A stretch of 64,000 bases of DNA from Podarcis vaucheri. Its lineage: Eukaryota. The stretch lies in NCBI GenBank assembly GCA_965113315.1, contig OZ220368.1; one strand, given 5' to 3'. Shown one piece after another: positions 1 through 64,000 of the stretch; position 1 is the stretch's first letter, and every line of letters starts with the position of its first letter. The notes beneath the pieces are model-generated. The model was not told the DNA's origin. It worked only from the letters and a program-made list of their open reading frames with translations, and searched no databases. Position numbers and translations under genes: made by a program.

Positions 1-753
1 TTTTGTTTGGTTCAGTTTGACCTACTGCTCCACTGAAAACTAGTATGCCTGCCTGCTTACTGAGAGGGCTTATAAAGGAATAACATTTTGTATTATTTAA
101 TGTTTATTTAATGTTTATATAATGCAGGGTCGTGCATCTGTATGTCCACAAGTACTTTTGCCTCTTCATCGTCAAAAGGGAAAGTATTTTTAAAGTCATG
201 TGAGTGGTTCTCTGCTGTATTTTCTGTTTTGCTTTGTAGAGAGGAAGTAGCATTTTTCACTGAGGTGGGCTGAGATCATCTGATGGATGGAGCAAATGGT
301 TTTAGGATGATGTTTACTGTTATGTTTAGTTAACCAGTTGGGGTAGTACCTTGATTGGGATGATTTGGTGCCATCTGCACCCTGCCCCAGCTAGTGAATT
401 GTAAGTGTGCAAGTCATTCAGTGCTAGCAGGCAGTGAAACCATCAGCTCTAGTTTGGTTGCCTTGGCAATGTTAGTGTGCTCTCTCTTCTCTCCCCACCC
501 CCCAAAGAAAGAAAGAAAGTGCAAGGTCATGGCTTGGTTTTCCCTCAATAAAGTTGCCATGAAGCCAAATCTGATTGGCTATTTGATGCTGCAGTGTCAT
601 GTTCATTACATGATCCCTGATTGACTGGGATCACACAGCAAAGAAAGATGTGATGGGCTTAGTAACAGATGGGTAGCCGTGTTGGTCTGCCATAGTCAAA
701 ATAAAAAAAATTCCTTCCTGTAGCACCTTAAAGACCAACTAAGTTAGTTCTTG

Positions 754-791
754 GTATAAGCTTTCGTGTGCATGCACACTTCTTCAGATAC
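754..791 (-). ncRNA. Minimal hammerhead motif, identical copy on the opposite strand
   Basis: Exact reverse complement of 801-838. Confidence 0.75.
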
Positions 792-800
792 TTCTTCTGT

Positions 801-838
801 GTATCTGAAGAAGTGTGCATGCACACGAAAGCTTATAC
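801..838 (+). ncRNA. Minimal type I hammerhead ribozyme motif (Penelope type)
   Basis: GUAU-CUGAAGA-A-GUGUG(CAUG)CACAC-GAAA-GC-U-U-AUAC: stem I GUAU/AUAC, core CUGAnGA and GAAA, stem II, palindromic AGCU in place of stem III. Confidence 0.75.
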
Positions 839-3800
839 CAAGAACTAACTTAGTTGGTCTTTAAGGTGCTACAGGAAGGAATTTTTTTTATATGGGCTTA
901 GTAAATAAACAAAAGTGGTGCCAAAGCAGCAGCTCAAGGAAATAATGGCTGTTAACAGGTAACATTTCATTTCCCCTTTCCCTCACTTCCAAGCTTTCTT
1001 TCCACTACTGTCTAGTGTGTTTAGGTGATACAAGGCCATTTCATAGTGACTCATGATTTGATGTAAGCTGCAGTCGGCCAGCTAGTGATAAGAACAGTTT
1101 GCCCCCCCTTTAATCCATATTTGTGAGATCAGAACATATGTTAATTTCAACTGTTCAATGATAAACTTTTAGAAATGCACAAGTATAATGGGTCAATGAG
1201 GAACTAACTGAACATAAATATCTTAGTGGCCAAACCCCGCAAGGGAGATTGCAGTCTAAACAGTAAATCAGAATTTACAGAGTTTCCAAGAGCCATCTTT
1301 AGCTCAAACAAAGCTACATACAAATTCAAGTATTTGCATAAGAGCAAAGAGTACATTTGTACCTTCAGGCATTTTTGGGGGGTAGCCCACTGGATTTTGT
1401 TCATTTTCCTAGTTGCACTGTCAGCATGAAGTGTGGAAATTACAATATATACTTGACATGTAATTCATGTTAACTGTTCTATTAATTTCATTGCAGAATA
1501 ATTGTGCAAACCAGACAGTGTTGTTGGCATCTGCATCACTCTCTTCTTAGTTGTTTTTTAATGAGAGCATAAGCTCCTAAGAGAAGAGCTATTTTGTATT
1601 TTGAAAATAAAGTCTTATGAAGATCAGCACAGGTCTTTTTCATTCATTTTACAAATTTGGCTGAAACTGATTGTTGTCTTAACAGACTTTAAATCTGCTG
1701 CCTTAGTAGGGTTCTTACAGCCTATGTCATGAAAAATGAATATATAGTGTTATATATCTTTTCTCTCCCTCCCCATCTCTTATGGAGTGTTACATATATC
1801 TTAAAGAGAGCTTTAAATTGCACATTCAGATCATGACACTTTAATTCTACTTGATTTGACAGGAACAGCAGCATAGCTAGCATAATTTTCTTTTGGCATG
1901 ATGATTAGTTGGGATATTTAGCTATGTAAGTGTTGAAATGTGTCTTGTCCTCATTAAGATACATACAACCTAGAAGTTGTTTTACACTATTTTTAATGTA
2001 GAAGAGTGGGTAATACATTTAAATAATAATACTGTAGTATAGGGGTTCATTTCTGTGATAGTTGTTGCTATGTGAATGGTGCCATGGACCCCTGGGTGGG
2101 TTATGCAGCCCTCCTGGGGTTCATGGACTTCCAGTTGTGGGAACTACTGCTGTAGTTCATCATCATCATTTCAGTTAGTTGGGTGAAATTTAATTCCCAA
2201 GGTAGCATGTGTAGGGTTGCAGTTTGGTGGGATAGTGGTTTTTCTTTTTCATTGTTGTAAATTTTCCAAAGGCAACAATGGACTGATAAACTGTTTACAA
2301 TTGGGTAGTCAGAATTAATGACAGAAAATGCTCCTTCCTCATATCCTTGGTGATTTGTGTTAGGAATGTGTGGTTTGTTGGATGGGGGTAATTTTCAACC
2401 AGTGGATTCATCTGGACTTGGTAGGATCTGGAAGGTCTGAGCAGTTACCAAACTTCTTCAAAACGTGTAACTTTGGCTGCCTCTTACGTTACATTATAAT
2501 GGTGGTGTTGCACTTCTGTGACTCCCACCTAGACAATACCCTAGAAATAACTTATCATAAGAGTTCTATAATGTATCTACACTTATAGTGATTTAAAGTA
2601 TCCTGGTTCTGGTTCCCTTCCAGCAACTTTTTGAACTTTGGCAAGGCATTGGGTGTTTCTCTCAGATTTACACATAGAAATGTAATGCATGAACTGTGTG
2701 TCTTGTATTCATATTAACATGATACCTTCTGATTTTATTACTAGATGTTTCACAGATTTTGAGTCTCGACAAAATTAGAAGTTTGTCTAGATACACATTG
2801 TACACTAGATAATGTAAAGTGCAAGTATGACAAGTGGTGCTTGAAAATATGTGCATCTTGTAGGCTCACTCATCAAAGAACTAGGAGAGGCTACAACCCT
2901 TGACTGAGGGCACATTTGGTTATAAACCCAGGTCTATTACTGTGTAATGTGTGAAACAGGCCTTTGCCTAACAAATGAGAGCCCATTTCACTCCCATAAT
3001 TATATAACTCATTCAATTTTCTTTGTGTTATTTTGAGGGTCACTTAATGCAACACAATTTAAATGGGTGCTTGTTGCAGACCTGCTTTATGTGCCTTTTG
3101 AAACGAACATGTTGTCAGCCTCTGTACAAGGTGACAAATAAGATGCACCAGTGACACATGATGCAGGGAGCTGCAACTGGCCCAACTTGCATGTTTTGAC
3201 AAATGAACGTGAAGATGCGTATTCACTTCAGATATGATATTGGCAAGTATACAAAGCAGCTTTATAAGAAATACACTTAAAAACAAAACATATAAAGCAA
3301 CCCTTTTCAAGATCTTTTCTGGTCAACAAATCACTAGGCCCTAAATGGGCAAATTTCAAAATTTCAAAATTCACATAATTCGACTAATGAGGCTCCCCTG
3401 ATCACAATGGACCTACTTAAAAACCCCCACTAGTACTCTAGAATGCTCACATCCAATATTTGCTGTTTTGAAAACTAGACCTTTTTGGTTTTATGAATAT
3501 ATTGAGTAGTGAAGTAAAGAGAACAATCTTTGTGGTTCTGATACCCCAGAGAAACAAGTAAGCAAAGTTTGTGCTGTTTGGTGAAATGTCAGCGTCAGGG
3601 TTTCCCATCAGATGGAAATGAAAGAGCAAAGATAAGGTATGCAAGGGAGCACAAGAGAAAAACAGCAAAGAGGCAGTAAGGAGGCTTTCAGAAACCTCTA
3701 AAAGCTTTATCACAAACATGCAGTGAAAATATTTTGTCTCTTCCAAACACTCCTTAGATAAAGGCCAAGTTGCCGTATGTTCTTGTGAAGAATGTATATT

Positions 3801-5748
3801 CTAGGAACCACCTACTTTTAAGCTTTTTAAGTTGTAATCTCAGATTTAAGTTGTATCTGCATTCCCCCCCTTCTTTCCCTCCCCCTTTGATAGGCTTGTA
3901 AGCACAGTGTATATATTGAAATGGTGTATATATTGGAGCGCGTGTATGGTGTAGTGAATTTTTTTATTTTTGGTCACAGATGTTTGGACTGTTTATGTAC
4001 AGCTGCATGTAGCTAAGGAGAAACTTGAACAAAACATGCATAATCTGTGTATTCGCCAAAGAAATATGATTAGAGACCCTTGCTGGGGCCTGTTTTTGAT
4101 GCATTTATTTCCATGAGACTTGATAGCTTTATTTCCAAAAGTAGTTAGCTCTTGCATAGTTTGAGAGGTGAGCTAAAAAATGGTATCAGAAATAATTCCC
4201 TGAAAAGATGGTTTTATTATTAATGTAGAGCACTTGTGACTAGCCCTTCATTCAAAAGGTCTCAAATGTAAAAGCAAAATAGAAAAAAATAGTCAGACGC
4301 AGAGTAGTATTCTACTAACTCATCCTGTTAGTGCAAGGGTTACCACTAGCACAGTAGGACTCCCCCCTCCTGTCCCTGTGTTTCCTCCACACCCTCCCCA
4401 GATCTGCTCCAGAGGATTGGGGTAACCCCTAGTACAGATTAAGAGGTTGCACAGAGGAAGGGGAGCAGACAAGGTTCTGTTGTGCAAACATAAACTATGT
4501 GCAAGCAGAACTACTTAGTGCAACATTGAATACAACCCTTGTTTTTAAAGTAGAATATCATCAAAACAGTGACTCATGTATTGCTGCAAAGAATTAAACA
4601 TTTCATTATCAAACTGCCAAAGACAGGGTAAATAAAAATGTCTTCACTTGACATCAAAACCAGTAATGGTGGTGAGGTGGGGCACTGCAGGAAGGAAGGT
4701 ACCTTTAGTGGGAGATAACTCCAGAGTTGGGACCCTACAACAGATAATGCTCTTCCTTTGTCCCCTCAACCAAGAACCTTGGTGGGGACTGCAAACCAAG
4801 TCACCTTTCCTCCCCCCGGCTGGTAGTAGAGGAGGCGCTCCTGCAGATATTTGCCCATTTAGGGCCTAGTAATTTGTTGACCAGAAAACAATTGGGCAGG
4901 ACGAAAATCTGGAGTTGCGTGTTCACTAGAGTTAGCACATGTTGGGGCACAAGCTTGACTATAGGCAAGAGGGGCCACCATTACAGAACTGCATAGCACC
5001 TGTCAAAGGAAAGCATTTGCTCATCTAGTTAAAATTATATGGATACGAACATCTGGTAGAAAACAGTATTGCAAATACTAAAAAAATATAAACTTGTCTG
5101 TCTGTCAGTCTCTGCAGCATAGTACGTTGTTTTCATGAGAGGACAAGGCAATTCATTTCCCTAATTCATGCCCTTGAGAATATAATCAACCTTTTCTCTT
5201 TAAATAGCAAACTCCTAAGAAAGAAGTTGTCTACGGTTCCTTATTGAGGTGTGTGAACATTTCTGTCGTCATGACATTGAATGCTTGTTAAGGCTACAAA
5301 GCTGTTAAAATTATTTGCCAGAGATTTGCTGTGTTGCGCAGATTTGAGCTACTAGATGACTAAATATAGACCAGTTCCTGCCTCAAGGAAAAGAGAGTGT
5401 ACTTGCAGCCTCACTCAAAGCATCTCACTTAGGTGTATCACATGTCTTGCTAGATCACACCTGATCTCCTTTTCCAAGAGATGCCTGTGTACTTGAATTG
5501 CCCTAGCTAAAGACATGTTGCTGGCTCCCCCCCCCCCACTTATCTTCTTAGAGGAGGAGCCTTCAACTTCTTCAGACCCAGGATCCACTATTGACCCAAA
5601 CATACATTTTTATTTTTTCTTACCATTATATTGGTTTCGTGGTAGGCTTGTTGTTATGCCTTAGATCATGCCATAATCCACACCCACCAGTTGAATTAGA
5701 GGACATTAGCTATTAAAGAACTAGCAAGATCTTGGGAAAGATCTAACC

Positions 5749-5875
5749 CAGGCACCCTCAAATTCTGCCCTCCAGATGTTTTGGGACTACAACTCCCATC
5801 ATCCCTAGCTAACAGGATGATGATGGGAATTGTAGTCCCAAAACATCTGGGGAGGGCCGAGTTTGGGGGTGCCTG
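5749..5875. mobile_element. hAT (Charlie-type) palindromic MITE
   Basis: TIR caggcaccc/gggtgcctg; 8-bp TSD atctaacc (5741-5748, 5876-5883); ggactacaactcccatcatc core. Confidence 0.9.
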
Positions 5876-6324
5876 ATCTAACCATTATGCTAAATATAAT
5901 TACTCTTGGCTGTATGATATTCCTTGTACTTTTCTCCTTTCATTAAAATAGTTAAATCCAATAATGTTCGTATTTAAAATCAATGGACTTTCTCTATCAG
6001 CTTCAGTAGACAATAGCTCTGCATCCTCCAATTCTTCCCATTTTATGTCATTTTCTCCACCTCTCAATCACTGGTTCTTGATATAGTTTAGCATCTTAAG
6101 TAGTTTCCATAGAATAGTTGGGAATCTCACCAGCAGAAGGTTGTTGAATCACAGGTTGGAAATAACAAGTGAGAAAAAGACTTTAGACTCTGCAATGTGG
6201 ATAAAATGGTTTAAAAAATTGTTTTGCCAACTCTCCCTGGAATCTGTTCTGGTTGTTAATCAGCTTCTTTTAAGTTGACTGCTGTTTGCAAAACCAAAAG
6301 TAAAGCTAGTTGTATTTCCCTATA

Positions 6325-6515
6325 CAGTGGTACCTTGGTTTACAACCATAATCCGTTCCGGAAGTCCAAAACAGGTTGTAACCCAAGGCGTGCTTTCGCC
6401 AATGGGGTCTCCCCCCCCCCAAAAAAAAAATTGGTTGTAATCCAAAAAAGGGGACACACACTTCCGGGTTTGACATGATTGTAATCCAAAACGGTTGCAA
6501 ACCAAGATACCACTG
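6325..6515. mobile_element. Tc1/mariner (Tigger/pogo-like) MITE
   Basis: TA TSD; TIR cagtggtaccttggttt/aaaccaagataccactg. Confidence 0.85.
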
Positions 6516-8504
6516 TATCCATGTAGGAATTTAACTCTAGTCCTGCTTTTGTAAACAGCCATATTAACAAAGCACCAGAAACCTATGGCAGAAACAATTC
6601 TTAAGTTTTACTAATGCAAATTACTTGATGAAAAACCGGAATCTCCTGTATGAACAGAGCTCCTGCAGTGGCTTTCCTTTGGAACTGATCCTCATGCACA
6701 GTCATTTGCAGTGGAGTGTCATATGTGCATCGGAGCATACAGAGAATTCTCTGGGAGAGCACGGGTTTTGTAGCATTGCATGGTGAAAATGATTAGTCTT
6801 CTTTTGAAAAAATGTAATTTTATTAATCTAGATTTCCAAGATAGCCTACAAAAGAGAACCATAAAACAAATATAAAACAGATCAAAAACATCAGAAACAA
6901 AAGCAGTTATTGTAACAACAGTAAAAATACAAAAAGCTGTAGATATAAAATCAGTTTAAATCATTCAAAATGATTTGTCATTTTGAAGGAGTCCTATAAT
7001 TTTTAGTTTTCCTTGTACTGTTAATGTCTAGATGGTGTTCTCATATAAGAAACTGAAGAGATGGAAATGTTACCAGGTGAGGTTCTATCTCCCTTTATAA
7101 TAGTAAGGTGTGGGAGCACTCCTAGAGCTCATTCTGGAGCCTAAAATTTGTAATATGGAAAGGTTTGTGCATTGGAAGGCCTAACACTGCGGCACCCTGG
7201 CGTGGGGGTAGCATCTGTAGAAAGGGAAGCATAGATATTTATCTATTTTTATTGCTTTCATGTTCTGTGTATACCTTGCTCCCAAAGTGACATACAATGA
7301 AAATTAAAACCTAGAACATCAGTATACCATGAATTTATTTTCATGATAAACCCGTTTTGTCCCACTGATACAGAGCAGGAACTCAAGAACCATTGATAAA
7401 CCAGCTTTGTAGGTTTTCGCTGATGCTGAGGAAAGCTGCCTATATGGTGTGCTTCTTTTTCTATGAAAAAGGCACAAGCGCCCTCTTCAGCAGATTTTGT
7501 TGAATTAAGTGAACTTGGTGACAATGTGTCGTACAGCTGTCGAGTTGGATGGGATCTTGGAGGTCATCTAGCTCAACCCCCTGTTCAAGGCAGAATCTAC
7601 AGTGCAAGATGCAACTGTTCATATGATTTATTGATCTATTGGCATAAATACACAGTATTCCTGACAGGTGGTGGGGTCAGCTGGTGTCTCCCCATTCCCC
7701 TCTTTAAGGGTTAGTTCTGAAGAGGACTATGAACAGCAACCCATTCAAACATATTGATCATAATTTGTCTCAGAAGTGAGCAAGTGGACAAAATCCGGCA
7801 GTCTCAGGATTTGAGGCATAAAAGTAATGTGTAGAGACTCACATTGGTTGAAAACCTAATGTATGGACTTGCCATTTATTTTATATCTTTCTTTGCTAGT
7901 GAACAGCAATTCTTTCTCAAATTTGATATGTCACTTTAAGCTCACTACTTCTTTCCCTACAAGAAATTGGCATGGCTTAAATTGGACTCTTCATTGACGG
8001 ATATGCATTCCTGGTCAGAGCTTACGTTTCAGTATTTGAACAACAGCCAAAACTTGTTGAAACAGCTGTTTGGTTTCCTCTGAGGTTGCAGTTCCTTGTT
8101 CTAGAGAGAGGCTGTTCAGATATGATGGACAAACATACATTGGCTTTAGGATAGGTTGTACAGTAAATGCAGCTTGTATAATTCCAGGGATATTTTTCCA
8201 GGGATTTGTTAATTTTTAAATGGCAGCTAAAGAAATACTGAATATTGCTAAGCTTTCATTACTTGCATTTCTAACATTTGTTTTACAAGTAAAAGTAAGA
8301 TGTGATGATGCAAAAGTATAGAAAATCCTATTGCAAACTTGCTGTGATGTAATTTTTTCTACTGTCCAATTCAAGAATGCATTGTTTGAGAAATGAAATG
8401 GATACGATACCAGTCAAACTGTGCTGCTTTACACTATCATTTGCAGAACTTCACATCAATGGTCTAAATCTGATTGATGTCAATAGAATTTAAACAGGCT
8501 AACT

Positions 8505-8834
8505 CAGGGGTCTGCAACCCGCGGCTCCGGAGCCGCATGTGGCTCTTTTACACCTTTGCCGCGGCTCCGGGGCGGATACTAGCGAGGGGAGGAGGCGCAT
8601 TGTGCGCCCCGACACTCCCCACTGTGGCAGGCGCTGTACTGGCTGTGACGTCGCATGGGGGCGGTGCCTGCGTTAGTCACGCACCGTCCCGACGTCACCT
8701 TCCCACCCGCTGTCAGATCAAGGCTCTGGAGATATATTTGTTTTAAATGTCGCAATGGTTTTGTGGCTCCCAGTTTTTTTTCTTCGGAAACGGGTCCAAG
8801 TGGCTCTTTTTGTCTTAAAGGTTGCAGATCCCTG
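8505..8834. mobile_element. Non-autonomous hAT (Charlie group) element, CpG-rich and young
   Basis: TIR caggggtctgcaacc/ggttgcagatccctg; perfect 8-bp TSD ggctaact (8497-8504, 8835-8842); subterminal g(t/c)ggctc repeats. Confidence 0.9.
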
Positions 8835-9280
8835 GGCTAACTAAATGGGCCTAGGCAGACTTGGGGTTAAATCCCCATTTTGCTGTGAAGCTCACTGGGT
8901 TTCCTTGGGCTTGTCCCTGTCTTTTAAGCTAACCTACCTTGGAGAGTTGTCATGAGATTAAGATGTGGATGAGTAGGAGAATGAGATATGCTGCTGTAAA
9001 ATTCCTAGGAAGAAAGGCAGGAGATAAATGCAAGAAATTTGTGATGTTGGTCAGAAGTAGTCTTGTACATAACTAGGGTATGCTGGATCAGTTGCTCAGG
9101 AGGACAGGACAGGTAGTTTCTCTTTTTTCGTGCCCTGTGTAAAGGTTTACTTGCTGTTTTTTCAATAACAAGTCTAGTTAATAAGCATGGCAAATGCTCT
9201 TAAAATATGCTACTTTGGGGCAATTACATTTTTAATGCATCGAAGAATCTCCTTCACCCCTTTGTTGTTATTGAAAGAAT

Positions 9281-9446
9281 GGCTGCAGCTCAGTGAGAGA
9301 GCATCTTTTTTGCATGCAGAAGATCCCAGGTTCAGTCTTTGGCATCTCCAGGTACGGGTGGTAATGTTCCCTGTCTGAAACCTTGGAGAACCAGTCAGTG
9401 TAGACAAGAATGAGCTAAATGGACCAGTGTTGTGACTCAGCATAAG
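9281..9446 (+). mobile_element. Old tRNA-derived SINE
   Basis: A-box-like gcagctcagtg and B-box-like ggttcagtct; related degenerate copies on the minus strand at ~52590-52690 and ~58235-58570; boundaries approximate. Confidence 0.65.
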
Positions 9447-9600
9447 TGCTGGTGGTATTTTTGCTTTTTCAGTGTTGCCTGTTCAGAATAACTAAGGGTG
9501 AGAATTGTGGCCAGAGTAATGCTTACTAGCCTTGGAATTGTTTGAATGCCTCGCAGTTTAGTAGCCTGACTAGTGTCCATGCCGAAAATTTTTAAAACTA

Positions 9601-9957
9601 CAGTGGTGCCTCGCAAGACGAATGCCTCGCATGACAAAAAACTTGCTAGACGAAAGGGTTTTTTTGTTTTTTGAGCTGCTTCGCAAGACGATTTTCCCTA
9701 TGGGCTTGCTTCGCAAGACAGAAACGTCTTGCAAGTTTGTTTCCTTTTTCTTAACACCGTTAATACAGTTGCGACTTGACTTCAAGGAGCAACTCATAGA
9801 ACGCGGTGTGGTAGCCTTTTTTGAGGTTTTTAAAGACTTTGGTGATTTTTGAAGCTTTTCCAAAACTTTCCCGACACCGGGCTTCGCAAGACGAAAAAAA
9901 ATCGCAAGACGACAAAACTCGTGGAATGAATTAATTTCGTCTTGCGAGGCACCACTG
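9601..9957. mobile_element. Tigger/pogo-like MITE
   Basis: TA TSD; perfect TIR cagtggtgcctcgcaagacgaa/ttcgtcttgcgaggcaccactg; internal tcgcaagac repeats. Confidence 0.9.
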
Positions 9958-11829
9958 TACACATTGATGATTCAGTAATAAACTCATTAGACTAGTATAG
10001 TGGAAAAACTGGAATTGGGCATGTACCAGTTCTAACGTGTCTAGAAAAGCTCATTTCAAGACAGGTGGTAATTTTACAAATTCTTAGAAGTTTTAAGCAT
10101 GAACAACCTGGAGAACTCCATGTGGTGGTGGTATGAGACTTTATAATACAAGCAATTTGTGCAAAATGGGGAGAATTGTGCTTCTCTTGAAAGGCACGCT
10201 TGGGGATCTGCTCATTTGTTAAATGTAATATTGATAGGGTTGTTTATGCTGTATATAATAATCATATATAGGGTTGAGTACCCGCTCCTATGTAGTCTAA
10301 ACAGCAGCACTCAACACACGTGAGGGAGATACAGACAAGGTTTTCAGAAGTACATAAAGTCTTTAGGAAGAAAATAATGCTAAAATGGGAGAGGTAGCCC
10401 AGTGAGGACTCAGTAGCCATGGAATGTTGGCTAAGAGAGAGAAATCTCACATTCAAGACTGCAGTCATGTGCAGGCTTACCTGGAAGTAAACCGAATTGA
10501 ACACAATGGGACTTTGTTCAAGTAACTGTATGCAGGATTTCATAATCGGGTATTACATTAGGTCAGCTTATTAACAAATGGCCACTTTTGAATCATGTAG
10601 GAAGACTTAATAAGGAGCAGGTAGTGTCTCTGAATAGTTTCAAAATGTACTCTGGACTGTCTGCATAACCTGATCTTTTGACTGGAGATGGCTGGGACTT
10701 GCTCTGAGCTATGCCCCCTCCCATAGTCTGATGTTATAGAATCCAGAGCTCAAAGGAACATCAAAGCAGCCACCGCATCCATGCTGTCTGCCAGTTCAGG
10801 AAATCCAATAGACCTGAATCCCTGAGAGATGGCTATCCAGCCTCTGCTTAAAAACATCTAATAAAGGCGAGTCCAACATGTTCTGAGGTGTCCTGCAGAG
10901 TGGAGATAGGGAGTCTGTGGCCTTCTAGCAGTCATTGCTGGCTGGGATTGCTTGGAGTGCAGCAACCTGTGGAGGCCATGAGTTCCCTATCCATGCTGTA
11001 AGGATTTGTTTCTGCATCACCTGCTAGACATATGTATCATGTGTGCATGTGGGGAGGAGGAGTGGAGATGGTTCAACACCTCACATCTGTTCTGAGGCCC
11101 AGGGGTAGAATGGAAGGTACCCCATCTTCACTTTGCTTTGTACTTTGTTTGGGTCTATTTTTTAGCTTTTCCTTGCATTAGATTCCAGTGTATCTGAAAT
11201 CCAGGTTTGTAGAATAGCTATATCCAACAATATGCAAGAGTAGTTTAAGATTGTTAAAATGAAATTCATATTGTAAATTTCACTTTCATTTATTTGCTCT
11301 ATTATAGGTGAACCAAAACTATTTTCTGCTTTATTTTACTTGCCTTTACACTCCTGATGTATGGGGAAATAAATATTAGTCAGTATAAAACAGTAGATCT
11401 AGTTTTTATAGAGGTATTCCTGGATGAGTTAGAAGTTTACTTGGCCTTTCAGTTCTTGTATAATCATACATGGGGATCCTGTGGCTCTAACTTCTTTCCT
11501 GCATGCTGAATGCAGATACAAGGCTTAGTGAGGATTGACTGACCTCTCAATCTTGACTTCAAAACCTAGAAAGTTCATAATCCTTTTTATGTGTAAATAT
11601 CTGTACACTGAAGGTGGTGTGGTGTAGTGGCTCAGACGGTGGAATTAACCTTCTGCAGTCAATACATGTCAATGTTGAAGAAGTGCTTGTGTCTACAAAC
11701 TTTGCAAATAAACTTCAGAGACAACATGAATGTGCCTCTTCACGCATACAGTATCTGTTTTCATACATTGAATGTGCTTCCTTCCCCTCCAGATTCTCTG
11801 TTGCCATCTGCTTTAGGGGGTGGGGGGTG

Positions 11830-12126
11830 TTTATTAATTAATTAAATTTGTAAAGCACCTTTCGTCCGTGGATTTCAGGGGAGTTCACAGCATAAAAATA
11901 CAAGATAAAAACACAAAATACATAATAAGAACAAAACATAACTCCCCCGCCGACAAAAATGTGTAAAAGGGTATAGGATGTTAATTAACTAAGGGCCTAG
12001 TTGAGGAGGAATGTTTTTGCCTGGCACTGAAAGGTATAAAATGAAGGCATCAGCCGCACCTTCCTGGGAAGAGCATTCCACAAACAGGGAGCTGCTGCAG
12101 AAAAGGCCTGTTCTTATGCTGCCACC
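11830..12126 (-). mobile_element. L2 LINE 3' fragment (degenerate)
   Basis: Similar to 18356-18743 (gcattccaca...aaggccc-like block; AT-rich tail at the left end); boundaries approximate. Confidence 0.6.
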
Positions 12127-15100
12127 TGCAAGACAATGGTCCAGCACATCCACTGCCACACCTGCAGATGTGCTTCAATATAACAAACTAACAGATTTTA
12201 AAACTCGTGAAAAATTATTGTCAACACTCTACTGGTGGAAGCGGCCATCCACCTGCCAAAAATTCCCGTTGCGGCTTTGCAAGTATCCTCGCCCCTCACT
12301 TCCCCTTTAAGCCCCCAATCTGAGATGTTTAAAAGGGAATTGTGGTGATACTTGCAAAGCCTTTAAGATAAACTGCTTGCTCCCATTTAGGCTGAAACTG
12401 GATTGTGGGGGCTACCTAAAAGTGCAGCTTGAAGCAGTTTGTGCTTCTTTATGTTGGCAGGTGGCAGTGGGGTGTGTGAGAGAGACTGTTCTACTGTTCG
12501 CTCACCCACTTGCTTAAAGAAAAGCACGAGCTGCTTCAAACAGTACTTTTGCAAAAGGCTTTAATCCCTCCTCATCGGTTGATAAGGGATTAAATCCTGC
12601 TGCCTTGACCATACGTATGCTGTTCCCTACTGGGAACAGGGCACACAACCAATGCAGCATTAAACCTTTTCCTCCTGCTCAACAGCTGATGTCACTGGTG
12701 ATGCCAGCTGATGAGTGGGTGTGGTTTGAGGGAAATGGTTTTGAAGGCCAAATTGGACTCCCTAATGGGCTAAGATTAGCTCATGGGCTAAAAGTTCACC
12801 ATATTTTCAGTACTAAAACAGATGCCACTGGTTAAAGATGGTGATGATCATTATATGGACATACCTGTTGAAAGATAAATTGCAAACGGCAAACACCTTA
12901 AGAGGCAATTTCCCCATTTCTCTTACACAAGGGATGGCTCTTCCACGTTTATGCATATTATGACACATGTGCATCTCTCCTAGAAACCAAGAAAGTGAGA
13001 AATATGTTTTAGCTGCAGAACAATAGCATTAACTAAAATTTGTAGTCTTCTTGTTTCCAGCCTGGTCACATGGGGTCAAAACTGTAGAGTGTATATGTTG
13101 CCCCGTCCCCAGTGTCCTGATCATTTATCAGTGTTTTTGACTGCAAGGATGCTTGTAAGCACATCCAGACAAACATGCTTGTAAGCCCCCTTCAGAACTT
13201 CAGACGAAACATTTAAAGGGTGAGTAGCATGGGACTATCTTCAGGCATCACAGACAAGGTTGACATTCAAGCCGCTGTCCCACTACACACTTTTTGCCCT
13301 TGCATGTTGAGCTGAATGCCAGAAGAGGGCTAGTGACTAATGTTTATTCGTAGTGACTCAAAAATTTTTCTTAATCATGTCACATACCTGTTTTGTCAGT
13401 TTTGTACCTTGAGAGTATAGTTGTCTCTTGCAATAATTGGAGAAAACAGAAGAGACGGGGGCTGCTGGAAATCCCACCCAGCCTCCTCAGTTGTTGCAGG
13501 ATAAAGTCAAGGTTATCCCTGCTGTTGTAAAGCAGGCAGGAAAGAGATCTGGAAAAAGGGACCAGTGGAAAACCTGCACCCTTTCACCCTACCTTAGCAG
13601 CCTAATTATGGGATGAATCTCTCCATTCAAGGATCTGGCAGTCCTAGGGCTGAATGCACTCTGAGAACTTGGCAAACTTTTCTATAACATATTTCATCCC
13701 AGGGCAGTGGGAGGCAATGTATCATCTTGTTCATCCTGCTGCTGTCCTCTTAGCAACACTTAATTTCTTGAAATGCAAACAAAACAGAAACATTGCAGTG
13801 ATAATTCTTTGGTGGTAGCACTGTATATTTAAAAATAATTGGTTATCTTTAAAAAAAACCAGTGTTATAATCTTTTTATGCAATAAATCACGCCATTGTT
13901 GCATGTATTTCCAAGAAAGCTTAAAACATAAGGATTTACTTAACAAATACACACAAAGGCATCTCTTTATGCCATAACGAAGTGTGTAGCTTTCAAACAT
14001 TAAGTGCCTTAACTCACAGTGCTGGAGAACTGAAAAGTCTGCCCCTCTTGAAGGGGAGGTATAACAGTGCTGTACTTAGAGAAACTGCTGCTCCATTTAT
14101 TGCAGTGGTCCTTGCCAATTGGTTTGAGTTTTTACGATACTTATTTGTGATCTACAGAACATGTGAGAGCCAACTCTCCCAGCAGGCTTCCTTTCTAATT
14201 TAGTCAACCCCACAAAAGTTGAGTAGAGTGGCATAGGACTAGAGCAGAGTGAATAATAACTCTGCTCCTCTGCTTCCAAATCTGTATTGGTAAGAGCTAG
14301 TGTAAAGTAATAATGATAGACTTTGCTGTGAAGCCCACCTTATAAACTCACCAATGCCCAAACTACATTGTGGAAACAAATGTGTGTATCAGGGGCCTAT
14401 TGGCTCTATTGTTGAAGTGGGGGGGGGGGGACGGCTTCAGCTGGTTGGCTGTCTGAAATGGAGAAGTGGCTCAACACTTTCCCTGACTCGCTTTCCCAAT
14501 GTAAGCCTTTCCTCACAAGTTGCTTCTTCTTCCAGGGAGTTTGAGACAGTAATGTGAATTTTCTTTAAAAAGATTCTTATGTAAATCAGGGTAATTTGAA
14601 TTGGAAAGGCATCAGTTTGCACTGGAAAGTTTTCTGATGTCCTAGAGAATGAACTAATTAGCATGTTTAATTTACTTATATTTAGTAAACAAAGCTAACA
14701 ACTTCGAAATGGCCAAGTTTGACTAATACATATTTACAAGTGGAACCTGGTTAGTGAACTTATAAAATGGGAAATTTTCTGTGGAAAATGAAAGCACTGG
14801 TTCCAAGCATTCATTTACCACGTAAACATGCTTGGAATGCTTGGGTGGGTGGCACAGGGAAGGATTGAGCCCTCCCTTCCTGCTTATTACCCCTTTCTCA
14901 ACCCACTTGCTCATGTTTCTGAAGAAGCTGCTTTTCCTTGGAAGAGAATGTTTGGAATTTTGTTACCTTCATTTGTGGCATTTAGGTGCTCAAATGGGCT
15001 TAGGCAAATTCCTCTCTCAGCCTTGGTATCCTCCCACCCTTGCCATCTGTAGTATGGGGACAGTAATACTTGAGTAGTTTATAGGTTTTTTAAAGCAATT

Positions 15101-16737
15101 ACTGAGATAACATTATGTGCTTTTGAACACTCAGAAGTGCTATATAAATACTTGATAATATTATTAAGCTGTGTTCATTCTCTAGCAAGCTGTCCTTATT
15201 GGTATCCAGCAAATGCTGGTGTCCTGTGGAGAAAGCAATGAATCAAAAAGCTTTTTGAGTTATGTATATCCAGTGTATTCCTCTGTGTGTTTTATAAAAC
15301 TCAGCAACCATTTGTAAGGACAGACTGCATGAAACCAGCAGATAACAGGATCATCACCAGTGTGAGGCGTACTGCTTGTGAAGTGGTCTCAGTTGTCTTT
15401 TCCTGCTCTCGGAAGCAATGCAGTGTAGATTGAAATGTTTGCTTTAAAAATTCCTCTGTATAGTAAAGTTGCTTCTATAGGGTGCAATAGATTTATTTGT
15501 TGACTGATGAATCTATTGAATGTGGTTCTCTCCCCCCCCCTCCCAATGATCAGTGTAGTTACAACATGAAATTTGCAGAACAGATTAATGATGAACTGTG
15601 TAGGATCAAGAAAATATGTTCGATAATTAATGGTTCCTTTGAGTCCCAAGTATCCACAGCAGAAGCTGCCTGCTGCATCCCTGCATTGGCATTGCTGCCC
15701 TCCTCTTTCTCCTTTGCAGAGGCTGCCTTTTCTGCTCTGGGTAAATTAGAGCAAGGGGCTGGAGGAGAGGAAAAAAAGTTGTTTGAGACATCTGTGCTTG
15801 CATCTCCTAAAAACGTTAAGACAGAATGTTGGAGGAGGGGCCCCTTCAGGTGTTTTGCAGGTTTCAGGTGGCACCCTGGCCTCCCAGGATGGGTAAAAGC
15901 ATATATCACCTCATGAAAGGGGTTTGGGAACTTGAAACTTGTATGTGCACTATTTTGTGGAATTTTGATAGATCTAATAAAGGTGTTGTCCTCGTATGGA
16001 TGTGTTACTTTTTTTCTTAATGGCCAACATAGCTAACTTTCCATTTTAAGGTTTTCAAAGATTAGGAAAGATTCCTCTTCCCAGGAAGATTTAAAAAAAT
16101 AAAGCCACTTCTTAAAATGTGGAGGGGAAAGCAAGAAAGCATTGTTTTGCATTCAGTAAAGATTGTGTGTTGAACTGAGCTGAGACTAACACATTAGTGT
16201 TATTTAGAAAGCTCAATTACTATTGCTTTGTTTAATGTCAGAGCATTTTTCTTTCAGCTGTGCTAGTCTTGTGCTTGATCTTGGCCCTGGAAAGAACTGC
16301 TAAAAAGCCCATTAAGGTTTCACTTTCTAATGCCTGTGAAAGGATTTAAGTAGATTGTTGAAATTGCTCCTAGTAAATGGTGTGATCAGCATCACAATCC
16401 ACCTTGCTACAAACTGTTGCTGACAGCAAAACACTTCCTACTACTAGCTTTCTTTACCATGGCATTTAAGAGCTTGTAGACAAAACATCACAAGAGAACT
16501 TGGTTAGAATGGCTGCATGCATTCTGGTGTGTGTGTATTGAACCTGAATCAAAGTCCCAGTGCATCTGACACAGGAGTTAGCATTTGAGCAGGAGCTGCC
16601 TGTGAAGGATGAAGATTGGAATCAGCACAAGGGGAAAAGAAATAGCTTGTGCTTGTTGGAAAAATGCTGATGGTCCACTGGCTGCTAATATTGCTTTTAC
16701 CAGGTGCGTATGGCTCTTAATGCTGGGTTTATATTTC

Positions 16738-16887
16738 ATAGAATCATAGAATTGCAGAGTTGGAAGGGACACTGAGAGTAATCTTGTCCAACTGCCTGCA
16801 ATGCAGGAATATCAACTAGATCATATACATGGGAGTCTGTTCTTCTGTTGAACAGCTCTTACTGTCAGAAAGTTCTTCCTGATGTTT
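16738..16887 (-). mobile_element. CR1-type 3' end fragment
   Basis: atagaatcatagaa tail repeat followed by gagttggaaggga; related fragments at ~7530-7600, ~10735-10890, ~41015-41140 and ~54455-54575. Confidence 0.7.
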
Positions 16888-17812
16888 CCAGGGATAGTGC
16901 TAAAGCCAAAATCATGTATAGTCAAAACACATATGATTCATTGGTGGGTGAGATTGCCTAAGTTTTTCCCCTGGATGCCCCCTTTCTGCGTCCTTTTTAA
17001 TTTTTTTAACAATTTTTGCCAAATGTGTAAATCTGAATGTGTACGAGTTAAATGTGTGTAAGTTGCAAGTTACCTGCACAGATTTGTGACCTTGTCCTGT
17101 TCAGTTGTCTCATAGACGAGTTCAATTCACAGATGAAAGAAAATTCATTGTTTGATGGCTGCAGTTAAAGTAACAGCTCAACCTGTGCAGGCTGCCTATC
17201 TTGCATCAAATTCTACAAATAGTATTTGCATGTCACCTGCTAACACCTGTAATCAAAGGACTTCACTTGTTTGACTGAGAGTCATCAAGTTATGAGGTTT
17301 CAAGAGAGAGAGAAACTGAGACAGAGAGAAGTGAGCGATGAAAATGAATATATATTCATTTTATATAGCCTTTTCTGACACTGACTTTGCTATTCTTATA
17401 TCTGAGTAGGATTCACAGCCCAATCCTCTGTATGTTTACTTGGAATGGGGCTTTCTTACAGGCAAGAATGAATAAAGTAACAGTCTTAGTTGATTAACTG
17501 ACATTGGATTATTTTTATCAGTGCACTTTTAAAAAATCTAATTTGGTCCTGATGTAGCCCTGTAATAGGAATAATAATGAAATAAAATGTTGACATTCCC
17601 TTTTGTTACTAAACCTTGTTCAGTAATAAAAAGGCATACATATTGAGGTTTTGGTAATAAGCAGATAAATTGTAATTTGTTTTGTGTTAGTTTGACTCAG
17701 AGTCCTATTGGCAACAAATGAGAGGCATGTTTGGTAATCTTAAGTGTGCAACTGCAAATGCAGGAACTATTTGTGGAAGAAGTCTAGGCATGTGTATACA
17801 TACACCACCACA

Positions 17813-18260
17813 TTTTTTAAAAAAATGATATTTATTGAAATTTTACAGACAATAAAAGGTTACAGAATTAAAAATAGGAAATAAGAAAAATTAACAATAA
17901 TAAAAGAAAAAGAGATACAAAAATACAAAGACAAAATACATAAAAAGAAAAAAAAGTTAAAAAGAAATCAATATTTTCATATCTTATATTTCATTTACTT
18001 GTTTCCTGACCTCCTCACACCCCCTTTTTTGTATTCCAGTTCACATGGTTAATTCAGCAAATCCTTACCCTCTATCATTTATCTTTACTCAATATCTTAA
18101 CCTATTATAACTATATATTTTCAACCATTGTCAATCCGTATTTACATATTCTTGTTAATCTTTTTACCAATACCGCTTATTTTCAATCCAACATCCCTTT
18201 AACATTCATTAATCTTACAGTATTTCTGCAAGTAGTTTATAAATTTCTTCCAGTCTTCCA
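17813..18260 (-). mobile_element. L1/Tx1-type LINE 3' end, 5'-truncated
   Basis: Minus strand reads EDWKKFINYLQKYCKINEC* (L1 ORF2-like C-terminus), then a T-rich 3' UTR, AATAAA and an A tail. Confidence 0.7.
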
Positions 18261-18355
18261 TACAGTCTTTACATAGCCGGTTGTTCTCTTCAGCCTCACA
18301 GGTGAGTAGAGAACTAGTCCAGCACAAGCCATTATTTGAAATGAGCACCAGTCAC

Positions 18356-18404
<49 letters not shown>

Positions 18405-18743
18405 TATCCTGCCCATCTGGTTGGGTTTCCCCAGCCACTCTAGGCGGCTCCCAATTAAGTGTTAAAAACAATACAGCATTAAATATTAAAAACTTCCCTA
18501 AACAGGCTGCCTTCGGATGTCTTTTAAAAATAGGATAGCTGCTTATTTCCTTGACATCTGATGGGAGGGCATTCCACAGGGCGGGTGCCACTACTGAGAA
18601 GCCCCTCTGTCTGATTCCCTGTAACCTCACTTCTCGCAATGAGGGAACCGCCAGAAGGCCCTCGGTGCTGGACCTCAGTGGCTGAACAATGGGGGTGGAG
18701 ACACTCCTTCAGGTATACAGGACTGAGGCCATTTAGGGCTTTA
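18356..18743 (-). mobile_element. L2 LINE 3' end with (TAA)n tail
   Basis: Minus-strand ORF RGFSVVAPALWNALP...FKRH matches the L2 ORF2 C-terminal motif; (tta)n at 18356-18403. Confidence 0.88.
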
Positions 18744-19597
18744 ATTGCTCAGCAGTCCATTTGGACTGGAAATCTAAACGTTATTGTTATTAATTTCATT
18801 GCTGTACCACTTTATATGTTAAAGAAAAATCAAAGCGATTTACAACACATTAAAACATCAAATAAAACAATTCAGAGTAAAACAAATTTAAGCTTCAAGG
18901 GCAATATTTAGATTCTTCGCTAAAGTGACATTTTGCTTTCACCATATTTAGTTACCTACTTAATTTATATAGCTGTCCCATAACAGGAGTATTCTAGTTT
19001 GTTTCTGCATTTGAAGTTTGGATACTACCTTGGTCTCTACACCTGTTTTGAATCTGTCTTGAAGACAGTTATCTGGATGAAAGCTGGTGTGCATGTTTTG
19101 AACTCTATTTGGAGTTTCAAGTTTGAACTCCCTCAGGTTTTCTGAGGGTTAAAAAGTACAAACCATAACTGTAATGCAATATCTTCCTTGAGATTTGTGA
19201 TATTGGAATGATCCTTTCTGACATAAATTTCTGTTTGATGTTTGAACATCTGCTTGCCCTTTATTTACACTTAAGATGCAATATAGATTCTAGTGTGAAG
19301 TGAGGTCTACTTTAGTGAAAATCATTATTTTACTTCCTCTGCCTCTTTCTTCCCAGGGTATAGCTGATTCAGGCAGTGATGCAACTGACATGATTAAATT
19401 GCTTTTCTTAGATTGCTAAATAATTGCACTGTAATGCTGGGCAGCACCTGCTTAAGATGTTAGTAGCCTCGGAAATTGAATCTATTTCTCCAAGTTATCT
19501 GGGTTCCTGTTTTCTAATCAAAAAGTATTCTAGACCTCAGAATATTTACCTCCTCCCTTTCTGTAAGCCAAAAAATAGGGCTGTTGCTTTCACAGCA

Positions 19598-19673
19598 GAG
19601 GAGGAAGGGAAAGGAGAATGTTAGCCGCTTTGAGACTCCTGAAGGGGATATCAAATCCAAACTCTTCTTCTTC
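19598..19673 (+). mobile_element. 3' fragment of Squam3-like SINE (or its partner LINE)
   Basis: Near-identical to 52858-52935 (gaggaagggaaaggagaatgttag...gatatcaa.tccaaactc), with a (ctt)n tail and an internal deletion. Confidence 0.8.
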
Positions 19674-20362
19674 ACTAAAATTAAATGGGACAGGCTTCAT
19701 ACATTCACTAGTGTAGAGTCCATCTGTCCCCTCCCCACACATAAATCTCTGTTGACGATAACCAACTGCTCCACTAGGGTGCAGCAGTGCTTATTAAAAA
19801 TAATTCAATTGTAGCTGGTCTTTAATGACATTTTCTTAAATGGCTACTTTCCCTATAAGAGACAGTAAGCCTCTGCATACAGTTACTGGGAATCATAAGC
19901 AGAAGGAGGGTTGTTGCACTTCGTCTTGCTTGTAGGCTTCTTAAAGGCATCTGGTTAGCCAGTGTGAGAACAGGATGTTGAACTAGATGGGCTTCTGATC
20001 CAGTGATGGTGGCACCAACAGGGCCTCACTTGCCCATTATAAGATCTGAGATGGTTGATAATGGGGGGTTGTTCTTTTCGGTACTTGGTTCTGTCTTCAA
20101 GGGCAGCCCCACATAATAGTGTTTTACATTAGTCTATACAGGAGCATGGACAACTCAGGTAAGGCTATTCCAATCTAGGAACAATTACAGCTGGTGACAG
20201 AGCTTGAGCTGGGCATAAACACTCCTAGCTACAGAAGCCACTTAAGACTCCAGTGATAAGTTGGTCTCCAAGTGTACTTCCAGCCTACAAACGTCTTTCT
20301 TCAGAGGAAAGGTCTGTGGTACTTCCTCCTCCTTAACATCCAGATATCTGGGTGGGGTATAA

Positions 20363-20363
20363 A

Positions 20364-20408
<45 letters not shown>
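20363..20408. repeat. (ATT)n microsatellite, probable L2 tail
   Basis: Preceded by tgggtggggtataaat, the same motif as the L2 3' end at 18404-18418 (reverse complement). Confidence 0.85.
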
Positions 20409-20409
<1 letters not shown>

Positions 20410-23400
20410 TTATTTACTTACCTGCTGAGGCCTTCAAGATTAGAAGGTTGAAGGGTGATTATAGACAATAAGAATGTAGTATTTATATAGCACTCTTTCT
20501 AAGTGCTCAAAGCACTCTTAAATCTGTGTTGTTAAATAAAGCCAGTTCCAACATACAGTCCTCTCTGGGAGAATTATTAGCAAGTATTAATGACACCTGA
20601 GCTTTGGGTCCCATTAAAATTGGCTGTTGCTCTGTATTCAGTAGGTTTTGCAATATCATATTGGTCTCATTGGAATTCCTGATTGGGGAGAAGAAGCCCA
20701 CAACAAGACCTCTGTGGAGAAACAGAAGTTGCCAGGCAGCTCCTGAGTACATTAAGAAGATGCTTGCCAGTAATCTGCAGCAGTAGCAGTGCCTCACAAA
20801 GCAATTTGTGCTGCACTACCAGGGAATGAAAGCATTTGCCAAGTTCAGTACTGGCACCACTGTTTTGTATGACAGTTGTCAAATACCTTCATTTAGCTGA
20901 AGTATTATTATTATTTTATTTATTTATTTATACCCCACCTTTTCTCCTGACAGGACTCAAGGCATGGGAAAAGTATGTGAAATATGTGTAGGCTTGCTCC
21001 AGGGACTCTTCTACCATTCAGTGATAGTTGTAATATGTGTGTAAATAATCTTGCCTACTTTTATCAGTGAAATTATTGGAATTTTTTTTTAAATAAAAGA
21101 GCCATGTCGAAAGTCTTGCAATTCAAACAGAAAACTCTTTTGTGAATAGTTGCATTACACAGTTGTAGTTTATGTAAGCTATGAGAACTTGGAGGATAGA
21201 TTACAGAGCTTTTGTATAGCATTGCAGTGGCAGGTTGCAGGAACTAGCTTAAAAATATTTCTAGCCTATAGCATAGAACTTTGGTATTCTATGAGAAGTA
21301 CATCTATATTAGCACAATAAGCTGGGTGCAGAACATCTCTTGCTGTATATTTTAGTGCTTCTCTGTCAAAGGGTTGTCTTTTCTACGTTGTGAGAAATCC
21401 ATGGCAGTGCTACAAGATAATGGGAAAAATCAATATAGAACTGACCTCTTCCACCACATCCTCTTAAGGCACGAGGGAGGGAGACTGGCAAACCCATATG
21501 CGCCTTCCTTAGCCTCACAAGTAAATGAGGGCAATACCATTGATTTCCATGCAGTTTCTTAAATGTACTTATATGTAACACTATATTTTTAATATTTTTT
21601 TGGAATCCAGCAAAATTTGTTTAAAAATACATCCAATTGGGTTTGGCTACTGTTCTCTCTGTACAAGTCTTTCAACAAAGGTCAATACTTCTTCAGTGTC
21701 GTCATTGATAGCTCTTCCCATTTTTCTACGTTACAGTCTTATGCCTGTTGGGTTTACAAACGTCACTGCAATCTTACATTTCCTAAGCCACAATACCTCT
21801 GGGAATTTGCTTTTATTTTACGTTCAAATTGCACTTTGAATACTTTCTAAAGAGAACATTGATGTGATGATTTCAAATTAATTGCAGTGCCTCATCTTGA
21901 GCTAGTTGCTGTTATTTGCACTTTATAGGCAGGCAAGTAAGTTTGAGAGAGAATAAATTAGGAGCATGGTAGGTGAGTAAAAAACCAAATGCTTAGCTTG
22001 TAGCCTGTTTTCCATCCTGACTGTGGAGGAGGGGAATCTATCATGGAAACACCTGCTACCAGCCTCTTAGGCTAGTTGCTTTTATAGACTTATAAGGTTA
22101 GTCTCGCACTACTTCTAGTTTGTCATGGTGTCCAAATTAGCAAACTATGATTAGTACTTCTCCCCATCTCCTGCAAAAAAAACCAAACAAACATGAATTA
22201 GAATTAGTTTTTTTCTGATTCTGTTTAAGAAAGTGATTAGGGTTGCCAAGCTGTTGCAGCAAACTACTCTGAACACTGAACAGAAAATAAAGGTGTAAGA
22301 ATAGAAGAGGGAATAAAAGAGTCTCTGGCACATTCTCAATTGTTTAGAAAGATCATCTGAACTGAGTAATTTAGGCTACAGCAGATTTTAATTCAGAATT
22401 CCTATCTAAGCCCCCTGTTGTTATTATTTTTAAAATGCTTTGATAAAATCATTGATCTTCATATGAAGGGCTTGATGGAACATATTTAGCATATATCTTC
22501 TTCCCTGAATTTTCTGATTGCATGTTTCTGGGTGTATGGTTTTTTTTGCGGGGGGGGGGTGACAGATCATGGGAGCATGCAGGTTGTTAATACAATTTGA
22601 CACATTCCCAAAGCCATCCTTGTCTGTTTCAAATTGTTCAGCACTACCATTGTTGTCCTTTGTCATGTTATGCATGAGAACATGCAGATGATAATTGGGA
22701 AAAGTAATATACTTTTACTTTTACCCGTTCCTTTTGATTGCTCCCATAACCAGTATTCCTTGGAGTGAATGACCTCCTCTGAGTCAGTAATATGGCAGAG
22801 TAGTGACAGTGGTGGCTGTGGGATCTAGGAACTATTCAATAGTAAAGGCAGAACTAATAAGAACCCTACAGTCCCATGCTCTTCACTCCTTCCCTAATTC
22901 TCCCCGTATTAATTCCTTAGTCCTCTCCTTTGTGTTTAGAGTTATTTCTGAACTGGTGTAACCATAGTTATCCTTTAAACCAGAGATTTGTTTAAAGTTT
23001 CCGAGAGTGCTTTCAGTCTCTGGTTTAAAGGCTATGGTAACTTATATTTATGCCAGTTCAAGTGTAGCTCTAAAGCATAATTAATACAAGAAAGGATGAT
23101 GAACTTTGCACGGGCAGAGCTTCAAGGGAGGGGGTAAGTGTGTGAGCCTTTGATCCACTAGTGATCATTCATCTATGGTTTTGCAACCAGTGTGGCATCT
23201 AAACTTCATTGTTGCCATCTGTCTTGGGAGACAATGGAGGAGTACACCTTTGGGGTGAGGTCAATCTGTTCGAATTCAGGCACCAGGCCTGTTGGCATCT
23301 GAACTGTGCCTGTGTGGAAAAATCTTCACACTTATTACAGTTACTAACATTTGAATGCTTACAAGGATTAGGAAATGGCACTTTTGTGGCTTTGGATACT

Positions 23401-26400
23401 GCAGCCCTTGGATATTCCATTGATGGGATTCCCAAGCCACTAGTTTCTGTCTGGGGAGGGGTGTCAAAGATTACTAAAAGAACAGTTGTATTACAGATTG
23501 CCTTGAGAGGTGATTCAGTAGTTTTAACATGGAGATCATGCATATGACAACTACCATAATAGCAGCAATTCCTGCCTTTATATTTCAGATTAAAACTCTT
23601 GCAAATGTGTGGCTAACATTTAGAGGAAACAAAGTGTGTCCCCAGATAGTGCTGGCGGCCAGGAGTTTGGAACCTTGAAACAATGAAGTGAAATTACAGA
23701 AGGTCAAATGCTTCCAGAATACACTAATAAAATTGACTCTTTGTTCTGGAGAGATAATTATGAAATTGCAAGGTGGTGAAGTACAGTGTAGTGTGTAATT
23801 CTGTGGGAATAGGTGCTCAGCTTATTTTCTACATTAAACTACAATAAAATGAAATAAACTCTTTGAGGGCAATGTTGCTGCCTACAAACCCATAGCTTTA
23901 GTCCAATTTTGTTCACATAATTCCATTAATCCCTCTCCCCATTTTACAAAATACCTTGGAATCCAATCTGAGTTCAGAGTCTCTAGATCTCAAGAGTGAT
24001 TTTTATCTTTGTAAATAAGCATAAATGGTTTCCCTTCGTAGACTTTCTAATGACAGGTGCCAGAATACTCTCAAAATATTCTATGAGTGTTTCTAATACC
24101 TAATAGGGCACTGGGCCAGTAAAACAATTATAAGAAAGAGCTGGAAGAAGGAAGTGCTTGGGGTCTTTGCTTGGAATTGCAAAAAGGTTTTCTGAAAAGT
24201 GTTCACTGGTAGCATTTGCTTCATATGCCCCCCCTCCTGCCCACCCGAGTCTTTACAATAATTTTCAGCTTGCTTAACTTTCTTTTACTTTCCATTTCCC
24301 CATTTATTATACAATCATTTGATTGTGCTATCTGTACAGAATGCATAAATTGCATATTTGTGCATCTCTATGTGCTTCATTTTTATTTATTTTAAAATGT
24401 TGAAATAAAGGTTTCCAGGGTGTCTTACCTGTTTCTATTGCACTTTGGAATATAGGTTAAGAGATGGAAACGTTTTACTTTTTGTTCAGGGATAACAGGA
24501 TTCACTGAGACCTGTGAGGGGTGGTGGTCATTTTCTCCACATTTTACAGTGTATTTGATATTATAAAAGGGAGCAGAATTTAACCCCCACCTGTACTCTT
24601 ATTGCTTCAAGTGGTTGTATCAAATTTAATCTAGGTATGGTAAAAATGGCAATGATTTCTACAATAAATGAAGGGCGGAAATTGATTTCAAGGTGAGTCA
24701 TTCCACTTTTAAGTGAGTGATTCCCCTCTGTGTGTATATAACATGTAAATGTACATATTTGTATGCAGTGTAGTACAAGCAGTCTAGCCTAACTCAAAAT
24801 TACTACTAGATGATGTCAACACTATTATGGAGTCTGATCAGTTGTGAGGGCCTCGGTTTGTATGGCAGAATACACTTTCAGCCCTATATGATGTGGATAA
24901 AGAGTGTGCGCCTACTGACCCCATAATACAAAAAGTTGGTTGTAAACTTTACTGTATATACTATATTTCCTGTCAAGTATTTCACATCAAGTTGTAATCC
25001 AAACATCTCATTTCACAAGCCTTTCTCTTTTTCACATTCTTTTCCTATTCACTTCCTCCTTGCTGTTTATTGGTCTTGTACTTTCCATTATGCTTATGTA
25101 GACAACTGTCTAAAGAGATTACTCTAATAATTTGTTTACAAGACTTCCATTAAACACAGTTTATTGCTGGCTCTACAGTTAGGCTCCCAGATAATCGCTT
25201 TCAATGAAGCAAGTTGCTTTAAAGATCTTTAGTAACTGTTATAATCTAGCTTTCTTTCCTGATGGAACCTGTTTCTATAACTTTGTGCTACGGTGAACCA
25301 AGATAATCTGATGTCTATTAAGCCAAAGTAGTTTGTCTGTTTTTGCCTGTAGAATTATGGTGGTTTGAAAGGCTACTCTATTACAATTGCAGCTTTGAAA
25401 TCATTCATAGTCACAGGGCTCTTACAGTGGCCAAACCCACTTTCACCCGCCTCTGGTATGTAGCACTTGATGTGTTAGCCAAGATTAAATGTGGCCTTGA
25501 GGCCAAGAAAGGTTATCTACTTTGTGTTATATTCCATCTGTGAAGAAAGCATTTAGTCTGCTCTTGATGCAAAATTAACAATTTTAGTCTGTCCAGTAAC
25601 TATCAGACCTTAGCTTAAGCCTAGTCAAATGTCACAAACATTTCATTTTTGTTTACTGCTTTTTGTTGTGAGATTAGAACTGGGACAAAGTAGGGTGAAG
25701 CTGAAAAGAACAATACTAGAAAAACAGAAGGAACAACTGTACAATATGCAAAGTCCTCTATTCCCATACTTCACCTCTGAATATCATGGCTGCTGGTTTT
25801 AAGAAAAACCCTGTATGCACATAATGCTCAGCCATGGTTTGTTAAACAACAAGTTAAGTACAGGTTTCCCCACAGTCCATCAAACCATGACTTGTTTCTC
25901 CAAAATTTGTTTTGTTTTCCTACTGCTTGTACATTATAACTCTATGACATTTAGGGTGGAATTACCAACCAAATTGTTAAGGAAACTTATCTAGGCATGC
26001 TTTGTAAGCAAACAGAACTTGGCTTGCCTATAACGTGAACCAGGTCTAGATGGGAATATTTTGAGGACCTTCCCTTTAGCGGGTCCTCAGTGGCATTAGG
26101 AAATAGTCACTGCATCACTTGTTGATCCAGTAAATTGAGATGCTTTCCAAACAGCTATGGAGGAAACATGTATTAGGAGAAATAAAACTGCTTGCATTTA
26201 GAAAGTTGCTTAATGAGTAGAATTTCTAGGTAATTTGAATAAAATGTTCCAATCAAAATCTCCACTGAACTGTTTGTTAACTTGAAATTGAGTATCCAAT
26301 GTGTAAAAGGCAGTTGATCAAATAATTGGTTAGATTCAGAGGCTAACTTCCAGTTAGGAGTGTTTCCAGTCTAGACATTTTTCCTTCTGTGCCAGTTTTA

Positions 26401-26798
26401 CTAGTGGCCCTTTCTGCTTTTTCTATAAGAAGATGGGTAACCTGTAGCGCATAGGTTACATATGAACACCCAAGATTTGATTTGATTTGATTTGATTTGC
26501 AGCCCAAAGACCCCTCTAAATTTTGTCTTTCCCCCAAATTAAAAATTGTTTTAGCTGCATGTATATCTGTGTGGCCTAGAAAAAGACAATACTTTCCTTG
26601 TACAGTAAGCAGAGAATACATAATCTGTTGTGCGGTGCTGTGTGTTTGTGTTTGTTTGTATGTCTGGGAGGGAAGGAGGACCAATTATTTTAAATGTCAT
26701 GTGGAAGAGAACAGGACACCAAAACTCCTTTAATATTTGCAAGGTTTTATTCTTGGGGGCAATATGGTTTTTCTATTTGAGTAGGGAAGTCCTGAGTA

Positions 26799-26952
26799 CA
26801 GGCCTACCTTGGGTTACAGACACTTCAGGTTGCGTGTTTTTTGGTTGTGCACCATGCCGAACCTGGAAGTACTGGAACAGGCGCAGACGCGGCACTGTGG
26901 GTTGCGAACGTGCCTCTTGCACGGATCACTTTCGGAACCCAAGCGTCCACTG
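26799..26952. mobile_element. Tigger-like MITE, degenerate
   Basis: TA-flanked cag...ctg ends; related to 34599-34838 in the opposite orientation. Confidence 0.7.
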
Positions 26953-27525
26953 TACTGTGGTGATCCTTTGCTAGTTTTTTCCACAGGTTGGTTTATGGAT
27001 GAACCTGCACACTTCATTTAAACCTTTTCCCTCTGTCCTTTTTTGTCACTTTCCATGCACCAGAAATACTAACTTGTCTATCCCAGGAGAGGAGAATTGC
27101 CCATCTGTAAAATGTCAGGGAACATAATAACAATAGATTTGGGCTTATTTTCAGAGAGAAGCAGAGAGAAACAGTCATGTAGGGTGAGGTCCTCAGACTT
27201 TTTATTTATTTCGTTTCATTTCCTTCCCTTCACCCAAAGGTCCCAGGTTACAGCATTAAAAACTATTTTTAAACCCCATCTCTTGGCACTTGCCAAGGCC
27301 CATTGCCCCCCCCCCCCAAAGTTGAGGACCCCAGCAGTAGAGGATGCACATGGGTTTGCCTGATAATTGATGCCAATTTCATACATATAGTGAAGTGATG
27401 TACATCACTGCTACTGGGATGTTTAGGTTGCATATTTGTGGCAGCCAATACAAAGCTGCTTTACTAGAAATTGTCATAGCTTCTCAGCGATTTCCTAATT
27501 CGTTTCTCTGTTCACTTGCTTTCAG

Positions 27526-27628
27526 ATTCTCACAAACATAAAGATAAACACAAAGACCGGGAACACAGACACAAAGAGCACAAGAAGGACAAAGAGAAAG
27601 ATCGAGAGAAATCCAAGCACAGTAACAG
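27526..27628 (+). CDS. TOP1: TOP1 exon 3 (103 nt): (D)[33 protein letters not shown](S)
   Basis: ttcag|ATTCT...AACAG|gtgaga; matches the TOP1 N-terminal His/Lys/Asp-rich segment. Confidence 0.97.
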
Positions 27629-28869
27629 GTGAGATTGCTGGCTGTTGTCAGCAGGTTTGTTGTCCTGACGTGCAAAATTAGGCCTGGAAACATGTACCGG
27701 TTGCAAGATTACACTCTGAGTGCTTGTCAGCTGGCTAGTGGGGAGGTGGCATGCATTGAACTTGCTTCATGTGATCCCATCTGATTGGGCTATTGGCATA
27801 CTTCTCAGCTGTTTCCAGCCATAGTTGGGGGAGATGTGGACATGATGCAATCTCAGAGATTGGCTAGCCCAGTCAGGCTGTTGTTGGTCAGATAGTATTG
27901 TGTCTACTATGCCAATAAATACATTGGCTGGCCTAAGTGTTGTGCAAGGCAAGAAGCCTGCTTTAGTCACTTTTGTTCACATACTCTTTAACTTTGCAGG
28001 AGATGCAGGCTAGTTCACCACAAATTAAAACCAATAGTGCTTGCTCTTGATAGGCATAGCTGTGCTTTGGTACTGGCTTCCTTTCCCTACTTCAAAGGTC
28101 TCCACATAAATTGGTAGCCATTCTCATTGGAACTCTTGTTTTAATAATCTTCCTGAGTCATAAAGTGACACTTGAAATGGTAAATTCAAGACAGCTATTT
28201 TTTACTGTTTGGGGGTTAACCAGGTTACATGTAAGTTAATGTTACTGAGGTTAAAACCTGTGAATAGCTTCCAGATATCAAATTATGGGGCTGCCATTCT
28301 ATGGTATATATGACTGCCCCCCCTTTCATTCACATAGCCCTATTTTGTACCTAAACAGTTACACAAATTTAACCTTTTAACAAATTTAACACCTTGATCC
28401 CTTTTGTGCTTTTTTCTAAACTTGAATACATTTTAATAAACCATTTCATTTTCCAATTTGTGATAGATAGCCAACATAACTCCAAAACTTACAACATTCA
28501 TAGACCTTGGAGGCAGAGGCTGTAAATGTCTTAGCTAAGCTGTTGCACACTTTACTGGTTGCTTAAATCCCAGCAATGCCAATTAACACACTTTGCAGGG
28601 AATGGGGGTGGTATTTCACCTTGTGCTTCCAAATGTTGCTAAATTGTTGTGAAACTCTCTTCTCTCCTCCACCCACATTGTACTGTTTACAGCCTTTTAG
28701 AAAGGGACTTTTTGCATGGTATAATGCAAAACCTGCTTGGCTTTTGGCTCATTATTCTGATGTGTTTCTTGTTTATAATCTCAATCACATTGCAGGCTTC
28801 CAAAAGATAAGATATATATCTTAGAAGGCGAGCAAAAAAAACTCAGCCAAATGGGTGGGGTGTAAATAA

Positions 28870-28917
<48 letters not shown>

Positions 28918-31900
28918 GGTGAGAACACAGTGGATAAAGGGTAGACAGTGCCACAGGCTGTAGCACCTTATTCATCAAGCACATGTTTACTTGTGTCCAT
29001 TCAATGAATCTTGTGTGACAGTTCTTCCCAAGTGAGGAGCTCTTGGTTAGAATTTATATGCAGACAAATTAATTATGGTATGTAGAGCTTTTCAAGTATG
29101 ATTGCTTAGTAATTGTATTCATATTTTATGGTTTCCTAAAACTTAGAGGCATTTTAAATGAACATATTTATATACCAATCACCTTATATTCATTATCTGG
29201 CCACCTATTCATGATGATTTCCTGCACTGACTAATACAGTACTTTCTAGAAGGCACGCTGTGCCCCTTTACCTGATTCAATTCAGTAGTACATACTTCTG
29301 AGTAGACACAATAAATTGCCTTGTCCCATCCAAGCATGCACTGTGTAATGTGCACGATTCAATTATAATAGATTCATTGAGAACATAATATTTGCAATTT
29401 GAAGCACTTCATGTGCCAGATCAGGAAGTGTATACTGAGATGACTCCCCTGTGTGTCGAGGGGATCAAGCATATGAGTGTATCCTGCCTCTTATGCCGCA
29501 GATCGCCTATATGGGGGCTCAACGTGAACTGACTACATAACTTGGATCATGCATTTAATTCAGAATTTTTTCTAGGATATTGCTCTTGCAATCATGGCCC
29601 ATGTGCTTTAGGGTTGGATTCATGTTTCATATTTAGCAGATGTCTGGTGATGTCTGAGGAGGTGGTACAGGCATGCTGAGAGGGCAAGTAGGGGAGGTGC
29701 ACATTCCTCACTTTGTATAACATGAATATGGTAAATCAGTGAAGAAATTCTGTCACTTTTTCCATTCTTACTCCTTTTGTGTTTTGAAATCACATGCCTC
29801 CCATGTTTCATCTCATAAATATACATGTGCTCAGTCCTACCCTAGGGAGAGAGGGAGAGAGAGAGAGAGACCAGAACTCTGTCAGGAGTTGAATTACTAG
29901 AACCTGTATAAATAAAAGATTTTATATACTAATATTAAAACCTCAAACTTGGCTCGGCAGCAGATCTTCCCGTGCTCAAGCAGTGTCTCTGCTTACATAG
30001 AACTCTGTAGCATACACCCATGTTAGGGAGGCAGGTTGCTGAATTACACTTAATATGATCCAGGAAGTGGGAAAACTGGCCAAAGGGGCAGGCCTAATTC
30101 CTGTAGAATGGTTTAGGCCTGCATAAGGTGACGTGTAAGAGATGATCAGGGGCAAACCAGAGTGTTTGGGCTAGCCATATTGAAGTTTTGGTGGGGTGGG
30201 GGTTGCCTTGGTACTAGAGCTGTTTTCATACTTATAAAGTTATTCCATTAAGGGAGCAAAATTTATTTATTACAATTATACTGCAGCCTTCCTCCCAAAG
30301 GAGCCCAGCCAACATTCAAGTTTACTTGAATTTATTATTGTTTCTGGATTAATCTTAATGCTTTTAAATCCAACATATTGGATCCAACATCCAATATCTT
30401 TCAGCCCAAAGGCAACTTGGAAAGCAGGCTGGTCAAAGGCTCAGAGTGGCTTGCTATGTCATATTCAGTGCAGTTTTTTTGGTTAGTTCATCTCCAAACA
30501 AAAAGCTACGTCTTAACTCTAGCAATGCCATTAATGTTGTGAGCAATTTCCAGAGAGTACAGTGATGCCTACTTGAAGGAAACACTTCCTGAAGGAATAG
30601 CTGTGCATCAATCTACTAATAAAGTAAAGTGCTTTTTGCAGAGGTTTTTTTTTTAAGTACATCTCAGAATAAATCATCAAAATACTTTGCTTCCTGTGAA
30701 TCAAATCAAAAGCTTTTATGAAAACAAGAAACATGGAGCAGAAACAGATGCAAACACTGAGTAAAACACTTCATAGGAGCAAAAATATCGTTTTCTAGCT
30801 CTACCATGCTTCTCCACACGTAATTGGCCGAAAGAACCTTTCAGATTCCTGTACTGAATCTGAGTCCTCCACTTTGGTGGACCACAGAGTGGAGTAGTGC
30901 CTCCCCTGCAAAAAGAACCACCACCAATTTTCAGTCTTTACACCAGTTGCATGTTGTCTTATGCACTCTGTCGGAATAAGAATTCTGTAGGCAACACTTA
31001 AAAACCAGGTCATTAGACATTAGGCTTTTAAGGCCTTTATAGAGTTGTTTCAAGGATAAAATGAAGTAGGGGAGACCAGGTATGCTGCCTTGACCAACTT
31101 GGAGGAAAGGTGGGATATAAATATAAAATAATAAAAGTTGTGATCCCAGCTCAGCTATGAGTGAAGACTGATTCATGCAACAGTCTCTAAACCTGATTTG
31201 TGCATAGACTTGATCCATCCTTCATGATTCAGAGGGGAAGCTATGTAATGCAGCTTCGGTGGCAAGCTGTGAGCTGATGTTTGAAGGGAACAGAGTGTCC
31301 TTTACTATGATCTAGCTGAAGGAGAGGCTGTCAGGAAACAACTAACCATTCATTATCATCCTGCCCCAGGCTGAGGAGTAAAAGTAGCTGCAACACACTG
31401 CTGTCCTACATCTGGGAAGATAACTGTGTTACACTAGGGCAGGCTTCCTCAACCTCTGCCCTCCAGATGTTTTGAGACTACAATTCCCATCACCCCTGAC
31501 TACTGGTCCTGCTAGCTAGGGATCATGGGAGTTGTAGGCCAAAAACATCTGGAGGGCCAAGTTTGAGGAAGCCTGCACTAGGGCCAGTTGCTTTGCCTAC
31601 TAGAGAAGGTAAGCTTTCCGAAATGGTAGTCTGTGCCTGTTGGCCAGGTTGAGAATTAAGCAATGAATGCAGCTGCAGTGTTCTCTTCTTGGAAAAGGCC
31701 AAAGTAACATTTTGTACGGTAACTTGCCCTGCAAGCTTCCCTACTTGTTCTGAACCTTGGTAGAAGAAGGAATTCCAGAGCTTGCGCAGGAGAGCCAGGG
31801 CCGGCCCTACCATTAGGCAGAGTGGGGTTGCTGCTTCGGGTGTAGATGCTGAGGGACAACATTCCCCTGTATTGGAGGATAGAGCTGTTTGTGCCAACAG

Positions 31901-34900
31901 CCTGTCCTGAATCCTCTCAATTAGCACGTTGCCCTCAAGAGCCATGGAAGACACTGGCCTATTACCACTGATAGATCCAGCTGCCAATCTCCTTGGCTTC
32001 TGTACATAGAACAGGGGCTTTTTGCCTCAGGCAGCAAAACACCACCTTATTAGTTGTTAGGTGAACAGTTTTTGTCTGTGCCAGCAGGAGATTGTTTGCA
32101 CATGCTGAACATGCTTTTTAAAGTAAGGACTGGACTGCAGTGTAGATTTGAGTCAATTGTATTGCCTGATCTCAGGCTGACGTATGATCCAGGTTGCCAT
32201 CCCCATGTCATCCATTTCACACCTGTCAAATGGGAATTATGTTCTCTCTTTCACAGGATGGCAAAAATTTTTATTTTTTATTTTGGCACATAAGCTAGTT
32301 TACCAATCTTATTCATTCATAACAAACAGGCATTTAAAATGAGGGCTTATGTCTTGATGTGAGGTGCTCCGAATAGTTCTTGTCTGATTACAAAACGATA
32401 TTAAGTTAAATGACACATTTGCTTACCTTCACTTATTAGAAGCTGCACTGGTCTGTGAGTTTTTTCTTCAGAGACACATACCATTTGTTGGTGGTTTTTT
32501 CCTATTTTCTGCTGTCATGCAAATTAAATCTCTCTTTTTTTTTCCTGTTGAGAAGTTTGCTTGTGGTGACATTTCATATGTGTATGTTCTCTAAATAGGT
32601 ATTTGTTACCAGGAAAGTTCTCACTGTGTCTGTCTTTTTTACTTGTCAATTTGTATAGCTGTGGGGTGCATGTGTTTGTGACTGAAGTAGGGAAACTGAT
32701 TGTAGTGCTGCAGGTGACAAGAATTCGTGTCAGTTGTATTTAATACACCCAGGTAGAAGTAATGAAAAAAAGATCAGAGGATGTTTTTGCAGTAGAAAAA
32801 TGTGAAGAATCTTTAATGTGCCATGACTAAAAGCTGGCTAAAAATTTGTTGTGTTCCTGCAATTAAAAACTGTTACTTTTTGCTGGTGTCCATGTCTGTT
32901 GGAGCACATCATAGTAGCAATTAACCTCCATCATAGTGGCCAGGTTTTGATGATTATCCATTGTTTTATAAACCATGGTTTTAAGAGGTCTCTTCCCTTT
33001 TCACTATCAAACACTCTGTTCAGTGCAACAATCCTGACTTCATTAAACCTATTCCCTGTTGTACCCAAACTACATCATACAACTCTGGCTTAACATTGGT
33101 TAATAACCTAGCATACTTAGCCAAGCTAGTATTGATCCTCTCTTAATTCTTTACAGCACCTGTACATTTTCCCTTTTTCTTTTTCCTATTTTCTCTTTTG
33201 AAGCGATAGAGGTTGGGAACCCAAGTTTCTCAAGACAATAAACCATGAATGGGTAGAAAGAAGTATATTCTCTGTCCTCCAAGCAAGGAGCGGATGACAT
33301 TTAGGCATTCCTAATTCTGCATCTGCTTGCTTTGCAACAGGCAAACAGACAGCAAAATTCAGACCTGATTATTGGATATGAAGTTATGTAACTTAACCTT
33401 TTCAGCATCATTTTCATGAAAGGGGGGGGGGGAATCACAACTGCATAAAACAAAAGTGAAATAAAAATACTGTTAGCCAGTTTAAGTTTGTTAGATATTG
33501 TAACAAGTGGGCTTTCCATTTTATGAAAGTTGGATTGTTGAAATAAATTATGTGAACCAAAAAAGGTTGGCCACTGTGGGGAACAGAAGATTGTATTAGA
33601 AATTCCATCTTTTTGTATTTGGTAAATATGATTTCTTTATATGTAGTGGTTCTTGCCTTAAATACTTAAATGCTGAAGTGACTCAAAAATTGCATCCCAT
33701 TTTTAAAAGGACTAAATGTTTTATGGGCATTTGGAGAAGGTATATGACATTGAAGGCTGGTATTATATAGTGTTTAACCAGACCTGGGGAGACCCAGGTT
33801 CGAATCCCCACTTGGTCATGAAGTTAATTTGATGAGCAGAGGAGATCACTATCGCTTAGTCTAACCTTTTCAGAGTGGTAGTGAGCTGAAATATGGGGAG
33901 GCACTTGTTCTATATTGTTGTTGTTATTTAAGTTTATTAGATACTTTTTCTTGTCGCAGGCAACTTAAATCAACTTTACAAAAAACAAACTATACCATAC
34001 ATTCATTAAAACCAAGAAAAAGTACATTAAAAATATTATTAGGATATGGGCAGAATAAAAATGTAATAAATATAGTTGCTTATTTGACTTTATTGTGGTA
34101 TGTGTCTCTACATTAGGGACGGAGAATTTTCCAGATTCAAGAAGCAGTAAGTCACATTGGAAGGGCTTGTGGGAGCTGAGAATCAAACCATAAGAAATAG
34201 AGTGGCACTAGCAAGTGGGAGGAATGAAAGGGGAATCCAGAGTACTTAGCTTGCAGAGTCATTGAGGGGCAAGAGGGTCAGGATAATGAAGTAAGGAAAC
34301 CTAATGAGTGTAATAGGAGAAGGCTGCAGTTGACTTCTCAAAATGCAGTATTGGAGTTCTCTTAAGAGCTGCTTTCTTTATCATGTGCCTGGATTTAATG
34401 TAATCACACATGAGCCTTAAATCTTTCCCTAGCAGGATATACCACATCTTCAAGGGTTTTTCAACAATTCATCTCTGTAATCTACAAGTTTAATTTTGAT
34501 TATTGTGGTCTAAGCAGCCACTGAATAGTTAATTGGGAAATGGACCACTTTCTAAAGAGACTGGGTTTTGTTTTGATTTTGGCATTAGAATAGAATTACA
34601 GTGGTACCTCAGGATGCGAACGGGATCCGTTCCAGAGCCCCAGTCGCATCCCGAACAGAACATAAGACGCGTCTGCGCAGGTCGCGTTTTGCCGTTTCCG
34701 CACATGTGCGTGACGTCATTTTGACCGTCTGTGCGAGCGGCGAAACCTGGAAGTAACGCGCTCCATTACTTCCGGGTCGCCACAGAGCGCAACCTGAAAG
34801 CGCTCAACCTGAAGCGTATTTATCCTGAGGTATGACTGTAGAGATATACCATTTTCTTTCTGATGTAATGAAAACCCATCATTTTTTTAGCCTTAATATA

Positions 34901-37900
34901 CGTTCCATTTGTTCTCTCCCTCATAAGTGAAACAGGCCACTGGTGGGGAGAGGGAAGAAGTGAGGCTTGGCGAAGGCCATATGGCACAAGCATCATTGGT
35001 TTCTAAAATGCACTAACAGGAGAAGCATGTAACTAGACATGAAAGAACTCCTGAACTCAGTTTCTGGCTCTTCTAGGGACTGAATTGAGTGAACCACAGC
35101 CCATTGCTTAATTGCTGTGTGCCTCTGTTTCTCTCACCTAATAAATTTATCAGTACCAATATGAGCCATAAATATTATGTTTGGTGTTATAACTACAGGG
35201 TTTGTCTTCTTTTTACCCCGTCTCAGTAGGGGGACAAATCCACTGAAGGTTCCAGTTAATGTCTACTGTTAAAAGCATAAATGCCAAGATGTTAGTACTG
35301 GGCTTAAGGTGTACTGAACAGTGCACATATATTGTTGAAACTCCTTCAGGCGAAAATGCATTAGTCTGTGGTGTCCCCGAGGCATCTTGACTTTACTATG
35401 TTTCTTATTGCTACAGTTGTGTGATTCTTCATATTAATAGAGAACTTTCTAGGGCTTGGCGTGTCAGTTGCTACCGATCCTGTCCCAACTGACTCTTGTA
35501 TCTTCCAGTGAGCACAAAGATTCCTCGGAGAAGAAACACAAAGAGAAGGAGAAAACCAAACACAAAGATGGCAGTTCAGAGAAACACGACAAACACAAAG
35601 ACAAACACAAAGATAGAGACAAGGAGAAACGAAAGGAAGAAAAGGTAAAGGATGGTGGTGGGGCTGAATGGCACTGCTTTGGACTGGGCTTTTGTTGTGG
35701 ATAAAGACACGAGCAGCTTCGCATTTTTGACATTTTTAAGCTGTTTTGCTAGTCAGATCCCACATGCAGTTTCAGCAGAAACTCAAGGCTATAAGAGCCC
35801 CGTGGCATTAGGTGTTAGATGACATCACTGTGCGTCTGTTTAAATGGCTGTTGTAAACTTGTCATAATAAAAGCCATGTTAAACTTTATAGCAGCTATAG
35901 GCCGAACTTCAGCACACGTTGTGTTCTACATGAGGAGGGATTCTGTAGGTAACTTGATGCAGGATATTACAAACATTGCACCGATGCAGGTGCACACCTT
36001 AGCCCAGCCTTGACAGACAGAAGAGGGACAGACAGGACCTTGATAATTTTCTTACCCATCTGTTCATGTCTGGGCAAAGTGCATAATTATGCAGTGTAAC
36101 AGTACAAGCAGAAGCCTTGTCTAAATAAGCCAAGGAGTTGATAGCAAATTCTACAGTTGTGGCCAGACAAAAGGAAAAACTTGGGGAGAACATCTAGATA
36201 GATAGGAAAACAGCAGGACAAAGCACGTATTGGAGATTGACCGGATCCAATAATGCCGAAAGCATTTCTGAGGAATAGCTGGAGGTGCACTTGCTCCTGG
36301 TACAAGGGTCTTTTGTCAGTTATATTTGAATGAACAGGGAAGATATGACAGTGCTTTTTATAGCTTACTAACCAGCTCTCACTTCTGTTTTCAGAGTAAA
36401 TCATCTGGTGAAGTGAAAATAAAGAAGGAAAAAGAAAATGGCTTCTCCAGGTATGCAGCTGGGAGCCTTGTGTGAAGAAGACTGTTAGATTTTTAGTTTT
36501 GACTTGTACCCAGAAGATGAGTGGAATTTCTCTCAGTGGGATCCCTGAGACTTCTGGGATCCTCTTTTCTTTGCCCTGATAAAGACTCTAAAATAACATA
36601 GACTTTTAAAGTTGTTCCCTATCAATATCAAACGCTCAGTAGAAGAACTAGGAATTTAGGGTCAAACTAAAGTTGTTCCACCTGTGCACTGTTTCTAAAA
36701 CAGTATTCAAGCATATATAAACTGCTTGATTCTTAGTAGAAGAAAGCAAGGACCCCTCTTGGTATTTCTAGGAACTGCAATCTTAAGAATGTAAAACCCG
36801 CTTGTCAAAAAGCCAGCAGCAGTTATGCTCAGCATAAATACCTCGTGGAACTGACGCCAGACTTTTCCACTATCATGCAGCCTGTTTCCAGCAATCTCCT
36901 GCATTTTGAGGCACGATGGTGGATTGATTTAAAACACAGCCTTTAAAATCTGCAGTGCCTTTGTACTTTTAAATACTAGCATTCCTTGTACAAGTATTTT
37001 ACTCTGCTGTCTTGTATTACCAGCTGATCTTATCAGTGTTAGATATTTGAAGTGGAAAGCAGATCAGGCTACATCTTTTTAGAAGAGAGATGGCACTGCA
37101 GAAGGTGACCTCATTGCCTGCAGTGTTTTGGGTTTTGTGGAGTTTTCACTGCACTGAAACATCCAAGCAGACTGCAGCTCTAAGATCTTTTGTATTCCAC
37201 AGAATGCAATCTTCATTGCGAAATAGCTGCAGAATTTTTGCCTTTGGAAAAAAAGTATTTTTAGAGTCAGCTCAATAAATTAGCTTTCAGTGGCTGAAAT
37301 GTGGTCTCCTGAGTAGCTTTGTAAAGTGACTTCCATCAAAATGGCTCCTTTAGCAGCATGCATTTGTTCCCAGTAACTGTAGAGGTGTATTTGCCAGCGC
37401 TGCTGAGTTTTTCCAGCTGTGAGATCAGGCAGCTTGCATTAGCATGCTGCTTATTCCTGATAAACCATGATAAGGTAGGAAGTCTGGGTCAATATGATGT
37501 TTGAACACAGCCACTTTTTGTTACATTGTTTTATATGCTTTGACCCACCATGGTTTTCACTGGAAGGGCAAGCTATAGATTCTCTTTAAATATGAATACC
37601 CCCCCACACACACACACCGTACAAAAATGCCATGCATACCTGTAGGTAAAACAAAATAGAACTAGTAATTTCTATTATGGAATATCCCAATATCCAGTGT
37701 GTGGATATTTCAGGGAGAGTAGATTTATTAAAACAATTTTAAAACTTGAATTGTTGTAACTAAAAAGCAATCAAGTAGTTTGAATCTGACACATCTTTAA
37801 CACTTAATACTTGCTAACATCTACAAGTTTGTGTTCAGGATTTGTAATCCATTGCCCCATTGTTGTAGGAATATAGAAACCTAGTAGGGTGTTATGGGGG

Positions 37901-40900
37901 AGATTTTGGAGGAAACCATACACAGATCAGCTAAGAAGCGGGGAGTTATTGGTATCCCCTCCAGGGTGTTGGGATCTACTTTCCAGCATGTTTATTTTAA
38001 TTTTCTTTTTTGCTGACACCAAAATCGGGGGGAGGGGAGGTTAAGGGGCAGAACCCCACCAGCCCTGCAATATGGTGTTACATTTTCAGTTTAGCTGAAA
38101 CTATATGAAAGTCACACATCCTGTTAAACTCTAAATATGGCAGGGATAATGAGAGAGTTCTCCTCGCGTGGGTTGCAGTGGTAGGTGAAGTCAGGCTACA
38201 AGCTGAAGCTTAGTAGTCATGTTCTTGACTAAATAACTCATTTCCTTTTCTGTCTAGCCCACCTCGTATTAAGGAAGAAATGGATGACGATGGCTACTAC
38301 AAAGAAGACTATAAGCCCCTAAAGAGACCCCGAGAGGATGATGAGTGAGTAGCTTGTGAACATTACCTACAGTGAAAAGCGGGGGAAATGGGACATTTGC
38401 ATCTGTCTATAGCAAGCAACTATAGTATCTTGCCTAAGTCATAACTCAGAATAGACCCATTGAGATCAATGGATTTAAGGGCTTAAGTTCTTTTGCCCAT
38501 TCCAGATATCAGTTGTCACTCAGACATCATCATTCCACTCAGTGAAAAGTGAATGCTTTTAATTACCCTTGAGGGAGGGCCATATTCTGGGGGGTTTACT
38601 TGTTTTCTAATAGCGCAGTTTTTTGTTTGTTTTCATTTTATGTAAGCGGCCTTGATCTTTTGAAAGGTAGCTGAAAAATGCTTTTATAAAACAAAAGAAT
38701 AATGAGTAAGACAAAATGTTAAGGACCAAATGAATAGTGAGTGTTAATAATACTTTGTGAACCCCAACTGTCTTCTATAGTGAATTGCCTTGATCCTGCA
38801 AGGGAGATGTTAATATAGAAGCAACTGTGGACCTGATGTGTGTATCACAGTGCTCATCTGGATCCCACTACATCTGGGACCGCTAGGTGCCTGGGATTCA
38901 CACTGGGTCAGGACCAGTATCAGTCGTCCTACTAGTGTAACCCCTTTCTGCTGCAAAGGGAGTTTAAACTCTCCCCGCCCCCTGGTCCTGCAACAGCAAA
39001 GAGAAGAAAAGTGATCAGTGCAAATGAGGGGCAACAGGTTGCAACAACAAATACAAAAATAGCAGATTTTATTTCTTGATTGTATTCTGTCTGCAACAGC
39101 CATGTATATATTGTCAGTGTGCATTCAGCACAGGTAGAGAACTGGCATTTGTCTACAGACGCTGGAAAGTAGCTGTATCTGTTCTCACGGAAGGGGCTTC
39201 AGGAAACGTATAACTTAAAGTCAAGCAGCAGGTTTTATCTGAGCTACAAGAATTGGGGTGTTGGTGCTTTTGGAATGCAGGCTGTAAGCAGCACAGCAGC
39301 AACATTTGTGTGTGGAGGGTGAGAGTAATAAAATCCGGGACTGGAAATGAATGATTTGTTTACAATTGTTGGATCTGTTTCAGTGTCGACTACAAACCCA
39401 AGAAGATCAAAACTGAAGATATAAAAAAATCAAAGAAGCGGAAACAGGAAGAAGAGGAGGTTTGGTTGAATTTATATTTTCTGGATCTCTGGGGTAATAA
39501 CAGGTTGTGGAGACAACTGTGGAGAAAGAACACTTTATTTTGCTTAGAATATCCAATTTAGCATTCATCTGAAAACAATAACCCCCAAAAAAACATGATG
39601 TCTTGATCTAGAGTACATGTTAAGATCAGTATGTAGAGATCCTGATTTTTGGCTAGATTCATGCAGAGAGCATACTGGTGGCTGGGCTCTGCTCGCCACA
39701 AAGTTGCAACTCCTCCTCCATCCTTAGGCTAAGTGGTCCTCATCTCCTTTTTTCTCTACATAATGCCCTTTCACTTCTCTCTACCTCCGGTATATGGCTT
39801 TGCCAATTTATTTATGTCATACCATGATACACTCTGCATGTTAATTGATGATAATTCCTTGCCACTGGTAGGAAACTGAATAAGTAGTTTGATTCAGACC
39901 AAGGGCCTTTTTGCGAGAAGCACATTTCAAATGGTTTCTTACAAAATTTATTTGTTTTTAAATGTAAGAGTATTTTGTAAAACTACTCCCTGTATAGCAT
40001 CTCTCTCTTTAAAAAAATCTCTCTTCAGGATATCAAACCCAAGAAAATAAAGAGCAAAGATAAGAAGCCTCCTGAAGGAGACATGAAGAAGAAGAAAACA
40101 AAAAAAGAAGAGGAGCAGAAATGGAAATGGTAACACACCTCTGATATTTCAGCCTGTGGCTGGCTGCTTCCTCTTACATCTGAAAAAATGCTGACTGAAA
40201 ACTCTTTGTGGTTGGACTTCAAAGCTGCAAACAGGATTATCTTCCATTTTAGAGTGAAAAGGAAAACCCCAGTTTGAGCTCTCAGCTAGTTAAGGATTTG
40301 TTAGGTTAATAATTGGCTTTCAACCAATTGATTTATCATTGGAACAAAAATTTAATATCCATTTTATTAGAAGTCCTGAGGTACTGAAGTCATAACCTTT
40401 GTTTCTCTTATTATTAGGTGGCATGTCTATCTGTTATTAGAACGTTTAGCGGTAGTTTTTTGTTTTCTGTTAATATCAATTTCACTAGCAGCAAAAGTAT
40501 CACAAAAAATAAGTGAAGTTTACAACTAGCACTTTGCTGATTTCATAAAGTTATATTTGCTCAGCAAAAATTGCCAGTTGGGAGCAGTGAAAATGTTCGT
40601 TCAAAAAGCCCTCTACCCTTCACTTAAGTACACTTTTTAAACACCTGCTCACAGCCACTGTTCATTATTCATGATATTGTTCACAGAGCATCAGTCTATC
40701 AAGGACTATTAGCCCTTTCTCATTTATACCAGTTGCTGGGAATCACAAGTGTGAACCGTGTTGCTGCAATCTGGTTCTGCTTGTGGGTTTCCCATACACT
40801 GGAACAGGCTGGTGCTTTTAATCTGATCTAGCAGGGCTCTTATCTTCATTTTGTTCTTCCAGTTAGCAGTTGCTTAGACTAAGGGAGCGTGTCCCTGTTG

Positions 40901-43900
40901 CTGAGGTAGCCAGACCAGTGGTCCCTTGAATTATACCAGCAAGTGGACCCCCTCAGTCTACACCGTTTTATCAAGGGATAGAAAACACTGCTGCATCATT
41001 TTAGAACAAGTGAAATCATAGAATCTTAGAATTGGAAGGGACCTTGAGGGTCATTTTGTTGAACTCCTTGCAAGGCAGGAATCTCAACTAAAGCATCCAT
41101 GACAGATGGCCATCCAACTCCTGCTTAAAACTTCCAAGGAAGGTTTTTGAAACATTCCTATTTCCCAGCCCCGCAAAAAATAGCTTGGCACCTAATTTTA
41201 AAGTTTGACTCTACTAATTAATCCACTGAAGGTTTAGTTGACGAATCTAACAGTTGAAAGCTTACCTCCTTTGAACCATATTAATACTTTTTGTAGTTCT
41301 GCTTATTTTCTTACTTTCCAAACTAGTATGCCTTTTGCAAGAGAATCACTCTTTATAAAACTTCATGACTCTTGCTTTTGTGTTATGAACATGCTGCTTA
41401 GCCTTCCTTCAAAACGTTAACCCTTACAGGCTGCAGTCCACAAACTAAACCAACCTTTTTAGGCATATGCAGCGATGTAAAGCTAGTCTTTTTCCCCCCT
41501 TCTTTTTCTTTTTTTAACTAACATTCCTGAGCATTAGCCTACCTCATACCACAGGGAATTTTAAAAGAAGCCTGTGAAAGCAACTGTCTAAGATTGAAAA
41601 TTCAAGGCCTTACTCCATGCATGGCATCCCTCCACGGTTTTCTGGATCAAGGTTGATTTGATCCTGAATTTTGCTTAAAATGGACACAGTGCTAACAGTC
41701 TCATAATGGTGTATTGCATTGCAATCCACTTTGTGCAGCACTGTGTTTTGAATAACTTTTTGGTGTTTGTTCTTTAGTTCTGTACTTTTGGCTAACCAAC
41801 TCCCAGTGTTTCGAGATACACTCCTTAGAGAGAGGCTGTGTCAACAAACTGATTAAGTGAAAACATTCCAGCAGATATTTAAACATACTTTATGGCTTCA
41901 AAACCCAAGGATCGTTTTCATTGAGAATTTGTTGGCAGTTTCAATAGAAAATAGTTCTGAGGAAGAGTTTGTGGTTTTTCCTTTGCTAATTTTCCTTTGC
42001 TTTATGCTTCTTGTTTCTGTGTTTCATCGTGAAACACATTGCCCATTACAATGCAGGGCACTCTGTCTTTACTTTTCTGTACTTAAAAATTTAAAATACA
42101 AATGTAAGGAATAGTTTTTTAAAAAATGTATTGTAATATGTGCACGTCAGGGAGCCACGATTGGCCATTGCTGCTATGTCTTCCCACCACTGTCTTGCAG
42201 CCTAACACCAGCTGATAGAGTTCTAGGGGGAAAACAAACACATGGCCAAGCAGATATCTCAAGCTTAATGTAGAGTTGTTCATCCATGCTTGCTTGCTGG
42301 TTCTTACCATTGCCCACTCCCACCCTTGTACCCTGTGGAGCACAGCAGCCACACTTTTGAAGTGATCCTGCTTTCAAATGAAAACTGTTAGCCCACGTTG
42401 CCAAATTAACTCCCAGAAATTTGCATGTAATTCAGCTGGTGATGCCCCCCCTCCACCTCAAGCAGATCTGACAGAGTGAAAGACAAGGGGGTATTGAGGG
42501 GCTGGAGAGATGCCAGTTGTTTTAAAAGAAACCTGTTTGGTTGGGTTTTAGAGTTTAGGGTTTTAGAGGAGTAATGCCAACCTTCTATCAGATTTTAGAG
42601 GAGTAATGCCAACCTTCTATCAGATAAGTAATATGAGGAATCAAGCTATTATTCTCAGCACTACTTGTAGTGGTAGATGAAGTCTCTCTGTATTCCCACA
42701 TAGCCAGGGGTGAAAATGTCTAAGGTCTAAGTCATAGCAACTCTTTCCAAGTGGTAGAGCTGGTGAAACTAGCATGGAGGAAATTTATGATACTTTGGGC
42801 TGCTTCCAATGTTTCTTTTTATCTTTTAGGATCTTTCTGTATCCCCATCCAACCACTATTTCTTTTGGAGCTACTTCACACAGTGTGTGATAGCTGCAGG
42901 ACACCTTAAAAACTGTTGCTAAGAGCTCTTTCCACACAGTAGTAAAGTGGAAGCTTAAAAGGTCCTCTCCCCTCCTCGCTCCCTTCCTGCCTGGTATACA
43001 CCATAGAAAAAAGTTGATGAGTATCTCTGCTCTCTGTATGTTTCTACACACAATGAAAACAAAACTTTTTTAAAATAGCATCTACCCACCCTTTACCCAG
43101 TGCCTGCTTCTGCTGTAAGATATTATGTGACCTTCAGTTCTGCTGCTTGAAATACAGACAGACTAAACACATAAGTCAGTTGCTAAGTTAATCTAGGAAG
43201 AAAGATATGGCTCACTGGTGATATGTTGCGAATCCCTGTATCGGAAATGCCTATTTCAGGTTTTTCTGTAGAGACATGACAAGTACCTGAGAATTTGAGC
43301 ATTTCAGGTTTGGATTTAGTGTTATTGCAGAAAAGTGTCATCCCCTGCTGCCAGTACAACCCAGCAGACTTTTAAGTGGGGATGAGTTTGGCCTGTGCCA
43401 TTTCTGTACCTCAAGCAACATTAATCATCATTTCCCTCTTCTGACCACAGGAGAGGTCACTGACCCTAGTGCAGGTTACTCTGGGGATTTCTCCTCCTTG
43501 TTGCTTTTACTAACACCCCAAGTGGTGTATACAAATAAGACATGCATCTAAACTGACATAAAAACAAAGCTAGCTTCTTTGTGAAGAAGTCTGGAATATA
43601 TTGTCTTGCTTGTGAGGCAGTCAGAAAGTGCTGGGTGATAAATGCAGACATGGGTAATGTGTGTAGCACAACGGGTTGGCTTTCTAGATTAAAATGTAAT
43701 AGAAGTTTTGTGTGAATAAATGAAACAAAACAAAACCCATGTGCCCTGAGGGAAGGTGGAAATGAGGAAGCCCAGGCGAGGAAGAGTATAACCACCAAGA
43801 CCTAAGAGAACTTTTGGGGCAGCCCCACTCCAGCCTTCCCTGGGGCTTTTTAAGAAAGACCTATATCCTCTCAGGGAAGTCAGAGGCAAGGAAGCTGAGA

Positions 43901-46900
43901 ATATTTTGTACCATTTCCTGTTCTAATGTGCTAAATTATATTGTGTGTCTTGGCAGAAAGGCATTATAAAAATGAAAGAAGTAAATGGAGTAAATGAAAG
44001 GATGGATTGTTGAATTTGCTGAATTGACTAATTTTAGCATTCATGATGCCCCATTTGTAGATTTTGAATCCATATGGCATTTGAATGAGCACATGTTTCT
44101 CTCTCCCACCCCACCCCTTTTTTTTAAAGGTGGGAGGAAGAGCGCTATCCTGAAGGTATTAAGTGGAAATTCTTGGAACACAAAGGCCCTGTGTTTGCAC
44201 CACCATATGAACCTGTGCCTGAAAATGTCAAATTCTACTATGATGGTAAGCTACTAAAGGCTGGTGTTTGGTGGAGAAATAGGTGTCTTTATAATGAGCA
44301 TTCATAAGGCAGAAAAAGCCCATACTGGGAGACCTTGTAGGGAGGGTCATCCCATGCTGGTAAAATGTGGCTGATGGTTTATATATTCTCTGGAGGTGGT
44401 TGGAATTTCATCTGCACAACCATGCAACCAGTACTGGATTCTGGAGTCTGTTGAGTACAGGTCTGTCCATCTCCCTTTCCTCCTCCTCCATTCAAGGCTT
44501 GTGATGTGACAATCCTTAACCCTCTTGTCCCCCTGTGTGGACAGTGAATTGTGACTGGTGCAGAGACAGGATAGTGTTCCCTTGTGCTCCCTGATGTCTG
44601 CACAGAAGTGCTGGATCATTTCCAAAGCTGTGAATACAGTGTCATTTAGAAATGTTAAAGTATTAGTAGCAGGAAGGAAAGAAAGATACATAATTGCATA
44701 GGAAGACACTTGTGAAGTATCCAGTCATATTAAATGAGGTTTGTTTTGAGAAAGTGGAATGTATTTCAGTGGTGGGTTCTCACAGCAAAAGTTGTTCAGA
44801 GATAATGATTTTTCCCCTTTCATTTTTTTTAATGACAGTGAGTGCTGTCTGGTAATAATATTTTCCTTTAAAGTGGTTTTATTTCTCAAGTCTGACCCAG
44901 TACCGTTGTTTTTGGCAGCGGGATTCCTCATGTGCAGCTGATGTGCATTCATTGCCTACATGCATCTTTCCAGTTAGAATGCAAGGCATGTTCTCATTGA
45001 GGACCACTTCTAGTTCTGTATTGCTAAAGCTGGTTGAGGGTCCTTTGCTTCCAGAGCAAGGTATTGCCACTTAACATACTGTCCCTGCCCAATGACCAAA
45101 GGTCAATTCAAAGATTATCCATATCTTCTTCCCGCCCTATCCCTGTTGAATTTCCTGGTTCTGACTCATCTGTAATGACTGTTGGAACCTTTCCAGTGTT
45201 TGAGAGATTAAATTTACTGAAAAGGAGGTTGACATGACTATTTATGCTGGCTCCGGAGATTGCTGCCATCATTAGAAACTACTTTTTCAAGTTCCTTTAA
45301 AATATGAAATGTGAGAGGGATTAATTGGCCCATGTGAGTTAGTTGAAAGCTTATGGCATCTATGCCCAAGTAATCTCCCCAAGCAAGTTTGTGAGCAATT
45401 TAAATTAACTTGATATTTATATTTTCAGGGGAATAAACACCTCTGGTCCTATCACAGTGAAATCAGTTGAATGCAGTTTGACCAAGCTGCCACTAATGTA
45501 TAAAATCCCCAAATGGTTTATATTCAGCCTAACTACCAAATCATCCTAGAAACTGTCTTAATAGCACATGAACACACAATGTAGTTACTGGTCTCATTCA
45601 GAAATTACGTTAACCTTGTTTTAGCATTATGAGACCACAGGCATTGGACTCTACATTTCATTCTCCATTTTCTACCTCCTTCGTGCTCAAAGATAGATAG
45701 AAGCAGGGACCCAGTCCCTTTCTGATCGTACTTCTGAGTATTTGAAAGGACAAACCTCAGATTGTACCTCTATGCCCTTGTGAGTTTGATATCCCTATCA
45801 GAGCACAAAATGTCAAGTGAACATCATTCCTATGTTCCTAATCTTCCAAAATAGATGTTACAAAATAGATCAGATGGCCATAAATCTTTTACAACATTCA
45901 GAAGTACTCTTCTTAGCAGTTTTCTGTAGTACTTTTCTATAGTTTACTTCCTTTAAGCTAGATGGAAAATTCTTCCCCCCCCCCCACCCAGGGCACACCC
46001 TATGCATCATGAAGACTCCATATTTCCTTCTCTGTCTGCCTTAACTATACCAGTACAAGTAGTGGCTGGATTGGATTTCACAGGAATCCATTATTCTGAA
46101 ACGATGCCAACTCTTTAGGCTGCTGGCAAGTGAAATATTTGTTCCTGTTTGGTATTGCTGTGGAATGCTGGCAACCACCTTCTCTGGGTGCACTGAAGAC
46201 TGGTGTGACGTTAACACTGTCTGGGCCTACATTAGTCACATTGGTTAGAAAGGGGGAGATGTTGGGTCTGCAGTGCATTGATGCAGCAATTGCTTCCCCC
46301 TTGAGCTGTGGGAAAAATCTGCCTTTCTGTGCAGCTAGTTATTTCATGCTGAGCCTCTATTACAATTCTTCAGTCAAGGGGAAAGAGGACAGTCACGAAT
46401 CACTGGTATATCAAGCAGGCAGCCTTTTAACAACAACTTTTTAAGCCAGTGGAGTTAGAAATACCAGTGTCCTCTCACACAGCACAAAATCAGCCCAATA
46501 TGGAGGACCCTTGTGCCATTTACATGATCCTCAAGAACAGGATAAAGAGGAAGACAGTCTGATCATGGGCATGTCAGCTATGAGATGAGAGCCTGATGCC
46601 TTTATCCCTTGCTTCATGCATATAATGGGGTCGGCCCCACTAGGACTAATGGCAAGCCAATGTTGTTATGTGGGAGCATACAGCTGAACTACTATGATGC
46701 ATGGGAATCCTTTGATTGCTTCACCTCTTGTAGACTAATAGGATTGAACTCGCTGTAGTCAGAGAAGAGTCTCACTGTACATCCACAGGGGAAGAGTTAA
46801 GAGATTCCATCATCCTGTATTCTAATTCCAAATCAGTTATCTGAATGCTGTTGCAAATTATCTGGAAATAGCGAAAGCCACAGACAGGAGGATGCCGTTG

Positions 46901-49900
46901 GCAAACTCGGGGTACCCTTGAGCTTTGCAGAAGTGCAAGAAGACTTGGACAGAGGAACTAAGAAGGAATAACTCCACCCCTCTCCAATAATACCAAACAA
47001 TCCCTGAATGTACTCAATGCCTGCAGTCTGACAGTTGAGTGGGAATGGGATGGTGTGACTGGGTAAAGAGGATGGTGGAAAAGACTCAGAGAAATGAAAA
47101 GAAAGGTGTTTTGTTTTTTTAAGTATCCCCAGAGAAGGAAGTGAGAGCTAATAGAACTCAATGGATAAATTGAAAACATTAATGCCATACTTCGTTGGAG
47201 ATTGCACTTCTTCCTAAGGACAGAGCTGGAGGACATTCCTGAGTGGAATAGCTCCCCCTACTGGATTAGACAGGCAGTGTCTTCAAGGCCTTTCACCTCA
47301 TCTCCAGGAGAAATTTTCCCTCCTTCCAGTCTGGCTCTGCTTGTGGTCTGAGATGGCTGGTTTTCTTAACTTAGCCTTGTCCTCTTCAGTGTGCTCTTTC
47401 TACTGTTGGCCTCTTCCCTTGGTTGTTTTGGGAGCTAATTCCTCCTCTCCTTGTTTGTATGTTGGTCATTTCGCATATTAACACGGTTCCAGAGTCTCCC
47501 TTTTTAAAGGTGCAAAAATTCCTGTGCTCTTCCTCTTTGAAAGCGAAACAGAAACCCAAAATTGGAGAACCTGACTTCATTCGCTTCTGAAAAACTTAGA
47601 ATCAGACCCAACACTATTTTCATGCTAACTGATGTAAAGTTGCTGGGTTAGGCTAGTGAATGTAAAGTAAATTTGTACTGCCCATAGTAAAAATTGGAGC
47701 CCAGTGTGTGACTTTGGTTACAGCCCTCCTCCTCCTGACCCCTGGCTTCCCCTGAAACACAAGGATGTTCAATAACTTGTTCGCAGGGTCATTATTTTGG
47801 CTGTGCATTGTATATTCACAGAGGGCCAACGCTGGGGAGGGATGTTCCTGGATCCCTTCTCTCTGAGGTAAGAGGAGTAGGCTGGTTGAGGGGTTGAGCG
47901 TCTGTAGGATGCCACCTCGTTTTTTCCTGTTTCCTCATGGATTGCCTTCTCTGTTGTAGGTAAAGTTATGAAGCTCAGTCCCAAAGCAGAAGAAGTAGCA
48001 ACGTTCTTTGCAAAAATGCTTGATCACGAATACACTACAAAGGACATCTTCAGGAAAAACTTCTTCAAAGACTGGAGAAAGGTATGGTCAAGGTTATGGA
48101 AGGGTGGGAGTATTTGGTTCCTTAGGTAGCTAAGGTAGGCATGCAGTTTGCCACTTGCCTGGACACCTGCTAAATTGTTGCTTTTACAGTAGTAGCAGAT
48201 GGCTCATTGCTTCTTTGCTTCCTCGTTGAACACTTGGGGTTCTGTGCTTGAGGAAGGGCAGGAAATTTGCTTCTGTTTGCCTTCGTCGTTTTCCAACAGC
48301 CAGTCACTGTTACTGCATGTGCAACTTTGAGTGAGTGAGTGAGAATATGAAATGTTCTGGGGAGGAATAGAACAGATTTTCTACATTTTGTTTGGCTGAG
48401 AAAAGAGAGAAACTTCTACAACAGGAAGGAGAAGAGAAAGAAGCGAAGAAAGCAGATTCCTACTTGTGCTATAAGGGGGCAAGAGGAGAGTCGAGAGGAA
48501 ATCTAAGCCAGAGACGTGAAGTCAACCCTCCTCCATTTGGCAAATAGAGAATTTCCTTGTAGTGGTTAAGCAGGAGGGTTGATTTGTTCATGAGTGAGGT
48601 TTACATTCAGCTTTTGTATTTTGGGGTATTTAGAATGCACAGATAAGTTGCTTATTCAAAGAAATTTTGTGCCCCACAGTTTGTAGTCAGTGTTGTCTAG
48701 TAAGTAAATTAGGTTTTTAAATAAATCTATATTTTGCAAGTAAAATTATATTATGCTTGTGTATGCTCATGGTTGCCAAGATTTAAGCAGTTGGAACTTA
48801 AATAATGCCTTAGACTAGAGGCATCTTGTCTGGTATCCATTGTTGTACCTGTATCCTAAAGTTGAGAACTACAAGAGCTGTCAGTCATGCTAAGAAGAGA
48901 TAGCTACTTTTGCCTGGTGATAGAAGTGCTGCCTAATGCTTTGGTTAAGTTGAAATGGCTTGATTATTACTATTTTTTTACTATCTGAAACAGTGAAATG
49001 TGCCTGTGTTTATCACAGGCATGCTCTACTTAAACTCTATGGACCAGGAACCTTTTATTAAAAGCTTTCCTGACTAGAATCAATCTGCCAAATGATGAAG
49101 TATATTAAATAGGCTGTCACAGGTGACCCAGGATTGGCAGGCTGGCTGCGTTCTCTTCTGTTCATGTAACATGGAACAAGTATGATCAAAATAATGTATA
49201 ATAGCTAGTGTAGTATCATTGGATGACATCGGACCATTTTTTCAACCATCTTTCATGGTTGGTGTGAATATGAAATGGTTGAAGAGAAGTACCATATTCT
49301 ACCCTTAGCTGCTTGGAGGAAATCATTTCTCAGCCTAGATACCTCACAGCATTGTTCACATAAACTGAGAGAGCTTCCTATATTTCACTCTGGACTGCTA
49401 GGAGATAGGGATACTTTTGTAATAAACAATGCCTGCTGGAGCATTGTTCAAGTGCAATATTTGGCACCCTGAGAGTCTTAAAAGGTAAAGGTACCCCTGC
49501 CCATATGGGCCAGTCATGTCCGACTCTAGGGTTGTGCGCCCATCTCACTTAAGAGGCCGGGGGCCAGCGCTGTCCGCAGACACTTCCGGGTCACGTGGCC
49601 AGCGTGACAAGCTGCATCTGGCGAGCCAGCGCAGCACACGGAAACGCCATTTACCTTCCTGCTAGTAAGCGGTCCCTATTTATCTACTTGCACCCGGGGG
49701 TGCTTTCGAACTGCTAGCTTGGCAGGCGCTGGGACCGAGCAATGGGAGCGCACCCCACTGCAGGGATTCGAACTGCCGACCTGACAATCGGCAAGTCCTA
49801 GGCGCTGAGGTTTTACCCACAGCACTTAGCATTCTTTAAAAAAGCTTTAATATCAAATCCATCCTGGGCAGTGCCTGGTGAAAAATTTTATAATTAGAGG

Positions 49901-52900
49901 AAAGCTAAGAAGGGCTTCCCAAGTCTAGGTGTGTGACTGCACAGCAATCTGGAATTCTTCCTTGCCTCCCTCTCTCCATTTGTTTCTGCGCTCCCCATTC
50001 TGAAGGGGGTTTAAAATCAGGATTTCAAGCTCCCCTGGAAAAAACATGAAATTATAGGAATATACTTGACATATAGTCCCTGACTTCAGAGACTTCTTTG
50101 GTGTAGAATGTTGATAAGGTTTCATCTCTCAGCATTTGAGTATGGTTTGATGAAGGATGCCTTCTTTCTTAATTAGATGTTAATAACTCTCAAAGATGAA
50201 ACCATGATGTTCTTCCATTCTGCATTTGGCCTTTTATAGGTTTATAGCTCTTGTTGTAACTTCACTGATCTTATATATGATAGCAGCATCCAAACTGACT
50301 TTACTGAAAACAAGGTGGAGTGCAGTTTCCTTTTTAAGCGTTTTACAGATTCTGATTTCTTTTTTGCAGGAAATGACCCATGAAGAAAAGAGTACCATCA
50401 CCAGCCTCAGCAAGTGTGACTTTAACCATATGAGTCAGTATTTCAAAGCGCAGTCAGAAGCCAGAAAACAGATGACCAAGGAGGAAAAACAGGTAACTTG
50501 ATTTAGAATTTGTTGTTGTTGTTTCAAGGTGCAAACAAAGGGTACAATCTAATATGATGGGTGCTAAATGGTGAATTAAGGAAGGGATTAAAGGCTGGCC
50601 CAGATATAAGACTTCAGATAAATGAGAAGTGTCGTTGAGATGGGCTAGTCATGGTGGAAGGATGGGATCTTGAAATGCTGGGGATATTTCAAGTTGTTTC
50701 TAAACTGTGTTGAGTAGGCCTGTGACTATTAACACTCTCAAGATCACAACCTCTTTCTTTCACTGTGCTTTGCTGTACTTGTAAAATGCCTCTTGCAGCA
50801 CAACCTGGATGGAGCTAATGAATTTCTTGTAACTCTGACTCTGAATAATTTATAGTGTGGTTTGGAGTGTGTTGTAATTTTTTCCTTTTTTGTGGGTGTT
50901 TTGTTTTCCCCTAGAAAATTAAAGAGGAGAACGAGCGGTTATTAAAAGAATATGGCTATTGTATCATGGATAACCATAAGGAAAGAATTGCCAACTTTAA
51001 GATTGAGCCTCCGGGTCTCTTCAGAGGGCGTGGAAACCATCCCAAAATGGGCATGCTGAAGAGGCGGATAATGCCAGAAGACATCATCATCAATTGTAGC
51101 AAGTGAGCATGGAAGATTTCACACACTAGTTAGGAGTGACAGCATAGCAGCTGTGTTCAGGCTTTTCGCTCCGGATAACCTTTCTGCCAAGTAGAATCTG
51201 TTGTTTCTTTGTAGGGTCTCCGTTAACATAAGTGCAGCCTAAGAGTTGAAGTCCAGTACATACCACGTTAAGTGCCACTTGTGAACTTTTCACCATAGTT
51301 CACAAACAACTGTCAAATCATTAGTTAGTTTCTTTAAAAAAAAGGATTGTGAACTGGCAAAACTCAAATGTTTATTAATTTTTAAATATTAGTAGATGGT
51401 GGTGGTTGCATTTCCACCCTCCTTTTTCCTTCGGGAAGCTCAAAGTAGCTTACTTTGAGATAAACGGGCATTCTACTGTTCAGCCTAAGACTTGGTTAGC
51501 TTTAACAAATCACTCGCCTTGTGTCACTTCAGACCAGTTTCCTAGCTCACAGACACCATCGTATCTCTTTAACTTTAATAGATTGTGGAGGGTATAGCCC
51601 CATCACAGCTTGGTCCCTGGTATACTGTAATAAGATGGGATCTCTCTTACCCAATGTTTACCGTGTCAGACATGTTGAAAAAAATCTGCAGTTCAAGACA
51701 TGGTAGCTTATATTTTAAGGCAAAAGAGCAATTTGCCCAGTTTCAGAAGACCTTAGAATATTGATAGCCTGGTCTGCCTAAGGAGCAAAGTATTATATTC
51801 AGTAAGCAAGCTTTGGGGAAGGCGGGACTGGATGGTGAGAGCTGATGGAGTGAGGTAAGATTTCAGCGGCTTAGGCAGTTTGGTATTTCTGCAAAAGTGA
51901 TTTGTAGAAACATGAGTGCAGGGTAAAGGTTGCAGAGGGAAAGACTTCTTAACATACCTCAACAGGGCTGTTTCAAAACCTTACAGTGTCTAAATTGCTT
52001 AGTAGCTTTTAACATGGCAGTAAGCTTAAAATTGTAGTTTTTATTTGTAAGAATAGCATAGGCCTTGTTTGCTTTCAAACCTTTAAGAATCTTAAAGCAA
52101 ATATATATAAGGATCGATGCAAACATTTACACACTTGGTTTTTCTGATTGCCGGGCTTGAGGCCTATAAATATCTGGCAAATCTAGACAGTTCGTATTGT
52201 GACTTTCATTTCAATTAATGGTGCCAGCTTCGATTATCTGAATTAAACTGAATAAATTATTTCCTGGTTGTATTTTTCTGTTATTCACAGATTGTAGTCT
52301 TTTCAGTTTTGAAATCATTGTTGTGTTCTTGTCCCCACCCCACCCCACCCCTTGTACAGAGATTCAAAAGTTCCTCCCCCTCCCCCTGGACATAAATGGA
52401 AAGAAGTCCGGCATGATAACAAGGTGACCTGGTTGGTGTCATGGACAGAGAACATCCAAGGATCTATTAAGTACATCATGTTGAATCCCAGTTCTAGAAT
52501 CAAGGTGATAGTTTGTCTGAAAACTTGCAAGCTACTTCTGACATGCCCAATGCTCTGTATCATAGGAATCAGCCTTGTACTGCTCCATCTAGTTTGGCAG
52601 CGTCTACACTGACTGCAAGCAGCTCTCCAGGATTTCAGACGGGAGTCTTTCCCAGCCCTTCCTGGAGATGCTGGAATTGAACCAGGGACTACTGAACTAC
52701 TGAACAGAGCCAGTGTGGTGTAGTGGTTAAGAGCGGTAGATTCGTAATCTGAGGAACTGGGTTCGCTTCCCCACTCCTCCACATGCAGCTGCTGGGTGAC
52801 CTTGGGCCAGTCACACAAGTCTCTCAGCCCCTCACCTCACAGAGTGTTTGTTGTGGGGGAGGAAGGGAAAGGAGAATGTTAGCTACTTTGAGACTCCTTC

Positions 52901-52928
52901 GGGTAGTGATAAAGCAGGATATCAAGTC

Positions 52929-52977
<49 letters not shown>

Positions 52978-55900
52978 GACCGTTCCTAAGGAATCAATGT
53001 GTCATTAAATGGAAGATCCAAAGAGTACTTCATTACTTTTTTGCGAGACTGCTACCAGCGTAGTGGGTCTTTAAAACTTCTTAACCCCTTAGGCACTTCT
53101 GAAATAGCCAATAACGTTCAAGTCGAATAATTTCTGTACAGTGGCAATGAGGGGATCTTGGAAAAGTATTCTTAAAATATGCTCCATCTCCAAACTAGAG
53201 CCTCTATGCTTTGGAGCAGGTCGTCATGTTGTTCCTTGTGATTGCCTCTGCAGGGTGAGAAGGACTGGCAGAAATATGAGACTGCTCGGAGACTGAAGAA
53301 ATGTGTAGATAAGATTCGAAATAATTATCGAGAAGACTGGAAGTCCAAAGAGATGAAAGTGCGGCAGAGGGCGGTTGCGCTGTACTTCATTGACAAAGTG
53401 AGAATCTGTCACTTTTCCAGTTCCTTCCTTTTTTTATTGCCTAGGCAGGGCTCCTCGGCCTAGTCTTGTTGAAGCATGGGTTTGAAACTGATAAGCTTCT
53501 AAGCACAACGGTACTAAATGTGCTGGAGAGATGTTTGAAGTAGGTGCCAATGGAGTTGAATAATCCAGAAATATTTCTAAAGCAGAGATGGGAAGCTTTC
53601 CTTGGCAAATGCACTGCTTTTTGTGATTGCTTAACTATGAGCTGAATGAGTACGGGTAAAATTCTGCCCACTTTCCTCGGGACGCCTCTCCATATGTACA
53701 TACATGCACACACAATTTACTTTTTGCAATGCTGTTAAGAGGTGGCAGCCAAAGTGGGCAGATCTATTCTGGAATAAAATGATGATAAATGGAATTTTGC
53801 TGCAACATCAGTGGTAAAATTGGCACTAACTTACCTATAAGCACTGCCCCGTGTTAGCTCAGTAAGGCATGTGGACGGCACACAGACAGGCCCCCCGTCA
53901 CCTAAACAGATAGATAGCATAGGACCAAGCCTAGTGTATTCTTTCAGTTGCATTTACAAATGCTATAATCACAGCTCTAGAGTTTAAACTGATAGCTTCT
54001 CAGCACAAGGAATCCTGAAGCAGCTTCTCACTGGCTAACCAATGGGGTTAAAAATGCCTCCTGTTTTGAATGCTATTTGTGACATCTCTCTGCTCTCTTT
54101 CATTGTTTCATATTTTCAGCTTGCTCTGAGAGCTGGTAATGAGAAAGAGGAAGGGGAGACGGCTGACACAGTGGGCTGCTGCTCCCTCCGTGTAGAACAT
54201 ATTAATTTGCATCCGGAGTTGGATGGCCAGGAATACGTGGTAGAATTTGACTTCCTTGGAAAGGATTCCATACGATACTACAACAAAGTCCCTGTTGAGA
54301 AAAGGGTAAGAATTTTTTCTTGTGCACTTATCATTTAATGAGAGGGAGTCTGAAAAGTCTTCTTACTGAATTGTCTTTCTTCTGGTGAGTCTTCAGATCT
54401 CACCTTGAGTAAGTACAGTGTCCACCTGCTCATAAATATTTCACATCTTGGAGTCATAGAAATGTAGATTTGGATGGGACCACAAGGGTCATCTAGTCCA
54501 ACCCCCTGCAATGCAGGAATTGTTTTGCCCAAAGACCCACAACCCTGAGATTAAGAGTCTCATGCTCTTACCAGCTGCATCTAAACAAGGAGGTTCCATT
54601 TAACCTTCATGCTTAATGGATCCTTCTTTAATTTTCATTTTCTTCGCTGTCTCCATAGTGTTAACTGTTTTTATAAAGTTGCATAGCTCTCCCCCCCCCC
54701 CAGAAAAAAATCATCTCTACCTTAGTGCTTTCAGCTTATTCTTATTGGGAAGGCACCCCAGTTCTTTGATTTACCTCTTCAGTCAGGAAAATATTTGTTG
54801 CCTCTCCCCTCCCCCACTGATGAATAGTGGTCTACGTATACCTATCCCTTGTTTGCAGGATACACCAACACACTTCCTGTAGGCCACTAGTGAACAGTGT
54901 TCCTTCAGCATTGTGTACATGGAAGCATGGACATGTGAATCAGTGAGGAGCATGTTATACTGTCATCAAGTTGGGATGATGTCCATCCAGTTTCTTTTTT
55001 TCATGCTGTAATGGTCTTCTTCTCTCCCATCCATTTGCCTTGTAGGTTTTTAAGAATCTTCAGTTGTTCATGGAAAACAAACAGCCTGAAGATGACCTCT
55101 TTGATAGACTTAATGTGAGTGCCTTCCATACCTGGTACTTGAGAGTTAATCATAAATGATAACCTTGTTTGGATTTTTTAATTGAAATTCTTGCTGTGGT
55201 TATGGTTCCCTTTACACTGGCTTGGAAAAGGGTGCAATTTTTAACATGCTGCTTATGGTGCAGGCAGTTTTGCATTTAACAGAAGAGTTCATGGAACTGA
55301 AATCTGCCCTCGTAGACACTGTAATGTAGCAGCAGTTTGAGAGAAGGATGTGTGATACAATACTGCGGGCTTGTTTCTGTTTCTCTATTATAATTTGGGG
55401 TTTGGTTTTAGTGTTGCATCACAATTGATTGCATTCCTCTTTCTTTTATCCTATAAGCTGCCCTGAGAACTTTTTGTTATAGGGTAACCTGTAAAGATTG
55501 AAAACACATTAAAAAATGTGTAATACAAGCTCCATTGTTTACCATCGGGATTTTGGGCTTCCACTCCTATCAGCCCCAGCTAGCATGGCTCATGGTCAGA
55601 GATGATGGGAGCTGGCTGTAGTCCAAAGAGGGCCAGAGGATTGTTATTCCCAGCTTACCAGTTCACTAAATCCGCTTTCAGGCATTTATTCTGGGGACAC
55701 TGAGTATACTAGTGGGGCTGGCGGGGGGACGGGACGGGACAGGCTCCACTTCTGATCTACATGCATCTGAAGAGAACACACTAATGCAGGCATCTCCAAA
55801 CTCGGCCCTCCAGCTGTTTTGGGACTACAACTCCCATCATCCCTAGCTAACAGGACTGGTGGTCAGGGCTGATGGGAGTTGTAGTCCCAAAATAGCTGGA

Positions 55901-58900
55901 GGGCCAAGTTTGGGGATGCCTGCTCTAATGAATGCATATAGATGGAAGCAGAAACACTTTCCCATGATCTCCCCACCCACCAAGCATTCATAAGTCCCTA
56001 AGTAAGAGTTGGAATCCAAAAGGTTCACCACACGTTAAATGCCTGACATATAGCATTGGGTGGATCCATGCCTTTCGGAAAGCAGCAGGGATCTGGTTCT
56101 GTTCCAGAGCTCCTGAGTGCAACAATGTCAGCAGTGCCAAATTTAAATAGTGCTGAAGGTAAGCTGCCAAAAAACGTGCACTCCCAGTTGTTCCTTGGCA
56201 GCTGCCTCTTCTGATACGCATGTGTCATCAGAGGAGTGACAAGGAGGTGTGACCTGCCAAAGATGGCCATGTGGACCAAATTGGCTCACCTGGTGGGCTT
56301 AATTTGACACACAGGCTAGTTGGAGTATCTGTGTCACATGAAAAGGAAATGTGTCTTTCTTGTACAAAATACCCCAGCCTCCCTAACTGCAGACTCTACC
56401 TTTTTGTTGCAGTAGTAGTAGTAGTAGTAGTAGTAATATTATCTGCTTCCATGCCATGCCCACAACCATTTTCCCCAGTTGCATCTGTTAGCGTATCTGC
56501 CCCTTCTGCTGAATTGTCATATAGCTCATAAGTGACCTGCCAGATGCCTATGGAAAGCCCAGGTGCAGGATCTCAGTGCAGCAGAGCCCTTCTCACTTGT
56601 GATTCGCAGCAACTGGTATTTAGAGGCATACTTCCTTGGACAGCAGAGGTAGAACAGATCCATGGTGGCTACCAGCCACTGATAGGCTCATCCTCCCACT
56701 TCCCATCTCCTCAAATTACGACAGTAAGGAGGGTGTACAGGTTGAGGTGTTCTGCTGATGAATGCTGGAATTAATTTAATCCTCCTTCTTTATTTCTTCC
56801 CCTTAGACTAGCATCTTAAATAAGCATCTTCAAGACCTTATGGAAGGACTTACAGCCAAGGTATTTCGAACGTATAATGCCTCCATTACGCTACAGCAGC
56901 AGCTAAAGGAGCTCACAACTGGTAAGTACTTTTTAGATTAGCACACCTCATACTTTTCTGGTTCTGTGTTGATTGTAACATCGATCCAAATGCAGACTTA
57001 AGAGCCACTGGCTGGAAATTACTTTGGCGTCTCCACAGTTCCATGTTCTGTTCAGAGGCAATTATTTTTGAACCACATTGAACAAAGTTCCAAAGTTGCT
57101 GTTGTGGCTAGCTGACCTTCTGAAGAGGAAGGAACTGAAATCTGTGCCTTTCCAAGTCCATTTCGGATTTGAAATGTGCCCAGCAGTACCTTGAATTAGG
57201 TTAGAGACAGCTTGTCAGCCAGTGCCAAGTGGCGAAGAATGTCAAAGGAGACCACAGAATTCTTAAAACAACTGTGGTTTCCAAGAGATCTTCAAAGGTG
57301 TATTGAAACATTTCAAATAGGAACGGTGCCTGTGACTTGCCTTTGCTAACCTAGTGTCCTCCAAATGTTTTGGACTACAACTTCTAGGAAGCTGTACAGA
57401 ACATCTGGATGGCATCAGGTTGACAAAGGCTGCCCTAAATTAGCCAGGCCAGAGGGAAGACAGCTAGCCAGGACACTTGGTAAATCTCTAACAGCCTTTA
57501 AGGATTTATTTGGTTCCCTTAGACAAGGGACGTGGGTGGCGCTGTGGGTCTACGACTTGAGACTAGGACTTGCCGATCGGAAGGTTGGCGGTTCGAATCC
57601 CCGCGACGGGGTGAGTTCCCGTTGCTCGGTCCCTGCTCCTGCCAACCTAGCAGTTCGAAAGCATGTCAAAGTGCAAGTAGATAACAAGGTACCACTCCGG
57701 CGGGAAGGTAAACAGCGTTTCCGTGCACTGCTCTGGTTCGCCAGAAGAGGCTTAGTCATGCTGGCCACATGACCTGCAAGTTGTATGCCGGCTCCCTCGG
57801 CCAATAAAGCAAGATGAGCGCCGCAACCCCAAGAGTCGGCCACGACTGGTCAGGGGTCTCTTTACTTTACCTAGTTCCCGAGAAAACCATTATAACCCAT
57901 CTCCCACCACAGTGGGTGTCTGTAATATGCACCTTAATCAGATAATGTTCTGTCCACAATGAAGGCAGGCTTGACCCTAGGCTTTGCCTGATAAAGGTGT
58001 TTTGTTTGTGTTGTCCATATAAATGGGTGGTGTGCCTTTTTAAAATTCAGCAAGCCCAGGCTTGCAAAGAAGGAATGCAAGAGGCAAATAATGGTTAGAT
58101 CAGAGACCATGGATAACTATTGAAATGCAAGGGGTTTAAACTGAATACTGGAGCTGATACACTAGAATACAAGTTGTAATCATTAGCATTTTCATAGCAC
58201 TTTAAGGTGTTCAAGCTTGCATAAAGAATGTAGAAATCTGCTTTGCATCCAGTCAGGACATTTTTTCATCTACCCCCAGTATTACTCACTCCATGGTCTC
58301 AGGCAGAAACCTTTCCAATCACTCGCTCTCTGATTCTGTTAAGCGGAGGTGCCAGGGATTGAACTTGAGATCCTTTACATACAAAGTATATGTTCTGCCA
58401 CTAAGCTGTGGACTCACCTCAAAAGAGCACGTCTTTCTGTATGCAGTCGTCCTTCTGAACACCATTTCTCCCCTCTGTTGCCTGAGATCCTTAACTAGAG
58501 ATGCTGGGGGCTGAACCTCAGACCTTCTACATGCAAAACATGTTATTTAGTATTAAACTACAGCCCCCAGTCCCATTATAAGCATGGTACAGATGGCTGA
58601 GAGCCAAGCTGCTAATTTCTCTTCCCCATGAAAAAGTGAAATTATCCAAGAAAGAGCTAGACTTTTCCATACAGAAATGCAAATTTCACTTGTTCATTTT
58701 GAACTTTTCTAGCGGATGATAATGTCCCAGCAAAGATCCTGTCTTATAACCGTGCCAATAGAGCTGTTGCTATTCTCTGCAACCACCAGAGGGCGCCTCC
58801 AAAGACCTTTGAGAAATCCATGATGAATTTACAGAGCAAGGTAACTGACTGCTTCCTTTCGTTAAAACCCAAACCAAGACTTAGTTTGGCTACCTCTTTT

Positions 58901-61900
58901 ACTTAGTTGACCTGCGTCAAGCTCTCCTCTAACTTCATTAGTGAAGCCTGTTTCTCTGATTTTTAGAAAGACAAACCTGCTTGATTTTATTACAGAAAAT
59001 CATTCTTCAAATCCTTCCTGTTTCTGACTGAATTGCACATCAGGCAAGTTGCCTTTTAGTCCTGGAGGAGAAATATCTATAAAGCATCTCTAGTGGGGTC
59101 ACAAAACGTACCATAATTATTTTTTTGCTCCTGACAGCTATCTGATGTTATGATGCATTTTCCCATCCTGATTTACTCACAGGACACTGGGCAAACTCCA
59201 GAGAGTCCCTTACATCAGTGTTCCCCAACCTTGGGCCTCCAGCTGTTTTTGGACTACAACTCCCATCATCCCTCGCTAGCAAGACCAGTGGTCAAGGATG
59301 ATGGGAATTGTAGTCCAAAAACAGCTGGAGGCCCAAGGTTGGGGAACACTGCCTTACATGACCAGAAAGCTTGTCTTTCAAATAAGGACCGTCTCCTGAA
59401 CCTCCTGGCCCATTTCCCATGCTGCTTGAGGGAGACCACCAACTCCCAGGAACAGTTTTTTCGGGATTGTTCAGGAAGGGTGAAGGTGTGAAAGCCCCTT
59501 TGTGTGAGCAAAATTCTGCTCCTGGTTTTCTGGATCCTACCTGTATTTAGACACTCTTGGGCAAAGGAATAACTTGGTTTAAAGAACAAGAGACTAATGA
59601 TACATATGCTTGGGCGCTTTCCTGAGGTTTATCTGAGGCATCATAAATATCAGTGCTGAGGAAAAGTTTCATTGTTGAATTTGAAAGCTTCTTGACCAGT
59701 TGACCTCAGGGAAGACTTCCAGCTTGTCTGCACAAACTGCCAATCACATGGCAAAGCTGTATTTGGACTGTACCACTTGAGACCCACAGGTGGAGAAATC
59801 ATTTGAGTGAAGGTTTTTTCCAAGTTCCTTGCATTTAGAAAATTAAATAGGCAGGCAGAAAGTTTCGATCGTAGTAGTTTCTCTGATGTGCTCATTTTCT
59901 GTATCCACATTCCTGGAGAAAAGCTTGAATGTGCAATTCTTCTCCCACCTGTAGTCTGAAGTGGTCAGATCCAAAAATTATTTTACCGTGTGATGAACTA
60001 TTTGTGTGGCTCAGGCCTTATTTTTCTAAAGTATTCCGTGCAGATTTCTATAAAGGCTATGACTTTCTCATTATCTTGTGAACTTAAAGCAAGTTCAAAA
60101 CACAACTATTCCATTTCCATGGCTTGAGGATAATGGTGTGGTTTAACACAAAATTATCCACCTTCCTCCTCCACAAAATTGCAAGCCTACCTATATCAAG
60201 TATTTGATTATATTTTGCTTGTCTAAACCACCCTTTTACTTTTCAGGTTATTTCTGACAAAAACCCTGAGGTCATTTTGGTTAGGTTGGTTCACAGCCTG
60301 AATCTGTTTTATTAATCAGTGGGGTGTTCTTTTTGGCTTTCATAATATCTAACCTGGCTGCTTCAGTTGTTAGGACTGACAGCTTTGACAGAATGATAAC
60401 GACTTGTTTGCCTTCACTCTCCCCCCCCCCCAACTCACCTATCCCATTATTCTTAGCTGAGCTGAATAGTCTGTCAGTCACAGCTTAGGCAAATGGAGCT
60501 GCGAGCCTTCAGCTTCAGATCATCTTACTTAGTTTGCCACAGATCATACAGCTTCTGCTTTTCATTCCTTTAGAGCAGAGATGGGGGACCTGTAGCCCTA
60601 CAAATGTTGCTAGGCTGGAACTGATGGGAGTTAGCATTCAAGAGCACCTGCAAAGCCATAGGTTCCCTGTCTCTGCTTTAGAACAAACCCATTATTGCTT
60701 GGGCTGAGAAAGTTTCCTGATGTGACTTAGCACAGTGCATCTGAACCTTTAAGTAGGCAGTAGGGATGATGGGAATTTTATTTGGAGGATTCCATCTATA
60801 TGGCGTCATGCACTTCTTCCCTAGTCACCCATTGACTATTTGTATTTCACACTTTGTTTCCTGAATTGCATTATTCATATGAAGGGTTGCAAGCTCTGTT
60901 TTGTGTAATTGTACATGTGAATCTTTGCCACAAACTTTTCCTGAGCCCTAGGTTCTCTCCCCCCCCCCATCTAATAAACTTGCAACTCGGCAGGGTCTGC
61001 TCAGAGGATTCTCCTGCCAACAGAAGCAAACTTGGCACCCCTGCCAGGGCTTCTAGTCTGACAGTGCATACTGTTGGACTTGTGACACATCAGGTATTTC
61101 TTGGATAAAACCTTGGGTCTTCTCTGGTTGGCCTGAGAAACATCCATCTAGGCCCAGGGTGGGAGATTTGTGGGCCTCCAGATGTTGCTGGACTTAGGCT
61201 CCCCCATCCCATCACGCCTGAACTTTGGCCATGCTGGCTGGGGCTGATGGGAGCTGGGAGTCCATCAGCATCTAAAGGAGCACAGGTTCCCCACCCATGA
61301 GTTGTGTCTCCTGATTTTCCCAGGTGTAACATGTGACTTGAATATTTTTATAGGCTATCCTCACCCTAGTGCCTCCTTCAGTTTAGTCCCTGTCATTGCC
61401 CAAAGATGACTTTTCCCCCTCATTTTCTTCTCTTCTCTGGCTTTGGGCTCAGGTTTACTCTATTTCTTTCATATACTTTTCTCCCTTTGCCTTTGAAACT
61501 CAGCATTTGCCCATTCCTCTGCAGATCACAGCAAATGCCACTAGGGCATCCAGGAATCGACTAATATTGACATTATTGATGCTGCTGTACCAACATGGTT
61601 GTCTGCATTTATTCACGCCTGGCTTTACAATTTAGAGCTGTATGCATTTGTAAAGGCCTCCTTAAGAAGCATCCTCCAGAACATTCAGCCTCCACCTTAG
61701 AGGACCATTTATATTTCTTCAGAACCTGCACTTAGATCTCACCTAGCCTCCCCATGTTGCTCTATCTCCCATGGCAACCTGAGAAACAAATAATAGCTCA
61801 CATACCATGAATGGGCTTTCTAGGCTGGTGCGGGGCGACAGCTACTGCCACACCATTGTCTGCCATGATGGCTGCCTGATCTACTCTTTGCTTCAAGCTT

Positions 61901-63323
61901 AGTCATGGATCAAACTGCACAGAGGAGCTTGGGTGAGGAGATTATTCAAGTCACTTTTCCCTGCTTTGGGCAAATCAATAGAAACAACCCTCTAAATGGA
62001 TATCTTCTTATGCCACTCACAGTAAGTGAATCAATGTTCCTTTCTAAGTGCGGTACCATAAGTTTGGTATCTAAAGTCCTGGTAATCACTTCTGCAAGTT
62101 TGATCCTTGCATGCCTATCTGAAAATGTAAATCCCAGCCAGCTCTTCTGTGAAACTTTAGTCAAGGTAAAAAAAGGCTTGTTGGACACCCAGTGAAGTGT
62201 GTTAGACAGTGACGCTGCCTTGGTATCTAGAACTCCAATGGAGACAAAAGTCTACTAGCTGTTTGCAGCTTGTCAGCTCCACACCTTCCATCTCCTGCTT
62301 TCTGTTTGTGTTTTGCCTTCCCTAGATTGATGCCAAGAAGGAACAGCTGGCTGATGCCAAAAGAGAACTGAAAAGCGCCAAAGCCGATGCCAAGGTCCGG
62401 AGGGATGAGAAATCTAAAAAGTAAGTCACATTGCTGTGACGCTCGCGTGTATCCAAACACTTCTGCATGGCGTTCAGGGAAACCAACTTTGCTCAGAATG
62501 AGATTTCTGTTCAAATGGCTCACCTTGTCACTGGGATGGTACTATATGAAGGGAAGAAAAAAACCTCTTTACCTCCTGCCTAATTTTATATATCTCTACC
62601 ATGTCTCCCCTTACTTGTCAGGAAAAAAAACCTTTATCACACAGTGCGTAGTGGCTACCACAGTATGTAGTTTTTAGACTGCTTTAAAAAGAGAATCAAT
62701 AAATTCATGCCTGTCGTGGAAAAAAGCTATCAGTGGCTGCTAGTCATGATAGCTGCAGCCTTTCTTCAGGATTAGAGACCACATGCCTCTAAATACCAGT
62801 AACTGTGGAGCAACTGAGGGAGAGGGCTTTTGTGTTCATGGCCTGCTTATGGGCTTCCCAGAGGCAGCTGGCTGAGCACTGTGGGAAACAGAATATTGGA
62901 CTAGATTAGCCTTTGGTCTCACCTAGCAGGTCTGTTCGGGTGTTCTTCATTCCCATAGAAAGAAAAGCCATTTATAGTTCCCACCTAAAAAAAAGTATCT
63001 CCTTGCCCCTCACAGGACCGTAGAAAGTAAGAAGAAAGCAGTACAAAGGGTTGCAGAACAGCTGATGAAATTGGAGGTCCAAGCTACAGACCGGGAGGAA
63101 AACAAGCAGATTGCCTTGGGGACCTCCAAACTAAATTATCTGGATCCTAGGATTTCTGTTGCCTGGTAAGCTCTTGCCTGTTGGGGAAGAAAGAGCAGCC
63201 TCCATCCTAGTGCCTTGCTTTAGTCTTTGAAAGGAAAAGAGGCATTGCTTCTGCTGGGATGCACTTTTGTAGTTGTTTGGCTGTACACACCTCTTGCTGT
63301 TCATCCTTTTTATTCCTCTATCT

Positions 63324-63354
<31 letters not shown>

Positions 63355-63456
63355 TGCAAGAAATTTGGAATACCTATAGAGAAGATCTATAACAAAACCC
63401 AACGGGAGAAATTTGCCTGGGCAATTGACATGGCAGATGAAGACTTTGAGTTCTAA
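27526..63456 (+). CDS. TOP1: DNA topoisomerase I (type IB), spliced CDS, 5'-partial: 19 exons equivalent to human exons 3-21
   Basis: Exons assembled by hand; every junction is AG/GT and phases join into one open frame of 2243 nt ending in TAA at 63454-63456. The charged N-terminal domain marks nuclear TOP1, not TOP1MT. Catalytic codons: R 54129-54131, K 54261-54263, R 56867-56869, H 58784-58786, Y 63137-63139. Would give ~766 aa if exons 1-2 total 58 nt as in human (inference). Confidence 0.99.
28871..28917. repeat. (TTA)n microsatellite, probable L2 tail
   Basis: Preceded by atgggtggggtgtaaataaa. Confidence 0.85.
31440..31575. mobile_element. hAT palindromic MITE
   Basis: TIR caggcttcctcaa/ttgaggaagcctg; perfect TSD cactaggg. 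Confidence 0.9.
34599..34838. mobile_element. Tigger-like MITE, CpG-rich
   Basis: TA TSD; cagtggtacctcagga/tcctgaggtatgactg. Confidence 0.85.
35509..35644 (+). CDS. TOP1: TOP1 exon 4 (136 nt): [45 protein letters not shown]
   Basis: ttccag|TGAG...AAAG|gtaaag; phase 2 to 0. Confidence 0.97.
36395..36450 (+). CDS. TOP1: TOP1 exon 5 (56 nt): [18 protein letters not shown](S)
   Basis: tttcag|AGTAAA...TCCAG|gtatgc; [11 protein letters not shown] motif. Confidence 0.95.
38258..38344 (+). CDS. TOP1: TOP1 exon 6 (87 nt): [28 protein letters not shown](D)
   Basis: tctag|CCCA...GATGA|gtgagt; IKEE SUMO consensus, KPLKRPR motif. Confidence 0.95.
39384..39459 (+). CDS. TOP1: TOP1 exon 7 (76 nt): [25 protein letters not shown]
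   Basis: tttcag|TGTC...GAG|gtttgg; KKIKTED SUMO/NLS motif. Confidence 0.95.
40029..40129 (+). CDS. TOP1: TOP1 exon 8 (101 nt): [33 protein letters not shown](W)
   Basis: cttcag|GATA...AAATG|gtaaca; leads into the conserved KWKWWEEE. Confidence 0.96.
42561..42624. repeat. Exact 32-bp tandem duplication
   Basis: ttttagaggagtaatgccaaccttctatcaga x2. Confidence 0.95.
44130..44245 (+). CDS. TOP1: TOP1 exon 9 (116 nt): [38 protein letters not shown](G)
   Basis: taaag|GTGG...GATG|gtaagc; start of the core domain. Confidence 0.98.
47960..48081 (+). CDS. TOP1: TOP1 exon 10 (122 nt): [40 protein letters not shown]
   Basis: tgtag|GTAAAG...GAAAG|gtatgg. Confidence 0.98.
49481..49825 (-). mobile_element. 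Sauria SINE (Squam1/POMSINE type)
   Basis: (acctt)-type tail seen as aaaggtaaagg; core tgctttcgaactgctag..tggcagg; B-box gttcgaatcc on the minus strand; clearly homologous to 57527-57872. Confidence 0.9.
50370..50492 (+). CDS. TOP1: TOP1 exon 11 (123 nt): [41 protein letters not shown]
   Basis: tgcag|GAAA...ACAG|gtaact. Confidence 0.98.
50915..51102 (+). CDS. TOP1: TOP1 exon 12 (188 nt): [62 protein letters not shown](K)
   Basis: cctag|AAAA...GCAA|gtgagc; [10 protein letters not shown] lip motif. Confidence 0.98.
52360..52504 (+). CDS. TOP1: TOP1 exon 13 (145 nt): [48 protein letters not shown]
   Basis: tacag|AGAT...CAAG|gtgata. Confidence 0.98.
52707..52974 (+). mobile_element. Full-length Squam3-like tRNA-derived SINE with (CT)n tail
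   Basis: A-box tggtgtagtgg, B-box-like gggttcgctt, MIR/CORE-like gggtgaccttgggccagtcac, (ct)n at 52934-52974. Confidence 0.85.
53254..53397 (+). CDS. TOP1: TOP1 exon 14 (144 nt): [48 protein letters not shown]
   Basis: tgcag|GGTG...CAAA|gtgaga. Confidence 0.98.
54120..54305 (+). CDS. TOP1: TOP1 exon 15 (186 nt): LALRAGNEK...[12 protein letters not shown]...[20 protein letters not shown]
   Basis: ttcag|CTTG...AAGG|gtaaga; contains catalytic R488 and K532 equivalents. Confidence 0.99.
55046..55114 (+). CDS. TOP1: TOP1 exon 16 (69 nt): [23 protein letters not shown]
   Basis: tgtag|GTTT...TAAT|gtgagt. Confidence 0.98.
55787..55922. mobile_element. hAT palindromic MITE
   Basis: TIR caggcatc/gatgcctg; TSD cactaatg/ctctaatg (1 mismatch). 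Confidence 0.9.
56807..56921 (+). CDS. TOP1: TOP1 exon 17 (115 nt): [38 protein letters not shown](A)
   Basis: cttag|ACTA...ACTG|gtaagt; [10 protein letters not shown] with catalytic R590 equivalent. Confidence 0.98.
57527..57872 (+). mobile_element. Sauria SINE, full length
   Basis: gggacgtgggtggcgctgtggg head, B-box ggttcgaatcc, cctagcagttcgaaagca core, ctttac tail. Confidence 0.92.
58713..58840 (+). CDS. TOP1: TOP1 exon 18 (128 nt): [42 protein letters not shown]
   Basis: tctag|CGGA...CAAG|gtaact; LCNHQR with catalytic H632 equivalent. Confidence 0.98.
59216..59351. mobile_element. hAT palindromic MITE, near-perfect arms
   Basis: TIR cagtgttccccaaccttgggcctccagctg and its exact complement; perfect TSD ccttacat. 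Confidence 0.92.
60576..60675. mobile_element. Older hAT MITE
   Basis: cagaga/tctctg ends; TSD ctttagag/ctttagaa; a related degenerate copy lies at ~61154-61299. Confidence 0.7.
62326..62420 (+). CDS. TOP1: TOP1 exon 19 (95 nt): [31 protein letters not shown](K), linker
   Basis: cctag|ATTG...AAAA|gtaagt. Confidence 0.97.
62700..62950 (+). mobile_element. CR1-type 3' fragment (old)
   Basis: ggca.ctgg.t.gc.actgtg...ggactagat motif shared with ~19860-20005 and ~40690-40845; boundaries approximate. Confidence 0.6.
63016..63165 (+). CDS. TOP1: TOP1 exon 20 (150 nt): [49 protein letters not shown](W)
   Basis: cacag|GACC...CCTG|gtaagc; SKLNYLDPR active-site Tyr at 63137-63139. Confidence 0.99.
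63354..63456 (+). CDS. TOP1: TOP1 exon 21 coding part: [33 protein letters not shown]
   Basis: tccag|GTGC...TTC TAA; canonical TOP1 C-terminus. Confidence 0.98.
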
Positions 63457-64000
63457 CCTGATTTTAATGGGCTGAATCTTATGAATGAGAATGGGAATAG
63501 CCTGGTTTTAGGGAGATTGATAAAACTGTGAGCCTTACTTGTCCTTTATATTTGGGGGAGGGGAGGGGGGTGTCGGGAGGGGAAAGCGAGTGTCTGATGA
63601 AATACCCAACATCTTTGAGAAAAGATAGGCCTGGAAATATTATAGAGTTGCTGAGCCAGTTGTCCTATGGACAACTTATTTAAACCTGTTTCAGAAACCC
63701 AAATTCTAGCTGTATGGTTTGTGTTTTTGTCTCTGGAGGGGGAGGACAAGTGGATGGGGGAATTTGTTAACCTTCTGCCAGGCAAATTCACCATTACACT
63801 GAGGAGCTTGGAAATCATTAGCTACTGTATACAGAATCCAATGAGATATTGGTGTGTTTTTACAGTTAGGGTTTTGCAATAACTTCTATATTTTAATAGA
63901 AAATGGATTCCCTTAATTTCCCGCCCCGTCTCCCTCAATTAATTTAACACAACTGAAGCCCTCTCAGCACACTGGCTCTGGCCACAACAGTCATCATGGA
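63457..64000 (+). promoter_or_regulatory. TOP1: TOP1 3' UTR (partial, continues beyond the window)
   Basis: Follows the stop codon; no AATAAA before the window end. Blocks such as gctgagccagttgtcctatggacaacttatttaaa and tttttacagttagggttttgcaataacttctatattttaatagaaa match my recollection of the mammalian TOP1 3' UTR. Confidence 0.9.

What the first reader, a model, noticed from the sequence alone, without database searches (positions are those of the whole stretch)
653..904. Young Penelope-like insertion forming a perfect 91-bp palindrome with a hammerhead motif on each strand, inside TOP1 intron 2
Seen: arms 701-791 and 801-891 are exact reverse complements around a 9-nt spacer, flanked by a perfect 13-bp TSD, so the insertion is recent. 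Each arm holds a complete minimal hammerhead: CUGAAGA core, stem II GUGUG/CACAC, GAAA, palindromic AGCU and stem I GUAU/AUAC, with predicted cleavage after U834. Established: Penelope-like elements have inverted/tandem pseudo-LTRs with minimal type I hammerheads thought to cleave as dimers through the palindromic stem III. Inference: in TOP1 pre-mRNA the antisense arm is transcribed first and would sequester the sense ribozyme in a 91-bp duplex. This self-silenced geometry could be why the insertion is tolerated in an essential gene.
Basis: partly seen in the sequence, partly recalled or inferred. Interest (0 to 1): 0.7.

Follow-up and report, generated by a model that had tools for sequence, protein, structure and literature searches.

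The report
Penelope retroelement stub, primed from both ends
This 226-base mirror-image insertion in an intron of the TOP1 gene is one of hundreds of near-identical stubs of a known kind of jumping gene (Penelope-like), likely built at each landing by copying the start of one RNA onto both cut ends of the target DNA, so its shape likely reflects how the element inserts rather than protection of this gene.

Summary
Six other samples hold the empty site, so the insertion is recent.

It is the 5' leader (+2 to +128) of a Neptune-type Penelope-like retrotransposon whose RT + GIY-YIG parent lies in the same genome. The genome holds 757 such centre palindromes, and 65 of 90 sampled copies are inverted, with centres that differ from copy to copy.

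One arm carries the 35-nt tail and the other lacks it. Both arms share source alleles, and their 5' ends pile up at a TATA/Inr start (83 of 155 arms), with none at the ribozyme cut (0 of 155).

Best reading: both target ends prime reverse transcription on one uncleaved RNA, on either side of the tail hairpin, and the two cDNA ends are then joined. Ribozyme sequestration in the pre-mRNA is predicted, but it is the family's default geometry; selection for it at TOP1 is not supported.

The architecture is published; this mechanism was not found in the papers searched. The scan reported the same reading before in other genomes.

The parts
653..665 (.). Target-site duplication, left copy (13 bp)
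   Evidence: empty site with one copy in 6 of 6 other runs; family TSDs mostly 11-16 bp, median 13, found in 104 of 118 loci
666..700 (-). 35-nt Penelope 'tail', on one side only; holds a predicted AC-loop hairpin and the parent ORF's first ATG (693-691, position +101 of the parent leader)
   Evidence: tail concept from PMC11167929 and PMC8557442
666..791 (-). Tail-bearing arm (T arm): parent leader +4 to +128; inferred cDNA primed by the top-strand target end at the distal start site
754..791 (-). Minimal type I hammerhead motif, minus-strand copy
792..798 (.). Junction insert TTCTTCT, matching nearby element sequence; typical of the family's variable centres
   Evidence: 17 of 22 inserts of 5 nt or more hold a 5-mer of +1..+45, chance 0.22 each
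799..891 (+). Tail-less arm (N arm): parent leader +2 to about +93, ending at the U-rich run; inferred cDNA primed by the bottom-strand target end at the proximal start site
801..838 (+). Minimal type I hammerhead motif, sense to TOP1: stem I 801-804/835-838, core from 805, bulged A812, stem II 813-817/822-826, palindromic AGCU 830-833, predicted cut after U834 (C in most family copies)
   Evidence: descriptor in PMC4209133
892..904 (.). Target-site duplication, right copy (13 bp)
1..27525 (+). Host context: part of TOP1 intron 2 (exon 3 starts at about 27,526)

Best explanation
The insertion is a promoter-less 5'-leader stub of a Neptune-type Penelope-like retrotransposon, and its mirror shape was likely made during insertion by both cut target ends priming reverse transcription on one uncleaved RNA. 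Shown: the parent has a TATA box at -32, an Inr-like TCAGT at +1, the hammerhead at +4..+41, a U-run at +85..+91, the tail at about +94..+135, and an RT/GIY-YIG ORF starting at +101. Insertions pair one arm ending after the tail with one ending before it, head to head, inside a 11-16 bp duplication. Inferred steps: (1) a transcript starts at +1; (2) the protein, probably a dimer, binds the tail hairpin and nicks both target strands about 13 bp apart, leaving 3' overhangs; (3) one overhang primes at the U-run and the other past the tail, each using 1-4 nt of microhomology; (4) the trailing cDNA displaces the leading one from the RNA, or stalls, so both run towards the same RNA 5' end; (5) host end-joining links the two cDNA 3' ends by microhomology or short templated inserts. 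The hammerhead is carried along uncut. In TOP1 pre-mRNA the stub is predicted to fold into a 91-bp duplex as a by-product.
For: (a) Built anew at each site: 29 different centres among 45 full-arm palindromes. One source allele occurs with different centres (L026, L046, L060). (b) One tailed plus one tail-less arm in 65 of 65 simple inverted copies, 12 of 12 arm-selected pairs and 25 of 25 long pairs; these sets overlap by 3 loci. (c) Both junctions show microhomology to the RNA: mean 2.16 nt (n=97) and 1.44 nt (n=73) against 0.65 and 0.63 permuted, reached by 0 of 5000 permutations. (d) Same source: allele 82G>A is in both arms in 10 insertions and in one arm only in 0, of about 88 pairs (2.5e-9 under independence); U-run length agrees in 59 of 67. 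(e) Same molecule: 7 of 25 long pairs end within 20 nt of each other at internal points, against 1.3 expected, reached by 0 of 20,000 permutations. (f) Not a fold-back of the tailed cDNA: the tail-less arm reaches further 5' in 25 pairs, the tailed arm in 10, and 30 are equal (p=0.017). In L075, L089 and L110 the tailed arm is only the tail, stopping where the other arm starts. A short tail-less single copy exists (L178). (g) Uncleaved template: 83 of 155 arm 5' ends lie at +1..+5 and 0 at +35..+41. (h) In vitro, the anole PLE protein nicks and extends both strands, starts at two sites bounding the tail, is predicted to be a dimer, and uses uncut RNA (PMC11167929). (i) Pfam found no RNase H in the two ORF pieces scanned.
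Against: All mechanism steps are read from end products. Deletions at the palindrome centre after insertion could shorten either arm, and gene conversion between arms could equalise alleles (both recalled as general properties of palindromes; not tested). 30 of 65 pairs have equal arms and fit a fold-back equally well. 8 of 67 U-runs disagree, and the compound locus L037 carries different alleles in adjacent arms. One active source locus per germ cell would also give shared alleles with two RNAs. The start site at +1 is inferred from motifs and end pile-up; no RNA reads were available. PMC11167929 saw no difference in start site between the strands and did not show both sites used in one event. 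The microhomology figure is slightly inflated because duplications were extended maximally. The 5' ends were read by hand from BLAST tables.
Confidence: 0.6

Rival explanations
1. Two-ended priming on two separate RNA molecules held by a protein dimer, both from the same source locus.
For: Both strands are extended in vitro and a dimer is predicted (PMC11167929). Arm lengths are often very unequal (18 of 25 long pairs). L037 has arms with different alleles.
Against: It does not explain why no simple pair has two tails or none, nor 7 of 25 co-terminal internal ends, nor tailed arms that stop where the other arm begins (L075, L089, L110).
Confidence: 0.17
2. Fold-back or self-priming: one cDNA (or an antisense RNA, as proposed in PMC3846280) hairpins at its end and copies itself; later deletions reshape the centre.
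For: It explains shared alleles, co-terminal ends and the one-sided tail. Palindromic centres are common.
Against: The tail-less arm is longer in 25 of 35 unequal short pairs and by more than 0.7 kb in L075, L089, L103, L127 and L128. The commonest centre leaves a loop of one base and occurs in both mirror forms (11 of 45). A tail-less single copy exists (L178).
Confidence: 0.15
3. The palindrome is a self-propagating non-autonomous element (retrozyme- or SINE-like) copied as a unit, with ribozyme processing.
For: High copy number, near identity and fixed outer ends. Retrozymes derive from PLE termini (10.64898/2026.07.22.740005).
Against: Centres are not inherited (29 kinds in 45). The stubs lack the TATA box. 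No arm starts at the ribozyme cut (0 of 155). A continuous size series runs up to multi-kb pairs that include the ORF.
Confidence: 0.04
4. One reading: the inverted form is kept in TOP1 because the antisense arm silences an otherwise harmful ribozyme.
For: The sense hammerhead is predicted to be fully sequestered in context. Tandem retrozymes are somewhat depleted from Xenopus introns (10.64898/2026.07.22.740005).
Against: The geometry is the default of the family (65 of 90), so one locus carries almost no signal. Minimal PLE hammerheads show no monomer cleavage (PMC4209133) and need the element's protein (PMC11167929); 8 of 9 Xenopus dimers did not cleave. This copy has U at the cut site where most copies have C.
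Confidence: 0.07

Closest known systems
Insertion architecture of endonuclease-bearing Penelope-like elements: inverted 5'-truncated pLTR plus one-sided 30-40 bp tail (Pen2a_Av, PMC3846280; Fig. 2 legend of PMC8557442)
   Same: Head-to-head inversion, 35-nt tail on one end overlapping the ORF's first codons, TATA + Inr in the pLTR, target duplication, hammerhead in the pLTR.
   Different: Here the whole insert is only the +1..+135 leader, in hundreds of near-identical young copies whose ends can be counted; those papers leave the mechanism open or propose antisense self-priming.
PAc (Poseidon_Ac of Anolis carolinensis, PMC11167929)
   Same: Two start sites bounding the tail, an AC-loop hairpin, AT-rich targets, uncut RNA as template.
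   Different: The parent here has the CX4CXXC linker of Neptune/Nematis, which Poseidon lacks, and its ORF starts at +101, downstream of the hammerhead, not at stem II. That paper's main text does not link two-strand extension to the inverted repeats.
Minimal type I hammerheads of metazoan PLEs (PMC4209133)
   Same: Core, 4-bp stem I, bulged base before stem II, G10.1-C11.1 pair, palindromic 15/16 positions; opposite-strand pairs 100-700 bp apart were noted there.
   Different: Stem II is 5-6 bp rather than 7-8 and is itself a 14-nt palindrome; U at the cut site in this young subfamily.
LINE-1 twin priming
   Same: The second target end primes internally on the RNA and gives an inversion joined by microhomology; L075, L089 and L110 look just like it.
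   Different: The inner start is a fixed site, and the two cDNAs usually overlap, which duplicates the segment instead of only inverting it.

Membership tests
EN+ Penelope-like element (parent family) | Single ORF with RT followed by a C-terminal GIY-YIG endonuclease | tested here: met
   RVT_1 E 2.6e-12 and GIY-YIG E 3.5e-5 in L111; L052. The ORF in L112 is broken by an internal deletion and frameshift; no intact copy was sought.
EN+ Penelope-like element (parent family) | pLTR in partial tandem or inverted, contiguous with the ORF | tested here: met
   L112 is pLTR-ORF-pLTR with an inverted 5' copy; the window's arms match its leader at 98-99%
EN+ Penelope-like element (parent family) | 30-40 bp tail at one end | tested here: met
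   666-700; tailed arms end at +125..+144, tail-less arms mostly at +85..+105
Neptune clade | CX2-5CXXC linker between RT and EN | tested here: met
   C-x4-C-xx-C upstream of the GIY-YIG motif; shared with Nematis (PMC8557442)
Neptune clade | RT phylogenetic placement | not tested
   No reference PLE set was in hand; the clade label rests on the linker and on Neptune and Poseidon being the vertebrate clades (10.64898/2026.07.22.740005)
Minimal type I hammerhead | Conserved core, stems I and II, palindromic stem III positions, NUH cut site | tested here: met
Minimal type I hammerhead | Covariation in the stems | tested here: inconclusive
   The first 100 of 12,615 core matches are one young family with only scattered single changes
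Minimal type I hammerhead | Match to an Rfam hammerhead model | tested here: not met
   No hammerhead family up to E 10; the motif lacks a stable stem III
Minimal type I hammerhead | Self-cleavage | not testable with these tools
   Needs an in vitro assay
Non-LTR retrozyme | Head-to-tail tandem units, each with a hammerhead | tested here: not met
   Copies are head-to-head or single; 1 of 90 (L147) has a partial direct repeat
MITE or fold-back DNA transposon | Fixed terminal inverted repeats and an inherited interior | tested here: not met
   The ends are unequal and ragged, the centres vary, and the parent is a retroelement
microRNA precursor | Match to an Rfam family above its gathering score | tested here: not met
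   Best 67 bits against a cut-off of 90; generic hairpin matches only

The most novel reading that the evidence does not exclude
Penelope-like elements insert by priming both target ends on a single RNA at two fixed sites around the tail hairpin, with strand displacement by the trailing polymerase. This one step would produce the long-unexplained inverted pseudo-LTR and the one-sided tail. Because the start sites lie near the 5' end of the element's own mRNA, it would also strew the genome with short hairpins that could feed double-stranded RNA against the parent's leader.
Probability: 0.5. Interest if true: 0.65.

Novelty: new member of a known kind. Interest (0 to 1): 0.42.

Why it matters
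The locus itself is an ordinary recent intronic insertion. Its value is as one of a young, countable set of copies that bears on an open question: how Penelope-like elements form inverted repeats and tails (called still undefined in PMC8557442). The set separates one-RNA, two-RNA and fold-back models and predicts the outcome of a simple experiment in the published in vitro system. Thousands of such hairpins in a vertebrate genome are also candidate ADAR and Dicer substrates; inverted Penelope copies gave siRNAs in Drosophila (PMC3681739).

Tried and rejected
Rfam on 400-1200 gave only sub-threshold microRNA hairpin matches, and on one arm nothing useful.

No RNA holder was listed by the run search. 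The guessed-RNA run X17 is from another organism and has the empty site, so editing, splicing and cleavage were not examined. All 8 runs laid were contigs, which cannot span the centre or show RNA ends.

An assembly artefact is rejected: both junctions are in independent contigs, the empty site exists elsewhere, and the centres vary genome-wide. A hammerhead-cut RNA as template is rejected (0 of 155 arms). A covariation test was uninformative. A sequence look-up in earlier findings returned nothing.

Literature: six searches. 'Penelope' + 'twin priming' + 'inverted' + 'retrotransposon' gave 2 papers, seen as listings only and not about PLE mechanism by their titles. The library lacks most subscription papers, and Dfam/Repbase could not be checked, so the family may already have a name.

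Rows left out of counts: 10 of the first 100 listed tail hits were not in the 90-copy sample. Of these, 7 hits (6 insertions) are inverted, 1 is single and 1 was not fetched, and 1 further hit is also inverted (L013, L027, L072, L075, L111, L112 twice, L113 inverted; L083 single). 3 of the 90 were complex or ambiguous (L037, L107, L136). L067 and L094 are one locus, so one 'recurrent asymmetric' allele is a duplicate.

Full report
1. Observation. The arms 701-791 and 801-891 are exact reverse complements, the spacer is 9 nt and the 13-bp direct repeat flanks the insert. The RNA folds into a 91-bp stem, z = -25. TOP1 exons 1 and 2 lie upstream in L130 and exon 3 begins at about 27,526 (the motifs used to find exons 1-2 were recalled). 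Exons of Pfam Topoisom_I_N lie further along the + strand of the window, and a short exon weakly matches human topoisomerase I structures (E 0.07). The insertion is therefore in intron 2. Contigs from 2 of 2 runs of sample S1 run into the element from both flanks. 6 of 6 other runs, from five organism labels including the same one, join 652 to 892 and leave one copy of the 13-mer. The insertion is recent.

2. What it is. The element is a family member. The genome holds 553 exact matches to a 26-nt tail word, 13,789 to a 30-nt arm word, 757 centres where both arms reach +4 within 25 nt, and 12,615 hammerhead cores against 14 control matches. Locus L052 joins the arm to the end of an RT + GIY-YIG ORF. 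L112 shows pLTR-ORF-pLTR with an inverted 5' copy, the ORF broken by an internal deletion. The linker carries C-x4-C-xx-C, which marks Neptune and Nematis (PMC8557442, passages); no tree was built. In the parent, a TATA box lies at -32 from an Inr-like TCAGT (+1) and the ORF's ATG is at +101. The window's insert is +4..+128 on the minus strand, with the tail, and +2..+93 on the plus strand, without it, joined by 7 extra bases that copy nearby element sequence.

3. Anatomy across copies. I took 90 of the first 100 listed tail hits (of 553): 65 are inverted pairs, 22 single and 3 complex (ends read by hand from BLAST tables). Every simple pair has one tailed and one tail-less arm. The same holds in 12 of 12 pairs among 22 insertions chosen by the arm word and in 25 of 25 long pairs of up to several kb. 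Duplications were found at 104 of 118 loci, median 13 bp. Both junctions share more bases with the RNA than permuted targets do: 2.16 against 0.65 nt and 1.44 against 0.63 nt. 83 of 155 arm 5' ends fall at +1..+5 and none at +35..+41, where the ribozyme would cut. Centres vary, with 29 kinds in 45, and 17 of 22 longer inserts hold a word from +1..+45 against a chance rate of 0.22 (that set of 45 includes loci picked for likeness to the window's copy). Such templated inserts resemble polymerase-theta end-joining (recalled).

4. Mechanism. The two arms share a source: 82G>A is symmetric in 10 insertions and asymmetric in none, and U-run length agrees in 59 of 67. They seem to share a molecule: 7 of 25 long pairs end within 20 nt of each other inside the element, against 1.3 expected. 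The tail-less arm is not simply a copy of the tailed cDNA: it is the longer one in 25 pairs against 10, and in L075, L089 and L110 the tailed arm is the tail alone, ending where the other begins. One model covers all of this: both 3' overhangs prime on one uncut RNA, at the two start sites that bound the tail; the trailing cDNA displaces the leading one or stalls; and repair joins the two ends. It fits the in vitro behaviour of the anole element, which nicks and extends both strands, starts at two sites and uses uncut RNA (PMC11167929; parts 1-2 of 4 read, supplements not read, and its Figs S1-S2 may bear on this). It differs from the antisense self-priming proposed in PMC3846280 (passages and Discussion read). 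Against it: centre deletions and arm conversion after insertion could mimic parts of the pattern, 30 of 65 pairs are neutral, 8 of 67 U-runs disagree, L037 has unlike arms, and +1 was not measured. I put it at 0.6, two RNAs at 0.17 and fold-back at 0.15.

5. The ribozyme and TOP1. The motif fits the minimal hammerhead of metazoan PLEs (PMC4209133, parts 1-2 of 4 read). But every head-to-head copy reads antisense first on both strands, most copies are head-to-head, and published minimal motifs are inactive as monomers or without protein. 8 of 9 Xenopus retrozyme dimers did not cleave (10.64898/2026.07.22.740005, parts 1-3 of 5 read; its supplements are closed). No second family copy was found in the window or the 10 kb upstream. 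The tolerance idea is unnecessary, though not excluded; no annotation was at hand to test it.

6. Novelty. The architecture and the hammerhead are published, so this is a new member of a known kind. The single-RNA, two-ended model was not found in six searches of a library that lacks most subscription papers. I had written this reading down before seeing that the scan reached like conclusions in other genomes; those notes are unchecked and are not support. Inverted Penelope copies gave siRNAs in Drosophila (PMC3681739, passages), so the hairpins may have such a role here; this is untested.

7. Verdict.

Noticed in passing
window 3315-3357 and 4846-4888: A 43-nt inverted pair, 95% complementary, 1.5 kb apart; possibly the ends of a non-autonomous DNA transposon, no clear target duplication seen
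   Followed up: partly
window 813-826 and 766-779: Hammerhead stem II is a perfect 14-nt palindrome; several copies (L041, L139, L168) are joined exactly through it, and others through ACAC at +22 (L058, L093, L149, L150)
   Followed up: partly
window 834; genome-wide: The cut-site base is U in this young subfamily but C in most family copies
   Followed up: partly
L112:4179-7314: Near-full parent copy with a 13-bp duplication whose long arm ends at +45, 8 nt past the ribozyme cut, not at the usual +95; its ORF has an internal deletion
   Followed up: partly
L037:890-1540; L113; L117; L121: Compound insertions with extra inverted ORF fragments between the arms
   Followed up: no
G000:C27:91754708-91762104: A second gene with Topoisom_I_N exons, probably the mitochondrial paralogue (name recalled)
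   Followed up: no
G000:C28:15975066-15975620 and 16044472-16045026: Two head-to-head pairs with identical spacing 69 kb apart, suggesting a segmental duplication
   Followed up: no
window 59656-59690: A third loose hammerhead-core match, within chance expectation
   Followed up: no
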